Source: an uncultured bacterium
GTDB taxonomy: Bacteria; Krumholzibacteriota; Krumholzibacteriia; LZORAL124-64-63
DNA: 64,000 nucleotides
Assembly (NCBI GenBank): GCA_963732385.1
Contig: CAVSZB010000007.1
Span: forward strand, 992,001 to 1,056,000
Direction: 5' to 3'
Shown in pieces: positions 1 through 64,000 of the stretch. A program made the translations under genes and the position numbers. Under the pieces are notes generated by a model. That model searched no databases. It was not told where the DNA came from and saw only the letters and a list, made by a program, of their open reading frames with translations. Numbering within the stretch: position 1 is the stretch's first letter; each line of letters opens with the position of its first letter.

Positions 1-427
1 CGTGCAGGAACATCAGAGCCCCGAGCGCGACCATGTTCTTGCCGCGCGTGTCGCCGGTGCATTCGCGGGAGAGATCCTCCAGCGGCAGATCGGCGCGTTC
101 GCGCCCGCCCAGGCGGTCATCCGGCTGGCACAGCTTGGGATCGAACAGCAGCACCCCCTCGCCCTTCACGTTCTGCACGTAGGCGTTGTAGGCGTCCTGA
201 TTGAACGCCAGCAGGACGTCGACCTGCTGCTTGAGCGACAGGGTGGGTCCACTACCGGCCCGGAGCTGGAACATCGCCAATCCGCCGCGGATCTCCGCGG
301 GGAAGGTCCGATAGGCGTGGATGTTCAGGCCGCCGCGCACGACGGCCCTGGACAGGATTTCGCCCATCGAAATGATGCCGTCTCCACCCTCGCCGCCGAT
401 CCTGACCACCAGATCGTCGTTGACCAA
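1..427 (-). CDS. korA: 2-oxoacid:ferredoxin oxidoreductase alpha subunit with N-terminal gamma domain (5' part; runs off window)
   Basis: Translated by hand (not in ORF track): MVNDDLVVRIGGEGGDGIISMGEIL...HAYRTFPAEIRGG...VDVLLAFNQ...KNMVALGAL. TTG start follows GGAGG. GGEGGDG, FPAEIRGG and KNMVALGA are OFOR gamma-domain motifs; substrate not determinable. Confidence 0.85.
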   Translation of the reverse strand, partial: MVNDDLVVRIGGEGGDGIISMGEILSRAVVRGGLNIHAYRTFPAEIRGGLAMFQLRAGSGPTLSLKQQVDVLLAFNQDAYNAYVQNVKGEGVLLFDPKLCQPDDRLGGRERADLPLEDLSRECTGDTRGKNMVALGALMFLH

Positions 428-631
428 CGGGCACCTCCACGGGGAATTCACCATGGTACGGCACGGCATCGCCGCGAAACCGCGCGGACGGCGGATCGTC
501 CTTTGCCGCGCAGGGAAACTGGCCTATAGATAATGCTCGCCGCGGTTCACGGCAACGGAAAGGTCGCCCCGTGCGGCGCTGTGCGGACCCTGCGGCCCGC
601 GGGCAACCCTAATCGCAGTGGTGACAATGGC

Positions 632-1714
632 ATGAAACTGCCCAGCGTCTGTTTCGTCAACTCCCTGCGGGGCTGGGGCGGGGCCGAGGTGTGGGCTATC
701 GACACGGCGCTCGGCCTGCGCGAGCGCGGACACGGCGTGAGCATCGTGGCCCAGCCCGGCAGCGCGCTGCTGACGCGGGCCCGCAGCGCCGGTCTCGCAA
801 CCGAGGCGATTCCGATCCGCTTCGACACCGCCCCCTGGACCCTCGTCCGCCTCTGCCACGCCCTGCATCGACACCGGCCCGACGCCGTCTGGTGCAATCT
901 GACCAAGGACCTCAAGGCCGCCGGCGTGGCGGCGCGCCTGTGCGGCGTGCCAGTCGTGATCGCCAGCCGCGAAAGCGACTTCCCGCTCAAGAACAAACTG
1001 TACTATCGCTGGTACTTCAACCGGATCGCCACGACCGTGCTGGTCAACTCCGCGGCCACCCGCGCCTCCGTGCTGGCGAATGCCCCCTGGCTCGAGCCGG
1101 CGCGCGTGCACCTGCTCTACAAGGGGATCGACGCTGAGCGTTTCCGCCCGGCGCCTGCCCCCCCCTCTGTGCCGACCGTCGGCTTCGCCGGCCAGTTGAT
1201 CGCGCGCAAGGGGCTCCCCGAGTTGATGGCGGCCTGGGCGCTCGTCGAGGCGGCGCCGTGGCCGGTCCCGCCGCGGCTGCGCCTGGCCGGGGAAGGGGAG
1301 CTGGCCGGAGAATTGCGCCGCTGGCGAGCCGGGCTGCGCCACCCGGACGCGGTCCTGCTGCACGGACTGGTCGAGGACATGCCGGCCTTCTATCGCGACC
1401 TGTCCCTGCTGGTCCTGCCGTCCAGGGCGGAGGGTTTCGGGCTGGCGGCGGCCGAGGCGTCCGCCTGCGGGCTGCCGGTGATCGCCACCACCGCCAGTTC
1501 CCTGCCCGAGGTGATCCTGCACGCAGAAACGGGGCTGCTGGTGCCGCCGCGGGATCCCGCGGCTTTGGCCGCCGCGATCGTGCGTCTGCTCGCCGAGCCG
1601 GCGACGGCGCGCCGCCTGGGGGCGGCCGGCCGGCAGCGCGTGCAGACCCGCTTCTGCCGGAGTCGCGCGCTCGATGACCTGGCCGCCCTGCTTGCCCCGG
1701 AGGCCGCGCCGTGA
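632..1714 (+). CDS. Glycosyltransferase family 4
   Basis: N-terminal WGGAE, ARKG and PSRAEGFGLAAAEASACGLPVI (ExFGxxxxE). Start moved to ATG 632. Confidence 0.9.
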   Translation: MKLPSVCFVNSLRGWGGAEVWAIDTALGLRERGHGVSIVAQPGSALLTRARSAGLATEAIPIRFDTAPWTLVRLCHALHRHRPDAVWCNLTKDLKAAGVAARLCGVPVVIASRESDFPLKNKLYYRWYFNRIATTVLVNSAATRASVLANAPWLEPARVHLLYKGIDAERFRPAPAPPSVPTVGFAGQLIARKGLPELMAAWALVEAAPWPVPPRLRLAGEGELAGELRRWRAGLRHPDAVLLHGLVEDMPAFYRDLSLLVLPSRAEGFGLAAAEASACGLPVIATTASSLPEVILHAETGLLVPPRDPAALAAAIVRLLAEPATARRLGAAGRQRVQTRFCRSRALDDLAALLAPEAAP

Positions 1715-3087
1715 TCCCCGCCGCCGGGTCGCCGCCCGCCCCGCCGGGCCTCTCGCGCCACCCCGCCGCGGCCTGGTGGGGTGTGGCCGCCGCGATCGTC
1801 TTCATCGTCTACGAAACGACGATGCCGTTCGACTTCCACTTCACGGCCGCCCAATGGCGGGCCGGCCTGGCGCGCAGCGCGCTCGATCTTTTCGGCTCCC
1901 GCGGACGCGACCTCTTCGGTTTGGCGGACACGGTGGGCAACCTGCTGTTGTTCGTCCCCCTCGGTTTCTTCCTGGCACTTGCGCCCCTCGCCGCGCGCTT
2001 CCGACAATTCCGGCCGTGGCTGTTGGCCCTGCTGGCCATGGCGCTCAGCGCCGCGGTCGAGACCAGCCAGCTGTTTTCGCCGCGCCGCTACACGCAGACC
2101 TCCGATGTCCTGCTCAACACGGTCGGCGCTGCGGCCGGCCTGGCGCTCGCGCGCGCCGGCGGCCGCGCGCTGTTCGACCGCGCCGTGGATCGGGCGCTCG
2201 ACCGCCTGCGCCATGACCCGCGCACCGTGCTGGCCTTCGGGCTGACCGCCGCCATCCTCGCCGGCGCGCTGCTGCCGCTCGATCTGAGCATCAGTCGCGC
2301 CTCCCTGCTTTCCCATCTGCGGGCGGCCGATCTGAGCCTCTTCGCCCCGAACGAACCGCCCGGCAGCCGCCTGACGACCGGCATCGGCCTGCTGAAAATG
2401 GCGTGGATCTTCTCGTTCTGGGGCGCGGCGACCGCGCTCTGGTTCGCCGGCCGCGCCAGACGCCCGCTCGTGTCGACCCTCCTCGCCGGAGCCGTCCTCG
2501 CCCTGCTGGCCGAGGGACTGCAATTGTTCGTGATCTCGCGCACGCTCGACCCCTTCGATCCTCTGGCGGGCCTGGCAGGGGTATTCGCCGGCGCCGCGCT
2601 GGCGCTGGGCGGGCGGGCGATCGGCCTGGGCGACCGGGCGCTGCTGGGTCTGGCGCTGGCCGGATACGGCTGCTATCTCGCGCTCGACATGATCAGTCCT
2701 CTGGACGCTCCGCTCGTAAGCTCCCTGTTGCAGGGGGAACTCCCCACGGCCCATCCGTTCTGCTTCGATCCCCTCCCGTTCCGGGACGCCGGGGTCCAGC
2801 CACGCATGATGGTCCTGGGCGACTGGGGCGCCCGGCTGCTGCGTTTCGCACCGCTGGGCGCGTTCCTGCGTCTGGTTCCCCGGCGCGCGGCGGCACGCTG
2901 GGGAATCGCCGCCGCAACCGTGGCGGGCGCCCTCGGCCTGGAACTGCTGGAAGGGCGCCTCGGGGCGGGGCGGGGCGACATGACCGACGTTGTCATGGCG
3001 GCCGCCGGACTGGTCGTGGGGTGGTCATTCGCCGCGCGTCTCGCGTCCCGGCTGCGCGACGCGCCGGCGACCGGGGAGGAACCATGA
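1711..3087 (+). CDS. Integral membrane protein with three VanZ-like repeats
   Basis: DTVGNLLLFVPLGF...ETSQLFSPRR...SDVLLNTVG plus two degenerate copies; many hydrophobic helices; GTGA overlap with the upstream stop. Confidence 0.75.
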   Translation: MIPAAGSPPAPPGLSRHPAAAWWGVAAAIVFIVYETTMPFDFHFTAAQWRAGLARSALDLFGSRGRDLFGLADTVGNLLLFVPLGFFLALAPLAARFRQFRPWLLALLAMALSAAVETSQLFSPRRYTQTSDVLLNTVGAAAGLALARAGGRALFDRAVDRALDRLRHDPRTVLAFGLTAAILAGALLPLDLSISRASLLSHLRAADLSLFAPNEPPGSRLTTGIGLLKMAWIFSFWGAATALWFAGRARRPLVSTLLAGAVLALLAEGLQLFVISRTLDPFDPLAGLAGVFAGAALALGGRAIGLGDRALLGLALAGYGCYLALDMISPLDAPLVSSLLQGELPTAHPFCFDPLPFRDAGVQPRMMVLGDWGARLLRFAPLGAFLRLVPRRAAARWGIAAATVAGALGLELLEGRLGAGRGDMTDVVMAAAGLVVGWSFAARLASRLRDAPATGEEP

Positions 3088-3875
3088 GCGCCATCATCGT
3101 GGCCGCGGTGCAGACCGCGCCAGTCTTCGGCGACGTGGCCGGCAACGTCGAACGAGCGCTTGCGCTCGTGCCGAAGGAGTGCGATCTCGCCGTGCTGCCG
3201 GAACTCTGCTCCACCGGCTATCAATTTGTTTCGCGCGCAGAAGCTCGCTCGCTCGCCGAGACAGTGCCCGACGGCCCCGCCTGCGCGCGGCTACGCGCTT
3301 TCGCCGCGTCCCGCGGCACCCACATCGTGGCCGGCCTGGCCGAACGTCACGGCGAGCAGGTCTTCAACAGCGCGGTCCTGTTCCGACCCGACGGCGGCTG
3401 GGGGCTGTATCGCAAGGTCCATCTCTTCTGGGAGGAGAAGACGCTGTTCGATGCCGGGGATCGCGGTTTCCCGGTCTTCGCCGCCGCCGGCGCCACGGTA
3501 GGCCTGATGATCTGCTTCGACTGGATCTATCCCGAGGCCGCGCGCTCACTCACCCTGGCCGGCGCGACCCTGCTTTGCCATCCGTCCAACCTCGTCCTGC
3601 CCCACTGTCCCGACGCGATGATCACCCGCTGCCTCGAAAACCGCGTCTTCGCGGTCACCGCCAACCGCGTGGGCGAGGAATACCGAACCGGCACGCCGCT
3701 GCGCTTCATCGGCCTCAGCCAGATCGTCTCGCCCCAGGGCGAGCGGCTCGTCCGCCTCGAAGCGAACGCAGAGGGGACAGCCGTGGCCTTGCTTGATCCC
3801 GCCACGGCGGACCGCCGCATCACGCCGCTCAACGACCTGCTCGCCGACCGGCGCCCGGAGATGTACCGAAGGTAG
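3084..3875 (+). CDS. Nitrilase-superfamily carbon-nitrogen hydrolase
   Basis: Glu-Lys-Cys triad contexts LPEL, YRKVHL and ICFDW; ATGA overlap at 3084-3087. Confidence 0.9.
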   Translation: MSAIIVAAVQTAPVFGDVAGNVERALALVPKECDLAVLPELCSTGYQFVSRAEARSLAETVPDGPACARLRAFAASRGTHIVAGLAERHGEQVFNSAVLFRPDGGWGLYRKVHLFWEEKTLFDAGDRGFPVFAAAGATVGLMICFDWIYPEAARSLTLAGATLLCHPSNLVLPHCPDAMITRCLENRVFAVTANRVGEEYRTGTPLRFIGLSQIVSPQGERLVRLEANAEGTAVALLDPATADRRITPLNDLLADRRPEMYRR

Positions 3876-3916
3876 AACAACCGGCCGAAAGAGCGACGGG
3901 CGCTCTCAACGCCGCC

Positions 3917-4192
3917 TCAGCCGCGATCGGCGTTCGCCGCGGAATTACCGCCGGGCGGCGCGCGGAAGCCGCGCGACAGCACGACGGCCAGCAGCGACCA
4001 GACGAACATGACGAGGCCGATCAGCAGCCCCACGCCGATGAATTGAGCAGGCGCCATCGCCCGGCCCATGGCCGACAGATAGTTGTCGGGCACATTGCTC
4101 AGAAAGAGACGGTAGTTGACCAAGCCCAGCAGGGCGCCCAGCACCAGGCTCCCCGCGAGCAGGACGATCAGGCCCACGTTCCTGCGCTGCAT
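3917..4192 (-). CDS. Small hypothetical membrane protein (two TM helices)
   Basis: 91-aa ORF with two long hydrophobic segments and a G-rich RBS-like tract upstream. Confidence 0.65.
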   Translation of the reverse strand: MQRRNVGLIVLLAGSLVLGALLGLVNYRLFLSNVPDNYLSAMGRAMAPAQFIGVGLLIGLVMFVWSLLAVVLSRGFRAPPGGNSAANADRG

Positions 4193-4397
4193 CCCACCCC
4201 CCTTGCCGGCGGCAATTGAGCGATCCGGGCGAATATCCCCACCCGGCTGCGGTGGTCATGATAGCGGAGAAGATCCGTTCCGCAAACCGAGAATCAACTC
4301 CCGGGGAACAGGGGTCAGGCGGCCTGCAGCGCGCGCAGGCGCGGGTCGCCATTGGCGAAATCCGCGCCGCCGCTCCGGGCGGCGCAGCAGGCGGGGC

Positions 4398-4829
4398 TCA
4401 ATGCAGGGAGGGGGAACCGGGACCGGAACCGAGCTCCGGATCGCCGAGATCGGGTTCGGTGCGCTCCGCCTCCCGGAAGGGATCCGCCTCGGGATCGAGC
4501 AGCATGGCGAGTTCCCACAGGTGCAGGAGTCCTTCGAAATCGAGGTGCTCGGCCGCGGCCACCACTTCGTCCTCGATGAGCAGTTCGAGGAAGCCGGTGC
4601 GCTGATCGCGCTCCTTGAGCCGTTCAACGGACGGCAGTTCCTGGCGCCGCTGCTCCTCGCCGGCGCGCGGCCCGGCCAGGAAGTCGAGATAGAGATCCCA
4701 GTCGCCGCGGAAGTAGCGCAGACAGGTCAGACAGAGCCGCTCTTCGCCCTCGGTGAGCAGGTTCAGGGCCGCTTCCGCGGACTCGACGCCGCGGCGATCA
4801 TCGCGCTCGGGTCGCTTCTTGCCGGCCAT
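4398..4829 (-). CDS. Hypothetical acidic protein immediately downstream of glgC
   Basis: ATG 4 nt after the glgC stop; protein-like Leu/Glu-rich composition unlike the shadow ORFs. Confidence 0.65.
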   Translation of the reverse strand: MAGKKRPERDDRRGVESAEAALNLLTEGEERLCLTCLRYFRGDWDLYLDFLAGPRAGEEQRRQELPSVERLKERDQRTGFLELLIEDEVVAAAEHLDFEGLLHLWELAMLLDPEADPFREAERTEPDLGDPELGSGPGSPSLH

Positions 4830-4833
4830 GCAA

Positions 4834-6075
4834 TCAGTCCTTAAAGCGGATGCTCTTGGGCACGATGACCAGACCGTCGTCGGTCACCTTGAAGAGATGG
4901 CGATCCTTCGCGGGGTCGCGACCGATCACCATGCCCTCGGGAATCACCACGTCCTTGTCCACGATGGTGCGATGCAGATCAGCGTAGCGACCGATCACGA
5001 CGTCGTCGAAGACGATGGAGTCGGTTACGCGGCTGAAGGAGTTCACGCGCACGTTGCGCCCCAGCAGCGAGCCCTCCACGTGGCCGCCGCTGATGATCGT
5101 CCCGCCGCCGACGATGGAGTTGGCGATCGTGCCGGCCAGGCCTCCGTCGGGCGTGAAGCCGTGCACGCTCTTGGCCGGCGGCACCGGCGCCTGCCAGGTG
5201 CGGTACGGCCATTCGCGGTCGTACAGGTTGAACGCGGGCTGCCGGGAGACGAGATCCATCGAGGCGGCGTAGTAGCTGTCGAGCGTGCCGATGTCGCGCC
5301 AGTACTCCGGAGCACCGGTCTGGGGATCGCGGAAGGGGAAGGCGTAGACATTCCCCTGGCCGACCATGGCCGGGATGATGTCGCGCCCGAAATCGTGACG
5401 GGAACCGGGCAGCCGCGCGTCCTGGCAGACCCCCCGGACCAGTTCCTGCGTGTCGAAGCAGTACACGCCCATGTTGACCAGGCAATGCTCGGGATCACCC
5501 GGGATCGTGCGCGGATTGGCCGGCTTCTCCTCGTAACCAACGATCCGCCAGCCAGCGTCCACCTCGATGATGCCGAACTGGTGCGCCCCCTCCCGCGGCA
5601 CGACGGCCACACTCACGGTCAGGCCGGCCTGCTTGTCGAGATGGAAATCGAGCATCTGGTTGTAGTCCATCTTGTAGACATGGTCACCGGACAGGATCAT
5701 GACGTGTTCCGGCTTGGTCCGCTCGAGCAGGTAGATGTTCTGGAAGATCGCGTCAGCCGTGCCCTCGTACCACTTCAGGCCGACCCGCCGCTGCGGTGGG
5801 ATGCGGTACAGGAACTCGTCGGCCTCGTAGTTGAAGATGTTCCAGCCCTTCTGGAGATGCTTGTCGAGGGAGTACGACTTGTACTGCGTCAGCACAAAGA
5901 TGCGCTTCAGCCCGGAGTTGACGCAGTTCGACAGGGTAAAGTCGATGATGCGGTAGACGCCGCCGAACGGCACGGCCGGCTTGGACCGGTCCCGCGTGAG
6001 GGGATACAGGCGCTCACCCTGGCCACCGGCCAGGATGATGGCCACGACCCGGCGGAACCACTGCGGAGTCCTCAC
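4834..6075 (-). CDS. glgC: Glucose-1-phosphate adenylyltransferase
   Basis: ILAGGQGERLYPLT..RSKPAVPFGG, WYEGTADAI, LSGDHVYKMDY, EKP, DFGRD, YWRDIGT. GTG start 6075 inferred. Confidence 0.96.
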   Translation of the reverse strand: MRTPQWFRRVVAIILAGGQGERLYPLTRDRSKPAVPFGGVYRIIDFTLSNCVNSGLKRIFVLTQYKSYSLDKHLQKGWNIFNYEADEFLYRIPPQRRVGLKWYEGTADAIFQNIYLLERTKPEHVMILSGDHVYKMDYNQMLDFHLDKQAGLTVSVAVVPREGAHQFGIIEVDAGWRIVGYEEKPANPRTIPGDPEHCLVNMGVYCFDTQELVRGVCQDARLPGSRHDFGRDIIPAMVGQGNVYAFPFRDPQTGAPEYWRDIGTLDSYYAASMDLVSRQPAFNLYDREWPYRTWQAPVPPAKSVHGFTPDGGLAGTIANSIVGGGTIISGGHVEGSLLGRNVRVNSFSRVTDSIVFDDVVIGRYADLHRTIVDKDVVIPEGMVIGRDPAKDRHLFKVTDDGLVIVPKSIRFKD

Positions 6076-6127
6076 TACCGTCCGCCTTCCCGGAGTCTCC
6101 GAGCGGCCGACGGCCGCGAATCCCGCA

Positions 6128-6499
6128 TCACTGCGCGACCGGCTCCGCTTGCAATAGTTCCCGGACCGTCTGGACGAGTTCGTCCACATCCGCCGACTTG
6201 GTCACATATGCGTCGGCGGCCCAGGTCAGGAAGTTGTCGCGATAGCTGGAGTAGGCCGTGTTGAGCACGACGGGAATCGTGTTGTCACGGTCCAGAATGC
6301 GCTGCAGACACTCCACACCGTCCATGCCCGGCATGCGGATGTCCAGCACCACCAGGTCCGGCCTCATCAAGTCAACGTACTCGAGGCCCTGCTCGGCTGT
6401 GGCCGCCGCCATCGTTTCGAACCCGGCGCGCCGCAATTCTGTCTCGTACAACAGACGCAGATGTGGCTCGTCATCGACGATCAGAACCTTCTTCACCAC
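6128..6499 (-). CDS. Single-domain response regulator
   Basis: LIVDDE, VVLDIRMP (phosphoacceptor Asp), NTAY, VTKS; GGAGG RBS before GTG. Confidence 0.92.
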   Translation of the reverse strand: MVKKVLIVDDEPHLRLLYETELRRAGFETMAAATAEQGLEYVDLMRPDLVVLDIRMPGMDGVECLQRILDRDNTIPVVLNTAYSSYRDNFLTWAADAYVTKSADVDELVQTVRELLQAEPVAQ

Positions 6500-6555
6500 A
6501 CCACCTCCATGATCCGTGCTCGGCGACAGTACGCACGTTGCATCCCTGCCTCGAC

Positions 6556-6568
6556 ACCATAGCAAATC
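6556..6568 (-). promoter_or_regulatory. Putative extended -10 promoter (GATTTGCTATGGT)
   Basis: TGn-TATGGT about 57 nt upstream of the receiver gene; same GATTTGCTAT core as at 21645. Confidence 0.4.
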
Positions 6569-6581
6569 CTGCGCCCCGCGG

Positions 6582-8366
6582 CTACCGGGAATCTGCCTCT
6601 ACCCCCTCGTCTTTTCGCGGCTTGGGCAGCGGAAGCGTAAATGTGAATATGGCGCCCCCGCCCGGCGCATTCTGACACGCCAGCACACCGCCATGGCCCT
6701 TGACGATCTGGCTGGAAATGGCCAGCCCCAGGCCGGATCCGGTCGGTTTGGTGGTAAAAAACGGGGTGAACAACTTCGGTTTCGCGGACTCCGGCACGCC
6801 GGGGCCCTCGTCGCACACCTCCACCCGCACCCCCCCCGTCTGCAGGCGCGTCAGCACCGCCAGCCGCCCACCCCCGGCCATGGCCTGCATCGCGTTGACC
6901 ACGAGGTTCTGCATGACCTGCTGGATTTCGCCGGGGTTGATCCGCGCCCGCACCCCGGGCGCCTGCAGATCCAGGTCCAGGACGACCCCCTGTTCCCCCA
7001 TCTTCCCCTCGTGGACGCGCACGGTTTCGGCCACCAGTTCGTCGATCACGACCAGCTTGCGCAGGATTTTCTTCGGGCGGATGAAATCGAGCAGATCGTG
7101 GATGATCCGCTCGAGCCGCGCCACCTCCTCCGTGATGATCGCAGCATACTGCCGGTGCGGATCCCCTTCGGCGAGCGAGCGGTGCAGGGTTCGCGCGAAG
7201 CCGCCGATGGCCACCAGGGGGTTGCGCAACTCGTGCGCCACGACCGCCGCCGTCTCGCCCATGATCGAGAGTCGCTCCATGCGCAGGAGCTGCTTCTGGT
7301 CCTCCTTCTGCCGCTGCGCCGCGCGCCGCAGATCGGCCAGGCGCTGCTGCAGCTCTTCGTAGAGTCGGCTGTTCTCGATCGCGTTGGCCGACTCGTTGGC
7401 GAGCAGTTGGAGGAACTCCAGATCGAGGTCTCCGATCTCCCGGCCGGAAATAGCGTTGTCCGTCACGATCACCCCGAGCGGCCCGCGTCTGGTCATCAGC
7501 GGCGCCACGGCGAAGGCCGTGTGTCCGAGCCAGTGGCGCATGTCATCCACACCGGGAAAATCCACCTCGCTCGCCACGACCCGGAACGCCTGTCGCTCGT
7601 TCATGGAGCGGATCAGGATGTGGTCCGCCGCCGCGACCGGAACCTCCATCTTCTTGACGATTTCGTTGACGGCGACATCGGTCTGTTTCAGCGAGCGATC
7701 GTAGCGCGTCATCAGCGCGATGAGGTCGTCCTGCTGGTCGGAAAGGTCGTGCCAGATACGCGCCGCTTCGTCGGGGTTGGACGGTCCGATGGCGATCTCG
7801 CCGCGCAGGCGCTGTGACTTGTCGTCGATCAGCAGCAGGAACGCGCGGTTGAAGCGCAGCCCCTGGCCCGCGGTCACGCAATGCAGCACCGCCTCGAGGA
7901 TCTGCTCCAGGGTCATGCGCTCTCCGTAGAGCGCCTCGTTGATCTGGTTCAGCAGCGACAGCCGCCCCAGCCGCCGCACCCGGTCCTCGTCGATCATCTT
8001 CATGTGCGTGATATCGTGGATGGCGATCAGGCTGCGCCGCCGTCCTTCGGCATCGTGAAAGTGGTCGCAGACGATCTCCACCGGCACGGCGCCGCCGTGC
8101 GCCGGGAGCAGGGTCAGTTCCTGCGGAGGCCCCTGGTCGCATTGTTCCGGCAGGCCGTCCGGGGTGAGCGGCAGGTCGGAAGCGAGGAACCGCGCCAGCG
8201 GCTGGCCCACCAATTCGCCAGCCGGCAGCCCGAGCATCCGGCAGGCGCCGGCGCTGGCCAGACGAATGCGGCACTCTTCCCCGAGCACGAGCAACGGCAC
8301 GCTGCCGGCCACCACCGCCTTGCTGAGCCAAAGCGCCTCCTGCAGCAGCACTTCGTCGAGTTCCAC
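6582..8366 (-). CDS. Cytoplasmic PAS-GAF sensor histidine kinase
   Basis: H-box VAHELRNPL, N-box NLVVNA, DEGPG, FFTTK, GSGLGL; PAS-like N-terminus; GAF with GQGLRFNRAFL; no TM segments. Confidence 0.92.
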   Translation of the reverse strand: MELDEVLLQEALWLSKAVVAGSVPLLVLGEECRIRLASAGACRMLGLPAGELVGQPLARFLASDLPLTPDGLPEQCDQGPPQELTLLPAHGGAVPVEIVCDHFHDAEGRRRSLIAIHDITHMKMIDEDRVRRLGRLSLLNQINEALYGERMTLEQILEAVLHCVTAGQGLRFNRAFLLLIDDKSQRLRGEIAIGPSNPDEAARIWHDLSDQQDDLIALMTRYDRSLKQTDVAVNEIVKKMEVPVAAADHILIRSMNERQAFRVVASEVDFPGVDDMRHWLGHTAFAVAPLMTRRGPLGVIVTDNAISGREIGDLDLEFLQLLANESANAIENSRLYEELQQRLADLRRAAQRQKEDQKQLLRMERLSIMGETAAVVAHELRNPLVAIGGFARTLHRSLAEGDPHRQYAAIITEEVARLERIIHDLLDFIRPKKILRKLVVIDELVAETVRVHEGKMGEQGVVLDLDLQAPGVRARINPGEIQQVMQNLVVNAMQAMAGGGRLAVLTRLQTGGVRVEVCDEGPGVPESAKPKLFTPFFTTKPTGSGLGLAISSQIVKGHGGVLACQNAPGGGAIFTFTLPLPKPRKDEGVEADSR

Positions 8367-8397
8367 GTCCACCCCTTTTGCCGGTGCTCCCGGCGGC

Positions 8398-9858
8398 TCA
8401 GGTCTGCCTGGCCAGCCGCGCGTAGAGCGCTTCGTAGGCGGCCGCCGAGGTGTCCCAGGGGAACAGGGCCCGCATGCCGCGCGCGCGCAGCGCCGCCCAG
8501 GCGGCCGCATCGTCCCACAGCGCCAGCGCCCGGTCCAACGCGCCGCGCAGCGCCCGCGGCGTGTACTCTACGAACGCAAAACCGGTTCCGTCCGGTCGGG
8601 AGGCGTCGATCACCGTGTCGGCAAGTCCGCCCGTCCGGCGCACGATCGGCACCGCCCCGTAGCGCAGGGCGTACATCTGCGCCAGACCGCACGGTTCGAA
8701 CCGGGACGGCATCAGGAACAGGTCGCACCCCGCGTAGACACGATGCGCCAGCGCCTCGTCGAACCGATCCACGAAAACCAGGCGTTTGGGGTGCCGCGCC
8801 GCCGCGGCAGCCAGCAGGACCCGCCAGCGCGCCTCGCCAGTCGCCAGGAACACAACCCGCAGCCCGTCGCGCAGCAGGCCGTTCAAAAGCGGCAGGAGAA
8901 CCTCCGTCCCTTTCTGCTCCACCAGCCGTCCGACGAAGCCTGCCACCGGCCCGTCGCCATCGGCCAGGCCGAGTTCGGCGGCGAGCGCGGCGCGGCACGC
9001 CCGCTTCCCCTCGGGATGGGCCGCGTCGAACCGGACCGCCAGATGCGGATCCCGCGCAGGATTCCACGCCTGCAGATCGGCGCCATTGAGGATGCCGGAG
9101 AAATCGCCGCCGCGTCCGCGCAGCACGCCGTCAAGACCGCAGCCCGACTCCTCGTCGGTGACGACCTCGCGGGCGTAAGTGGGGCTGACGGTGTTGACGA
9201 GGTCGGACTCGAGGATGCCGGCCTTCATGACGTTGAGCCGGCCGTGGAACTCCAGCGGACCGGGATAGACCGCGTCGGCGGCCGGCAGACCGATCTCCAT
9301 GAGCCGCTCCGGCGGCGCGTCGAGCTGATGTGCGAGGTTGTGGATGGTGAGCAGGGTGCCGGCCGCGCCGACCCCCTCCACCCCGGCCCACCAGCGGCGG
9401 TGGTAAAGCGGCGCCAGGGCCGAGGCGGCGTCGTGCGCGTGAATCACCTCGGGCGTCCAGCCGAGCAGCCCGGGCAGGGCAAGCGCCGCCTGGGCGTGGA
9501 AGGAGGCTCGCGCGATGGCGTCGGGAAAGTCAGCCCCTGTCGCGTCGGCATACACGCCGGGACGGCCGAACAGCGCCGCGTTCTCGGCAAAGTAGATCCT
9601 GACCGCGGCCGCACCGGAACCTTTCAGGTGCCACCGCGCAACGTGCACCTGCTGCCCCACCCGCAGCGGCAACGGCGGCAGGCGCAGCAGCGGACGGATG
9701 TGCAGCGCCGCTCGATCGAGGTGACCGTAGAGCGGCAGCACCACCCGCACATCGTGCCCCCGCGCCGCCAGCGCCGACGCCAGCGAGGCGGTCATGTCGG
9801 CCAGCCCGCCGACCTTCACCACCGGCGCCAATTCGCCGGTCACCATCAACACCCGCAT
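8398..9858 (-). CDS. glgA: Glycogen synthase (GT5)
   Basis: KVGGLAD, HAHD, TIHNL, TVSPTYA, GRLVEQKG, MPSRFEPCGL, RTGGLADTV. Confidence 0.96.
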   Translation of the reverse strand: MRVLMVTGELAPVVKVGGLADMTASLASALAARGHDVRVVLPLYGHLDRAALHIRPLLRLPPLPLRVGQQVHVARWHLKGSGAAAVRIYFAENAALFGRPGVYADATGADFPDAIARASFHAQAALALPGLLGWTPEVIHAHDAASALAPLYHRRWWAGVEGVGAAGTLLTIHNLAHQLDAPPERLMEIGLPAADAVYPGPLEFHGRLNVMKAGILESDLVNTVSPTYAREVVTDEESGCGLDGVLRGRGGDFSGILNGADLQAWNPARDPHLAVRFDAAHPEGKRACRAALAAELGLADGDGPVAGFVGRLVEQKGTEVLLPLLNGLLRDGLRVVFLATGEARWRVLLAAAAARHPKRLVFVDRFDEALAHRVYAGCDLFLMPSRFEPCGLAQMYALRYGAVPIVRRTGGLADTVIDASRPDGTGFAFVEYTPRALRGALDRALALWDDAAAWAALRARGMRALFPWDTSAAAYEALYARLARQT

Positions 9859-9889
9859 GGCAGCCCCCGGCGCGCGGACAGCGCGCGAT

Positions 9890-10933
9890 CTAGAACGGTT
9901 CCACCGTCGCTTCGCGCAGAAACCGCGCGGCCTCCTCCGGCGCGACCGGATTGATGTAGAAATCGGTGCCGGTTTCGAACCCGGCCACCTGCGTCAGCCG
10001 CGGCAGCAGCTCGAGATGCCAGTGGTAGTCCCACGCGAGCGTCTGCCAGAGCCCCCGTTCGCTGCCGTAGGCCTCCGTGTTGGGCGCCGTGTGCAGCACG
10101 AGATTGAAGGGTGGATCGGCCAGCACTCCCTGCAGCTGCCGCGCCACGGTCCCCAGACAACGCGCCAGAGCGGCCAGATCCTCAGCACCCGCGGCGCCGA
10201 AATCGTGCGCGTGGGTGCGCGGCAGGATCATGATCTCGAACGGGAAGCGGCTGGCGTAGGGGGCGAAAGCCACGAAACGTTCGCTCTCGTACACGACGCG
10301 CACGCCCCGGTCGAGCTCCTCGCCGAGCACGTCGCAGAACAGACAGCGCTCCTTGCGCTGGTAGTGTGCACGCGCCTGGTTCAGTTCCACCGTCACGGTG
10401 CGGGGAATGACCGGCGTGGCGATGATCTGGCTGTGGGGATGAGCCACCGTGGAGCCGGCGATGGCGCCGTGGTTCTTGAAGAAGAGGACGTATTTGAGCC
10501 GGCGGTCGCGATGCAGGTCGCGCAGACGCTCCCCCACGGCCCGCAGCAGCGTGGCCACCTCGCCGGCCTTCATGGCGGCCAGCCCGGAAACGTGCCCGGG
10601 GGTGTCGACGATGACCTCGTGCGCCCCGATGCCCCGCATGCAGTCGTGGATCCCCACGCCGCGGCGCTCCAGATCGCCCTCCACCGCGAGCGCGGGATAT
10701 TTGTTCGGAAACACCCGGACCTGCCACCCGGGGCCGTTGGGGCCGCCGCCCGGCGGACGGCCGAGGGCCAGCACTTCGGCCGGCGTGCGCTCCTCGTGGC
10801 CCGGACAGAACGGGCAGTACAGCGCACCGGACGGTTCGACCGCCGTCACCTGCAGTTCCCGCGGACGACGGCTGCGATCGGTGGCGATGATGACCCAGCG
10901 TCCCTGGATCAGGTCGTAGCGAAGCTCCGACAT
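9890..10933 (-). CDS. galT: GalT-family hexose-1-phosphate nucleotidyltransferase
   Basis: CPFCPGHE zinc site, NKYPAL, HEVI, catalytic HPHSQ, YHWH, AGFE. Confidence 0.88.
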   Translation of the reverse strand: MSELRYDLIQGRWVIIATDRSRRPRELQVTAVEPSGALYCPFCPGHEERTPAEVLALGRPPGGGPNGPGWQVRVFPNKYPALAVEGDLERRGVGIHDCMRGIGAHEVIVDTPGHVSGLAAMKAGEVATLLRAVGERLRDLHRDRRLKYVLFFKNHGAIAGSTVAHPHSQIIATPVIPRTVTVELNQARAHYQRKERCLFCDVLGEELDRGVRVVYESERFVAFAPYASRFPFEIMILPRTHAHDFGAAGAEDLAALARCLGTVARQLQGVLADPPFNLVLHTAPNTEAYGSERGLWQTLAWDYHWHLELLPRLTQVAGFETGTDFYINPVAPEEAARFLREATVEPF

Positions 10934-10987
10934 GCAATTCCCTCCCGCGGCGCTCCCGCGCGGTGATGAAATTCCGAAACGGCGGAC

Positions 10988-13296
10988 TCAGACGATCCAG
11001 TCGTCGGCATCGGTCGGTCCGCGCGGCGCCCGTACGGCGAGCGCGCCGCTCGCCGGCACGCGCAGCTCGGTGCGCCCCCCCCGTTCGAGCGTGATGAAGA
11101 AGACAAGCTCGTCGCCCGGAACCAGGCCGAGCCGGGGCCATGGCACGGCGACCTCGGCGATGCGGTCGCAGACGCCGGCCGGCTCCGCCGATGACGCCAT
11201 CCCCTCCACCTGCGGCAAGAGCGTGATGTCGCCGCGTCCGTCCTCCGTCCGGGGCAGGCGCAGCACGGCGACCCGGCGAGCGGCCCCGTCCGCCGCCGTT
11301 TTCCCCCCGGCACGGGCGCGCCGTCCCGTTCCGCGGCCGCCGTCGGCGCGACCACCTGCACGACGAGATCGAGCCCCCTGAACACCGTGGCCCCGTGTCC
11401 AGGAGCGGGATCGAGCCTCAGCAACAGTCGCTGTGGATCGGCGCCGAACCACAGCGCCGCCAGGGGCGAGTCTCCCCGGTGCATGGCGCCCCGCTCGCCG
11501 CCCGCATCGCACCGTCCGGCATCGAGCCATTCGAAGTAGTGCGTCACGCGGCCGTCGAGAGTCACGTCCAGCGGCGCCCGTGGCGCTAAGCCGGCCGCCG
11601 GCGCCAATGCCAGCGTGTCACGCAGCGGGACCGCCAGATCGGCCGGCGGAGTATCCCCGAGTTGCCGGTAGACATTGCCGAGGTGCGCCCGGAACAGGGC
11701 GTCGAACTCCGCGGCGAATTCCGTGGGGTGGTCATCGCCATACCACCAGAACCAGTCGCTGCCTTCGGCCGACGCCATGGCGCGCCAGGCGCACGCGAGC
11801 GGCGTAGTTGCGGCGGGACCGAGCAGGTCCGGGTCGGGGGCCGGCACGCGGCCACCGCCCGGCAGCGCCACCTCGCGCAGGGCGCCGGCGGCCGCCAGGC
11901 GCGGTTCGAGCCAGTCGCGGGTGGCGGCGAGACGGTCCCAGGCGCGGTTCTTCTGTGCATGACCGACCCAGGTGGTCAGGTCGCGTCGGATCCAGGAACC
12001 GGCGCGCAGACGCGGCAGCGGCCTCGGCGCCTCGCCGCCCCCTTCGTCCAGGAAATGCGAAAATGTGCTCCAGCGCAGCCCGGGCGCCGCCGCCACGCCA
12101 CGGTAGAAGCCGCGCAGGAAGTCGACCCCCTGGGCCGGATAGGCCTCCCAGGCGTTCTCTCCGTCCAGAATGATCGCCGTCAGGAAGCGCCCGGACGGCA
12201 GTTGGGCGCGGATTCCCTGCAAATGTCCGACGAGGTCGGCTGCGGCCCGCTCCCCCTCCCACCCCGCATAGACGAAACCGATGCGGTCGGACAGGCCCTG
12301 GTCGCGGAAGAAGAGGCTCGGCATACCGTCGCCCCCCCAGCGCCACGGCTGGAAGTGCCCGCCGGACGGCACAGCGCCGTCCCAGGAGGCGGCCAGCACA
12401 TCCTGGTCGCTGGCGAGCCAGCGCACCCCGCAGGCGGCGAAGACGCGGATCGCCTCCTCGCTCAGAGCCCCCTCGGCCGGCCACATTCCGCGCGGACGCA
12501 CGCCGAGCAGTCGCTCCGTTTCGTCCAGTGCGACCCGCACGTGCCACCAGGCATCGCCGGGACGGGTCACCCTCGCCGCCGGCAGCGTCAGGCCTGGGAT
12601 CGCCTCGAGGGCGGCCCGCGTGTCGCAGAGCAACGGCGCGATGGGGTGCGCCCAGGGCGTGCAGGAGACCTCGTGCGCACCGCCGCTCGCCAGCTCCCGA
12701 TAGGCCGGCGTCACCCGGGCGAGGAAGGCGTGCTGGAGGTCCAGGAGCCCGTGCTTCTCGTCGTTCGTGAAACCGCGCCCCTTGCGCAGCAGCGCGGCGA
12801 CCAGCGGCTCCTCGCGCAGGGTGCGCCCGGACCACGCCAGATGGAACCCGACCTGCAGATCGCGCAGCTCCGCGACGGTGAACGCCGCAGCGATTCGCTC
12901 TGGCGATTCATGCCTGCGCCTCTCCCGCTTGCGCCACAACTCGGCCAGGCGGGGCAGCTCCGCAAAACGTCGGCCATGGTGGAAGGCGAAGAAGCGCTTC
13001 AGCAGCAACGCGCGATCCGCCGGCGCCAGATCGGCCGGATCAGCGCGCGCCAGGGCGAGAAACTCATCCTCGCCGCGCCCGGCGGCCGCCGCGGCCAGCT
13101 GGCCCAGGAGGGTCGGCACCACGTTGAAAACCGTGCGCGCCTCTGGCACTTCGGTCGCCAGGCGCGCCATGTCGGCGTAGCTCGCGAGGGCATGCAGCCT
13201 GACCCACGGCATGACCACCCGGCCGGTGATCGGGTCGGTATAATCGGGCTGGTGCATGTGCCAGAGGACTGCAACCGCCAACTCCGTGGCAGCCAT
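10988..13296 (-). CDS. GH57 amylopullulanase-like glycoside hydrolase; -1 frameshift near 11299-11308
   Basis: WHMHQP, WPAEG (nucleophile), ILDGENAWE (acid/base), AEGSDWFWWYG. The plausible C-terminus (EVAVPW...DDWIV, stop 10988) lies in the -1 frame after a G6A4 run. Confidence 0.88.
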
Positions 13297-13476
13297 GGGC
13301 TCCCTCCCCGATCAGCGATTGACGACCCGCCGCGGGCCGGCGGGAAAGCGCACCACGCCGGCGACGCCAGCTTACACCGGCGGCGACCCGGTGGAAACGA
13401 CCCTTTGCGACGCGGACACCCCCGGTCGGGCCGTTCCGAACGGTGTACAGCCCCCCCCCGCGCCGGGCCTTACGCG

Positions 13477-14361
13477 TCAGAACAGCGGCAGCGTGAGTTC
13501 AGGCAGATCACCGGCCGCGAGACGCGAGGCGACGTAGTCGCCCATCGCCTGGAACCGGCCGCGTGCGAGCAGGGTGGCGAGTTTGCGCGGCATGGCCAGC
13601 TGGCCACCCTGGCTGCGCAGGCGGGTGACGGGGTCGAGCCGCACTTCAGGGCGCCAGGCATCGAGTTCCCAGGGATGCAGATAGTTGATTACCGGCACCC
13701 CCTGCCGGCGCGCGCAGGCGCGCAGCATGGCGTAGGCCGGCAGCGGCAGCAGGCGCAGGTAGCCGCCGCCGGAGAACGGCCAATTCTGGCCGACGCCGCG
13801 CACGGTCGTCATCGGCACCTCGACGAACGGCGTCGGGCCGGCGAGGCGGAACGGGTGCCGCGGCGCGCGCGTCTGGCCGTAGCGGGGATGTCGCACCGGG
13901 AACAGGGAGCTATCGTAGCGAAAGCCGCGATCGCGCAGCAGTTCGAGGTAGCCGTGCACCGGCGGCAGCAGCGTGAAGCTCGGCGCACGGTAGCCGTCCA
14001 CCCGGGTCACGCCGGCCGCCCGCAAGGCGGCCAGGGCACGGTCGAGATCGGCCAGGAAAGCCGCGCGGTCCAGCTTGTGCACCTCGGGATGCCCGTAGCT
14101 GTGGCAGCCGATCTCGTGCCCGGCCTCGACGATGCATCGCACCAGCGCGGGGTGACGTTCAGCCGTCCAACCCAGCACGAAGAAGGTGGCGCGCACGCCG
14201 TGGCGCGCCAGCAGTTCGAGACAGCGCTCGGTGTTGGCCACGACCCGCGAAGCCTGTTCCGCCCAGCGCTCCGGCGGCACCGTCGCCAGATAGTTGTGGC
14301 CGTGGAACCACTCCTCGACATCGATGGTGAGGATGTCCGGCGGCCCGTTCATCCTGCTCAT
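13477..14361 (-). CDS. Polysaccharide deacetylase (CE4, DUF3473-type)
   Basis: TIDVEEWFH, ATFFVLG, HEIGCHSYGH, GYRAPSF, YDSS, GGGYLR, YLHPWE; ATGA overlap with upstream gene. Confidence 0.9.
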   Translation of the reverse strand: MSRMNGPPDILTIDVEEWFHGHNYLATVPPERWAEQASRVVANTERCLELLARHGVRATFFVLGWTAERHPALVRCIVEAGHEIGCHSYGHPEVHKLDRAAFLADLDRALAALRAAGVTRVDGYRAPSFTLLPPVHGYLELLRDRGFRYDSSLFPVRHPRYGQTRAPRHPFRLAGPTPFVEVPMTTVRGVGQNWPFSGGGYLRLLPLPAYAMLRACARRQGVPVINYLHPWELDAWRPEVRLDPVTRLRSQGGQLAMPRKLATLLARGRFQAMGDYVASRLAAGDLPELTLPLF

Positions 14362-15020
14362 ACCCCTCCCTCGGCCCCCGACTTCGCCTCCGGCTCCGCC
14401 ACGCAGGCGAACTGCAGCCAGCGGGTGTCCCCCAGCCGGCCGAGCGCCGCCAGATTGATCAGCCGGAACTTCCACGAACGGGTCGGCGTGATGCCGGCCT
14501 GCCGCGTCAGGCGGTAGCCCGCCGTGGCGAACAGGCGACCCATGCTGCGACGCGTGTAGAAACGCACATGCGTGCGGTCGAGGATCCCCTCGTCGGCATA
14601 CTTCCATTCGCCGCCGACCACCAGATTCCACAGGTTGGGAAAATGCCGGACGTTCGGAATCGAGGCCACCACGCAGCCGCCCGGCGCCAGCTTGGGTCGC
14701 AACAGACGCAGCAGTGTTTCGGGCGCGTAGAGGTGCTCGAGCAGATCGTTCAGCACGGCGCAGTCGAAATAGGCGTCGGGCAGATCGGGCACGCGCGCCA
14801 GCGCATCGCCGGTGAGCACGCGATCGAGTCGCTCGACCGCCATCCCGGCGGCGAGCGGGTCGAGTTCGATTCCCCACACTTCGGCGCCGCGCGCCTCGCG
14901 CAGGCGCGACGCGAAGCACCCCTGTCCGCACCCCACGTCGAGGATGCGGCGCGCCCCGGCCGGCACGAACGGCACCATCTCCGGCCGCGGCCGCGCGAAG
15001 TAACCTGTCCCGCCCGTCAT
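14358..15020 (-). CDS. Class I SAM-dependent methyltransferase
   Basis: ILDVGCGQG, DLLEHL, SIPNV, GILDRTHVRFYT. Confidence 0.9.
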   Translation of the reverse strand: MTGGTGYFARPRPEMVPFVPAGARRILDVGCGQGCFASRLREARGAEVWGIELDPLAAGMAVERLDRVLTGDALARVPDLPDAYFDCAVLNDLLEHLYAPETLLRLLRPKLAPGGCVVASIPNVRHFPNLWNLVVGGEWKYADEGILDRTHVRFYTRRSMGRLFATAGYRLTRQAGITPTRSWKFRLINLAALGRLGDTRWLQFACVAEPEAKSGAEGGV

Positions 15021-15199
15021 GCGCGCTCCTCGCCCCCGCCTCGTGGCCGGGCGCCGCACAGCCTAGCACCCCGGACGGCGCCTCCGCCAGCCTCGACCTT
15101 GCCGTTCGGCCCCGCCGGCGCGGCGCACTCGACACGCCGCGCAACGCGGCCTAGACTGACGCCGGCCAGGGACACCCGCCACGGACGGAAAGAGCGCTC

Positions 15200-16816
15200 A
15201 TGCCTGACATCCTGCGCCGGACGACCGCTTTGGCGGTGCTGCTGCTGGTGACCGGGTCCGCAACGGCCCGCACCGCACCGCCTCCGCCGAACATTGCCGC
15301 GCCCGACTCGGCCTGGCTGCGCCTGACGCTCGCGCCGGAGCGCCTGTCCGGCCTGGCGCGACTCTGGTACCACCGGGACGAGGGACCGGGCGAGGCGCTG
15401 CTCCTGCTCGGCGCGGCGTACACGATCAGCGCGGTCAGGGTGGACGGTCAGCCCGCGGTCTGGCGCGAGACCGCCGCGCCCGGCGATTCGTCGGACCGCG
15501 ATCCGGCACCCGCGACCTGGCGCGCGGCCCGCGCGCTGCGGGTCACGCTGCCGGCGCCTGCAGCACTGCGGTCATCCGCCCGCGTGGTGGAGATCGCCTA
15601 CGACGGAGCGCAACAGGCCCGGGCACCGTGGTCCTTTCTCCTGCGTCCCGGCGACCTCTTCCACCCCCTCGCCCCCGGCACGTCGCTGGCGTGGCGCGTG
15701 GAACTGCCGGGCGTTGACGCCGCGACGGTGGCCGGCAACCTCGTCGCCGTCGGCGCAGGCTACCGGACGCCGCGGCCGGTCGCCGCGCTCTACCTGCTCG
15801 GCGCGCTTCACCCGTTGAAGTGGCGCGCGGTCGGGGAGCTGCGGCTCGCCTGCCTGGCGCCCCCCGGCGAAACGACGCCCCCAGCGACCTGGGACCGTTT
15901 GACGCGCCTGCTCGAGCGGGCCAGGGGGGATTGGGGCCCTTACCCCTGGCCGACGTTGGTGATCGTCCCGGACCCGGCGCGCGGCGACCGCCCCCGCGCC
16001 TATCCCGGCGTCATCGAAACCGGACCGGTCGCGGAGGGGGTGGCGGGCGATGCCGTGCTGCTGCACGAAATCCTGCACGGCTGGTTCGGACTCGGCGTGA
16101 CCGCGCCGCCATGGGGCGACTGGAGCGAGGGGCTGTGCGCCCTGCTGGCCGACCACGACCTGCGCGCCGCCGACAATCCCCAAGCCGCGGCTCTCTTCCG
16201 GCGCGGGCTGCTGCGGCGTTTCACCGCTCTGGCCGGCACACCGGCCGACGTCCCGCTGCGCGACTACGCGCCGGGCGACTCCGTCACCGACGTGGTCGGT
16301 TACGGCAAGGGTCTGTTCTTCTTCCTGGAGCTGCGTCGCGAACTGGGCGAGGCCCGCTTCGTGGAGGGGTTGCGGCGGTTGCAGAGCCGGCACGGCGGCG
16401 GACAGGCGGATTGGTCCGATCTGTTCCGCTGCTTTCCGGCCGACGCGTCCGGCGGCCTCGTGTCCTTCTTCACCGCCTGGCTTGACCGACCGGGGGGGCC
16501 GGGCCTTGCAGCCGAAAACGCCACCTACGACCGGGCCCGGCGCGAAGTGCGGGTGAACATCCGTCAGCGCGCCGCGGCGTCCGGTCTCCGATCGGGCCTC
16601 CCGCCCGCGCCGTGGCCGATGCGCGTGCGGCTGCGCCTGGACGGACTCTCGAGCGCCCCGGTCCTGGTCGCGCTGGACAGGGCGGAACGGATTTGTCGCC
16701 TGCCGGCCGCCACCATACCCACCGCCGTGACGGCAGACCCCTTCTGGGAGACTTTCCGGTTGCTCGAAGACCCCGATCCGCCGCGGGCGCCGCTCGGCGG
16801 ACGTTCCGGTCGGTGA
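15200..16816 (+). CDS. Secreted M1-family zinc aminopeptidase-like protein
   Basis: Signal-peptide-like N-terminus; HEILHGWFG...WSEGL (HExxH plus distal E); VGYGKG; canonical GAMEN motif absent. Confidence 0.8.
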   Translation: MPDILRRTTALAVLLLVTGSATARTAPPPPNIAAPDSAWLRLTLAPERLSGLARLWYHRDEGPGEALLLLGAAYTISAVRVDGQPAVWRETAAPGDSSDRDPAPATWRAARALRVTLPAPAALRSSARVVEIAYDGAQQARAPWSFLLRPGDLFHPLAPGTSLAWRVELPGVDAATVAGNLVAVGAGYRTPRPVAALYLLGALHPLKWRAVGELRLACLAPPGETTPPATWDRLTRLLERARGDWGPYPWPTLVIVPDPARGDRPRAYPGVIETGPVAEGVAGDAVLLHEILHGWFGLGVTAPPWGDWSEGLCALLADHDLRAADNPQAAALFRRGLLRRFTALAGTPADVPLRDYAPGDSVTDVVGYGKGLFFFLELRRELGEARFVEGLRRLQSRHGGGQADWSDLFRCFPADASGGLVSFFTAWLDRPGGPGLAAENATYDRARREVRVNIRQRAAASGLRSGLPPAPWPMRVRLRLDGLSSAPVLVALDRAERICRLPAATIPTAVTADPFWETFRLLEDPDPPRAPLGGRSGR

Positions 16817-16843
16817 GGCGGGAGCGGCCGCTCGGCGCGACGG

Positions 16844-18034
16844 TCAGCCGACGCGCGCGAGCGCCTGCGCCAGGTCTTCGGTGAGATCCCCGATGTCCTC
16901 GATCCCGACCGAAATACGGATCAGGCCGGGCGCGATGCCGGCCCGCGCCAACTCCGCGTCGGAGAGCGGGCCGTGCGTCATCGTCGCGGGGTGCTCGATC
17001 AGCGATTCCACACCGCCCAGGCTCACCGCCAGCACCAGCAGCCGCGTGGCCTCCACGAAGCGGAGCCCCGCCTCCCGCCCCCCCTTCAACTCGCACGCGA
17101 CCATGCCGCCAAACCCGTGCATCTGCCGGCGCGCCAGTTCGTGCTGCGGATGCTCCGGCAGGCCCGGATAGTGCACCCGCTCGACCGCGGGATGGGCGGC
17201 GAGAAAACGGGCCACGGCCAGGGCGTTTTCGTTGTGACGCTCCACGCGCACGGCCAGGGTCTTCATGCCACGCAGCAGGAGCGAGGCCGCGTGCGGATCG
17301 AGGCAGCCGCCAAGCAGCTTCTGCTTGCGCCAGATCCGCTCCATCACCGGCGCCGCACCGATCGCGCAGCCGGCGATGACGTCGGAATGTCCGGAGAGAT
17401 ACTTGGTGGCGCTGTGCACCACCACCTCGGCGCCCAGCGCGAGCGGGTTCTGGTTGATGGGCGAGGCGAAGGTGTTGTCAGCAACCGTGAGGATGCCCCG
17501 CGCACGCGCCTCCGCGGCGACGGCCGCGATGTCGGTCAGCACGAGTTTGGGGTTGTCGGGCGTCTCAACGTAGAAGACGCGCGTGTCGGGCCGCGCCGCC
17601 CGCGCGAAATTCCCCGGCTCGCGCGGATCGACGAAATCCACCGTCACGCCCAGGGCGCGCAGATCCCGGCCGAGCAGCTCGGTGGTGGCCGCATACAACG
17701 AATCGGCCGCCACGACATGGTCGCCGGGGCCGAGCAGGGCGTAGAGCGTCGTGCTGATGGCGGCCATGCCGGAGGCGAAGGCGAGCGCCTTCTCGCCCCC
17801 CTCGCAGTCGGCAACGACACGCTCCCACACCTCGACGGTCGGATTGCCCCAGCGGGTGTAGAAGGCCGACGGGTGGGTCTCGTCCGCGTATCGCGCCCCC
17901 TGCGCCGCGCTGGCGAGACGGAAGGTCGCACTCTGGTAAACCGGTGTGGCCATCGGCGCGGAAGGGGACTCCGCCGGCGGGTGATGCACCACGCGGGTCC
18001 GCAGGGCGGACCGACGAGTCGGATCAACGGTCAA
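16844..18034 (-). CDS. PLP-dependent Cys/Met metabolism enzyme (methionine gamma-lyase / cystathionine gamma-synthase family)
   Basis: YTRWGNPT, FASGMAAI, ETPDNP, DNTFASP, HSATKYLSGHSD, VSLGGVESL. Confidence 0.93.
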   Translation of the reverse strand: MTVDPTRRSALRTRVVHHPPAESPSAPMATPVYQSATFRLASAAQGARYADETHPSAFYTRWGNPTVEVWERVVADCEGGEKALAFASGMAAISTTLYALLGPGDHVVAADSLYAATTELLGRDLRALGVTVDFVDPREPGNFARAARPDTRVFYVETPDNPKLVLTDIAAVAAEARARGILTVADNTFASPINQNPLALGAEVVVHSATKYLSGHSDVIAGCAIGAAPVMERIWRKQKLLGGCLDPHAASLLLRGMKTLAVRVERHNENALAVARFLAAHPAVERVHYPGLPEHPQHELARRQMHGFGGMVACELKGGREAGLRFVEATRLLVLAVSLGGVESLIEHPATMTHGPLSDAELARAGIAPGLIRISVGIEDIGDLTEDLAQALARVG

Positions 18035-18061
18035 GACACGAGCCTCTCGCGGAGCGCCTCG

Positions 18062-18421
18062 CTACGGCTGCACCGGATAGCGATCCGGCCGCGCGAACAG
18101 ATCGATCAGGAAGGTGCGCTTACTGAAACTGGCGCGATGACTGGCGCCCTCGGGAATGTGATAGGCCTCGCCCTGCTGGTAGAGATCGGTGTGTCCGCCG
18201 ATCTCCAGCGTCATCTCGCCCGCGACCACGGTACCCCACTGTTCGCAGTGATTATGGTCGGGGAAGGAGGTGCCTTCATCCATCTCGAAGAAAACAACCT
18301 GTCGGTCGTCATTGCGCAGGCAATGGCCGATCACGCCCGAAACGGGCACGACAACCAGGGGCAGGGAGAGGATCTCCCGGGGCCAGAGGCTCTGTCCGGG
18401 CTCGGTCCTGCCGGTCTCCAT
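18062..18421 (-). CDS. Cupin domain protein
   Basis: PDHNH-CEQWGTVVAGE and YHIPEGASH cupin motifs; GAGGAG RBS before ATG 18421. Confidence 0.85.
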   Translation of the reverse strand: METGRTEPGQSLWPREILSLPLVVVPVSGVIGHCLRNDDRQVVFFEMDEGTSFPDHNHCEQWGTVVAGEMTLEIGGHTDLYQQGEAYHIPEGASHRASFSKRTFLIDLFARPDRYPVQP

Positions 18422-18564
18422 GCGCTCCTCCTCGTTTGGAAGGGTATCTCCGGAACGCGGTGCGCGCGTCCCGCAGGACATCTTAGCCTGCCGCCGGGGA
18501 AGTGCAAGAGCCGGACACGGCCGGGTGTCTCGGAACCGGCCGGGCGCACGGGCACGCGACCAGT

Positions 18565-19767
18565 TCAGCCATTGACAGCGCCACTGAGGTCGTTCGGCAG
18601 CCAGAAGCGGAAGACGCTCCCCTCGCCCGGCGTGCTCGCCACGACCAGGTCGCCCCCCATGCCCCGCACAATGCTCTGGCTGATCGCCAGGCCCAGTCCG
18701 GTGCCGCCGCAGCGACGGGCCGTGTCGGCGCGGCCCTGGTCGTAGGGGTCGAAAATCGCCGACAGCAGCGACGACGGGATCCCCTCGCCCGTGTCGGCGA
18801 TCTCCACTTCCAGCCACCCGGACCGCCCGGGACGGGGCCGGCAGTTCAGCGACACCCCGCCGCGGGAGGTGAACTTCACCGCGTTGCCGAGCAGATTGCA
18901 CAGCACCTGACGCACCCGCGTCGCGTCGCCCCGCTGCTCGACCGGCACCTCCGGGTCGATCCGCACCTCGAACGACAGACCCTTGACGAGCGCGGTGGGA
19001 CGCACCGCCTCCGCCGCCTCCCGGGCGGTCTCGCGCAGATCGTACCGAATCGTTTCGAAGCGCAGCCGACCGGCCTCGATCTTCGATAGATCGAGCACGT
19101 TGTTGATCAGCGTCAGCAGGGCCTCGCCGCACGCCTTGATGGCCGTGGCGTACTCCAGGGGCTCCGGCCCGAGCGGCAGCAGGTTGAGGAGATCGGCGTA
19201 GCCCATGATCCCGGTCAGCGGGGTGCGCAATTCATGCGACATGCTGGCCAGGAATTCACTGCGGTTGCGCGCCCTCCGTTCGACCTCCCGCCACGCCTCC
19301 GCCTCCTCCGCTCGCCGGACGGCAAGCGCCCCGACACTGTCGAGCAACTTCCCCCAGCCGGCATCCGCCTCCGGCACGCCATGCCCGAGGAGGGCGGCAG
19401 GCACCTGCTCGCCGTGACGTCCACGGACCCGCAGGGCGGTCGCGCGCACCAGACTGCCGCACGCCCCGCAGCGCCAGCCGGTCAGCCAGCCTCCCGCCGG
19501 CGCCGCCGGGAGGCCGGCCAGAAGTTCCGCGCGACAGTCCGCCGCCAGCGATCCGGCCCCCTCCGCCCCGCCCGGCAGCGTCCGCTCGCGCCAGCCGTCT
19601 CCCACGCGCTGGAACAACAGCACCCGCGGTCCGCCGGCGGCCGCGATCCCCGCCGCCAGCGCGCCCAGACTCGTTTCATCCAGCCGGCAGGACGCCACCA
19701 GCGCGTCCGACGCACCCGGGCAGACCGCCACTTCGCTGACATCGGTTTGGCGGGTGATCATGCGCAT
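18565..19767 (-). CDS. Orphan cytoplasmic histidine kinase
   Basis: SMSHELRTPL, NLLGNAVKFT, DTGEGI, GGTGLGLAI; no receiver domain; start uncertain (19761 or 19767). Confidence 0.88.
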   Translation of the reverse strand: MRMITRQTDVSEVAVCPGASDALVASCRLDETSLGALAAGIAAAGGPRVLLFQRVGDGWRERTLPGGAEGAGSLAADCRAELLAGLPAAPAGGWLTGWRCGACGSLVRATALRVRGRHGEQVPAALLGHGVPEADAGWGKLLDSVGALAVRRAEEAEAWREVERRARNRSEFLASMSHELRTPLTGIMGYADLLNLLPLGPEPLEYATAIKACGEALLTLINNVLDLSKIEAGRLRFETIRYDLRETAREAAEAVRPTALVKGLSFEVRIDPEVPVEQRGDATRVRQVLCNLLGNAVKFTSRGGVSLNCRPRPGRSGWLEVEIADTGEGIPSSLLSAIFDPYDQGRADTARRCGGTGLGLAISQSIVRGMGGDLVVASTPGEGSVFRFWLPNDLSGAVNG

Positions 19768-19814
19768 CCCGTGGGGAAAAGGCCGGCCGGACCGCAACCT
19801 AAAACCAGACTTTA

Positions 19815-19841
19815 GGTTCGGACGAGGCGACGGTTTCTTGA
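19815..19841 (-). promoter_or_regulatory. Putative sigma28 (FliA)-like promoter TCAAG-N14-TCCGAACC
   Basis: About 50 nt upstream of the orphan kinase; same spacing as the 37236-37262 motif. Confidence 0.4.
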
Positions 19842-19868
19842 GCCGGGATTGCGATCGCCGCGCGGATC

Positions 19869-20780
19869 CTAGGCCGCGGGCAACAACAACTTCCCCGCGC
19901 GGGCCGGTGCCGCGGCGGGCAGGAGGAAATCGGCCACGACGGGGAAATGGTCGGACGGCCTGGCCTTTTCGTGGCCGAAGAACCGGTCGAAGTCGACCCG
20001 CTCGACCCGCCCCACCTCGAGCCGGGGCCGGTAGAGCACATAATCGATGCGGCGAGCGCCGAGCAGGGCCCGCTTGACGCCGCGGAGCGACCCGAGGCCG
20101 CGGAAGGTGGCGGCCGCCTCCGGCGCGAGCGAATTGCCCGCCCGCCAGGCGTCGTGCAGCGCCGTGTCGCGCCGAGCGCCGTCGGCCAGCGTGAGCAGTT
20201 CGGGCGAGTTGGCCACGGCATTGAAGTCGCCGGTGAGGAAGAGGGGCGTGTCGTCGCCGAGCTGTCGCACCCGCGCCGTCACATAGTCGCGCAAAGCCAG
20301 CGCGCTGCGTCGTCGCGCCAGCCCGCTGAAGGCCTCGAGATGGGTGGTGCCCATCACGAACGGCTGACCCCCGCCCAGCAGCTCGAAGGTCTGCCAGGTG
20401 GCCACCCGCGGGCGCGTGCCGGGCGCAAAGCGTGAGGCCGGCACCCCCGGCGTCGGCGAGAGCCACCAGGTATCGGACTCATCCTCGGCCGGGCGGACAC
20501 GATCCCGGCGGTAGAAGATGGCGCAGTACCAGTTGTGGACACTGTCGGAAAGATCAGTCCTCGACAGGTTGCCTTCCCCGACGAAGTCGTACTCCGGAAG
20601 CAGCTCCGCCAGCTCGATCAACTGGGCCAGGTTCGCCTCCTGGGTGCCTACGACATCCGGCGCGTACTCACGGAAGATGCGCGCCACGCTGCGCTTGCGC
20701 AGTCGCCAGGGATGGCTCCGCCTCAGCTGCGTGGATGTGAGCAGATTGAATGTCATGACGCGCAGGGTTGCAGAGTGCAA
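19869..20780 (-). CDS. Endonuclease/exonuclease/phosphatase family protein
   Basis: VMTFN, GTQE, TTHL, LTGDFN, RIDYV, SDHFPV. Confidence 0.92.
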   Translation of the reverse strand: MHSATLRVMTFNLLTSTQLRRSHPWRLRKRSVARIFREYAPDVVGTQEANLAQLIELAELLPEYDFVGEGNLSRTDLSDSVHNWYCAIFYRRDRVRPAEDESDTWWLSPTPGVPASRFAPGTRPRVATWQTFELLGGGQPFVMGTTHLEAFSGLARRRSALALRDYVTARVRQLGDDTPLFLTGDFNAVANSPELLTLADGARRDTALHDAWRAGNSLAPEAAATFRGLGSLRGVKRALLGARRIDYVLYRPRLEVGRVERVDFDRFFGHEKARPSDHFPVVADFLLPAAAPARAGKLLLPAA

Positions 20781-20978
20781 GGTCCTCGAATCTCCAGGCG
20801 AGTGCCAGGGAGCGCGTGTCGCCCCCGGCCAGGTGGTAGCCAGTCGTTACAATTTCGCGCCCTCGGGCGGCATCCGCAAGGCGCGCGGACCCGGATCGGG
20901 AAGCATGCGCCACGGTGCAGCCGCGTGATTGCATAAAACGGGCCGCGCTCCGGAAAGTTTCAAGTATTGTAATTTATT

Positions 20979-21563
20979 TTAAGGCAATGATTTACGGCGA
21001 CGACTCGCCTGATTGAACAGCTCCAGCTGCGGAGGATGCAATGGCAGCCCGGCGCGTTGCAGGACGGCGGCGATCCAGTGGTCGCGATCGCGCGGCGCGA
21101 GGGCGAGACGGGGAAAGCCGAATTCGTCGAGCAGCCGGTCGATCAGCTGGTCGATCGCACCCTGGAAGTCCACGGAGGTGTCGCGCGTGCCGTCGAACGA
21201 CGGGGGGGCGATGACCGGCACCTTCACGAGCAGTGTGTAGCTCGACATCCAGGCGCGCAGGAACGGTTCGAGGTCGGGCCGTCGGCCGGCGGCATGGACC
21301 ATGTAGGCGTAATTGTCCACGACCGAACGATCGCACACGACCGCTTCGTAGCGGCTGGCGACCTCGATCTCGCGCGCCACCTGGGAGTGCAGGATCCACG
21401 ACTGGGCGGCGATCGTCGTGTCACGGTTGATCGGCAGCGGGCAGGCGCGGGCCACCTCCTTGACGATGTCGACGCTCAGATCGAGCCGCTTGAGACAGGC
21501 GGCCAGCTCGAAACAGAGCGTCGTCTTGCCGACGCCGTGGGTGCCGATAAACGCGATCTTCAT
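20979..21563 (-). CDS. P-loop ATPase/kinase (AAA_28, NadR-like)
   Basis: KIAFIGTHGVGKTT Walker A, EVAR, VCDRSVVD. Confidence 0.85.
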   Translation of the reverse strand: MKIAFIGTHGVGKTTLCFELAACLKRLDLSVDIVKEVARACPLPINRDTTIAAQSWILHSQVAREIEVASRYEAVVCDRSVVDNYAYMVHAAGRRPDLEPFLRAWMSSYTLLVKVPVIAPPSFDGTRDTSVDFQGAIDQLIDRLLDEFGFPRLALAPRDRDHWIAAVLQRAGLPLHPPQLELFNQASRRRKSLP

Positions 21564-21644
21564 GACGCGGGAGGATAGGGTGCCGGACCGGCCAAGTCCA
21601 GCGCCGCCTGCGCGGCGGCAGAAGAGCGAACACAGCTCCCGGAC

Positions 21645-21657
21645 GATTTGCTATACT
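21645..21657 (+). promoter_or_regulatory. Putative extended -10 promoter (GATTTGCTATACT)
   Basis: TGn-TATACT in the divergent intergenic region upstream of the M14 gene. Confidence 0.5.
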
Positions 21658-21794
21658 GGAGGCTTCGAAAGGCCGTTCCGCTTGGGCCATGTAAGACCGT
21701 CGCGTCTTCCACCGGCGGTCGGCCGGCAACGCCGCCGAGCCCCTGGGTCCCTGCGGCGGCTTTTGGTGCGCTCATCACAGCAGGAAGGATCAGC

Positions 21795-24437
21795 ATGTCT
21801 CGCCGCAATTCTTCTGCCGCGGCTGCCGTCACCGTGGGACTCGTCGTCATCCTGCTCGCCACGCTCCTGCCGGGCGCCATCGCCGCCGCTGTGCTCCCGA
21901 TCCCGCATCACGATCTGGTCGTCGTGGAAGCTCCTGGCGGGACCCTCGCCGCGCTGGCAGCCGCCGGCTACGACATCGTCGGCGGCAAACCGGGCTTCGA
22001 GGCGAAAATCCTCGCCACTCCCGCCGAGCAGGCGCGCCTGACCGCCGACGGCTACCGCTTCGTGGTGGAGCAGCAGGACCTGGAGTCGTTCTACGCCGCC
22101 CGCGGCGGCAAGGGAATCGGCTTCGGCGCCTTCCATACCTATTCCGAGACCATGGACCAGCTCGACGCACTGCACGCCGCCTACCCGACCGTCACGACTG
22201 CGAAGTACGCGATCGGCACCACGAGCGAGGGACGCACGGTCTGGGCACTGAAGGTAAGTGACAACCCCGATGTCGACGAGAGCGAGCCGGAGGTGCTGTT
22301 CGACGCCCTGCACCACGCGCGCGAACCGATGTCGACCGAGGCCTGCCTGCTGCTGATCGAGTACCTCGGCGCCAACTACGCGACCGACCCCTACGTGCGC
22401 TGGCTCGTCGACGAGCGCGAGATCTACTTCGTGCCGATCGTCAACCCGGACGGTTACGTCTACAACGAGCTCACCTACCCCGACGGCGGCGGCATGTGGC
22501 GCAAAAATCGACGCGACAACGGCGACGGCTCCTTCGGCGTGGACCCGAACCGGAACTATCCGTACGAGTGGATCGGCCCGGGATCCAGCGACGATCCCTC
22601 AAACGACCTCTATCGCGGCCCCTACGCCGGCAGCGAGCCGGAAGTACAGGCCCTGATGAACCTGTCGCTCACGCATCAGTTCCAGACCGCGCAGAGCTTC
22701 CACACCTACAGCGACTACGTGCTGATACCGTGGGGCTTCACGCTCGATCACACGCCCGACGACGCCATCCTGCGCGACGTCGCCAACACCATGGCCGCCA
22801 CGAACGGCTACACGGTCGGCCAGGCGCCCGAGATCCTCTACGTGGTGAACGGCAGCGCGACCGACTGGCAGTACGGCGAGCAGGCGGTCAAGGGGAAGAT
22901 TTTCGCCTTCTCCAACGAGATCGGCAACGACACCGACGGCTTCTGGCCGCTCGACACCCGGATCCCCCAGCTGTTCCAGGACAACCTCCCGGGAGCTCTC
23001 CACCTGATCGAGGTGGCCGGCCCCTCCCTTTTCGTGCGCAACCTGGCCGTGACCGGCGGCGACGGCAACGGCCGCCTGGACTCCGGCGAGAGCGCCGGCC
23101 TCGCCTTCGACGCGCTCAACGGCGCGGTGATGATGAACGCGGACGACGTGACGGTCACCCTGCTCAGCGACGACCCCTACCTGCAACTGGGCGAGGCGCA
23201 GCGCCTGCTCGGCACGCTGGGTCCCCGTACGACCTGGAGCTGCGCCGCGCAGCCCTTCCAAATGACCGTGGACGCGGCCTGTCCGGCCCAATACGTCATG
23301 CCGCTGATCCTGCGCTTCGCCTGGACCGGCGGCGCGAAGGATGTGGCGGTGAATCTGCCGGTGGGGGCGCCGACCGTGCTGGTCGCCGACGACCTGGAGA
23401 ACGGCACGCTGCTCTGGAAGCTTACCGCGCCGTGGGGCCTGACCACGGCCGACAGCCATTCCCCCACCCACTCGCTCACCGATAGTCCCTCGGGCTCTTA
23501 CGCGAACAATTCCAGCCGTTCGGCGCAGCTGCTCAACCCGCTGGACCTCACGGGAATCGGCCTGCCGACCCTGGCCTTCTGGACGCGGTACGTCACCGAG
23601 GCCGGGTATGATTTCTGCCTCGTCGAAGCCTCCACCGACGGCGTCTCCTGGCAGACGCTGGCCAGCTACAACGGATCGCAGACCGCCTGGGTGCAGAAGA
23701 TCATCCCGCTCGACGCCTATGCGGGGCAGACGCAGTTGCGTCTGCGCTTCCGACTCAAGAGCGACGGCTCCGTTACGGACGACGGCTGGTACCTCGACGA
23801 TGTGGTCATATCGGGGTACCCGGTTCCGGCCGACGCCGCCCCGACGGCTCCGGTGGAGATCGCACCGGTGGACGGCGTCACCGTGACAACCCCTGTGTTC
23901 ACGGTGCTCAACGCCACCGACCCCGACGGCCCGGCTCCGCTGACGTACGGGCTGCGCATCTACAGCGACCCGCTCTTCACCCTGCCGGTGCTCACACAGA
24001 CCGGTCAGGCGGAGGGAGTCGGCCAGACGATCTGGAGCCTGCCGGCCGACGCGCTCGAAGGCGGCACCTGGTACTGGCGCGCCTGGGCCGACGACTCGAT
24101 CCTGCGCGGGCCGCTCAGTTCCGGCGCAGCGTTCGTCCTCGACACGCAGACCGGCGTCGATGACGGCGCCCGCCGCTCCTTCCTCGCCGCGACGCCGACC
24201 GGCGGCGGCATCTCCTTCCGCTTCACGGTGCCGCGCGCCGGCCGCGCCACGCTTACCCTCTACAACCTGCGCGGCGAACGGGTGGCGGTCGTCTTCGCGG
24301 GCGAGATCGCCGGCGAAACGACGACGATCTGGAATCAGCGCGACACGGCCGGAGCTGCAGTCGCCTCCGGTCTCTACCTGGCCCGCCTGAGCGGACCCGG
24401 CACGGAACTCTCGCTCAAGCTGCTCGTGGTGCGCTGA
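21795..24437 (+). CDS. Secreted M14 zinc carboxypeptidase with beta-sandwich domains and C-terminal FlgD-Ig-like domain
   Basis: Signal peptide; HHARE, NPDGY, WRKNR, GVDPNRNY, SEPE, SFHTYS; C-terminal LYNLRGERV...WNQRDTAGAAVASGLYLARL. Confidence 0.92.
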   Translation: MSRRNSSAAAAVTVGLVVILLATLLPGAIAAAVLPIPHHDLVVVEAPGGTLAALAAAGYDIVGGKPGFEAKILATPAEQARLTADGYRFVVEQQDLESFYAARGGKGIGFGAFHTYSETMDQLDALHAAYPTVTTAKYAIGTTSEGRTVWALKVSDNPDVDESEPEVLFDALHHAREPMSTEACLLLIEYLGANYATDPYVRWLVDEREIYFVPIVNPDGYVYNELTYPDGGGMWRKNRRDNGDGSFGVDPNRNYPYEWIGPGSSDDPSNDLYRGPYAGSEPEVQALMNLSLTHQFQTAQSFHTYSDYVLIPWGFTLDHTPDDAILRDVANTMAATNGYTVGQAPEILYVVNGSATDWQYGEQAVKGKIFAFSNEIGNDTDGFWPLDTRIPQLFQDNLPGALHLIEVAGPSLFVRNLAVTGGDGNGRLDSGESAGLAFDALNGAVMMNADDVTVTLLSDDPYLQLGEAQRLLGTLGPRTTWSCAAQPFQMTVDAACPAQYVMPLILRFAWTGGAKDVAVNLPVGAPTVLVADDLENGTLLWKLTAPWGLTTADSHSPTHSLTDSPSGSYANNSSRSAQLLNPLDLTGIGLPTLAFWTRYVTEAGYDFCLVEASTDGVSWQTLASYNGSQTAWVQKIIPLDAYAGQTQLRLRFRLKSDGSVTDDGWYLDDVVISGYPVPADAAPTAPVEIAPVDGVTVTTPVFTVLNATDPDGPAPLTYGLRIYSDPLFTLPVLTQTGQAEGVGQTIWSLPADALEGGTWYWRAWADDSILRGPLSSGAAFVLDTQTGVDDGARRSFLAATPTGGGISFRFTVPRAGRATLTLYNLRGERVAVVFAGEIAGETTTIWNQRDTAGAAVASGLYLARLSGPGTELSLKLLVVR

Positions 24438-24463
24438 CCGGCGATGCTGCCGGCCCCTCTCGC

Positions 24464-24494
24464 GGCCCGCCGCCTTCAGGGCGGCGGGCCTTTT
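24464..24494 (+). terminator. Rho-independent terminator
   Basis: GGCCCGCCGCC-TTCAG-GGCGGCGGGCC (11-bp stem) followed by TTTT, just after the M14 stop. Confidence 0.85.
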
Positions 24495-24538
24495 GCGTGA
24501 CGGCCGTCCGCGCGCTCCCTATCCTCGCTCCTGCCCCC

Positions 24539-24568
24539 TGTAAACGGCGGCGCTCCATCCAGCGTCTT
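24539..24568 (+). promoter_or_regulatory. Putative ECF sigma promoter TGTAAAC-N17-CGTCTT
   Basis: AAC...CGT pattern with 17-nt spacing, 30 nt upstream of the ECF sigma start. Confidence 0.6.
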
Positions 24569-24597
24569 CAGTGTCAGTCCGGAAGGAGGCGACGGTG

Positions 24598-25188
24598 ATG
24601 ACAGAATCCGCACATCGACAGGACGGGGAACTGGCCCGCCGGGCGGCCGCCGGCGATGAGCGGGCCTGGCGCGCGATCTACGACGCGACGTGCCAGCCGC
24701 TCTTCAACTTCCTGTGCTGGCAGCTGGGCGACCGCGAAGCGGCCCGCGACGCGCTGCAGGAGACCTACCTCGCCGCGTACCGCCAGCTCGGCGGCTACCG
24801 CGGCGAAGGCAGCCTGCTTGGCTGGTTGCGGGCCATCGCGCTGCGCAAGGGGTTCGACTGGAAGCGGGCGTTCTGGCGGCGTCTGCGCCTGCGGGAACGG
24901 CTGGCCGGCGAGCCGGTCGCCGCGGTGCTCCCGCGCGAGGAGATCGTCCTCGACGCGGAGCGGGCGGCGCTGTGGCGGGCGATCGGCGCCCTGTCACCGC
25001 AACAGCGGGCGGCCCTCCTCCTCCACGAAATGGAGGAGTTGCCGGTCGCCGAGGTGGCGATGGCGCTCGGTTGCGCCGAAACCACGACGCGGGTCCACCT
25101 GCACCGGGCCCGCGAACGCATGCAGCGGCTGCTCCGCACGGACGAGCCGGTTTCCGTCGTCGAGGAAATGGGAGGGCAGCAGACATGA
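24598..25188 (+). CDS. ECF sigma-70 family RNA polymerase sigma factor
   Basis: Region 2 (AARDALQETY...WLRAIA) and region 4 (LSPQQR...EVAMALG...TRVHLHRAR); GGAGG RBS. Confidence 0.92.
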   Translation: MTESAHRQDGELARRAAAGDERAWRAIYDATCQPLFNFLCWQLGDREAARDALQETYLAAYRQLGGYRGEGSLLGWLRAIALRKGFDWKRAFWRRLRLRERLAGEPVAAVLPREEIVLDAERAALWRAIGALSPQQRAALLLHEMEELPVAEVAMALGCAETTTRVHLHRARERMQRLLRTDEPVSVVEEMGGQQT

Positions 25189-27359
25189 AGCACGATTTCG
25201 ACCGCAACGGCTTCCGCCTCACCGACCGCGAGCGCGCGGAGCTCTGGCAGCAGATCGACCCGTCGGCCCGCCGGCGCGCCGCCTGGCGGCCGCGTCTCGT
25301 CCCGGCGCTGGCCACCGGAGCCGTGGCCCTGGCCGCCATCGCCCTGGTGATGATGAATTTCCCGCGCCGCGGCACGGACCTGCCCGCGCCGCCCGCCACG
25401 CCGTCCATCACGCGCATCGTCGCGCAGTCCGCGGCCCCGGCGGCGCCGCCGCAGAGCGTCACCGTCGTCCCTTCGGCGGAGAGCCGCCGGGAGTCCGCGG
25501 GCGACGCGCCAGGGATAGCGGAAGCGACCCGGATCGCCGACGACGACCGTGTCGCCTCTGACCGTCAGGCCCCGCCCGATATCGCGGACGCCGCCCGCCA
25601 GACCCCGGTCGTCAACGCCGTCCAGGAGCAGCGGATCACCGGGGAGCGTCGGATGAAGTATTCCATCGACTCCGTCGAGGAGACTGTGGCCAAGCAATCC
25701 GGCGCGTCCGGGAGCGGCAAGAAGATGTTCACGCGCGGCGGCCGCACGGGCGAGGTCAGTATGCACGTGGGCGATACGCCCGCGGACAAGTCGCGCAACG
25801 AAAGCTCCGGCGGGCTCACGCTGAGCCCCGGCGAGGCGCCGCCGGCCGCTCCGCGCGGCGGGCGTCCCGTCGCTGACGAGGAGCACGACTTCCGCACGCG
25901 CTGCTGGATCCCTCCCCAGGATCCGGCGTTCGACGCGATGTCCTTCCGGCACTCCGGCGTCAATCCGTTCGTGGTCACCGACGCGGACCCGCTGTCGACC
26001 TTCGCGCTCGATGTGGACAACGCCTCTTACACGCTGACGCGCGCCTACCTCGAGCGGGGCGAGCTGCCGCCCGCGGCGGCCGTCCGGGTGGAGGAGTGCG
26101 TCAACTTCTTCGCGCAGGACTACCCCGCGCCCGACGGAGGCGACTTCCGGATCGCGGTCGACGGCGCCCCCTCCCCCTTCGGTGAGGGGTACGAACTGCT
26201 GCGGATCGGCCTGCGCGCGCGCGACGTGTTGCCGGCGGCGCGCCGGCCGGCCGCGCTCACCTTCGTGATCGACGTATCAGGCTCGATGCGCCGCGAGGGG
26301 AGGCTGGAGCTGGTCAAGAGCGCCCTGCGGGTGCTGTTCGACGAGCTCGACGCGGACGACACGGTCGGCATCGTCACCTACGCGACCCACGCGGAGGTGG
26401 CGCTGCCGCCGACCCCGGTCTCCCGGCGATCGCGTATCGAAGGCGTCATCGCCAGGCTCGAGCCCCGGAACTCCACGAACGTCAACGAGGGTCTCGAGTA
26501 CGGCTATCGCATGGCGCGCGAAAGCTTCCGGACCGGCGCCGTCAACCGGATCGTCCTCTGCTCGGACGGCGTGGCCAACGAAGCGATCACGGTGGCCGAG
26601 GGGATCCTCGACGACGTGCGCCGCGAGGCCGACGCGGGGATCCACCTGACGGCGATCGGGGTCGGGATGGGCAACTACAACGACGTCCTGCTCGAGCAGC
26701 TCGCCGACCGGGGCGACGGCAACTACTTCTACGTGGACGACCTCGACGAGGCGCGCCGGGTCTTCCGCCGCAACCTCACCGGCACGCTGCAGACCGTGGC
26801 GCGCGACGCCAAGGTGCAGGTCGAGTTCGATCCCGACGTCGTGCTGCGCTGGCGGCTGCTCGGCTACGAGAACCGTGACGTGGCCGACCGCGACTTCCGC
26901 AACGACGCGGTAGATGCCGGCGAGATCGGCGCCGGGCACCAGGTCACGGCGCTCTACGAGATCAAGTGGACGCCCGTTGGCGCGCGACGGTCCGCACAGC
27001 GGCGCGGCGCCGGCGCGGCGCTGGGGGTCGTCCGGCTGCGCTACCGCGAGCCGGAGAGCGAGGGGCGGCAGGCCGGTCTGGCGCGGGAACTGAGCCGCCG
27101 CATCACGCCGCGCGATCTCAGCCGTTCCTTCGGCGCGGCCGATCCGCGCCTGCGGTTGGACGCCGCGGTGGCGGAGTTCGCCGAGATCCTGCGCGGCAGC
27201 CCGTGGGCCAGGGGCGGCGACCTGGATCGCGTGGCGCGTCTCGCGGCGGAGGTGGCGGACGAACTGCCGCGCGACGACGCGGTGGCGGAATTCGCCCGCC
27301 TCGCCCGCACGGCGGCCCGGCTGCGGGGGGCCGACGACGCCGGGGAGGAACGGGAATAG
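25185..27359 (+). CDS. Membrane-anchored YfbK-like von Willebrand factor A protein (candidate anti-sigma)
   Basis: ATGA overlap with sigma gene; one N-terminal TM helix; STFALDVDNASY, VRVEECVN, MIDAS DVSGSM, RLLGYENR...DAGEIGAGHQVTALYE. Confidence 0.88.
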   Translation: MKHDFDRNGFRLTDRERAELWQQIDPSARRRAAWRPRLVPALATGAVALAAIALVMMNFPRRGTDLPAPPATPSITRIVAQSAAPAAPPQSVTVVPSAESRRESAGDAPGIAEATRIADDDRVASDRQAPPDIADAARQTPVVNAVQEQRITGERRMKYSIDSVEETVAKQSGASGSGKKMFTRGGRTGEVSMHVGDTPADKSRNESSGGLTLSPGEAPPAAPRGGRPVADEEHDFRTRCWIPPQDPAFDAMSFRHSGVNPFVVTDADPLSTFALDVDNASYTLTRAYLERGELPPAAAVRVEECVNFFAQDYPAPDGGDFRIAVDGAPSPFGEGYELLRIGLRARDVLPAARRPAALTFVIDVSGSMRREGRLELVKSALRVLFDELDADDTVGIVTYATHAEVALPPTPVSRRSRIEGVIARLEPRNSTNVNEGLEYGYRMARESFRTGAVNRIVLCSDGVANEAITVAEGILDDVRREADAGIHLTAIGVGMGNYNDVLLEQLADRGDGNYFYVDDLDEARRVFRRNLTGTLQTVARDAKVQVEFDPDVVLRWRLLGYENRDVADRDFRNDAVDAGEIGAGHQVTALYEIKWTPVGARRSAQRRGAGAALGVVRLRYREPESEGRQAGLARELSRRITPRDLSRSFGAADPRLRLDAAVAEFAEILRGSPWARGGDLDRVARLAAEVADELPRDDAVAEFARLARTAARLRGADDAGEERE

Positions 27360-27377
27360 ACCCCGACCGCCGCCGAC

Positions 27378-27426
27378 CGACGCACCGCCGCCCCGCGCCC
27401 GGTCAGCGCGGGGCGGCGGTGTGTCG
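27378..27426. terminator. Long GC-rich hairpin between convergent genes
   Basis: CACCGCCGCCCCGCGC (27383-27398) pairs perfectly with 27406-27421 and can be extended; no U tract. Confidence 0.55.
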
Positions 27427-27450
27427 CGCGACGGCGCCGGGGCCGCCCGC

Positions 27451-27951
27451 TCAGTAGCGCATGATCACGCGCAGTTCCCGCAGCGAATCGGCCAGGGCAA
27501 AGCGCGCCTTGGCGAACTGCGGCGGTCCCATGCGGGTGTGGTTGTTCGACACGCCGCCCCCCTCCTTCGGCTTCGGAAAAGGGAAGGTGCGCATGTCGAA
27601 TTTGCCGTTTCCGTTCTTGTCGTGGAAGACCTGCAGGGCGTAGATCGTGTCGAACGGCACCGACACGAAGCGCACCTGCACGCTGTCGGGCCGCACCGGC
27701 ACGACCAGGCGCGCGAAAGCCTGATCCGGCTTGAGCCAGCCCTGCGGGCCGCGGAAGAGGGCGAACAGCAGACTCCCTCCCTGGTCGCCCCGCACGCCAA
27801 CCGCCGTGACCACGATCTGGCCGTCCGGCGGGAGCGGCGCGGCCACGGCAATGAGTTCGTCCTGCCCCTGCGCCTCCTGCGCCGTGACCGGCGCGGCCAC
27901 GACGACCAGAGCCAGCAGGCACGGCAGCAGACCCGGCTTGATGTCCTTCAT
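27451..27951 (-). CDS. DUF2141-like exported protein
   Basis: Signal peptide; YALQVFHDKNGNGKFD...PKEGGGVSNN...GPPQF. Confidence 0.82.
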   Translation of the reverse strand: MKDIKPGLLPCLLALVVVAAPVTAQEAQGQDELIAVAAPLPPDGQIVVTAVGVRGDQGGSLLFALFRGPQGWLKPDQAFARLVVPVRPDSVQVRFVSVPFDTIYALQVFHDKNGNGKFDMRTFPFPKPKEGGGVSNNHTRMGPPQFAKARFALADSLRELRVIMRY

Positions 27952-27981
27952 GCCCCCCCTTTTCGGCGCCGACGCGCCAGA

Positions 27982-29898
27982 CTAGCGCACCTCCGCACGC
28001 ACCAGCTCGACCGCGACCCGCGGATTCAAAAGCAGCAGCCCCTCCTGCCCCTCGAGCGAGTCGGCGCCACGCTTGATGAGATCGATGGTCTGCGCCGGCG
28101 TCAGGCCGGGACGCAGGGCGATCAGCTTGCCGGCCAGGTTGGCCGCGTTGGGCGAAGCCATCGAGGTGCCCGACATCTTCATCCGCCTGCCGCCCGGGAT
28201 GGTGCTCTCCACCTCGAAACCGTTGGCGTAGATCACGACGCGGCGGCCGCGGCTCGTGAAGCCGGTGCGCCGGCCGGCCTGGTCCACGGCGCCGACCATC
28301 AGCAGGTTGGGCAGGTCGAGCGCGCCGGGAATCGAATGGTCGAACTCCACGTCGTTGTCGTCGTTCCCGGCCGCGGCGACGAACAGGATGTCCGGCGCCT
28401 GCGCCAGCGCGCCCGCCATCCCCTGTTTAAGGATTCCGAGGTACTCGGCGGCCATGCGCGAGCGCTCCGGCGCACCGGCGCCGATGTTGTTCGCCTCGAG
28501 CATCCCCTCGATCTCCTTGAGGCCCCAGCCCCAGCTCATGTTGACGACCCGCACGCCGTGCGCCTTGAAATAGTCGACCGTGCGCCGGTAGGAATCGGCG
28601 TGGCGCAACGCGGACTCGCGCGTGAGCGGCTCGGGAATGGTGTGGTAGTCGAAGCTGATACGGGCCGTCAGCACCTTCGCGGCCGGGTTGCCGTCGAGCG
28701 CCAGGCCGGCCACGTGAGTGCCATGAGCGTAGAGCCCGACAAAACCGAGTCCCTCCATGAACGGCTGCACGTCGGCCGGCGCCATGGTCGACATCCGCTG
28801 CCGCAGCGCGGAGGCCTCGGGACTCTCCACGCCCGACTGCAGATCGGTGAACCCCTTCATCTCCGCCAGCGCCTGCGGGAGCCGTTCGGTCTGGTCGCCG
28901 GTCGGGTGGAGCAGTTCGGTCACAGGGCGTCCCGCGCGGTCGAAGGCGATGCCGTTGACGTCGTCGATGAAGCCGTTGCCGTCGTTGTCAAGACCATCCG
29001 GCTTCTCCGCCGGATTGACGAAGACGCGGTCGCCGAACACCGGCACGTCGACGCCGGCGTCCCACACCGCGATCATGACCGGCGTCAGTCGGTCCCGGGC
29101 GGGATCGAGCGTGACCATGCGATCGGCCCAGATGTCGCTCTGCCCGGCCGCTTCGGCCGGCGCGCCGGCCAGGAAGGTGACGAAGGCGGCGATCATTTCG
29201 TCACGCAGCGGCAGCACCGTGCGCAGCGCTGCGCCCAGACTGACCACCTGGGCCGCCAGGTCGGCGCTGATCTCGCCGGAACCCGCGGCGACGGGGTCGA
29301 TCTGGCTCTGCACCATGCCGAGCAACAGGGCCGGGCTGGCGATCTCCATACGTCCCTTCATCGCCTCGATGTTGTTGCGCACGAGGTCGATCGGCAAAGA
29401 GGCCAACTGCGCGTCGAGAGCGGCGCGGAAGGCGGCGCGGAACGCCGGCGTCGTGAGGTCGGCGCCGGCAGCGGTGCGGGCCGCGACCCAGGCCCGCGCG
29501 GTCAGGCCGGTCGTCAGGCGCTGCGCCTCCTTGTCCTCGCGCGCGCGCAACGACTCCACCCGCGCCTGCGCGTCCTGATCGCGTCCCTCGAGCAGATCGA
29601 GCGAGAGCAGCGTGTTGTCGAACCGACGCAGGGCCGCCGCATCTTTGATGTCGTAACGCGAGAGATCGGCCTCGATGTCGGCTCGCACCTGACCGCAGAA
29701 AGCCGCGAAAAGCGCGTCGTCCTGGACCAGCTCGGACACCTTCCCGGTCACTTTGTAGGCATGACGCGGCAGGTCGTCGAGCGAACGAACGGGGAGCTTG
29801 TCCGCGGCGGATGCGCCCCCCACGCCCAGCAGCAGTCCCAGCGAGAATCCGACCGCCCGCAGGCGCCCGCGGGTGAACACACGACCCGATGTCATCAT
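27982..29898 (-). CDS. Secreted S8 subtilisin-like serine peptidase
   Basis: Triad contexts VWDAGVD, HGTHVAG and SGTSMASP; AAAGN; signal peptide; AAGGAG RBS before ATG 29898. Confidence 0.93.
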   Translation of the reverse strand: MMTSGRVFTRGRLRAVGFSLGLLLGVGGASAADKLPVRSLDDLPRHAYKVTGKVSELVQDDALFAAFCGQVRADIEADLSRYDIKDAAALRRFDNTLLSLDLLEGRDQDAQARVESLRAREDKEAQRLTTGLTARAWVAARTAAGADLTTPAFRAAFRAALDAQLASLPIDLVRNNIEAMKGRMEIASPALLLGMVQSQIDPVAAGSGEISADLAAQVVSLGAALRTVLPLRDEMIAAFVTFLAGAPAEAAGQSDIWADRMVTLDPARDRLTPVMIAVWDAGVDVPVFGDRVFVNPAEKPDGLDNDGNGFIDDVNGIAFDRAGRPVTELLHPTGDQTERLPQALAEMKGFTDLQSGVESPEASALRQRMSTMAPADVQPFMEGLGFVGLYAHGTHVAGLALDGNPAAKVLTARISFDYHTIPEPLTRESALRHADSYRRTVDYFKAHGVRVVNMSWGWGLKEIEGMLEANNIGAGAPERSRMAAEYLGILKQGMAGALAQAPDILFVAAAGNDDNDVEFDHSIPGALDLPNLLMVGAVDQAGRRTGFTSRGRRVVIYANGFEVESTIPGGRRMKMSGTSMASPNAANLAGKLIALRPGLTPAQTIDLIKRGADSLEGQEGLLLLNPRVAVELVRAEVR

Positions 29899-30005
29899 CG
29901 CCAACTCCTTGCCGGTGGACCACAATAGAGGAAACTCGGGAATCAGGATCGGCCCGGACGCGGGCGCCGTCAAGCAACGCCCGACATCGCAGCCTGCCCG
30001 CCGTC

Positions 30006-30041
30006 AAAAAACATCCGCCCCACGGACGGTCCGTGGGGCGG
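30006..30041 (-). terminator. Rho-independent terminator of the por operon
   Basis: CCGCCCCACGGAC/GTCCGTGGGGCGG inverted repeat followed on the minus strand by a T6 tract. Confidence 0.85.
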
Positions 30042-30071
30042 TGCGCGCGGAATCAAAAACTGCGCAGGCGG

Positions 30072-31025
30072 TCAGGCGCCCACCGGCGCGGGCGTCTCGC
30101 CCGCGTCGCGCAGAAGGCGTGCCCAGTCGAAGTCCACCTTGCGCTGGATCTCGGCCAGAAGCGCCTCATTGCCCGGCTTGAACAGGTGCTTGAAACGCCC
30201 CTGCGGCTTCATCCAGTCGACGATCGGCACCTGCTGCTTCGGCTTGTGGTTGACGACATACTTCCCGTCCTCGACCTCGAACAACGGCCAGAAGTTCGAC
30301 TCGACGGCGATCCGCGCCATCTCCATGCCGAGCTCCATCTCGAAGTGCCAGCCGACGGTGCACGGCATGAGGATGTTGATGAACGCCGGGCCCGGCGTAT
30401 CGAGCGCCTTCTGCACCTTGGTGGCGAGATCGCGCCAGTGGAAAGGAGTCGTCTGCGCGACGTACGGGATGTTGTGCGCGACCATGATGCGGGTCAGATC
30501 CTTGCGGTGCTGCTCCTTGCCCTGGCGCACCTTCCCCGCGGGCGCAGTGGAGGTGTGGGCGCCGAACGGGGTGGCGCTCGAGCGCTGGATCCCCGTGTTC
30601 ATGTAGGCTTCGTTGTCGTAGCAGATGTAGACCATGTTGTGGCCGCGCTCCATCGCGCCCGAGAGCGACTGCAGGCCGATGTCGTAGGTCCCGCCGTCGC
30701 CGCCCATGGCGATGAAGTTGATGCGCTCGCGCTCGGCCGGCAGTTCGCCGCGCTTCTTGAGCGCGCGGAAAGCCGTCTCCACTCCCGAAACGGTGGCCGC
30801 GGAATTTTCGAACGCCGAGTGGATGAACGGGATCTTCCACGCGGTGTAGGGATAGATCGTGGTGACGACCTCCATGCACCCCGTGGCGCAGCCCAGGACC
30901 GTGTCCGCACCGGCGGTCAGCATGACCTGGCGCAGGATATTGGCTCCGGTGCAGCCGGCGCAGGCGCGATGCCCGCCGGCCAGGAGGTCCTCGTGCTTGG
31001 TGAGCTGCTGCAGATTGACAGCCAT
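30072..31025 (-). CDS. porB: Pyruvate/2-oxoacid:ferredoxin oxidoreductase beta subunit
   Basis: GHRACAGC, ATGC, GGDGGTYDIG...DNEAYMNTGIQRS (TPP-binding). Confidence 0.95.
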   Translation of the reverse strand: MAVNLQQLTKHEDLLAGGHRACAGCTGANILRQVMLTAGADTVLGCATGCMEVVTTIYPYTAWKIPFIHSAFENSAATVSGVETAFRALKKRGELPAERERINFIAMGGDGGTYDIGLQSLSGAMERGHNMVYICYDNEAYMNTGIQRSSATPFGAHTSTAPAGKVRQGKEQHRKDLTRIMVAHNIPYVAQTTPFHWRDLATKVQKALDTPGPAFINILMPCTVGWHFEMELGMEMARIAVESNFWPLFEVEDGKYVVNHKPKQQVPIVDWMKPQGRFKHLFKPGNEALLAEIQRKVDFDWARLLRDAGETPAPVGA

Positions 31026-31039
31026 CGTGGCCTCCCTTC

Positions 31040-32224
31040 CTAGAGCCTCACGCCCAGGAGATTGATCGTCTCGCCTGTCTTGCCTTTGGCCGCGTCGACC
31101 AACCGGTCGATCACACTGGCGATCTGCCGCAGATCGCAGTCGCGGCCGCCCAGGCCGTAAATCCAGTTGAGCACCGGCGGCGCGCCGGGCTGTCCATAAA
31201 GCGCCGAGCGCACTTCGCTGAACAGCGGCCCGCCGGCGGCCCCGAACGACACGGCGCGGTCGAGGACGGCCACCGCCTTGCGACCCTTCAGGGCCGCCGC
31301 GATTTCCGTGGCGGGGAACGGCCGGAACAGACGGAGCTTGAGCATCCCGACCTTCACGCCGCGTTCGCGATAGTCGTCGATGACATCCTTCGCGGTGCCG
31401 GCGGTGGAACCCATCATCACGAGCGCCACTTCGGCGTCGTCAAGCCGGTACGACTCGAAGAAATCGTAGTGCCGGCCGCTGAGCTCGCCGTACTCACGGC
31501 TGATCTGGTTCACCACGCCGAAGGCCCTCTGATGCGCCTCCATCTCGCCGATCTTGTGCTCGAAGTAGTAGTCCGGAAGATCCAGCGGACCGACCGTGAT
31601 CGGCTTCGCCACGTCGAGCAGCGCGTAGGCCGCCTTGTAAGGACCCACGAACTTCTCCGCGTCGGCGGCGTCGAGGATATGCAGAGAATCGGCGGTGTGG
31701 CTGATGATGAAACCGTCGTAGTTGATCATGACCGGCAACCGCACGTCGGCATGCTCGCCGATGCGGAACGCCATCAGCGCGTTGTCGTACGCCTCCTGCG
31801 CGCTTTCGCAGAAGAGGTGGATCCAGCCGGCGTCGCGACCGCCCATGGCGTCGCTGTGGTCGCAGTGAATGTTGATGTTGCCGGAGAGCGCGCGGTTCAC
31901 CAGCGCCATGCAGATCGGCAGGCGCAACGAGGCGGCCACGTAGACCAGCTCCCACATCAGGGCGAAGCCGGCGGAACTGGTGGCGGTGATCACGCGGGCG
32001 CCCGCCGCCGCGGCACCGATCGCCGCGGACATGGCCGAGTGCTCGCTCTCGACGAGGATCATCTCCGCGTCGCTCTCGCCGTTGGCGACGAACTCCGCGA
32101 ACTTGTGCATCATTTCGGTCTGGGGCGTAATGGGGAACACCGAGGCCACATGCGGCCGCGCCTGTTTGAAAGCGTATGCCACCGCCTCGTTGCCCGACAA
32201 CGCCACGAACTGCTGCTTGGCCAT
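31040..32224 (-). CDS. porA: Pyruvate/2-oxoacid:ferredoxin oxidoreductase alpha subunit
   Basis: GNEAVA, FPITPQT, VESEHSA, TATSS, NRAL, DGFIISH, FRPFP, YGLGGRD. Confidence 0.95.
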   Translation of the reverse strand: MAKQQFVALSGNEAVAYAFKQARPHVASVFPITPQTEMMHKFAEFVANGESDAEMILVESEHSAMSAAIGAAAAGARVITATSSAGFALMWELVYVAASLRLPICMALVNRALSGNINIHCDHSDAMGGRDAGWIHLFCESAQEAYDNALMAFRIGEHADVRLPVMINYDGFIISHTADSLHILDAADAEKFVGPYKAAYALLDVAKPITVGPLDLPDYYFEHKIGEMEAHQRAFGVVNQISREYGELSGRHYDFFESYRLDDAEVALVMMGSTAGTAKDVIDDYRERGVKVGMLKLRLFRPFPATEIAAALKGRKAVAVLDRAVSFGAAGGPLFSEVRSALYGQPGAPPVLNWIYGLGGRDCDLRQIASVIDRLVDAAKGKTGETINLLGVRL

Positions 32225-32250
32225 CCCGAACCCTTCCTTTCCCGCGACCG

Positions 32251-32559
32251 TCACTTCTCGTCGCGGATCATCACGATGGCGGCCTTGCCCTTGGCGGCGG
32301 GCGGGCAGTGCTGGGCGCAGATCCCGCACCCCTTGCAATGGTCGTAGTCGAAGCCGGTCATCTTCGTCTTCTCGCCCGAGGCGTCGATGAGGACCGCGCT
32401 GTCGGGGCAGTAGATCCAGCAGAACATGCAGTTGATGCAGTTCTCAGCGACGAATTCCGGTTTGAAAGTACGCCAGTCGCCGGTGTTGTAGGTTTGGGAA
32501 TTGCCGGCCTCGAGGATGATCCCGCCGGCCGGCAGGTCGTGCGCATTCCTGAGGCTCAT
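32251..32559 (-). CDS. porD: Pyruvate/2-oxoacid:ferredoxin oxidoreductase delta subunit (2x[4Fe-4S])
   Basis: TGDWR, CINCMFCWIYCP, CKGCGICAQHCP; ATGA overlap with the gamma gene. Confidence 0.93.
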   Translation of the reverse strand: MSLRNAHDLPAGGIILEAGNSQTYNTGDWRTFKPEFVAENCINCMFCWIYCPDSAVLIDASGEKTKMTGFDYDHCKGCGICAQHCPPAAKGKAAIVMIRDEK

Positions 32560-33137
32560 TCCGTCACCAGCTCCTTGTAGGCCCGCTCGACGGCGGTCAC
32601 GTTGCCATCGACCACCGCCTGCGAGAACTTGCTCTTGAGACGCGCTGTCAACGAGCTCTTCATGTCGTCTAGCGCCATCATCTCGGTCGCCGCCAGCAAC
32701 GCGCCGATCATCGGCATGTTGGGAATGGAACGACCTACACAGTCGAGGGCGATCTTGGTGGCGTCGATCGTGCAGACCTTGCCGTCCTTGATCTTGAGCC
32801 GCTCGCGGATCCGGGCCGGTTTCTCCACGGTGTTGACCAGGTAGACCGTTTCGGCGCGGCTGCCCGCGGTGACCCCGGCTGCCGCCGACTCGAGCAGCGT
32901 GGGGTCGAGGACGATGACGATGTCGGGACTCTCGATGCCGCAGTGCCGGCGGATCGGCTCGTCGGCGATGCGCGTGTAGCCGCGCATCGGCGCGCCGCGT
33001 CGCTCGGGCCCGTACTCGGGGAAGCCCTGGCTGAACTTGCCGCGGTCGAGGACGGCCTCCGCGAGGAATATCGCGGCGGTCTTCGCCCCCTGCCCCCCGC
33101 GGCCGTGCCAGCGGATTTCGACCATCTTGGCTGCCAT
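32556..33137 (-). CDS. porG: Pyruvate/2-oxoacid:ferredoxin oxidoreductase gamma subunit
   Basis: EIRWHGRGGQGAKT, FPEYGPERRGAP, PNMPMIGA. Confidence 0.95.
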   Translation of the reverse strand: MAAKMVEIRWHGRGGQGAKTAAIFLAEAVLDRGKFSQGFPEYGPERRGAPMRGYTRIADEPIRRHCGIESPDIVIVLDPTLLESAAAGVTAGSRAETVYLVNTVEKPARIRERLKIKDGKVCTIDATKIALDCVGRSIPNMPMIGALLAATEMMALDDMKSSLTARLKSKFSQAVVDGNVTAVERAYKELVTE

Positions 33138-33429
33138 GGGTCACGCTCCTTCAGCGCCCGGGCGCGCTCCGGCCCGTCCGCCTAGCGAAGAGTAGTGCTC
33201 GAACCGGGCATTTTCAAAGGAAAAAGGGGGCGGCACCCTCACAGCGAACGAGCATTATCATGCCTATTGTCAAGGAATTGCCCGGATCGACGCGGCTTTG
33301 ATCGCGCGTCGCCGCTGTCTGGCGACTCCCCGCCGGTATGTGCGCCGATGCCGGGCGTGCGGAGTCATTGTCTGACGACGCGGCGGGGGGTAGGCTGCGA
33401 CTTCACCCCCTCCCAAGGCGAGGTCTGTC

Positions 33430-34563
33430 ATGTCCCCTGCCCCCGACACCACCCTGCGTCTGTCGCTCCGGTTTGACGGCCGCCCTTGCAGCTATGTGCT
33501 CGGACGGGGGGTCCTCTCGCTGCTGCCGACGCTGCTGGGCGATCGACCGGCCGTCGTGCTGCTCGATCGGGGCGCCGTTGGCGACCGACGCGAACAGCTG
33601 ACCGCCAGTCTGCGCGACCGGAGCGACCGCCCGCTGCCCACGCTCACCCTCAACGGCGGCGAAGGGGTGAAGAACCTGGCGACTCTGGAACGGGTCTATA
33701 ACTGGCTGGCGCGACGCGGGCTGCCGCGGGACGGCACCCTGGTCGGCGTGGGCGGAGGCGCACTGCTCGACCTGGCCGGCTTCGCCGCAGCCACCTGGCA
33801 GCGCGGGGTTGACTTCGTGAGCGCGCCGACGACACTGCTGGCAATGGTAGACGCCTCGCTTGGCGGCAAGACCGCCCTCGACGTCGCCGGCGTGAAAAAC
33901 AACGTGGGCGCCTTCCACCCCGCGATCCATGTGCTGGCCGATCCGGGGTTCCTCGCCACGCTGCCGCGCCGCGAGTGGCGGAGCGGACTCGCCGAGACGA
34001 TCAAAGCCGCCGTGATCGCCTCACCGTCCCTCTTCGCCAACCTTGAGAGGCACGCCCCGGCTCTGCGCGCGGCGTTCGGCGAGGCGGCTTCCCGTCCCCG
34101 CAGCCGCGATCTCGCCCCCGCCGCCGCGTTGCGCCTGCCCTGGACCGTCTGGATCGGCGGCGCGGCGCGGGTGAAGGCGCGCATCGTGGGACGGGACTTC
34201 CGCGAGGAGGGTCCGCGCCGCGCGCTGAATCTGGGTCACACGCTCGGACACGCTCTCGAGGCGTCCGGCGGGCTCAGTCACGGCGAGGGGGTGGCCGCCG
34301 GCCTGGCGATGGCGGTGGCGATCGCCCACCTGCGCGGCCTCTGCCCGGCCCGCGACGCGGTGCGCATCCTCGCCCTGATCGAAGCCTGCGGCCTGCCGAT
34401 CGCGCCGCAACTCCCCCCTCTGGCCACGCTCGAGCGCCTGATCGCGGGCGACAAGAAACGTCGCCGCGGCGTCGTCGGCTGGGTCCTGCCGGAGCGGATC
34501 GGCCGGGTCCGCCTGGACCAGCCGGTCGACCTGCGGAACGTGGCGGCGGTCCCGGCGCTGTGA
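33430..34563 (+). CDS. aroB: 3-dehydroquinate synthase
   Basis: GEGVK, GGGALLDLAGF, PTTLLAMVDASLGGK, LNLGHTLGHALE, HGEGV, DKK. Confidence 0.92.
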   Translation: MSPAPDTTLRLSLRFDGRPCSYVLGRGVLSLLPTLLGDRPAVVLLDRGAVGDRREQLTASLRDRSDRPLPTLTLNGGEGVKNLATLERVYNWLARRGLPRDGTLVGVGGGALLDLAGFAAATWQRGVDFVSAPTTLLAMVDASLGGKTALDVAGVKNNVGAFHPAIHVLADPGFLATLPRREWRSGLAETIKAAVIASPSLFANLERHAPALRAAFGEAASRPRSRDLAPAAALRLPWTVWIGGAARVKARIVGRDFREEGPRRALNLGHTLGHALEASGGLSHGEGVAAGLAMAVAIAHLRGLCPARDAVRILALIEACGLPIAPQLPPLATLERLIAGDKKRRRGVVGWVLPERIGRVRLDQPVDLRNVAAVPAL

Positions 34564-34625
34564 CCCGTCGCCGGCGCCGCCGAACGCGGTGCCGGCCGCC
34601 CGGCGCGCAGGACGGAACAGGCGGG

Positions 34626-36740
34626 TCAGTACAGACCGACCGGATCGATGTCCAGCATCACTTCCACCCCCCGCTCGCGCGCCTCGAGAGCGCGGGCGCA
34701 GGCGGCCAGCCAGCGTTTCCGCTCGGCGCCGAGCGATCCCTTCACCAGCAGTTGCCAACGGTAACGGTCCTGCAGCCGCTCGAAGACCGCGGGCGCCGGC
34801 CCGAGCAGTTCGCGCCCCTCGCCGGCCAGCCCCTCCCGCACCACTGCGGCCAAAGTCATGGCCGCCGCCTCGGCGACCGCCTGGCGACGCGCGCTGACGG
34901 CCAGTCGCAGCAGACGGCGAGCCGGGGGATAGCCGAGCACCTCGCGGGCAGCCAGTTCCGGCCCCGCGAAAGCATCGTAGTCGTGCCGCGCCGCCGCCTG
35001 GATCAGCGGGTGGTCCGGCCGGAAGGTCTGGAAGATCACCAGACCGGGCGTCAACCGACCGGTGCGACCCGCCACCTGGGTGAGGAGCTGGAACGCCCGC
35101 TCGTCGGCCCGGAAGTCCGGCAGCGTGAGGCCATCGTCGGCGGCCATCACCCCCACCACCGCCACCCCGGGGAAGTGATGCCCCTTGGCCACCATCTGCG
35201 TGCCGACGAGCAGTTGCGCCTCGCCGGCAGCGAACGCGCCGAGGATGCGGGCATGGCTGCCGCGACGACGGGTCGTGTCCTGATCGAGGCGCAGCAGCCG
35301 CGCGGCGGGAAACGCCGCCGCCAGGGCGATCTCCAGCTTTTCGGTGCCGCCGCCGGCGGGCAGGAACTCCCGTCCGCCACAGTGCGGGCAGACCGGCGGG
35401 GCCGCCTGCGCGTAGCCGCAGTAGTGGCAGAGCAGCCGGCGGGGCCGCAGGTGCCAGGTGAGGCCGATGTCGCAGCGCGGACAGTTCTCCGCGACCCCGC
35501 AGGACGCGCACTGGAGCGCCCGCGCGAAACCGCGCCGGTTGTAGTAGAGGATCGCCTGCCGGCCGGCGCCCAGGGCCTCGTCGAGCGCGGCCAGCAGTCG
35601 TGGCGAAAAGCCGTCGGGCGCCGGTTCCCCGCGCATGTCCACGAGCTCGACCCGCGGCAGCTCCCCCACCGGACGGTCGGCGAGCGTGAACATCCGGTAG
35701 CGTCCTGACCGCCCGTTGGCCCAGCTCTCGAGGTCCGGCGTGGCGGAGCCGAGGATCACCACCGCCCCCGCGGCGCGCGCGCGCACCAGGGCGGCATGCC
35801 GGGCGTGATAGCGCGGCTTCTCCTCCTGCCGGTACGAACTCTCGTGCTCTTCGTCGACGACGATGACGCCGAGATCGCGCACCGGCGCGAACAGGGCGGA
35901 GCGCGGTCCGACGACGAGACGAATCTCGCCGGCCGCCGCCGCCTCGTGCACGCGGCAGCGCTCCCCCGCCGGCAGCGCACTGTGGATGGCGGCGACCACG
36001 GGCCCGAAACGGCCCGTGATGCGCGCGATCGTCTGCGGTGTGAGGGCGATTTCCGGCAGCAGGAAGATGGCGCTGCGCCCGCGTGCGAGCGCTTCGCCGA
36101 TCACCCTCAGGTAGACCTCGGTCTTGCCGCTCCCGGTCACCCCATGCAGCAGCAGGACGCCGCCGCCTCCCTCGCGGAGCTGGGTGAACGCCGCATCCGC
36201 GGCCGCCTGCTGCGCCGGGGTCAGCGCCACATTTTCGCTGTCGTGCAGCGGGAAGTCGACCGCCGCGGTGCGCGTGGCTCGGGCGCGTGTGCCGGGCGTC
36301 GGGGGATGGAAAAGCGGCACCACTTCGCCCAGCGGCAGGGCGTAGTACTCCGCCAGCCACCTCGCCAGTTGCCACCGATCTGGCGCCAGGGCGTAGGCGG
36401 GGGGCAGCAGCCGCCCGACGGGACGCACGGAGTGACCGTCGACCATCGGCGCCGGGTCGTGCGACGGGCTGACACCGGTCACCAGCCCGATGACCTCGCG
36501 TCGGCGCCCGAACGGCACCCCCACCAGGTCGCCAGGCGCGGGAGGGCGTGACGCCGCCCCCTCCTTGGCGGCATCCATTTCCCAGCGGTAGGTGAAGAAC
36601 TGGTCCAGCGGCACGGGCAGGGCGACCTCCACCAGGAGTCCTCCCCCACCCGGCCGCGATCCGTCGGAGCGCGGCACGTGGCCCCGCCTTTCCGCGCCGG
36701 CGTGGCGCGCGCGGGGATGGTAACCCCGCGGCTCCGGCAC
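34626..36740 (-). CDS. priA: Primosomal protein N' (replication restart helicase)
   Basis: HGVTGSGKT, PEIALT, DEEH, GSATP, four CxxC pairs, GTQMVAKG, PDFRA; start uncertain. Confidence 0.95.
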   Translation of the reverse strand: MPEPRGYHPRARHAGAERRGHVPRSDGSRPGGGGLLVEVALPVPLDQFFTYRWEMDAAKEGAASRPPAPGDLVGVPFGRRREVIGLVTGVSPSHDPAPMVDGHSVRPVGRLLPPAYALAPDRWQLARWLAEYYALPLGEVVPLFHPPTPGTRARATRTAAVDFPLHDSENVALTPAQQAAADAAFTQLREGGGGVLLLHGVTGSGKTEVYLRVIGEALARGRSAIFLLPEIALTPQTIARITGRFGPVVAAIHSALPAGERCRVHEAAAAGEIRLVVGPRSALFAPVRDLGVIVVDEEHESSYRQEEKPRYHARHAALVRARAAGAVVILGSATPDLESWANGRSGRYRMFTLADRPVGELPRVELVDMRGEPAPDGFSPRLLAALDEALGAGRQAILYYNRRGFARALQCASCGVAENCPRCDIGLTWHLRPRRLLCHYCGYAQAAPPVCPHCGGREFLPAGGGTEKLEIALAAAFPAARLLRLDQDTTRRRGSHARILGAFAAGEAQLLVGTQMVAKGHHFPGVAVVGVMAADDGLTLPDFRADERAFQLLTQVAGRTGRLTPGLVIFQTFRPDHPLIQAAARHDYDAFAGPELAAREVLGYPPARRLLRLAVSARRQAVAEAAAMTLAAVVREGLAGEGRELLGPAPAVFERLQDRYRWQLLVKGSLGAERKRWLAACARALEARERGVEVMLDIDPVGLY

Positions 36741-36806
36741 GGCAACGCCCGCCCGCGTGATGCGGACGGGCGCGGTCCAGACGAGCGAGGGGCATTCGGG
36801 CGCGGC

Positions 36807-37181
36807 TCAGCCGTGCCGCACGCCGAGCAGTCCGTTGACTTTCTCCAGGAACCGCTGGGGACTGAACGGCTTGGTGATGTAGCCGTCGGCGCCCGCCTCC
36901 CGACCCTTGTCACGATCCTCGCGCCGGTCGCGGGCGGTCAGCAGGAGGACCGGAATGTCCGCCGTTTCCCGGCTAGCCTTGAGCAGGGCGCAGACCTCGA
37001 ATCCGTCGCGCCGCGGCATCATCACGTCGAGCACGATAAGGTCGGGCAGCTCGCTGGCGGACAGCGCCAGGGCCTGCTCGCCGTCCGCGGCCTGAATGAC
37101 CTGATAGCCCTCGGCGGTGAGACTGAAGTCGAGGATGTTCAGGATGGCGGACTCGTCGTCACAGATCAGGATCTTGCGCAA
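36807..37181 (-). CDS. Single-domain response regulator
   Basis: ICDDE, VLDVMMP, LLTA, KPF; GGAGG before TTG start. Confidence 0.92.
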   Translation of the reverse strand: MRKILICDDESAILNILDFSLTAEGYQVIQAADGEQALALSASELPDLIVLDVMMPRRDGFEVCALLKASRETADIPVLLLTARDRREDRDKGREAGADGYITKPFSPQRFLEKVNGLLGVRHG

Positions 37182-37235
37182 GTTTCAACCTCCCGCGGGC
37201 GGCATCGCTCCAGCCGGACTGCTGCACACCCGGTT

Positions 37236-37262
37236 GTATCGGCCTCAGACGATTCCGCTTGA
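37236..37262 (-). promoter_or_regulatory. Putative sigma28 (FliA)-like promoter TCAAG-N14-GCCGATAC
   Basis: Close match to FliA-type -35/-10 elements, 55 nt upstream of the receiver gene; overlaps the upstream stop. Confidence 0.55.
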
Positions 37263-40200
37263 GACAGGCTCCGCGTCCCTGAGTTCCTGCGGCACCGGCA
37301 TTCCGCGGCGCTGGCCCTGGAACCGCTCGATCCGGCAGGCTCTCAGCCCCGCCTCCTCGATGAACGGCTCCACCAGGCGCGGGCAGAACTGCGAACCGAC
37401 GAGCGCGCCGATCTCCGCCGTCGCCGCGGCGAACGTCAGCGGAGAACGATAGGTGCGGCCCTGCAACATCGCGTTGAGCGCATCGGTCAGGCCGACCAGA
37501 CGCGCGCCGATGGGGATCGCCTCGCCCTCCAGCCCGTCCGGATAACCCTGCCCGTCGAAGCGTTCGTGATGATGCAGAATGACCTGCCGCACCTTGGAAG
37601 AGGGCTCCAGCGGCGCCAGGATCTCGAGGCCCAGGTGTACGTGCTGGCGGATCAGTTCGCGTTCGTGGACCGAGAGCGGCGCCGCCTTGCGCAGCATCGG
37701 CTCGCTGAGCCGCGCCAGGCCCAGGTCGTAGGTCTTGAGCGCGAAGGCCAGGTTCTCGAGCTCCTCCTGAGGCAGCTTCAGCCGGCGCGCCGTCGCCAGA
37801 CAGATCTCGTGGCAGATGTCCGTCAGCGCATCGTGCCGTTCACGGCGGACCGCGACGGCCGTGCGCATCGCGTCACGCAACGCCACGAATTCGCGGGTCC
37901 GCTCCAGCCAGGCCCCCCGCCGCAGCAGCAGGTGACCGATGCGCGGCGCCATCGCCTCGAGGAGGGCCAGATCGTCGGCGGTGAAATGTCGCCCGTCGAG
38001 ACGGTTGTTCACGTTGACGACTCCCACGCAATCGAGTCCGTCGAACAGCGGCACGCTCAGCAGCGAGGCGGTAACGTACTGCGGGTCGCTGGCGCGCTTG
38101 CCGAAGCGGCCGTCGCCGACGATGTCGTCCACCAGCAGACTGCGCCCGCTTGCCCACACCTTGCCCGCCACGCCCTCCCCGCGCCGCAGACGGCAGCCCT
38201 GCACGACGCTGTCGGACAGGCCGACCGCCGCCTCGATCAGCAGATGCTCGCCCGACTCCTCGGGGACCATCAGCGACACGTTGCGAACGCCCATCGTTTC
38301 GCCGATCCAGTGCACCAGCTTTTCGGTGAAGTCCAGGGGATCGGTGAACGCGGGCAGGGAGCCCTGCGGACGTCCCCGGTGCACGACCTCGCCGGCGCGC
38401 GGGAGCACGATCTGCAGCCGCGCGCCGCTCGGCTGTCGCTTCTCGGCCCAGATGCGCCCCTCGTGCCACTGCACAATGTCGCGACAGATGGTCAGTCCTA
38501 CCCCCTGACCGCCATGCTCGCGGGTCGACGAACCATCCACCTGGTAGAAACGGTCGAAGATCAGTTCGAGCTGGCCGTCGGGAATGCCGATGCCGGTGTC
38601 TTCCACGACGATCTTGACCGCGGTCAGGCCGTCGTAGAGCGCCAGGCGGACCGTGCCGCCCTCCGGCGTGAACTTGACGGCGTTGCTGAGCAGATGCTCG
38701 ATCACCTGAGCCATCTGCGCCGCGTCGACGCTCAACCGCACGTCGTCCGCCGGCAGATCGAGCTGCAGGTTGATCGCCTTGGCGGCGATCGGGGCGGCGG
38801 CCGCCTCCGCCTGCCGTTTTACGACCTCCATCAGGCTGCATTCCTCGCGATGAACGCGCATGGTGCCGTCCTCGATCCGCGATAGATCGAGGATATCGTC
38901 CATGATGGCCGTAAGCTGCTCGCACTCCTGGTGGATGACCGTGAGGAACTCGTTGCGCACGGAATCGTCCATCGCCTGCTGATTGTGCACCAGCGTCTCG
39001 GTGTAGGCCCTGATGGAGGTCAGCGGCGTGCGCAGTTCGTGGCTGACGTTGGCCACGAAATTGCTCTTGAGTTCGTTCAGGTTCTTCAGCTGCTCCGAAG
39101 CGCGCGACAGCTCCAGGTTGTTGCGCGCCAGCTGATCATACAGTTCCGCCGATTCGATCGCGGTGCTGGCATGGCTGCCGAAAACCTCCAGCTGATGAAT
39201 GATCTCCACGGAGGGCAACCGGCGATCCACGGGATCGTCCACGCTCAGGTAACCGCGCACCTCTCCATCCGTCGACAGCAGCGGCACGATCAGCATGTCG
39301 TCCTCGTGCCATTCGTCGGCGGCGCGCTCGCCCAGATTCATGGTAAAGCCGTCCGCGGTGACCGCGGCCCACTCTTCGTCCTGGTGGCTTACGAAGTAGC
39401 TCGCCGAAACCCGGAATCTCGGCTGGGTCATCCGCCGGTACTCGTCCATCGCGATCTGCAGACCGATCAGGTGCGCCTTGCCCTCCTCCGTGATGCCGGC
39501 GAACGCGCGGGCCTCGAAGACCTGGGTGGAGGGGGACCAGATGCGCAGCAGCACCATCCGGAAACCGAGCGATTCGCGCACCGCTTCCGCCACCTGCTGC
39601 AGGACCGGGTTCAGGGAGCGGGTGGCATTGATGCGCGCAGTCAGCTGCAGGATGCGCTCGAGCGTCTGGGCGCGCCGCCCGAGCTGCTTTACCTGGGCCC
39701 GCTGCCCCTCCAGCAGACGCGCGCCCTCCTCGCCCGCGCGCCGCGCCTCATCGAGTTGCGCCACGGCCAGCGCGTATTCCGAGGCCAGCGTCACGGAACT
39801 GTCCCGCAGGGTCTGCAGGCTCTCCTGCCGCTCTCGCGCCAGCAGACCCGCGCCGGAACACAGCGCCGCGCCGAAAATCGCCGCGTGCGCCACGGCCGCC
39901 GGCCACCCGGCCGCGAAACCGAACCGGGCCGAAGCCCCCGTCAGGGCCGCCAGCAGGACCGCGGTCAGGGCGGTCGCGGCCCACACGCACCAGACCCGCC
40001 GGGACACCGCGCCGGCGCGCCACAGACGGCGTCCCCCCTCGACCAGGGCCGCCACGATCGCCAGTTCGACCAGGGCCAGCGGGATCGGCAGGGCGGCGCC
40101 GTCCGCCACGCCGGTCACCACCCCCGTCAGCCGCGCCGCAGAGAACACGGCCTGCGCCTGACCGGCCAGTTCGACGCCGCGGTACGTGCGCATCCCGGTC

Positions 40201-40337
40201 CGCAGGCGCGCCAGGCGGAAGACCTGCGCCAGCCCGAGGCCCAAAAACAACAACAGCGTCTGGTGGACGTCGAACACGCCGACCTCCACCAGAGGCCGGG
40301 TCAGCGGCTGCAGCAGCCATAAGGTGGCCGTCGGCAT
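37245..40337 (-). CDS. Membrane GAF-histidine kinase fused to C-terminal GAF and degenerate HD-GYP domain
   Basis: TM helices; VSHELRTPL, HLLSNAVKFT, DTGIGI, GQGVGL; second GAF (VGVVNVNNR...FTADD); YDLG in place of HD; HHERFDGQGYPDGL. Confidence 0.88.
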   Translation of the reverse strand: MPTATLWLLQPLTRPLVEVGVFDVHQTLLLFLGLGLAQVFRLARLRTGMRTYRGVELAGQAQAVFSAARLTGVVTGVADGAALPIPLALVELAIVAALVEGGRRLWRAGAVSRRVWCVWAATALTAVLLAALTGASARFGFAAGWPAAVAHAAIFGAALCSGAGLLARERQESLQTLRDSSVTLASEYALAVAQLDEARRAGEEGARLLEGQRAQVKQLGRRAQTLERILQLTARINATRSLNPVLQQVAEAVRESLGFRMVLLRIWSPSTQVFEARAFAGITEEGKAHLIGLQIAMDEYRRMTQPRFRVSASYFVSHQDEEWAAVTADGFTMNLGERAADEWHEDDMLIVPLLSTDGEVRGYLSVDDPVDRRLPSVEIIHQLEVFGSHASTAIESAELYDQLARNNLELSRASEQLKNLNELKSNFVANVSHELRTPLTSIRAYTETLVHNQQAMDDSVRNEFLTVIHQECEQLTAIMDDILDLSRIEDGTMRVHREECSLMEVVKRQAEAAAAPIAAKAINLQLDLPADDVRLSVDAAQMAQVIEHLLSNAVKFTPEGGTVRLALYDGLTAVKIVVEDTGIGIPDGQLELIFDRFYQVDGSSTREHGGQGVGLTICRDIVQWHEGRIWAEKRQPSGARLQIVLPRAGEVVHRGRPQGSLPAFTDPLDFTEKLVHWIGETMGVRNVSLMVPEESGEHLLIEAAVGLSDSVVQGCRLRRGEGVAGKVWASGRSLLVDDIVGDGRFGKRASDPQYVTASLLSVPLFDGLDCVGVVNVNNRLDGRHFTADDLALLEAMAPRIGHLLLRRGAWLERTREFVALRDAMRTAVAVRRERHDALTDICHEICLATARRLKLPQEELENLAFALKTYDLGLARLSEPMLRKAAPLSVHERELIRQHVHLGLEILAPLEPSSKVRQVILHHHERFDGQGYPDGLEGEAIPIGARLVGLTDALNAMLQGRTYRSPLTFAAATAEIGALVGSQFCPRLVEPFIEEAGLRACRIERFQGQRRGMPVPQELRDAEPVSSGIV

Positions 40338-40356
40338 CGATCCCCCTCGCGCCGGG

Positions 40357-40746
40357 TCAGACCGCCGGGCGCGCCCGCGCCACGAGCAGTCTCTGGATCA
40401 GGTCCACCAGCCGCGAAATCGTGAACGGCTTGCGCATGAAGTGGTTCGCTCCCGCCTGCAGGATGGTGTCGCGCGTCTGCGGATCAGCGCGCGCCGACAA
40501 CGCGACAATGATCGTGTCGGCGTAGGCGCGGTTGCGCCGGATGAGACGGGTGGTGTCCACTCCGTCAAGCTTCGGCATCATGATATCCATGACGATCACG
40601 TCGGGCCGGAACGTCGACACCTTGTTCATGCAATCGACACCGTCCCGCGCCGTCGCGACCTGGAAGCGCTCGTTGTTCAGGGCGTGGCTGAGCACGTTCA
40701 CGAGCGGCAGTTCGTCGTCAACGATCAGGACCCTTGGGGCTGCCAT
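40357..40746 (-). CDS. Single-domain response regulator
   Basis: IVDDE, VMDIMMP, ALSA, KPF; start overlaps the upstream gene end. Confidence 0.92.
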   Translation of the reverse strand: MAAPRVLIVDDELPLVNVLSHALNNERFQVATARDGVDCMNKVSTFRPDVIVMDIMMPKLDGVDTTRLIRRNRAYADTIIVALSARADPQTRDTILQAGANHFMRKPFTISRLVDLIQRLLVARARPAV

Positions 40747-43697
40747 CTACCCTCCTGTTCGTGATCGGCGGGCACTGTCGCGGCCGCCGGCGATCCGGCC
40801 GGAGACGCCCCGAACAGGCCCTCCTCGCGCAGGACGGCCACGAAGACCTCCACGACCTCGGCGTCGAACTGCCGACCCGCGTTGCCCCGCAACTCCCCCA
40901 CGGCGTGCTCCGCGGAGCGGCTCTCATGCCACGGCCGTTCCTGGCTCATGGCGAAGAAGGCATCGACCACGGCCAGAATGCGCGCGCCGAGCGGGATATC
41001 GCTGCCGAGCAGGCCACGCGGGTAGCCGCTCCCGTCCACCCGCTCGTGATGGGCCATGATGATCTGACTCATCTCGGGCGCCTGGAGCAGCGGCGACACG
41101 AGATTGGCACCCTGCTCCGGGTGCTGAGTGACCTCGTCGTGCTCGTCCTCGGTGAGTGGCCCCGTCTTGTGCAGGATCTCGTCGTCCACCGCGACCATGC
41201 CGACGTCGTGCACCGAGGCTACGTACTGCAGCCGCCGGATCTCGGCGCGCGTCAGCCCGAGCCGACGCGCGGTCTCGACGAGCAGCCGACGCGCCAGCGG
41301 GGTGGCCGTGGGGATGGCGTTGCGCTTCATGACGATCAGCGCCTGCAGGGCATCGACGATCTTCTCGACCCGCCGCGCCGAGGAGTCGGCCTGCATCGCC
41401 TGCTCCAGCGCGGCCGACACCTTGTCGCTCAGGGTCGTCACCAGGGCCAGGTCGTCTTCATTGAAGGGAGCGCCCGACACCTTGTTATTGACGTTGATCA
41501 CGCCGATCGCCTTGTCGCCGATGCGCAGAGGCACCGACACCAGGGAGTGCGTTTCGTACTGATCGCGGTTCCCCGACTCGATCAGGCCGTCTTTCACGAC
41601 GTCCGCCACCAGCAGTGGCCGGCCCGACTGCAGCACGCGCCCGGCGATCCCCTTGCCGATCGCCACATGCGCGCTCTTGACGATGCTCTCGTTCAGCCCG
41701 TAGGCCGACTGCACCACGAGATTCCGTCCGTCCTTGTCGAGCAGCATGAGCGACACGATCTTCGATTCGGTCATCTCTGCGACCATGCGCACGGTCAGAC
41801 GCAGCAGCTGCTGGAACTGTGGTCGCGTCGTGAGATCGCCGAGGATGGCGGCGGTGACCGGATTGAGCTGGTGCTCCTTGGGCAGGTGGAAGATGAAAGA
41901 AGACCCTTGCCCCACCGTGCTCTGCACGTCGATGTGCCCGCCGTGCAGGTCGATGATGTTCTTGACGATCGACAGTCCGAGACCCGCCCCCTCGACCCCC
42001 TCGCTCAGGCCGCTGACGCGGTAGAACTGCCGAAATATGCGGCGCAATTCGTCGGCGGGGATGCCGGGGCCGGTGTCGCTGACCGTCACGCGGATGGTGG
42101 CGGCGTCCTCGCTGGCGCTCACCGTGACGGTGCCCCCGCCCGGCGTGTACTTGATCGCGTTGTTGAGCAGGTTGATGAGGACCTGTCGGATGAGATCGGC
42201 GTCGATCTCCACGCGGGGCAGCAGGGCCGGCACATCCAGCGTCAGGCGCAACCCCTTGGCGTCGAGGAGCGGATCGAGCGTGCGCAACGTTTCGCGGATC
42301 AGCGGCTCCAGATCGAGCACGCAACGGTTCAGGAAACGCTGCCCGAATTCGAGGCGCGAAAAGTCGAGGATGCGATTCACCATCCGCAGCAGGCGCTCGG
42401 ACTCCTCGCGGATGATGCCGAGGAATTCTCCGGTCTGCGCGAAGTCCGGCCGTGCGCGTTCGCTGAGCAACGCCTCTGTGTAGGCGCTGATCGAGGTGAG
42501 CGGCGTCTTGAGTTCGTGGCTGGCCACCGCCACGAAATCGCTCTGCATCTTGTTGATGCGCGTGAGCGTCTCGTTCTCGGCGTGCAGGGAGGCCAATTCG
42601 CCCCGCAGGCGGGCCAGATGCCCGCTCGCCGCAAGCAGCGGCGCCAGCTGGCTGCCCAGGCGGACCATGGTCATCTTCAGATAAGCCTCGTCGGCCTCGT
42701 GCGACCGCAGCCCCACGAGCACGGCCAGACCGGCGGCGCCGCGTCCGACGAGCGGGGCGAGCAGCCAGCGATCGAACACAGACCCGGCGGCCGGAGGGAA
42801 GTCGGCGTCGCGCAGCGCCGCGGCAGGACCGGCAGAGAAGGGGCGATCCAAATCGCGTGCGGCGGTCCCGAAGAAGGCGGCGCTACGGGCCGTCAGATCG
42901 ATCCACTGCGGCCAGGTCTGTCCGCCCCTTACGGCGATGCAGCGCGCCGGAGTCCCGCGCTCGTCATCCACATCCGCCGGCCAGCCCGGACTGGTGATCG
43001 CGGCCGCGAACGCCACGCCCGGCACCCGGGTGAGCACGAGCACCGTTTCCTCGAGCAGATCCGCGAAGTCGCCGTCCTCGCCCAGGGCAATGCCGGCGTT
43101 GTCGGCGGTGCGCCTGGCAAGGCTGTCCACCGGCTCCGGGGTCGCCACCCACCCCGGCAGCAGCACGCGCCTGGCCGTCCGGACGAGATGCGTGACCGAC
43201 AGGAGCAGGGCGCCCAGCATCAGGGTAACCCCCAGCACCAGCCGCCAGTCGAATTCGCTCGCAGGGTCGCCACCCGGCCAGGAGACGCTCGCCATCGCCG
43301 CGAATCCGCCGAGCAGCCCCAGCGTGGCGCCGAGACTCGACCTCGCCGAGGCACAGAGCAGGCCGGCGTGACAGGCTGGGAAGAGCAGCAGGAAGAGGTA
43401 GGGGCTGGAAACCCCGCCGGTGAGCACGAGCAACGGCAGCCAGATCGCCGCGTCGGCGAGCAGGATCGGCAGCGCCGCCAGCGGCCGTCCGCCGGAGCGG
43501 AAACCGCCGGAGAACAGCGCGAGCAGTGCCTGCAGGACGGCCGCGACGGCGAACAGCACGAGGACGGGGGGCAGCGGGAAGCGGAGCGCGGCCAGTTCAC
43601 GCGAGACGAGGACGACCAGGAGGCCGACCGTCAACTCCGCCCAGCGGACCTGTCGCAGCAGGTAATGGTTGATATCGGCCACGCGATCCAAGAGCAA
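40725..43697 (-). CDS. Membrane histidine kinase fused to C-terminal GAF and HD-GYP domain
   Basis: Several TM helices; ASHELKTPL, NLLNNAIKYT, DTGPGI, GAGLGL; GAF with NNK...FNEDD; VHDVG, HP, HHERVDGSGYPRGL, IPLGARILAVVD. Confidence 0.9.
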   Translation of the reverse strand: MLLDRVADINHYLLRQVRWAELTVGLLVVLVSRELAALRFPLPPVLVLFAVAAVLQALLALFSGGFRSGGRPLAALPILLADAAIWLPLLVLTGGVSSPYLFLLLFPACHAGLLCASARSSLGATLGLLGGFAAMASVSWPGGDPASEFDWRLVLGVTLMLGALLLSVTHLVRTARRVLLPGWVATPEPVDSLARRTADNAGIALGEDGDFADLLEETVLVLTRVPGVAFAAAITSPGWPADVDDERGTPARCIAVRGGQTWPQWIDLTARSAAFFGTAARDLDRPFSAGPAAALRDADFPPAAGSVFDRWLLAPLVGRGAAGLAVLVGLRSHEADEAYLKMTMVRLGSQLAPLLAASGHLARLRGELASLHAENETLTRINKMQSDFVAVASHELKTPLTSISAYTEALLSERARPDFAQTGEFLGIIREESERLLRMVNRILDFSRLEFGQRFLNRCVLDLEPLIRETLRTLDPLLDAKGLRLTLDVPALLPRVEIDADLIRQVLINLLNNAIKYTPGGGTVTVSASEDAATIRVTVSDTGPGIPADELRRIFRQFYRVSGLSEGVEGAGLGLSIVKNIIDLHGGHIDVQSTVGQGSSFIFHLPKEHQLNPVTAAILGDLTTRPQFQQLLRLTVRMVAEMTESKIVSLMLLDKDGRNLVVQSAYGLNESIVKSAHVAIGKGIAGRVLQSGRPLLVADVVKDGLIESGNRDQYETHSLVSVPLRIGDKAIGVINVNNKVSGAPFNEDDLALVTTLSDKVSAALEQAMQADSSARRVEKIVDALQALIVMKRNAIPTATPLARRLLVETARRLGLTRAEIRRLQYVASVHDVGMVAVDDEILHKTGPLTEDEHDEVTQHPEQGANLVSPLLQAPEMSQIIMAHHERVDGSGYPRGLLGSDIPLGARILAVVDAFFAMSQERPWHESRSAEHAVGELRGNAGRQFDAEVVEVFVAVLREEGLFGASPAGSPAAATVPADHEQEGRWQPQGS

Positions 43698-43735
43698 CTC
43701 CGTTGCCGCCGTTCGGGGAACCCTGCTGCGCCCGG

Positions 43736-44722
43736 TCAGCGCGCCGTGTCCACAACGCCGGCAACGGTGGTGACGACGGGCGCCTCGTTCGGCGCGCGCC
43801 GCTCGCGGACGATCACGCTGCCGTTGATGGTCTTGCCGTAGCTCTTGAGCTCGGCGGCGATATCGCTCAGACGCGCGATGTGCTGGGCCTGTCCTGTGGC
43901 GTCGGTCACGAGCGCAATGGTCAGGGTGACGAACGGCATCATCTTCTCGAGGCCGGCGCGGCTGCGCACCTGGATGTAGCCCCGCTCGCGGTCGACCGGG
44001 TCATATAGGGCCGTTACGCCCTCGTCGAACCGCCGGATGATCTGTGCGGCGAGCGTGTCGGCATGCTCGGGGGCGGAGATGACCACGAAGTCGTCGCCGC
44101 CGATGTGTCCGGTGAAGACCGATTGATCAACCGATTCGCGCCCGACATCGAGCAGCATCCGGGCCAGGAAACTGATCGCCTCGTCGCCCCGCGTATAACC
44201 GTAGTAGTCGTTGAAGCCCTTGAAATTATCGATGTCCAGATACAGGAAGCTGAACGGCTGCCCCTCCTGTGAACGCCGCTGCACCTCCTGATCGATCGCC
44301 CGGTTCCCCGGCAGGCCGGTCAGCGGATTGGCGTCGCGCTGCGACTGGCTCCAGTCCAGCATGTTGCGCATGCGCAGCATCAGTTCTTCGTGGTTGAACG
44401 GCTTGGTCAGGTAGTCGTTCGCGCCCCCGCGCAGACCGCGCACCTTCTCGGAGCCCTCGCCCTTGGCGGTGAGCATGATGACCGGGATCCAGCTCGTGCG
44501 GAAGGCCTCGCGCAGTTTTTGCAGCAGCGTGAAGCCGTCCATCTTCGGCATCATCACGTCGAGCAGGATCAGGTCGGGCACGCTGCGTTCGATGAACTCG
44601 AGGGCGACCAAGCCGTTCTCCGCGAGCGTGACCTCGAAGCCCTCCTGCTCCAGCAGGAACTGGAGGATCTTCCGGATATGCGGCTCATCATCGACGACGA
44701 GAATTCTGCGGGCCGCGGACAT
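43736..44722 (-). CDS. Response regulator with GGDEF (diguanylate cyclase-like) output domain
   Basis: REC (VVDDE, LLDVMMP, KPF) plus NPLTGLPGN, DIDNFKGFNDYYG...GD, GHIGGDDF. Start moved to ATG 44722. Confidence 0.92.
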   Translation of the reverse strand: MSAARRILVVDDEPHIRKILQFLLEQEGFEVTLAENGLVALEFIERSVPDLILLDVMMPKMDGFTLLQKLREAFRTSWIPVIMLTAKGEGSEKVRGLRGGANDYLTKPFNHEELMLRMRNMLDWSQSQRDANPLTGLPGNRAIDQEVQRRSQEGQPFSFLYLDIDNFKGFNDYYGYTRGDEAISFLARMLLDVGRESVDQSVFTGHIGGDDFVVISAPEHADTLAAQIIRRFDEGVTALYDPVDRERGYIQVRSRAGLEKMMPFVTLTIALVTDATGQAQHIARLSDIAAELKSYGKTINGSVIVRERRAPNEAPVVTTVAGVVDTAR

Positions 44723-44789
44723 ATGCCCCCCTGACGGGCGTGCAATCTGAAGGCACGCCGCCACGATTTGGGATTTGGGGGCATTTTTG

Positions 44790-44804
44790 GCAATTCGCAT
44801 GCCA
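44790..44804 (-). promoter_or_regulatory. Putative sigma54 -24/-12 promoter TGGCATGCGAATTGC
   Basis: Fits TGGCAYG-N4-TTGC with exact GG-N10-GC spacing; intergenic and correctly oriented, about 70 nt upstream of REC-GGDEF. Confidence 0.7.
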
Positions 44805-44878
44805 TCGACGGGAAGAAGCGACCCCGGAATGGCGAGAGGGGACATTGAAGGAACCCGAACGCCCATTTGGGCCGATTC

Positions 44879-45898
44879 TCAGCGCCAGGAAGCCACGGGA
44901 CCACGAGCGAAACTGTCCAGATTCCAGCCATCGACGTGCCCGGCGACCAGCCGGCACCACCCCGCGTAGGCGATCATGGCGGCATTATCGGTGCAGTATG
45001 CCGGATCCGGGGGCAGGAAATGCAGTCCCTCGCGAGCGGCGGCTGCGGCCACCGCGCCCCGCAGCCGACGATTGGCCGCCACCCCGCCGGCGAGATAGAC
45101 TGCCCGCGTCCGCCGCTCGCGCGCCGCCTGGATCAGACGCGCAACGAGAACCTCGACGATGGCCTCCTGGGTCTCGAGCGCCAGATCGGCCACATCCTGC
45201 GGCAAATGCGGCCGGGGCAGCTTTTCCACCTCCAGGCGCGCCGCGGTCTTGAGGCCGCTGAAGCTGAAGACGATCCGCGGGTCGCGCAGCAGCGGCCGGG
45301 GGAACCGGAAATGTCCCGGCCGCCCCCCCTCCGCCGCCCGATCGATGGCCGGACCACCCGGATAGGGGAGGCCGAGCAGTTGGGCCACCTTGTCGAACGC
45401 CTCGCCCGCCGCGTCGTCGAGCGTCGCGCCGAGGCGCTCGTAACGCCCCACCTCCGACATCAGCACGACCTCGGTGTGACCACCTGAAACCACCAGCACC
45501 GCGGCCGGGAACTGCAGCGGGGCCGTGAGCGCATTGGCCAGGATGTGTCCTTCGATGTGGTGCACCCCGGCCAGCTTCAGGCCGGCCGTGTAGGCCAGCG
45601 CCTTGGCCGTGGAGAGACCGACCAGCAGCGCGCCGATCAAACCAGGGCCGGCGGTCACCGCCACGCCGTCGAGGTCCTTCAGCCCGAGCCTCTGGCCCGA
45701 CAGCAGATGCTCGACCATCGGCAGCAGATTGACCAGATGGGCGCGTGACGCGAGTTCCGGCACGACCCCGCCGAAAGGTCCGTGCAGCCTCACCTGAGAG
45801 GAGACGAGGTTCGCCGTCACGCCACGACCCTCTTCGTAGAGCGCCACGCTCGTGTCGTCACAACTGGTTTCGATACCGAGCACGCGCACGGCGTTCAC
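44879..45898 (-). CDS. tsaD: tRNA N6-threonylcarbamoyladenosine synthase subunit
   Basis: LGIETSCDDT, GGVVPELASRAH, HHIEGH, VSGGHT, DDAAGEAFDK, DNAAMI. Confidence 0.97.
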   Translation of the reverse strand: MNAVRVLGIETSCDDTSVALYEEGRGVTANLVSSQVRLHGPFGGVVPELASRAHLVNLLPMVEHLLSGQRLGLKDLDGVAVTAGPGLIGALLVGLSTAKALAYTAGLKLAGVHHIEGHILANALTAPLQFPAAVLVVSGGHTEVVLMSEVGRYERLGATLDDAAGEAFDKVAQLLGLPYPGGPAIDRAAEGGRPGHFRFPRPLLRDPRIVFSFSGLKTAARLEVEKLPRPHLPQDVADLALETQEAIVEVLVARLIQAARERRTRAVYLAGGVAANRRLRGAVAAAAAREGLHFLPPDPAYCTDNAAMIAYAGWCRLVAGHVDGWNLDSFARGPVASWR

Positions 45899-47475
45899 CT
45901 CTCCCCGGCAGGGGGGCGGGAACCGGATCGGGCTTCCAGTTCGGCGTACGCGGCCGGCAGGGCGGCGGCCACCTCGCGCGCCAGCACGCTGCGCCGCGAG
46001 CCGGGCACCGCCGCGATCTCCCCGGCCCGTCCGTGCAGCCAGGCGCCCAGCAGCGCCGCCTCGCGCGCGCCGAGCCCCTGCGCCAGCAGGCCGCCGATCA
46101 GGCCGGTCAGCACATCCCCCGTCCCGCCATGCGCGAGCGCGTCGTCTCCGGGAGGATTGAAGTGCAGAGCTCCGTCGGGCGTGGCCACGAGCGCGGGCGA
46201 ACCCTTCAGGAGCAGCGTCACGCCCCAGCGCTCCGCCAGCTCCGGCGCCAGTTCGAGCCGCCGACTCTCCACCTCCGTGGCGGGAATGCCGATCAAGCCG
46301 GCCAGTTCCCCCGCATGCGGCGTGACCACGACCTCGCTTCCCCCGGTCCGCGGCGCCACGCCCAGACGGCCGAAGGCGGTGAAAGCATCCGCGTCCACGA
46401 CCGCCGGCAGCGACAGATCGCCGAGGAAGTCGACGACCCAGCGGTCGGTCCCGGGATCGGCGCCCAGACCGGGCCCGATCGCCACCGCATCGCGCCGCGC
46501 GAGCAGGCGCGCGGACAGGTCCGCGTCAAACGGGGCCAGGGTGCCGGCCGGGGTCACCGGCAGCGGCAGCAACAGCGCCTCGGGCAGCAGGGCCCGCAGC
46601 GATCCTTCGAGCAACTCCGGCGCCGCGACTGCGACCAGGCCGGCGCCGGAGCGCAGCGCGCCCAGACCCGCCAGCGCGGCCGCTCCCCCGAAGGCGCGCG
46701 ACCCGGCCACGACGAGCACCGATCCGCAGCGGTACTTGTGGGTGTCGGACCGGCGCACCGGCAGCAGAGCCGCGTACTCCGCCGGCGCCAGCCAGTGTCG
46801 ATCCGCCGTGCCCGCGCGCACGCGCCCGGCGTCAAAACCGATGTCGACGACCACCAGACGACCGACGTGGTCGCGCCCCGGCGGCAGCAGCAGACCGAGT
46901 TTCGGCAGGCCTACCGTCACTGTGGCGGCAGCGCGCACGGCGACGGGGTCGGCCAGGCCGGTGTCGCCCGCAACTCCCGAGGGGATATCCACGGCCAGCA
47001 CCGGCGCGCGCACCGCGGCGAATGCGGCCAGCAAAGCGACGTGCGGCGGCGCGATCGGCGGCACGACGCCGGTGCCGAACACGGCGTCCACGGCCAGACC
47101 GGCGCCGTCGCAGAGCGCCAGCCAGCGCTCCGCCCAGGCCTCCGGCCGGCACATCTCCACGCGCACCGACGACGGCAGGCGATCATGGTTGAGCCGGGCG
47201 TCAGGGGTCAGTTCTTCCGGCGCCGCCAGCAGCAGCACGCCCACCTCGAAGCCACGCTGCGCGAAGTGACGCGCCATGACCAGACCGTCGCCCCCGTTGT
47301 TCCCCCGGCCACAACAGAGCACCACCCGGGCCGGCGGGACCAGTCCGGGGAAGAGCGCCAGCGCCGCATGCGTAATCTCGCCGCCCGCGCGCTCCATCAG
47401 TTCGGCCCCCGGCACGCCGGCGGCGATGGCCCCGCGGTCGATGGCCGCCATTTCCCGTGCCGTGGCGACCCTCAT
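45895..47475 (-). CDS. nnr: Bifunctional NAD(P)H-hydrate epimerase/dehydratase
   Basis: LMERAG, GRGNNGGDG, DAVFGTG, VDIPSG; HKYRCG, IGPGLG, DADA, TPHAGE, GGTGDVLTG. Confidence 0.95.
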   Translation of the reverse strand: MRVATAREMAAIDRGAIAAGVPGAELMERAGGEITHAALALFPGLVPPARVVLCCGRGNNGGDGLVMARHFAQRGFEVGVLLLAAPEELTPDARLNHDRLPSSVRVEMCRPEAWAERWLALCDGAGLAVDAVFGTGVVPPIAPPHVALLAAFAAVRAPVLAVDIPSGVAGDTGLADPVAVRAAATVTVGLPKLGLLLPPGRDHVGRLVVVDIGFDAGRVRAGTADRHWLAPAEYAALLPVRRSDTHKYRCGSVLVVAGSRAFGGAAALAGLGALRSGAGLVAVAAPELLEGSLRALLPEALLLPLPVTPAGTLAPFDADLSARLLARRDAVAIGPGLGADPGTDRWVVDFLGDLSLPAVVDADAFTAFGRLGVAPRTGGSEVVVTPHAGELAGLIGIPATEVESRRLELAPELAERWGVTLLLKGSPALVATPDGALHFNPPGDDALAHGGTGDVLTGLIGGLLAQGLGAREAALLGAWLHGRAGEIAAVPGSRRSVLAREVAAALPAAYAELEARSGSRPPAGER

Positions 47476-48215
47476 GGGCTCACCGCCGCGGTTCCACCGT
47501 TGAGACGATCGAGAACGTCGAGCAGTTCCTGGAGATCGTCGATGATGAAGTCTGCGTCAGGCCGCGCCTCCGGCAAACGGTCGGTCGACTGGTAAGTGTC
47601 GCCGTACCGCGCGTAGACCGTGTGGATGCCCAGTTCCCCGGCGCCGGCGATATCGCGGGCGGGCCAGTCGCCCACCATCACCGCCTCGTGCGGCGCCACG
47701 CCGAGCCGATCGAGCGCCAGGCGGAACGGTTCGGGACTCGGTTTGCGATGGCCCGTGTCGTCGAAGGTGAGCACCACATCGAAGACGTGGTGCAGTTGCA
47801 GCATGCAGAGCCGGATCCACGCTTCGAAACGGGGCGCGTCGCTCAGCACCGCCAGACCATAGCCGCCCTTCAGAAGACGATTGAGAGTCAGGAGCGCGTG
47901 CGGATAGAGCACGAGCGTGCCGTCGCGCGAGCGACGGTACGCCACCACGGCGGCGGCGAGCATGCGATCGTCGACCGCGCCGTGCACATCCTGAAGGAAG
48001 GCGTTGAACACCCGCTGGTATTCGATCCCCTTGCGATCGTAGATGCCATAAATGCGCCGATACGCCTCCTCGTGCGGCAGGCGCAGCCCGGCGTCGATCA
48101 TGGCGTCGACCGCGGCCCGGATCGCCTGGTTCTTCGCCCCCATGAAGTCGTACAGCGTGTTGTCGAGATCGAAGATGATCGCCCGGATCGGGCTTCCACT
48201 CGGACGTTCAGGCAT
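47472..48215 (-). CDS. HAD-superfamily hydrolase
   Basis: FDLDNTL, KPSP, MVGD...DIAGA. Confidence 0.92.
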   Translation of the reverse strand: MPERPSGSPIRAIIFDLDNTLYDFMGAKNQAIRAAVDAMIDAGLRLPHEEAYRRIYGIYDRKGIEYQRVFNAFLQDVHGAVDDRMLAAAVVAYRRSRDGTLVLYPHALLTLNRLLKGGYGLAVLSDAPRFEAWIRLCMLQLHHVFDVVLTFDDTGHRKPSPEPFRLALDRLGVAPHEAVMVGDWPARDIAGAGELGIHTVYARYGDTYQSTDRLPEARPDADFIIDDLQELLDVLDRLNGGTAAVSP

Positions 48216-48383
48216 GACACTCCTTTGCCGCCCCCTCTCCGGCCGCGCGATTCGCGACCAGGATATCAGCGCCCGGGGTGGCGCGTCGGGCCGACAGGAG
48301 GCATCTTAGGCGGTCAGGCGCGCCGTGCCAAGGGCGCCGCGCCGCGGGGCCGCACCGGCGCGGCGTCGCCTCCGGAGGAGCGC

Positions 48384-49262
48384 ATGCCCGAACCGACCCT
48401 GCCGCCCCCGGCACCGCCCGCTTTGCCCGACCCTCCCGCCGGGAATTCCGGTCCACCGCCCGGCCTCTGGACCGCCTGGAGCTCTGTCCGGCTGCTCGCC
48501 TGGGCCGGGGCCTGCCTGCTCGGCAACGCCGCGGTGCAGAGCGTGACCTTCGCGCTCACCGACGACATCTTCCTGCCGGTGGCCGCCGGCGGTCTGCTCG
48601 GCATGCTGCTGCCGACCTGGCTCGTCGCCCGCGCCCACGGCTGCGGACTCGCGCGCGACTTCGGCTTCGACCGCCCCCGCGCCGGCGTCCTGTTCTGGAC
48701 CGCGGTCGCGGTCGCCGGCTCGTTCGCGCCCACCGCCCTGCTGGCGGCGCTCTCGGCGCGCATCCGACCGGTGCCGCCGGAATGGGAGGCGCTCTTCACC
48801 TCCCACCTGCCACGGACTGCGGCGGCGACCGGCGGGGCGTTTCTCGCGGTCGCGGTGGCGGTCCCGCTGGCGGAGGAGCTGCTTTTCCGCGGCATCCTGC
48901 AGCGGCTCGCCGCGCGCCGCTGGGGCGATCTGGCGGGCGTCGTGCTGGGGGCGCTCCTGTTCGCGATCCTGCATCTGGAACCGTGGTATCTGCTGGGGTT
49001 GCTCGGGGTGGGACTGCTGCTCGGCTACGTCTGGGCGGTCACGCGCTCCCTGACCGTCTGCGCGGTGGCGCACGGACTGCACAACGCCGCGGCCCTGACC
49101 ATGATGCTGCGCCAGGGCGGGGAGGCCGGCTCGCCGGCCGTCATCGAACGCGCCGACTGGCTCTGGCTCGCAGCGTCCTTGCCGATCCTCGCGCTGGGGT
49201 GCGCGGGACTGGCGCGGGCGGTCCGGCGGGAGAACCCGCACGTCCCCGGCGCGGATAGCTGA
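48384..49262 (+). CDS. CPBP (CAAX/Abi) family intramembrane glutamic endopeptidase
   Basis: EELLFRG, FAILH, AHGLHN; multiple TM helices; GGAGGAG RBS before ATG 48384. Confidence 0.9.
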   Translation: MPEPTLPPPAPPALPDPPAGNSGPPPGLWTAWSSVRLLAWAGACLLGNAAVQSVTFALTDDIFLPVAAGGLLGMLLPTWLVARAHGCGLARDFGFDRPRAGVLFWTAVAVAGSFAPTALLAALSARIRPVPPEWEALFTSHLPRTAAATGGAFLAVAVAVPLAEELLFRGILQRLAARRWGDLAGVVLGALLFAILHLEPWYLLGLLGVGLLLGYVWAVTRSLTVCAVAHGLHNAAALTMMLRQGGEAGSPAVIERADWLWLAASLPILALGCAGLARAVRRENPHVPGADS

Positions 49263-49284
49263 TAGGCAATGAGCCGGTCCCGGC

Positions 49285-50613
49285 TCAGGTTTTCTGGGGT
49301 TTTTTGCGGGCGGCCGGAAAGAGAACATTGTTCAGGATCAGCCGGTAGCCGGGCGAGGTGGGGTAGAGGTCAAGATCGGTGGGCGGATCCCCCACCGCGT
49401 GCTGGTAGTCCTCGGGATCGTGCCCGCCGAGAAACGTGAACGTGCCCTGGCCATGCTTGCCGTGGAGGTAGCGCACCTCGTCAGTCCCCTCCACCTGCGC
49501 CAGCACGATCACCGGGCGCTTGAGAAACCGCCTGTGGAAGCCGGTGGTCTGGCCCATGAAACCGTTCAGCACGTTGACATGGTCCTGGGTCAGCATCGCC
49601 GGCACCGGGTCGATCTTCGCGGAAAAGCCGAAGAGGGTGAAATCGTCGCCTTCCGGACCGCGCAACTGCGCCTCCTCGGTGGTGTCGATCGTCGAGTACT
49701 CGTAGACCAGCGGGTTGACGACGAGACTCCAGCCCTGGAACGCGAAGGCGCGACCATCTTCCCGTTTCGCTTCGCGGGCCCCGTCGAGCCCGTCCCCGTC
49801 ATATTCGACCGGCACGATGTCCACGACCAGATAGCTGAGCGCGATGTCGATCGTATCGGTGGCGGAACACATGGCGAACAGGAAGCCACCCGCCGACACG
49901 TAGTCCGAGATGCGCAACGCCACCGCCTGCTTGAGCTGCCAGACCTTCGCAAACCCTAGTTCGCGCGCCAGATTCTCATTGAAGTCCTTCTGCTCGAGAT
50001 ACCACGGTTCGAGCTGCAGGGAGTAGAACTTGCCCGACTGCCCGGTAAAATCCTCGTGGTGCAGGTGGATCCAGTCGAACTCGCGCAGCCCCCCCGCCAG
50101 CACCTCGCGGTCGTAGATCTTCGTGTAGGGGATGTCCGCATAGTCGAGCGCGAGCATCACGGCATCGTCCCACGGCTGCGCGTAGGGCGGCGTGTAGACC
50201 GCGATGCGCGGCGCGGCCTCCAGCAACACCTCTTCCATGTTCTCCCGCGCGACGGTCGCACGTACGACCGCCACATCCGCTTCGGACAACAGATCGAACC
50301 GCACGCCCATCACCCGCGCCTCGACCCGCGCACGCTCCGTCGCGCGCAGCAGGAAACTGCCGCCGCGGTAGTTCAGCAGCCAGCTGACCGGTTCATCCGC
50401 CTGCAGCGCGTGGTAGGCATACCCGTAGGCACGCAGGTGATTCGTCTGGCCCAGGTCCATCGGCACGAGCAGCCAGTCGGCGGCGCCGGCCGGGGCGGCG
50501 ACACAGACGCAGACGAGCGCGAGCAGCCAGCCGGGCAGGCGTGTCGTCGCGCCGGGCGGCCCCCACGGCCGCGGACGCCCGCCGACGCCGGAGAAGACGC
50601 AATGGCGTTTCAT
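49285..50613 (-). CDS. Conserved exported protein with class I glutamine-amidotransferase-like domain (family often labelled 'asparagine synthetase B')
   Basis: Signal peptide; PMD..QTNHLRAYG, WLLNYRGGSF, PWDDAV, HLHHEDFTGQ, FAMCSATD, GGHDPEDY, GYRLILNNVLFPAA. Lacks AsnB features such as the N-terminal Cys. Confidence 0.8.
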   Translation of the reverse strand: MKRHCVFSGVGGRPRPWGPPGATTRLPGWLLALVCVCVAAPAGAADWLLVPMDLGQTNHLRAYGYAYHALQADEPVSWLLNYRGGSFLLRATERARVEARVMGVRFDLLSEADVAVVRATVARENMEEVLLEAAPRIAVYTPPYAQPWDDAVMLALDYADIPYTKIYDREVLAGGLREFDWIHLHHEDFTGQSGKFYSLQLEPWYLEQKDFNENLARELGFAKVWQLKQAVALRISDYVSAGGFLFAMCSATDTIDIALSYLVVDIVPVEYDGDGLDGAREAKREDGRAFAFQGWSLVVNPLVYEYSTIDTTEEAQLRGPEGDDFTLFGFSAKIDPVPAMLTQDHVNVLNGFMGQTTGFHRRFLKRPVIVLAQVEGTDEVRYLHGKHGQGTFTFLGGHDPEDYQHAVGDPPTDLDLYPTSPGYRLILNNVLFPAARKKPQKT

Positions 50614-52649
50614 GGCCGACTCCGCAGGCGGTCGCGGACATCATCCGCGAACAGGTATTCCGGATACTGCACCAGCAGGCGCTCCCACGCCGCGCGCGCG
50701 CCGTCCGGATCGCCCCGGTCCAGCCTGATCTCCCCCTCCAGCGCCAGCGCCTCGGCGGGATAGCGACCGTCGGGGTGGTCGCGCACGATTGCCGCGCACT
50801 GCGCGAGCGCTTCCGCAGAGCGGCCGGCGGTGCGATGGAGCCGCGCCAGTTCGTACCGGGCCTGCTCCAGCAGACGCGCGTCCGACCCCGGATCGCCCGC
50901 CGCCACCGCAGTCGCCGCGTAACGCTCCAGGGCGAAGCACTGCGAATCCGGCTGCGCGGTGATCTGGAACAGCACGCTGCGAGCGTAGCGTCCCAGCGCC
51001 TCCGGCCCGCCGGCCGGATTTTCCAGCTCCTCGGCCACGATCAGGCCGAGCGCGAGAGCATCATTGGCGTAGTCGGCCAGCGGGTTCTCGAGCGCCACGG
51101 CGGCGAGCCGATCGCGGGCCGTCTCAAAGTGGCCCTCCGCCAGGTCGAGCCGCGCCAGCGCCCAGTGCGCGCTCCCGGCGGCGGCCCGCTGCGCGGTGTG
51201 GGGGGTGCGCCCGAGCTGCGTCAGCACGACCCGCCCGCGCGCCGTATCGCCCGCCGCGAGATAGCACTCCCCCAGCGCCAGGCGCGCCAGCGCGACCCCC
51301 TCAAGCGGCAGGTCCAGGTCCGTGAGCATCCGCTCGAGCCGCGCGGCCGCCTCCGCCGGACGGTGCAGCGCGTCGCGGGTGTGGCGGGCGAGCAGAATCT
51401 GCGCCGCATAGAGGTGGGACGAGCCGGGGCTTCCCTCCCGCACGAGGGCCAGCACCCGGTCGAACCTCTGCGCCGCCGCCTCGGGATCGGCGGCGAGCAG
51501 CTCCGCGCGCAGGGCGTCCTCAGCGCTCTGGGCCAGCAGGTCGAGCGCGCGCGGCCGAAATCCGGGCGAGAGCGCGCCGGGAGCGCCGAGCCGCTCGAGG
51601 AGGGTCAGCAGGAACCCGGTCATCGCGCCGCGCGCGGCGGGGTCGGACGTCAACGGCGCCTCCCGGACAAGAGTGGCGCAGAGCTGCAACACGGCAGCCG
51701 CCTGATTCGGCTCGCCCAGAAGCGGCGTTACGGTCGCGATCGCCGCCGCCTCCTCCCCCAGGCGCAACTGCAGGCTCGCGGCCAGGATTGCCACTCCGCT
51801 CGCCCCGATTGCGTCCGGGTCGCCGAGCGCGCGCAGGGCGTGGACGAGCCGCCGGGACAGGTCCGGCGTCAACACCATGTCCAGCAGGTCCGCGCGCAGC
51901 AGCGGCAGGTTCAGCGGATCGGCGAGGGCCTGGTCCCGCAGCGCCTGCGCCCCTTCCGCGAGGCGGTCGAGGGCCAGCAGGCTGGCCGTCCGCTGGCGCG
52001 CCAGCAGCCGGACGCCGCCCGGTCGGCTGCCCATACGATCGCACAGCGCCAGCGCCTCATCGTGCCGTCCCGCGCGCTGCCACAGATCGACGGCCACGAG
52101 GGCGCCGCTGAGCGGGTCGGGGCTGACCGCGAGAAAACTGTCCACGACGGCCCGCGCGGCCGGCACCTCCGTCATGATCATCAGCGCCCCGGCCAACTCC
52201 CGCAGGAAACGCGCACTGCCCGGCTGCCCGGCCAGACCCTCGCGGCACAGGCGCACGGTCCCGGCGGGATCGCCCTCGGCCCTGGACAGGGCGATCCAGC
52301 GCGGCAGCGATTCGCGCCGGGGAACACCCTCCGCCTCCACGCCGGCCAGGGTCTGACGGGCCCGCGCGACCTGACCCAGGGCGAGCAGCTTGTCGACCTC
52401 CGCCAGCCGCAACTGCCACTCGGCCAGCGGCATGGCTGGCGAGAGCCGCGAACGCGGCAGCGGGATCATCCCCGGCGGCAAAGAGAGCGGCGGCTGATCA
52501 GGACCAGGCACGACCGGAGCGGGCCGCAAAGCGGGGGGGGGCGTCACCGGCCGCGCCGTCGCCAGGCGGATCGTCCCCCCGGGCCCTCCGCAGACGACCG
52601 CCAACATCAGGCTCACAACCAGCGCGCGGCCGGACCGGGTCGGCGTCAT
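50610..52649 (-). CDS. Exported tetratricopeptide-repeat protein
   Basis: Signal-like N-terminus; repeated helical TPR-type patterns (LALGECY, ARYELARL, LLVQYP); ATGA overlaps on both sides. Confidence 0.8.
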   Translation of the reverse strand: MTPTRSGRALVVSLMLAVVCGGPGGTIRLATARPVTPPPALRPAPVVPGPDQPPLSLPPGMIPLPRSRLSPAMPLAEWQLRLAEVDKLLALGQVARARQTLAGVEAEGVPRRESLPRWIALSRAEGDPAGTVRLCREGLAGQPGSARFLRELAGALMIMTEVPAARAVVDSFLAVSPDPLSGALVAVDLWQRAGRHDEALALCDRMGSRPGGVRLLARQRTASLLALDRLAEGAQALRDQALADPLNLPLLRADLLDMVLTPDLSRRLVHALRALGDPDAIGASGVAILAASLQLRLGEEAAAIATVTPLLGEPNQAAAVLQLCATLVREAPLTSDPAARGAMTGFLLTLLERLGAPGALSPGFRPRALDLLAQSAEDALRAELLAADPEAAAQRFDRVLALVREGSPGSSHLYAAQILLARHTRDALHRPAEAAARLERMLTDLDLPLEGVALARLALGECYLAAGDTARGRVVLTQLGRTPHTAQRAAAGSAHWALARLDLAEGHFETARDRLAAVALENPLADYANDALALGLIVAEELENPAGGPEALGRYARSVLFQITAQPDSQCFALERYAATAVAAGDPGSDARLLEQARYELARLHRTAGRSAEALAQCAAIVRDHPDGRYPAEALALEGEIRLDRGDPDGARAAWERLLVQYPEYLFADDVRDRLRSRP

Positions 52650-55600
52650 CGCACGGCTCCCGGAACCGGGGCCGGCTCCGGCCGATCCGGCACCGCCACC
52701 GGCGGCGAGAGTAGATTCTCCAGCGCCAGGTAGTACCGCCGCACCAGATCGCGATAGTCCGCCGGAGCCTTCGCCACGGACTCCTGACGGCGTTGGAAGA
52801 AGGGCGCCGCACCACCCGCCGAAGGGGCGTCCCCTTCGCCCTGCTGCCGCGCGAACGGCGTCCCCGCGGCGCGGCTCTCGCGTCGCCGGGTGAAATCGCG
52901 CTTGCGGACCGAATTGTGCGCATCGAGCAACCGGCCCAGGATCCGCTCCTGTCGCGCGAGCGTTTCGTCGTCGACGCGCCCCGCCCCCAGATCGTCGGCC
53001 ACCCGTTCCATGTCTCGCGCCAGCTGGTCAAGATCGCCCAGCACCCGTTCGCCCGGAGGCGCGGTCCGCTCGCCACGCGCCAGCTCCTCCAGCCGGCCGG
53101 CGAGCCCCCCCTGCTCCGACTGCAGTCGCTGCATGCGGGCCCGCGCCTCCTGGCTCGGTCCCTGCTTCTGCATCTGGCGCTGCAGTTCCTGCGCCAGGGC
53201 GTTGAGTCCCGCCTGTTCCTGGGCCATCTGCTGCAACTGCCCGCTCGGCGTCGGCATGGCCCCCCCGCCGCCACTCCCCTGCCCGGTCTGCTGCGCGGCG
53301 GTGAGCAGATCGATCACGATCCGGTTGATCTTCCCGATGCTGTCCCGCGATTCGCGTCTGGCCATGGCGCCGGTCCGCTGCTCCAGCCCCTGCACGGCGC
53401 CGTTGAGCCCCCCCACGACGGCGTCCAGATCGCGCATCATCCGCATGGAGATCGCAGGCGATCGGGAGCCGACCTCCTGCATCCGGTCACGCACCCCGCG
53501 CGCCGCCCGCAGCACGCGGTTCTGGCGCCGCGCCAGATCCCCCAGCGCCACGCCACGCAACTCGGCCGGCACCGAGCCGGCGATCTCCTCCTCGCGCTCG
53601 GAGAGGGCCAGCAGATCCGCGGCGATACGGCGCAGATTGACGGCGGTGTACTGCTGCATGGCCCCCTGCATCTGCATCTGTCCACGCAGCAGGACGTGAT
53701 AAAGCGCGGCCAGTTCGCGCAAAGCCTGCTGCTGCGGCTCCTGCGGCGGTGGCGACGGCGACGGCGGGGGGGGCGGCGGCGCGGAGAGTCGGCGCGACGC
53801 TTCCGCCATATCCTGATCGGGCCGCTGCTCCTGCAGCTGCTTCAGCGCCTCCTGCAGCGCCTCGCGCATCGCCTCGGCCGTTGGACCGGCTTCCCGGTCA
53901 GGGGCGCGGTCACGGTCGCGCTCGAGCCGGTCGAGCGCCTCGCGCAGCCGCGCCTCGAGTTGGCGCACCTCCTCCGCAAGGGCGGTCTGGCGCTGCGCTT
54001 CCTCTGCCGACTGCGGCGACGGTATTGGCGCCGACTGCGGCGACGCCGGAGACGGCGCCTGCTCCGCCGACCCGGTCCGGCCCGCGTCGGTGCGCTTCCC
54101 TGTGCTGTCGGTCCCGGCGGCGTCGAGCAGGGCCTGTTGTTCTCGCAGCAGGCGCTCGACCACCGACGTCAGCCCCTCCATCTCCTGTTCCCGGGCCATC
54201 TCCTTCAGCAACCCGATGGCGCGGTCGAGACGCTCCTTGTACTCCTCCTGGTTCCGGGCGATCTGCTCCATGGCCTGCCGCACCTGCTCCGGAGACAGCC
54301 CGGCGGCCTGTTCACGCAACTGTTCCAGGAGCCGGTCCAGCTCCTCGCTGCGCACCTGTTCGATCAGCGCGGCGACCTCCTGCATCTTCCCGAGCAGTTC
54401 GACCGAGTTCAGGTTGTCCTGCTCGAGGCGCGCGATATCCTGCTGCAGCGCCTGCGCCGCGTTCCGGTACTCGTCCTGCAGGGCGCGCTGCCGTTCGAGC
54501 GCCGCCTGCACCTGCTGCCGCTGCTCCCACCCGGCGCGGGCGTCCTGCCGCAGATCCCGGTCGAGCTTCTCGAGTTCATGCGTGAGCTCTTCCCCCTGCG
54601 ACGCAGCCCCTCCAGCGCCTCCACCCGGTCCCGGCCGCCACCCACCTCGTCGGCAAGGATCTCGGTCGCCGATGGCAGGGCCAGCCGCAGCACAGACGAA
54701 CGGGTGCTGCCGGACGGGCCAGGCTCGCGGTTGTCGGTGACCTCGACACAGAGCGCGAGCACGTCCCCCGACCGGAGTTCAAGCCCCGCGGTTTCCAGCG
54801 CCAGCGGCAGGGCGAGCGGCCCGGCCGGGACGGCACCCGCGAGCGGTCCCGCGGCCACCGCGGCGGCGCCCCACGACGTTGCCAGGCCGAGGGCCCCTTC
54901 CCCGCCAGGGCCGTGCGGCGGCCAGATGGTGACGCGGCTCCAGTCCGGCCATTCACCGGCCGCCGTCTCCGCCGGCTCCCCCTCGCCACGTTCGCGGCGC
55001 AGCAGCAGATCGAGCCTGGTCACGCCATAGTCATCGCCGGCGCCGGCGACGAGCTCCACGTGCCCATCCCCCGGCAGGCGCCCGTCGTCGGCGGGACGCG
55101 TCAGAGTGGCCGCGGGCGGGGCGTCGGGAATCGCCTCGACGCCATAGGTCACGCGGGGGGAGTTCTCGAGACCGCGCCGATCGCGCAGCCGGACCGTGTA
55201 GACGAGCGCGTCCTTCACGACAGCGGCGCCGCGCAACGTGTCTCCCCGCACGACCAGCGGCACGGTATCGCCTCCGGCCGTGACGACCACGGCGCGCGTG
55301 ACCGCGCCCGCGGCGAGCCCCAGCCACGTCAGCCGGCTGCCGGAAGGCGCCTGCAGACGGCCCGGGAACCGCGCCATGGTCTGTGCCGGCAGGCGTGTGT
55401 AGGCGGGCGGCAGCAGCGTCCCGCCCCATACTCCCAGCAACGGCGGGTGGATGACAGTCACCGCGGCCTCGGCGGTGGTGGCGCCGTCACGACCGAAGCG
55501 GTAGACGAAGGACTCGCGCACATCCGGCAGAGTCGCCGACCAGGTTGTCCCCATCCGGCCGAACGGGGCGCGGGTCGGCGCGCAGGTCACCCGCTGCCAC

Positions 55601-56319
55601 AGGCCGCTGCCGACACGCAGCTCGCAGGCCACCGGCGCACGATTGCGGCCGAGATCGCGCGCGGCAATGGTCACGTCGGCGCCGGCGATCACCTCGCGCG
55701 GTCCTTCGATCAGATAAATCCCTGCGCCGGGCGGGAGGCGTTCGTCGCGCAGCGGCAGCAGCAGCCGCAGGCCCCCGACCGCGAAGCGTTGCGGGGCCAT
55801 CGCCCCGGCCCACAGGAGCAGACCGGCGGCCAGGGTCGCGCCGAGGATCGTCACCCAGGCGCCCGGCAGCGGCAGCCGTCGCCCCAGCCGGATTTCCAGC
55901 GTCCGGCCCAGCGCGGATGTGTACAGCCGGTCCACCAGCGCGGCCGACACGCCCGCCCCGGGGCCCCAGCGATCGGGCCGGCGGGCCGCCTCCTCCGCCG
56001 CCACGAGCAGGTTGTCCAGCCCGCCCCGCTGTTCGAGCTCGCGGCAGAGGGCGCCGCGATCCCGCAGACGCAGCAGAGGTCGCGCCAGTCGTGTCCAGGC
56101 CACGGCCGCCACGAGCGCCAGCGTGCAGACCAGCAGTCCGCCCCGCGCCGCCGCCGAAGGGGCAATCTCGCCACCGAGCGCCCAGGCGGCGACGATCCCG
56201 AGGAGCCCCGCCGCCGCCACGAGGGAGAGGACGCCGTGGAGCAGCACGCGGCGCCGCGCGGCGCCCAGCAGGCACCCGAGCTCACGGTCGAATCGCCCCC
56301 GGGACTCTGTGTCGGCCAT
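52646..56319 (-). CDS. DUF4175-like membrane protein with long Q/E coiled coil; -1 frameshift near 54592-54596
   Basis: Three N-terminal TM helices, PPAYTRL, DDYGV, VTDN. The two ORFs join if one G is added to a G5 run (LRRRG-EELTHELEKL). C-terminal RQERILGRLLDA...R and YRDLVRRYY. Confidence 0.78.
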
Positions 56320-56347
56320 CGTTGCTCCCGCCGCGCCGCGCGTCGGT

Positions 56348-57073
56348 TCAGGGACTGGTCAGGGCGTACATGAGAACGTTCACGGCCATCCGGACCGCCG
56401 CCTCGCGGAGCGCGGGCGGATCGCCGTGCACCTCCGGATCTTCCAGCCCGTCCCCGATGTCGCTGGAGAAACTGTAGAAGACGACCAGACGACCGCCACG
56501 ATATACGCCGAACCCTTGCGCCGGTTCCCCGTCGTGTTCGTGGATCTTGGGCAGGCCCGGCAGATCATAGAAGGCGTGGTAGATCGGATCGTCCGAGCCG
56601 ACCCGCCGCAGCGGCGCGTCGGGATAGAGCCGCACCATCAATTCCCGGAACGACGCATCCAGACCATAGTTGTCGTCGGCCCAGAGGAAGCCCCCCGCCT
56701 CGAGGTAGCGCCGCAGGACCGTCAGTTCCGCCTCCGCGAGCGCAATGCGGCCGTGTCCGGTCAGATACAGCAGCGGATAGCGGTGGAGGTCCTCACTGTC
56801 GAGGGCGACGACCGCCTCCTCGCGCGCGGTCGGCAGCCCGGTGCGCGCGGCGAACTGCTCCAGCCAGTTCGGCAGCGAACTGGGATTGGCGTACCAGTCA
56901 CCCCCGCCCGGATAGCGCAGCCGTCCCACCTGGAGATCGGATTCGGCCGCCGCCGCGACCGGGATACCGGCCACGCCGGCGAGCAGGGCCAGCACGACCG
57001 CACCCGCCACCGCGAGGGCGGCCGCGGCGCGGCTGGGGGCCATCCGCCGGGCGGCCTCAGGGCCGGTGCTCAT
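56348..57073 (-). CDS. DUF4159 domain protein
   Basis: Signal peptide; RLRYPGGGDWY, YLTGHG, YLEAGGFLWADD, LPKIHEHD, DIGDG.ED, MAVN; start 57073 or 57043. Confidence 0.88.
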   Translation of the reverse strand: MSTGPEAARRMAPSRAAAALAVAGAVVLALLAGVAGIPVAAAAESDLQVGRLRYPGGGDWYANPSSLPNWLEQFAARTGLPTAREEAVVALDSEDLHRYPLLYLTGHGRIALAEAELTVLRRYLEAGGFLWADDNYGLDASFRELMVRLYPDAPLRRVGSDDPIYHAFYDLPGLPKIHEHDGEPAQGFGVYRGGRLVVFYSFSSDIGDGLEDPEVHGDPPALREAAVRMAVNVLMYALTSP

Positions 57074-60000
57074 CCTCCCCCACCTCCTCGCCGCCGGTAC
57101 CGGCGCGGTCAAAACCCTGTGCCGCGCGCGGCAGGGTCACCGCCACCACCGCGCCGCCGCTATCGGCCCGATTGGAGAGCGCGATGCGTCCCCCCATGCG
57201 GTCGAGCAGGCTGCGGCAGATCGCCAGGCCGAGTCCGGTGCCCTGGCTCTTGGTGGAGAAATACAGTTCGAACAGGCGGTCGGCCATGTCCGGCGGAACG
57301 CCGGGCCCGTTGTCCTCCCAGAGCAGCGTCACTTCGCGCTCCCCGATCTCCCACCGGACCCGCAACTCCAGGCGGGATGGCTCCCCCACCGCCTGCAGAG
57401 AGTTCTCCATCAGGTTGCCCAGCACCTTCCCGATCGCCTCGGCATCGGCCAGCACCGGCGGCACGGCATCGGGATCGATCGTGACCCGCGGACCGACGCC
57501 CACTACTCCACCGGCGCGGTAGCGCGCCGTCACCTGTCGCGCGGCGTCCGGCAGGTCCAGTGGCGCCACCGGCAGCGCGCCCGGCTTGCCGAGCAGGCTG
57601 AACTCGATGGCGATAGCGCGCAACAGCGCCACCTGTTCCAGCACCTGGCGCACCGTGTCGCGCACGATCCCGTCCAGCTCCGGAGCACGGTCGCGGTAGG
57701 CCTGCTCCAGGAACTGGACCGAAAGCTGGATCGGCGTGAGCGGATTCTTGATCTCGTGCGCCACCTGTTGCGCCAGTTCGGAATTCAGCGCCAGCCGCTT
57801 GTTGTCGAGAAACTCCGTCACATCCTCGCAGACAAGCAGCGTGTCCGAGCGTCCGTCCGGCAGACGCAGGGGGGCGACCCGGCCGCGCACGATGCGCCGG
57901 CCATCGGCCGCGCGCAGTTCAGCCTCCCCCTGCGGCACGTCACCCAGTCGGGCGCGCAGGCCGGCCAGCAGCGCCCGCACCCGCCCCTCGCGGCCCGCAC
58001 CGGCGCCGCCCGCGAAGGCGTCCGCGATCGCAACGGCGGCCGGATTGAGCGCCGTCACGCCGCCGTCGGCGCCAAACACCGCCACGCCGACCGGCACGTG
58101 CTCCAGAATCGTGGCGAGGAAGCGCTCCCGCTCGGCCACCGTCCGCTGCGCCTGGGCCAGATCGTCGCGCATGCTGCGGTAGGCCGCGCTCAACAGGCCG
58201 ATCTCGTCGCCGCCGCTCTCTGGCAGCGGCGCCGCGAAGTCCCCTGTCGCGAGACTGCGCGTGGCGGTGACCAGCACGCGCACCGGGCCGAAGATCTTCC
58301 AGGCGAGCGCCAGCGCCAGGGCCGCGGCCGCCAGGAAGATGAGCGCCGCCAGGCCAACCAGGAAAAGCGCCATCCGCTCCCGCTGCCCTGCGAGGTCGCG
58401 CTCCCGGGCCGGGAACGTCACCGACAGGGCGGCCGGCACGGGACGGCGCCGCAGGCCCGGCGCGCCGGAATCGACCGCGAGGGCCGGCAGCGCCACAGTC
58501 GCCGTGTAGGAGAGCCACGTGCCAGGCGCCGCGGCCAGCGCGGGGCTGCCGGGGTAGAGCGCGATCTGGCGCGCCGTGACGGGCGGCAGGAGCGCCGGAA
58601 CCGCCCCCGCGAACAGCCGCTCGGGGTGGCTGGCGAGCACCGTCGCACCGCCCGCGCTCAACGCCACCTCCCCCTGGATGATCTCGGCCAGGCCGTTCAT
58701 CAGACCGGAATCGACCCGTTGCCGGTAGAAGAAGAAGCCGTCACGGCGTTCGTCGGCAAGGCTGTCGGCCGGCGCAGCACGGCCGGACGACGGCGCGAAT
58801 CCGGACAGATCGACCGGCACGACGAGTCCCAGGTACAGGACATCGCCCGACTCCATGAGGATGAGCGGCGCCGCGCGCGCTGCCGCCAGGAACCGCCGCG
58901 CCTCTTCCGCGTCGAGATCGCTGAGGGTCTCGTCAAGCAGCAGTTCGCCATCGCCCGTGAATACCATCGCCTGGCGCACCGAGAACGGCCCGAGCGGGCG
59001 CTGTCCGGCCAGCCGGCTCGCCAGCAGGTCGGCGATGTACTCGCTGCCGGCCAGGGCCCGCGCCTGTTCGCTCAGCAGGCCCTGCAACTGCGCGACGGCC
59101 GCCTCGATCCCGTCGCGGGTCTGCTCGCGTGCGCCCGCCGCCAGTCCCTGCACGGTGAGACGATCCATGAACAGTCCGGCCAGCAGCAGCGGCAGCAGGC
59201 CGAGCACCAGCACCGCCGCGAGGAACCGCTGCTGGAAACCGAGCGACGGCCGGGGCCGGCGCGCCAGCCGCAGCGGCAGCAGCGGCGCAACCAGGCACGC
59301 GGCGAGCAGCAGATCGAGCAGGACCAGGCGGGAGGCGTCGAGCAGGCGATCCGCCAGACGCGGTCGTTCGAGTCCGAGCAGGAACCCCTCGCCGGGCGAG
59401 CCGGCGGCCGGCTCCGGCAGGCGTTTCCAGAGACAGCGGTACGCCAATCCGCCCGCGCGCACCGTGGCCCAGCGCGCGCGGCCGGCCTTGAGCACGCCGG
59501 TGACAGCGGTCTCGTCCGCGTCGGGAAAGAGGCCGGGGCCCGCGTCGAGCCAGCCGCGATCGTCTCCGCGCAGGAGCAGAATCGCGCGGTCCACCTCGGC
59601 TCGCGGCACGTAGCCGGACGCCCCCGCCGGCGACGGCGTCCCCTCCAGACGGGCCAGCAGCGTGCGGATGCGCCGCGACTGCACCGGCAACTCGATCCTG
59701 ATCCAGCCGCCCCCGCCGGCCCTGGGCACCTCTCCGCGCAGGATCCACTCCTCGCCGGAAGGATAGCGGCGCCGCTCCGTCTGCGTGCGCAGCCCGGCCG
59801 GGATCAGGCCGCCCTCCTCCGGCGAGACCACGGTCAGCCACACCCCACGCTCGCCGACTTCGTAACGGAAGTCGCGGAAGAAGCCGGAGGCGAACAGACT
59901 TTCCCGCTCCCCGTACGGGTCGATCAGTTCCACCAGGCAGGGCAGGCCGAGATCGCCAAGATCCGACCTCCGCCACAGTTCGTAAGCGGACCAGTCGCGC

Positions 60001-61955
60001 CAGACACCGGTGGGGGGCGGCGCGCCGCTCCCGGTCAAAGCGCTGACGCCCGGCTCGGCGCTGGCCATGCCAGACAGAGCGTCCCCCAGCAGGAACCGCG
60101 TCCACTCCTGCTGCGGGAGAACGATTTCGTCCCCCTTGCGTTCGAGCCAGGCCACTTCCGCACGCCCGTAGGCTCCGGCAAGCGCGGCGTAGTTCCAGAC
60201 CACGATCACCACCGCCGCGGCGAGCAACGTCAGCCGCTGCGACGCAGTGTACGACACCCCGGCCGCTGCGAGCGCGGGACCGCGCGCGCGGCCGGTCACC
60301 CAGATGAGCAGCACCAGCAGCGGCAGGAGCGCACGCGTCACCAATTCCAGACCGGGAAACCCGACCCCCACGGCCACCGCGGACAGCAGGACGGCGACCA
60401 GATCGGTGCGGCGACCACCCGCGCGGGCCAGACGTCGCGCACCGGCGTGCAGCAGAGTCAACAACGTCCCGGCGCCGAGCAGGAGCACCAGGTGCAACGC
60501 CCAGAAACTCAGCGACCGGTACGGGGCCTTCAATCCGATGAGCCGGGGATTGGCGTTTTCCGCCACGGTGAAGACGAACGCCCGCAGCAGCAGCAGACCG
60601 CCCGCAGCCAGCAGGCCCCAAACCACGGCGCGCCACAAGACGGCCGGTCGGGGCGCCCCCGTCGCGGCGTCGTCCGCCGGACCGCCACTCGCCAAACGCC
60701 GCGCGATCAGCACCGCCACGCCCGCCGCCAGCAGCACGGTGAGCACCGCGTCCGCCGACGACGCCAGGCCGCCGCCCAGCGTCGGGGTGGCGAAGTAGGC
60801 GGGGTCGAGCAGGCTGGACGGATCACCGGGCAACGCCGGCAGCTCTCCCCCGGGAAAGGCCGGTTGCACCCAGCGCACCGCGTCTGCCCGCGCCAGCAGC
60901 AGGCGCGCCCCTACCGCCCCGGTCAGCGCCAGCACAACGCCTCCCCGGGCCGCGCCCCAGGCGACGAACCCCACCGCCAGAATCAGCAGCCAGAGCAACA
61001 GCCGACGCGCAGCGGTCTGGTGGGTCTGGACGGCGAGGGACGGCGCGACCAGCGTCAGCCGCAGCCAGAGGGCGCGGCCCGCCTCGTCGGGATCCGGCAG
61101 CGGCAGATCCACGCCGGCGTACAGGCCGTTGGCGGCGTCATCGGCGACGAACGGCTGCTCGCCCGCGGGCGAATCGACGACGCGCGCCAGCCCGCCGGCC
61201 TGCGCCGCGATCTCCCGACCACCGGCCGGGTCGCGCCCGTCACCGGCGACCGTTGCCGGCGCCAAACGCACCTGCATCTCCAGCACCGAGGAACCGCCGC
61301 CCGGCGTCACCGCGATCCGCCGGAAGCGGCGCCAGGTCCAGGCGTCGCGGTCCCGCTCGATGACCCCCGCCGCGCCTTCGGTCGCGGCCCGCGCCAGCGC
61401 CGGCATCGCCGCCAGCGGGGCCGCGCCGGCGTCCCAGGCAACCCGCTCCCCGTCGCGCCAGAGCGCGAGGCCAAGCGGGAAGCGAGCCGCCGCGCTGCCC
61501 CGGCGCGTCCAGCCCGCCGCCAGACGCTGCAGGACCGTGAAGGGATCGGCCGCCGCCACCTCGCGCACGGAAGCCGCGCTCGCCAGGGCGTCGAACGCGG
61601 CGGTCAGTTCCGTAAGTGTGGGAGCCAGCGTGCTGGCGCGCGCCGCGAGGGCTGCGCGATCGTGCCGGGCCCGCACGTCGGGTGGTTCCTGGCGCACCAA
61701 AGGGAGAGCGGCCACGGCCAGGGCGGCGAATTGCGCGAGTAGCAGCAGACCCAGCGCAGCGCGCCGACGTCCCGTAACAACCGGCCACCACAGCCAGACT
61801 CCGCCAAGGACGAACAACGTGGCGGCGAACAGCAGGGCCGGCGGATCGAGGCGCGGCAGATGACCACCGGCCACTGCAAGCGCCACCGGCAGGGCCTGCA
61901 GGAGCAGACCGGCCACCGCGAGGCTGGCCCCGAGCCGCGCACGTCCGGGATTCAT
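57057..61955 (-). CDS. Very large multi-TM NtrY-like sensor histidine kinase (HAMP-PAS-HisKA-HATPase)
   Basis: AQQVAHEIKNPLTPIQLS (NtrY-type H-box), HAMP GDEIGLL, NLMENS, DNGPG, YFSTK, GTGLGL; many TM helices in the N-terminal ~1200 aa. Confidence 0.9.
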   Translation of the reverse strand: MNPGRARLGASLAVAGLLLQALPVALAVAGGHLPRLDPPALLFAATLFVLGGVWLWWPVVTGRRRAALGLLLLAQFAALAVAALPLVRQEPPDVRARHDRAALAARASTLAPTLTELTAAFDALASAASVREVAAADPFTVLQRLAAGWTRRGSAAARFPLGLALWRDGERVAWDAGAAPLAAMPALARAATEGAAGVIERDRDAWTWRRFRRIAVTPGGGSSVLEMQVRLAPATVAGDGRDPAGGREIAAQAGGLARVVDSPAGEQPFVADDAANGLYAGVDLPLPDPDEAGRALWLRLTLVAPSLAVQTHQTAARRLLLWLLILAVGFVAWGAARGGVVLALTGAVGARLLLARADAVRWVQPAFPGGELPALPGDPSSLLDPAYFATPTLGGGLASSADAVLTVLLAAGVAVLIARRLASGGPADDAATGAPRPAVLWRAVVWGLLAAGGLLLLRAFVFTVAENANPRLIGLKAPYRSLSFWALHLVLLLGAGTLLTLLHAGARRLARAGGRRTDLVAVLLSAVAVGVGFPGLELVTRALLPLLVLLIWVTGRARGPALAAAGVSYTASQRLTLLAAAVVIVVWNYAALAGAYGRAEVAWLERKGDEIVLPQQEWTRFLLGDALSGMASAEPGVSALTGSGAPPPTGVWRDWSAYELWRRSDLGDLGLPCLVELIDPYGERESLFASGFFRDFRYEVGERGVWLTVVSPEEGGLIPAGLRTQTERRRYPSGEEWILRGEVPRAGGGGWIRIELPVQSRRIRTLLARLEGTPSPAGASGYVPRAEVDRAILLLRGDDRGWLDAGPGLFPDADETAVTGVLKAGRARWATVRAGGLAYRCLWKRLPEPAAGSPGEGFLLGLERPRLADRLLDASRLVLLDLLLAACLVAPLLPLRLARRPRPSLGFQQRFLAAVLVLGLLPLLLAGLFMDRLTVQGLAAGAREQTRDGIEAAVAQLQGLLSEQARALAGSEYIADLLASRLAGQRPLGPFSVRQAMVFTGDGELLLDETLSDLDAEEARRFLAAARAAPLILMESGDVLYLGLVVPVDLSGFAPSSGRAAPADSLADERRDGFFFYRQRVDSGLMNGLAEIIQGEVALSAGGATVLASHPERLFAGAVPALLPPVTARQIALYPGSPALAAAPGTWLSYTATVALPALAVDSGAPGLRRRPVPAALSVTFPARERDLAGQRERMALFLVGLAALIFLAAAALALALAWKIFGPVRVLVTATRSLATGDFAAPLPESGGDEIGLLSAAYRSMRDDLAQAQRTVAERERFLATILEHVPVGVAVFGADGGVTALNPAAVAIADAFAGGAGAGREGRVRALLAGLRARLGDVPQGEAELRAADGRRIVRGRVAPLRLPDGRSDTLLVCEDVTEFLDNKRLALNSELAQQVAHEIKNPLTPIQLSVQFLEQAYRDRAPELDGIVRDTVRQVLEQVALLRAIAIEFSLLGKPGALPVAPLDLPDAARQVTARYRAGGVVGVGPRVTIDPDAVPPVLADAEAIGKVLGNLMENSLQAVGEPSRLELRVRWEIGEREVTLLWEDNGPGVPPDMADRLFELYFSTKSQGTGLGLAICRSLLDRMGGRIALSNRADSGGAVVAVTLPRAAQGFDRAGTGGEEVGEDEHRP

Positions 61956-61986
61956 CGGATGGCGGCCTCCCGCGTCACGCAGGGAC

Positions 61987-62457
61987 TCAACGGATGGCGC
62001 GGACGCCGGTCAGCCCCCATCCCGCCTCCCCGCGCGCCAGCGTGATGATCAACCGCTCTGGCGCCGCCCCGCTCTCGCCCGACCGCCGGCGGGTCCAGTC
62101 CGCCACCGCGTGCACGAGACCGGTCTCCAGTTCCTCGTTCAGCAGGCTGTAACGGAAAGAGACCGTCTCGGTGGACTGGAAGAGGTTCTTGAAAAAATAG
62201 AAGGCCTGACTCGCGCTGTAGTGGTTGCGCGCCCCCCCCTGCCCAAAGGCAATGTCCACACCGTCGGGTGCGACCCGCGCCGCCAGCGCCCCGTGATCCT
62301 CCGCTTCCCAGACCCGAGCGAGCGCGTCCAGCACCGGCCGCGCCGGTGGCGGTTCCTCGCGGACCGTTCCGGCCCCTGCCAGCCGACTCACCGCGAAAAC
62401 CACCAGCAAGGCCGGCAAAAGACCGTTTCGGCAGGACCGGAGAACAGCGGAATTCAC
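61987..62457 (-). CDS. Small exported protein, DUF4783/NTF2-like
   Basis: Signal-like N-terminus; HYSASQAFYFFKNLF; GTG start after GGGAGAAGG. Confidence 0.65.
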   Translation of the reverse strand: MNSAVLRSCRNGLLPALLVVFAVSRLAGAGTVREEPPPARPVLDALARVWEAEDHGALAARVAPDGVDIAFGQGGARNHYSASQAFYFFKNLFQSTETVSFRYSLLNEELETGLVHAVADWTRRRSGESGAAPERLIITLARGEAGWGLTGVRAIR

Positions 62458-62508
62458 GAACCTTCTCCCCTCGGATCCCGGAACACGCTGAAGCGCCGGG
62501 GTCCAACC

Positions 62509-62523
62509 GCAAGGGGCATGCCA
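62509..62523 (-). promoter_or_regulatory. Putative sigma54 -24/-12 promoter TGGCATGCCCCTTGC
   Basis: Fits TGGCAYG-N4-TTGC; intergenic and correctly oriented, about 50 nt upstream of the DUF4783-like gene. Confidence 0.7.
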
Positions 62524-62581
62524 AGCCGGCGACTTCCCGCTCTCCCCTATTGTACAGCAGGGCGACCGGTCCGGAAAGACA

Positions 62582-62616
62582 GCGGGGCGGCCCGTGGCAA
62601 AAAAGGGCCGCCCCGC
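62582..62616 (-). terminator. Hairpin downstream of secF
   Basis: 12-bp inverted repeat GCGGGGCGGCCC/GGGCCGCCCCGC. The T6 tract falls in the loop, so it is not a canonical intrinsic terminator. Confidence 0.45.
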
Positions 62617-62641
62617 GCTCCCGAGTGGACGTCGGCGCCGC

Positions 62642-63571
62642 CTACATGGTCGGCTGCGCGCGCCGCTTGTCGCCCGCGACCTGCCGCTCATGCCACAGGA
62701 GCAGGAGCGGGGCGGCGATGAAGACCGAGGAGAAGGTCCCGGTCAGCACGCCGAAGCTGAGACAGAACGCAAAATCGTGGATGACCGGCCCGCCGAAGAA
62801 GTAGAGGACTAGCGACGTGAGCAGAGTCGTGCCGGCCGTCAGCACTGTGCGGCTGAGCGTCTCGTTGACCGAGCGGTTCAGCACCTCGATGTACCCCTCG
62901 CGCCGACGCAGCTTCATGTTCTCACGGATACGGTCGAAGACGACGATCGTGTCGTTGAGCGAGTAGCCCAGGATCGTGAGGAACGCCGCCACGATCTGCA
63001 GCGAGATCTCCTTGTTGAGCAGGGAGAACAGGCCGAAGGTGATGATCAGGTCATGCATGGTGGCCAGCAGGGCCGCCACGCCGAAGCGGAAGATGAACCG
63101 GAACGTCAGATAGACGACGACCAGCACGCACGAGGCGAGCACGGAGTTGATGGCCGAGGTCTTGAGCTCGCCGCCGATCTTCGGGCCGACCCGCTCCTCC
63201 CGGCGCAGTTCCACCTTGGCGTTGGGCAGCGCGGAATCGAGCGCGGCGCGCATTTTCTCCGCCCCGCTCAGGGTGCCCGACTCCACCCCCTCGAGGGTGA
63301 TCAGGAACTCGTCGGCCGCCCCGAAGTCCTGCACCTGGGCGCGCGGGAAACCAGCCTGGCCGAGCGCCCGCCGCACTTCGCCAATGCCGGGCGAGGGGGC
63401 GATGCGCACCTGCAGAACCGAGCCGCCGGTGAAGTCGATGCTCCAGCGCGGCCCCCCCTTGGCGACCAGCGACACGAGACCGGCCAGAATGATCAGGCCG
63501 GAAATCAGGTAGGCGATCTTCCGCTTGCCCAGGATGTTGAACCGGGTATCGGGTGGGAAAAACTGGATCAT
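62642..63571 (-). CDS. secF: Protein translocase subunit SecF
   Basis: SIDFTGG, VGPKIG, HD, GYSLNDTIVVFDRIREN, TLSRT, GTFSSVFIA. Confidence 0.97.
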   Translation of the reverse strand: MIQFFPPDTRFNILGKRKIAYLISGLIILAGLVSLVAKGGPRWSIDFTGGSVLQVRIAPSPGIGEVRRALGQAGFPRAQVQDFGAADEFLITLEGVESGTLSGAEKMRAALDSALPNAKVELRREERVGPKIGGELKTSAINSVLASCVLVVVYLTFRFIFRFGVAALLATMHDLIITFGLFSLLNKEISLQIVAAFLTILGYSLNDTIVVFDRIRENMKLRRREGYIEVLNRSVNETLSRTVLTAGTTLLTSLVLYFFGGPVIHDFAFCLSFGVLTGTFSSVFIAAPLLLLWHERQVAGDKRRAQPTM

Positions 63572-63613
63572 CTCGTCCCGACCTTTCCTGGCGCCCGCCG
63601 GGCGCCGGCGGCG

Positions 63614-64000
63614 TCAGATACTCAGCGACGTGCGCCGCGGATCGCGCGCGATGGCTTCCAGGATGAAGCGGTTGGCGACCAGCGCCACGAACACCGTCGT
63701 CACGATACCGATGGTCAGCGTCACGGCGAATCCCTTGATCGCGCCGGTTCCGAACCAGAGCAGGATCACCGAGGTAATGACCGTGGTGACGTTCGCGTCG
63801 ATGATCGTCCGCGTGGCGTTTCCGAAGCCGGCGTCGATCGCGGCGCGCACGGTCTTCTTCTTGCGCAGTTCCTCGCGGATCCGCTCGTTGATCAGCACGT
63901 TCGCGTCCACCGCCATGCCGACCGTGAGCACGATGCCCGCGATGCCGGGCAGCGTCAGCACCAGACCGAACTGAGCCAGCACCGCCATCATGATCAGCAG
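63614..64000 (-). CDS. secD: Protein translocase subunit SecD (3' part only)
   Basis: [48 protein letters not shown]. Confidence 0.96.

Follow-up and report, generated by a model that had tools for sequence, protein, structure and literature searches.

Layout and conservation of the cassette

The analysed window, a stretch of 64,000 nucleotides from an uncultured bacterium of the Krumholzibacteriota, contains five closely spaced genes on the minus strand, the order and domains of which, as read from open reading frames and Pfam, agree with the original prediction. In 5' to 3' order, they code for a response regulator of 328 aa with a REC and a GGDEF domain (REC-GGDDF, a predicted diguanylate cyclase, 43736..44722, phospho-acceptor D55), a histidine kinase of 990 aa (HK1, 40725..43697), a stand-alone receiver of 129 aa (REC1, 40357..40746, D54), a second histidine kinase of 1030 aa (HK2, 37245..40337) and a second stand-alone receiver of 124 aa (REC2, 36807..37181, D52). 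The four junctions in this order are a gap of 38 nt, a 22-nt overlap and gaps of 19 nt and 63 nt, and GC3 is 0.87-0.88 across the genes. Two kept neighbours flank the cassette on the same strand: tsaD upstream (44879..45898), which is outside the circuit proposed below, and priA downstream (34626..36740), which is probably outside it too.

The sigma54-type motif predicted ahead of the cassette is present and conserved in the orthologous loci. The -24/-12 site (GG-N10-GC), TGGCATGCGAATTGC, is located at 44804-44790 on the minus strand, about 70 nt 5' of the REC-GGDDF start. Motifs scoring at least 9/11 were found in 40 of 48 orthologous upstream regions, as compared to 1 of the 48 reverse complements and 44 of 960 windows chosen at random, and rpoN was found in the same genome. 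Among the 52 genome hits of the motif matrix, a pilin-like gene ranked 3 and a flagellin gene ranked 19. Contigs from RNA runs gave a flat, even cover of the cassette and its flanks, and these contigs may be DNA. A sigma70 and terminator scan was uninformative, and a search for c-di-GMP-I riboswitches gave no match, with the control search likewise empty.

A kinase-GAF-HD-GYP protein was identified in 185 of the 208 genomes of the phylum. Close relatives are labelled Ca. Krumholzibacteriia, and further relatives carry Eisenbacteria and Nitrospirota labels. The cassette is co-conserved in related genomes in the order tsaD-[cassette]-priA, with priA following REC2 in 33 of 34 mapped loci. A recent island or an assembly artefact was rejected, since the GC content is even and synteny at the locus extends across families. 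REC-GGDDF, REC2 and priA make up its invariant core. The circuit had been predicted to be self-contained, which overstates the case: of 34 mapped genomes, 6 lack HK1 and 6 lack REC1, in some families the core is accompanied by a kinase without a tail or by none, and the five genes, coding for a predicted cyclase, two kinases and two receivers, include no output gene. Family f5 has REC-GGDDF and REC2 but not these kinases, and other kinases can therefore act on both proteins. A pairing of HK1 with REC1 and of HK2 with REC2 was unsupported, REC1 being present in 6 genomes without HK1 and absent from 6 with HK1. A flagellum-specific role was weakened by 7 mapped genomes with cassette kinases that gave no flagellin match.

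A DNA-pattern scan of GTDB genomes recovered at least two loci of the kinase-GAF-HD-GYP family and at least 78 other kinase loci, and among the matches listed none of these 78 had an HD domain in the kinase open reading frame. The Nitrospira-labelled query P0185 gave 0/12 and 0/73 genomes in two groups reached via loci with Nitrospirae or Nitrospirales in their titles, a search that, run without a positive control, is uninformative.

Kinases, receivers and cyclase

Both kinases combine an N-terminal membrane part with a HisKA-HATPase core and a C-terminal GAF-HD-GYP tail, and the fusion predicted to occur twice was thus recovered by Pfam in both proteins. In HK1, the matches are HisKA 385-451, HATPase_c 499-608, GAF 628-765 and HD_5 786-948 (E 1.7e-34); in HK2, they are two GAF stretches, one ahead of the core and one behind it, HisKA 424-491, HATPase_c 538-647 and HD_5 824-984 (E 9e-29). 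The two proteins are 35% identical over 588 aa. A crude hydropathy scan gave four N-terminal hydrophobic segments plus one within the GAF-like region in HK1, and three segments in HK2. A further, cryptic GAF domain probably precedes HisKA in HK1, a lead suggested by the ESM Atlas, in which the look-alikes of this region are GAF proteins at 0.97.

The kinases were predicted to be intact, and all catalytic boxes are indeed kept. The H-box histidine (H394 in HK1, H433 in HK2) with its E-x-x-T motif and the N, G1 and G2 boxes are invariant in 99/99 HK1 sequences and range from 52/54 (two gaps) to 54/54 in the HK2 set. Both proteins have the sequence features of HisKA-type histidine kinases, the best PDB match is HK853 (E 1.8e-45), and the predicted model matches HK853 as well. 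Among the matches listed, no NCBIfam family scored above its cut-off. We found no paper on the kinase-GAF-HD-GYP architecture in the literature searched, in line with the earlier view that it had not been characterised.

REC1 and REC2 are single REC domains, and the best PDB matches of REC2 include PleD. The conserved receiver Asp, Thr(Ser) and Lys were identified, and the phospho-accepting Asp is kept in all three receivers. The first gene had been described as REC-GGDEF, which holds for its domains; the active-site motif itself is GGDDF, in 42 of 44 sequences, the other two having GGDDY and GGDEF, and thus departs from the signature [G/A/S]G[D/E]E[F/Y]. The DxDxFK..N..GD residues of the window cyclase are intact, and D163, K168, N171 and D180, the roles of which we take to be those in PleD, are near-invariant among orthologues. 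A His replaces the usual Arg two residues before GG. The RxxD I-site is absent from the window cyclase and from the orthologues aligned, including those without tailed kinases. Since these relatives share it, the absence is not evidence that the tails compensate for a lost I-site, and that explanation was rejected. The specificity position, in a register that we assume from PleD and GacA, is Asp and not the Hypr Ser in all 44 sequences aligned, and the product is therefore predicted to be c-di-GMP. Among proteins with the same motif, GSU1937 is described as active (PMC8835794) and the GGDDF domain of PA3258 as inactive. GSU1937-type cyclases (PMC8835794) resemble REC-GGDDF in the motif and in a chain without EAL or HD-GYP, but they are membrane-bound and carry the Hypr Ser, whereas REC-GGDDF is REC-controlled and has Asp, so that its predicted product is c-di-GMP rather than cGAMP.

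Residues kept and lost in the HD-GYP tails

We counted tail residues in 99 HK1 and 54 HK2 sequences, both sets being non-redundant, with PmGH numbering mapped by alignment. The tails belong to the HD-GYP family by their Pfam match (HD_5), the kept HHExxDGxGYP motif and PDB matches that are all HD-GYP proteins. They resemble the whole GAF-HD-GYP module of PmGH from Persephonella marina (PDB 4MCW; PMC4159591), to which the predicted model aligned over 341 columns spanning GAF and HD-GYP (Foldseek E 5e-15). An HD-only tree placed the kinase tails in one clade with weak support (UFboot 57; 82 with RDxGM proteins).

The G-site metal ligands of active phosphodiesterases are present in both kinases: D222, H250 and H277 in 99/99 HK1 and 54/54 HK2, and H276 and D305 in 99/99 and 53/54. 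Y285 is kept in 97/99 and 54/54, R314 in 94/99 and 46/54 (Gly in 8/54 HK2) and K235 in 83/99 and 43/54. The K317 position is basic in 97/99 and 44/54, mostly Arg, with Gln in 10/54 HK2. The nucleotide contacts of DvhD (GYP Tyr, KPG Lys, RxY[K/R]) are therefore found in the tails, with the Pro and Gly of the KPG loop poorly kept (Pro in 7/99 HK1). The structures of DvhD, PDB 9RBZ and 9RC0, match the tail by sequence. DvhD, a dCache-PAS-HD-GYP protein of Desulfovibrio vulgaris, is reported not to hydrolyse c-di-GMP but to bind it with a Kd of 99 nM through Y/K/R contacts, upon which its stalk helices splay (PMC13090378). The tails resemble DvhD in lost catalytic residues, kept Y/K/R contacts and stalk helices to a sensory domain; DvhD is metal-free (HD>SQ, HH>MN), with a periplasmic protease under its control (PMC13090378), whereas the tails keep the G-site ligands and follow an intact histidine kinase. 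With D222, H250, H276 and H277 retained, the tails are not DvhD orthologues and may work alike. The full metal site, unlike in DvhD, could serve catalysis or another ligand.

Active PmGH-type phosphodiesterases have the H-site ligands E185, H189 and H221 together with K225 and D308, a set that is incomplete in the tails. The K225 position is Met in 99/99 HK1 and Leu, Met, Ile or Val in 54/54 HK2, and HDxGK occurs in 0/196 kinase-first fusions (HDVGM in HK1 and YDLGL in HK2 of the window), as compared to 5 of 6 other HD-GYP domains of the same genome. No His was found in the H189 register (0/99 HK1, 0/54 HK2), with a His up to 3 residues away in 21/54 HK2. D308 is kept in 21/99 HK1, and the five most frequent residues at its position in HK2 do not include Asp. 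H221 is kept in 99/99 HK1 and is Tyr in 52/54 HK2 (HD>YD), and E185 is also lost relative to PmGH. In HK1 of the window, the positions of H189, K225 and D308 are A798, M834 and F915, and the tail keeps 6 of the 8 PmGH metal ligands. The PmGH mutants H189A, H221A, K225A and D308A are described as abolished or crippled in hydrolysis, and the c-di-GMP complex of PmGH holds an uncleaved nucleotide with G-site iron only (PMC4159591). RpfG is described as lacking E185 and H189 (PMC4159591), and Lysobacter RpfG as active despite missing ligands (PMC8463545). Pseudo-enzyme status need not mean ligand binding: HD-GYP proteins of the RpfG and HnoD types act by protein contact.

By these residues, the tails are not standard phosphodiesterases, and the source names that call some related proteins c-di-GMP phosphodiesterases are probably wrong. 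The tails had been predicted to degrade or sense the cyclic dinucleotide. Degradation is unsupported, because residues whose loss kills PmGH activity are missing (K225, H189 and D308, and H221 in HK2), and active phosphodiesterase tails are disfavoured; sensing fits better, the loss of catalytic residues with retention of the G-site and c-di-GMP contacts making it likelier than degradation.

A candidate c-di-GMP feedback circuit

We suggest, with a probability of about one half, that HK1 and HK2 are c-di-GMP-sensing kinases that feed back on the REC-GGDDF cyclase and the two single receivers. Sigma54 would drive transcription of the five genes together, and HK1 and HK2, as kinase/phosphatases, would target REC-GGDDF, REC1 and REC2. 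Phosphorylated REC-GGDDF would make c-di-GMP, which would bind uncleaved to the tail with its single G-site metal and move the GAF-stalk dimer as in DvhD. Binding may tip the balance of kinase and phosphatase activity, in the simplest case towards the latter (negative feedback, of which the sign is a guess), or may relocalise the kinase as in SgmT. REC1 and REC2 would pass the output to targets beyond the cassette, likely functions in surface attachment, pili or the cell cycle and not in flagella alone.

It is unlikely, but consistent with several findings, that the tails are instead pseudo-enzyme docking or dimerisation modules that bind either the other kinase or REC-GGDDF and keep the cyclase inactive until it is phosphorylated, with nucleotide sensing unneeded. 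The cyclase and tailed kinases are adjacent in almost every mapped locus, the tail is retained where kinase boxes decay in some Nitrospirota-labelled relatives, and HnoD works by inhibiting a partner. Lysobacter RpfG is reported to bind and inhibit unphosphorylated WspR (REC-GGDEF) independently of phosphodiesterase activity (PMC9758175) and to bind the hybrid kinases HtsH1-3 (PMC8463545). However, docking leaves the near-invariant pocket residues D222, H250, H276, H277, D305, Y285 and R314 unexplained, and families f2 and f5 have the same REC-GGDDF but no tail.

We consider it rather improbable that the HK1 tail, and possibly that of HK2, is a binuclear phosphodiesterase of a slow or non-canonical kind in a bifunctional kinase-phosphodiesterase, as the original prediction had it. 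A search of the genome recovered no EAL domain, and c-di-GMP degradation therefore rests on HD-GYP domains; HK1 keeps H221, D222, H250, H276, H277 and D305 in 99/99 sequences, and RpfG is reported to be capable of activity with two ligands missing. RpfG-type enzymes reportedly keep the HDxGK lysine. This lysine is gone from 196/196 fusions and K225A kills PmGH activity (PMC4159591), H221 is also lost in HK2, and the five HDxGK-type HD-GYP domains of the genome could degrade c-di-GMP instead. The metal pocket that the tails retain could also serve to sense another ligand (pGpG, 3'3'-cGAMP, a further nucleotide, or the metal and its redox state), a reading of low probability. The full G-site, reportedly dispensed with in DvhD, is kept, and Gln or Asn at position 317, where HK2 has some Gln, shifts HD-GYP specificity towards cGAMP, which DvhD is reported to bind (PMC13090378) and which the best-studied GGDDF enzyme is reported to produce (PMC8835794). 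But the cyclase specificity Asp predicts c-di-GMP, and R314 with a basic residue at 317 fits guanine recognition.

The proposed c-di-GMP-sensing circuit resembles in layout, with no orthology implied, the PleC/DivJ-PleD-DivK system of Caulobacter, which has two kinases, one REC-cyclase and single-domain receivers. SgmT of Myxococcus xanthus likewise has an N-terminal GAF domain, a kinase core and a C-terminal c-di-GMP enzyme domain reused as receptor (PMC3509222). SgmT is described as an orphan hybrid kinase with a GGDEF receptor and a DNA-binding regulator (PMC3509222), whereas HK1 and HK2 are paralogues that have no internal REC and share a locus with the predicted cyclase and both single receivers, and GAF-HD-GYP is the predicted receptor. 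The kinase/phosphatase balance of CckA, ShkA and RavS is also controlled by c-di-GMP, but binding occurs at the CA domain or a pseudo-receiver, and none is described there with an HD-GYP tail (PMC9600515).

Since every part is a known domain type, this would be a new wiring and not a new kind of system. Kinase control through a pseudo-HD-GYP tail would be a route absent from the literature searched, and would stand beside the GGDEF, pseudo-receiver and ATP-binding domains of known c-di-GMP-controlled kinases. A pseudo-HD-GYP that keeps metal would be intermediate between true phosphodiesterases (PmGH) and receptors without metal (DvhD). Each of the five proteins has expressible soluble parts, so the circuit is testable in vitro despite uncultured hosts. 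It is possible, if doubtful, that the cassette is a switch of lifestyle or cell cycle that is ancient and phylum-defining in the uncultured Krumholzibacteriota and Eisenbacteria. Its two kinases, working in opposition, would then sense c-di-GMP directly via a single-metal pseudo-HD-GYP, a new receptor class, and the PleC/DivJ-PleD-DivK-like loop so formed would have an origin separate from that of Caulobacter. The presence of kinase-GAF-HD-GYP proteins in 185 of the 208 phylum genomes points to a core behaviour of a little-known lineage.

Organization and conservation of the cassette

The five minus-strand genes of the original prediction were confirmed in position by ORF calls, with intergenic gaps of 38, -22, 19 and 63 nt in gene order, and Pfam confirmed the domain order REC-GGDEF, HK1, REC1, HK2, REC2, with tsaD adjoining upstream and priA downstream. 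The kinases HK1 (990 aa, HisKA-HATPase-GAF-HD) and HK2 (1030 aa, GAF-HisKA-HATPase-GAF-HD) are paralogues with 35% identity across 588 residues. An AlphaFold model of the kinase-GAF-HD part of HK1 (pLDDT 81.9, pTM 0.76) resembles HK853-type kinases and also, across 341 columns, the whole of PmGH, the GAF-HD-GYP phosphodiesterase of Persephonella marina. Since the N-terminal 372 residues of HK1 look like TM-GAF proteins (ESM Atlas), both kinases probably follow one common plan. The transmembrane part is variable: in several orthologues the N terminus is short, and a crude scan gives 0-1 hydrophobic segments. Upstream of the cassette, a 442-aa protein (window 49285-50613, minus strand) without a match in Pfam or NCBIfam adjoins a TPR protein (50610-52649) and is 60-98% conserved in many relatives. 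Elsewhere in the window, genes that resemble a pyruvate:ferredoxin oxidoreductase set, as judged from their translations (30072-33137, minus strand), face aroB (33430-34563, plus strand).

Close relatives with a name among the 120 listed of 506 matches are Ca. Krumholzibacteriia or Krumholzibacteriota, with one labelled Latescibacterota. Of the phylum's 208 genomes, 185 match the HK2 kinase-GAF-HD region (E <= 1e-70), nearly completely in seven of nine families and in none of the genomes of families f2 (0/7) and f5 (0/12). Loci were mapped for 34 of 41 genomes, including that of the window. Of these 34, 18 retain all five genes in order on a single contig (two of them frameshifted). The cassette is broken at contig ends in four, HK1 is absent in six, and REC1 is absent in six, where an extra small soluble kinase is present; REC2 is followed by priA in 33. 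In f5, REC-GGDDF, REC2 and priA are all that two genomes carry, and a third holds one tailed kinase of divergent sequence; in two genomes of f2 both receivers occur with a kinase that has no tail. These variants identify REC-GGDDF and REC2 as the fixed core of the locus and the tailed kinases as its usual partners.

In the families without REC1, the small soluble HisKA-HATPase gene (L033:4946-5794, L035-L038, L162-L166) is inserted after REC-GGDDF and before HK1. Its H-box is divergent, and L037 has Asn in place of the His. Many frameshifts in L022 (genome G002, 62% complete) and L048 (G024, 68% complete) affect the cassette and housekeeping neighbours alike, and probably reflect faulty assembly and not decaying genes.

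Intact kinase cores and degenerate HD-GYP tails

In non-redundant sets (85% cut-off) of 99 HK1 from 157 and 54 HK2 from 63, the H-box His, E-x-x-T, N, G1 and G2 residues are (nearly) invariant, in line with the predicted intact kinases. Intact HisKA boxes predict kinase and phosphatase activity, and both activities are therefore predicted for HK1 and HK2. All three receivers retain the acidic pocket, phospho-Asp, Thr/Ser and Lys. Among 44 cyclase sequences, the motif is GGDDF in 42; DxDxFK, N and D are kept and the RxxD site is absent, residues whose roles we take to be those in PleD. For GGDDF, activity is reported in Geobacter GSU1937 and an apparent lack of it in PA3258 (PMC8835794). With Asp at the Hypr-diagnostic position, the predicted product is c-di-GMP. 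The genome has matches to eight HD-GYP-like, two PilZ, two MshEN and only three GGDEF domains, and none to EAL; its c-di-GMP network is small yet complete.

In an alignment with PmGH, the G-site ligands D222, H250, H276 and H277, together with D305, are retained in both tails; of the residues that contact the nucleotide, Y285, K235 and R314 are present, and position 317 is basic. Both lack the H189 ligand and K225, D308 is mostly lost, and the HK2 tail additionally has Tyr for H221; E185 has no counterpart in the window's own HK1 and HK2. HDxGK occurs in none of the 196 kinase-first fusions fetched and in five of the six other HD-GYP domains of the genome. PmGH is described as losing most or all of its activity without H189, H221, K225 or D308, and its crystal with intact c-di-GMP as containing G-site iron only (PMC4159591). 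By these residues, the tails fall outside the active HD-GYP phosphodiesterases. The suggestion that they degrade or sense a cyclic dinucleotide is thus not supported in its first half, given the missing H189, K225 and mostly D308, and its second half is the better fit, as a prediction from the retained pocket.

Outside the window, a degenerate HD-GYP gene (RDxGM) and a canonical one (HDxGK) lie in tandem at G000:C7:1376473-1380527, with similar pairs in L057-L059. Proteins of the RDxGM type are also present in three genomes of family f2, and they cluster with the tails of the kinases (UFboot 82); the tandem may pair an enzyme with a pseudo-enzyme and represent the lineage from which the tails arose.

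Promoter and relatives beyond the phylum

Of 48 loci, 40 have a GG-N10-GC site (score >= 9/11) in the 400 nt that precede the cyclase gene, mostly 90-130 nt ahead of the receiver's first strand, compared with 1/48 reverse complements and 44/960 random windows, which supports the predicted sigma54-type motif. The genome encodes rpoN. A matrix from the cassette promoter sites gave 52 matches genome-wide. The cassette itself ranks second, in part by construction; rank 3 falls to a type IV pilin-like gene and rank 19 to a flagellin gene, as identified from N termini and, for flagellin, confirmed by position. Strong sigma54-type sites precede a type IV pilin-like and a flagellin gene at G000 C7:259324 (+) and C7:479260 (+), and a phosphotransacetylase-like gene, assigned by N terminus, at C7:1090811 (+).

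A profile search against 1.84 billion representatives returned kinase and HD domain together in 59 of the 150 matches listed, the others being mostly long multi-domain kinases. Of 20 clusters looked up, two bear the label Ca. Eisenbacteria, two are assigned to Nitrospirae/Nitrospira, and the remainder have no taxon. The same layout, whole or partial, was found in metagenome loci 44-48% identical to Eisenbacteria-labelled P0207 and in two more divergent ones; for the loci with this layout (L168-L173, L175, L178), the phylum is assigned by similarity to P0207. In a tree of 37 sequences rooted with P0240, position-1 kinases of both phyla group together (UFboot 89), as do position-2 kinases (UFboot 73), and the duplication thus probably predates the split of the two phyla, with modest support. 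The GAF- or REC-led relatives P0185, P0198, P0235, P0240 (REC-HisKA-HATPase-GAF-HD-GYP) and P0145, two of them in Nitrospirae/Nitrospira clusters, share the degenerate tail (xDxG[L/M]), and some have decayed kinase boxes; P0235 and Nitrospira-labelled P0185 have degraded ATP-binding boxes and a retained tail.

A putative c-di-GMP feedback circuit

Catalytic residues are lost while the pocket is kept across two or more phyla, which suggests that the tails may be c-di-GMP sensors in a kinase feedback circuit (probability about 0.5). DvhD offers a precedent, being described as a dead HD-GYP and high-affinity receptor in which binding moves stalk helices (PMC13090378). HD-GYP domains can reportedly act purely via contact with cyclases or kinases, and a role as docking modules is conceivable though unlikely. 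Non-canonical phosphodiesterase activity is less probable still; HK1 retains six of the eight ligands, the same number as RpfG, which is described as active in its Lysobacter form, and the residues lost are those on which PmGH depends. Sensing of another ligand seems just as doubtful as hydrolysis.

In the c-di-GMP sensor circuit, sigma54 would drive expression, the kinases would phosphorylate REC-GGDDF and the single receivers, and c-di-GMP bound to the tails would shift the kinase/phosphatase balance or location, with receivers acting on targets outside the cassette. Flagellin had no match in seven mapped genomes that carry the kinases; the output is thus probably not solely flagellar.

Full-text literature searches, covering few subscription papers, returned no titles or abstracts on a HisKA-HATPase-GAF-HD-GYP protein, in agreement with the original prediction of an uncharacterised architecture, or on c-di-GMP in Krumholzibacteriota. 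"HisKA" and "HATPase" are absent from the main text of the HD-GYP survey by Galperin and Chou (10.1101/2021.11.05.467447), whose Table 3 and supplements could list such fusions, and the portions consulted of PMC1183210, PMC9756655 and PMC6205966 contain none. Among four kinases that bind c-di-GMP (SgmT, CckA, ShkA and RavS), none is described as binding via HD-GYP (PMC9600515). The domain fusion was not encountered in the literature searched and is assembled from known parts, and the signalling locus is real, old and strongly conserved. Its kinases most likely work like SgmT (PMC3509222), with a DvhD-like sensor.
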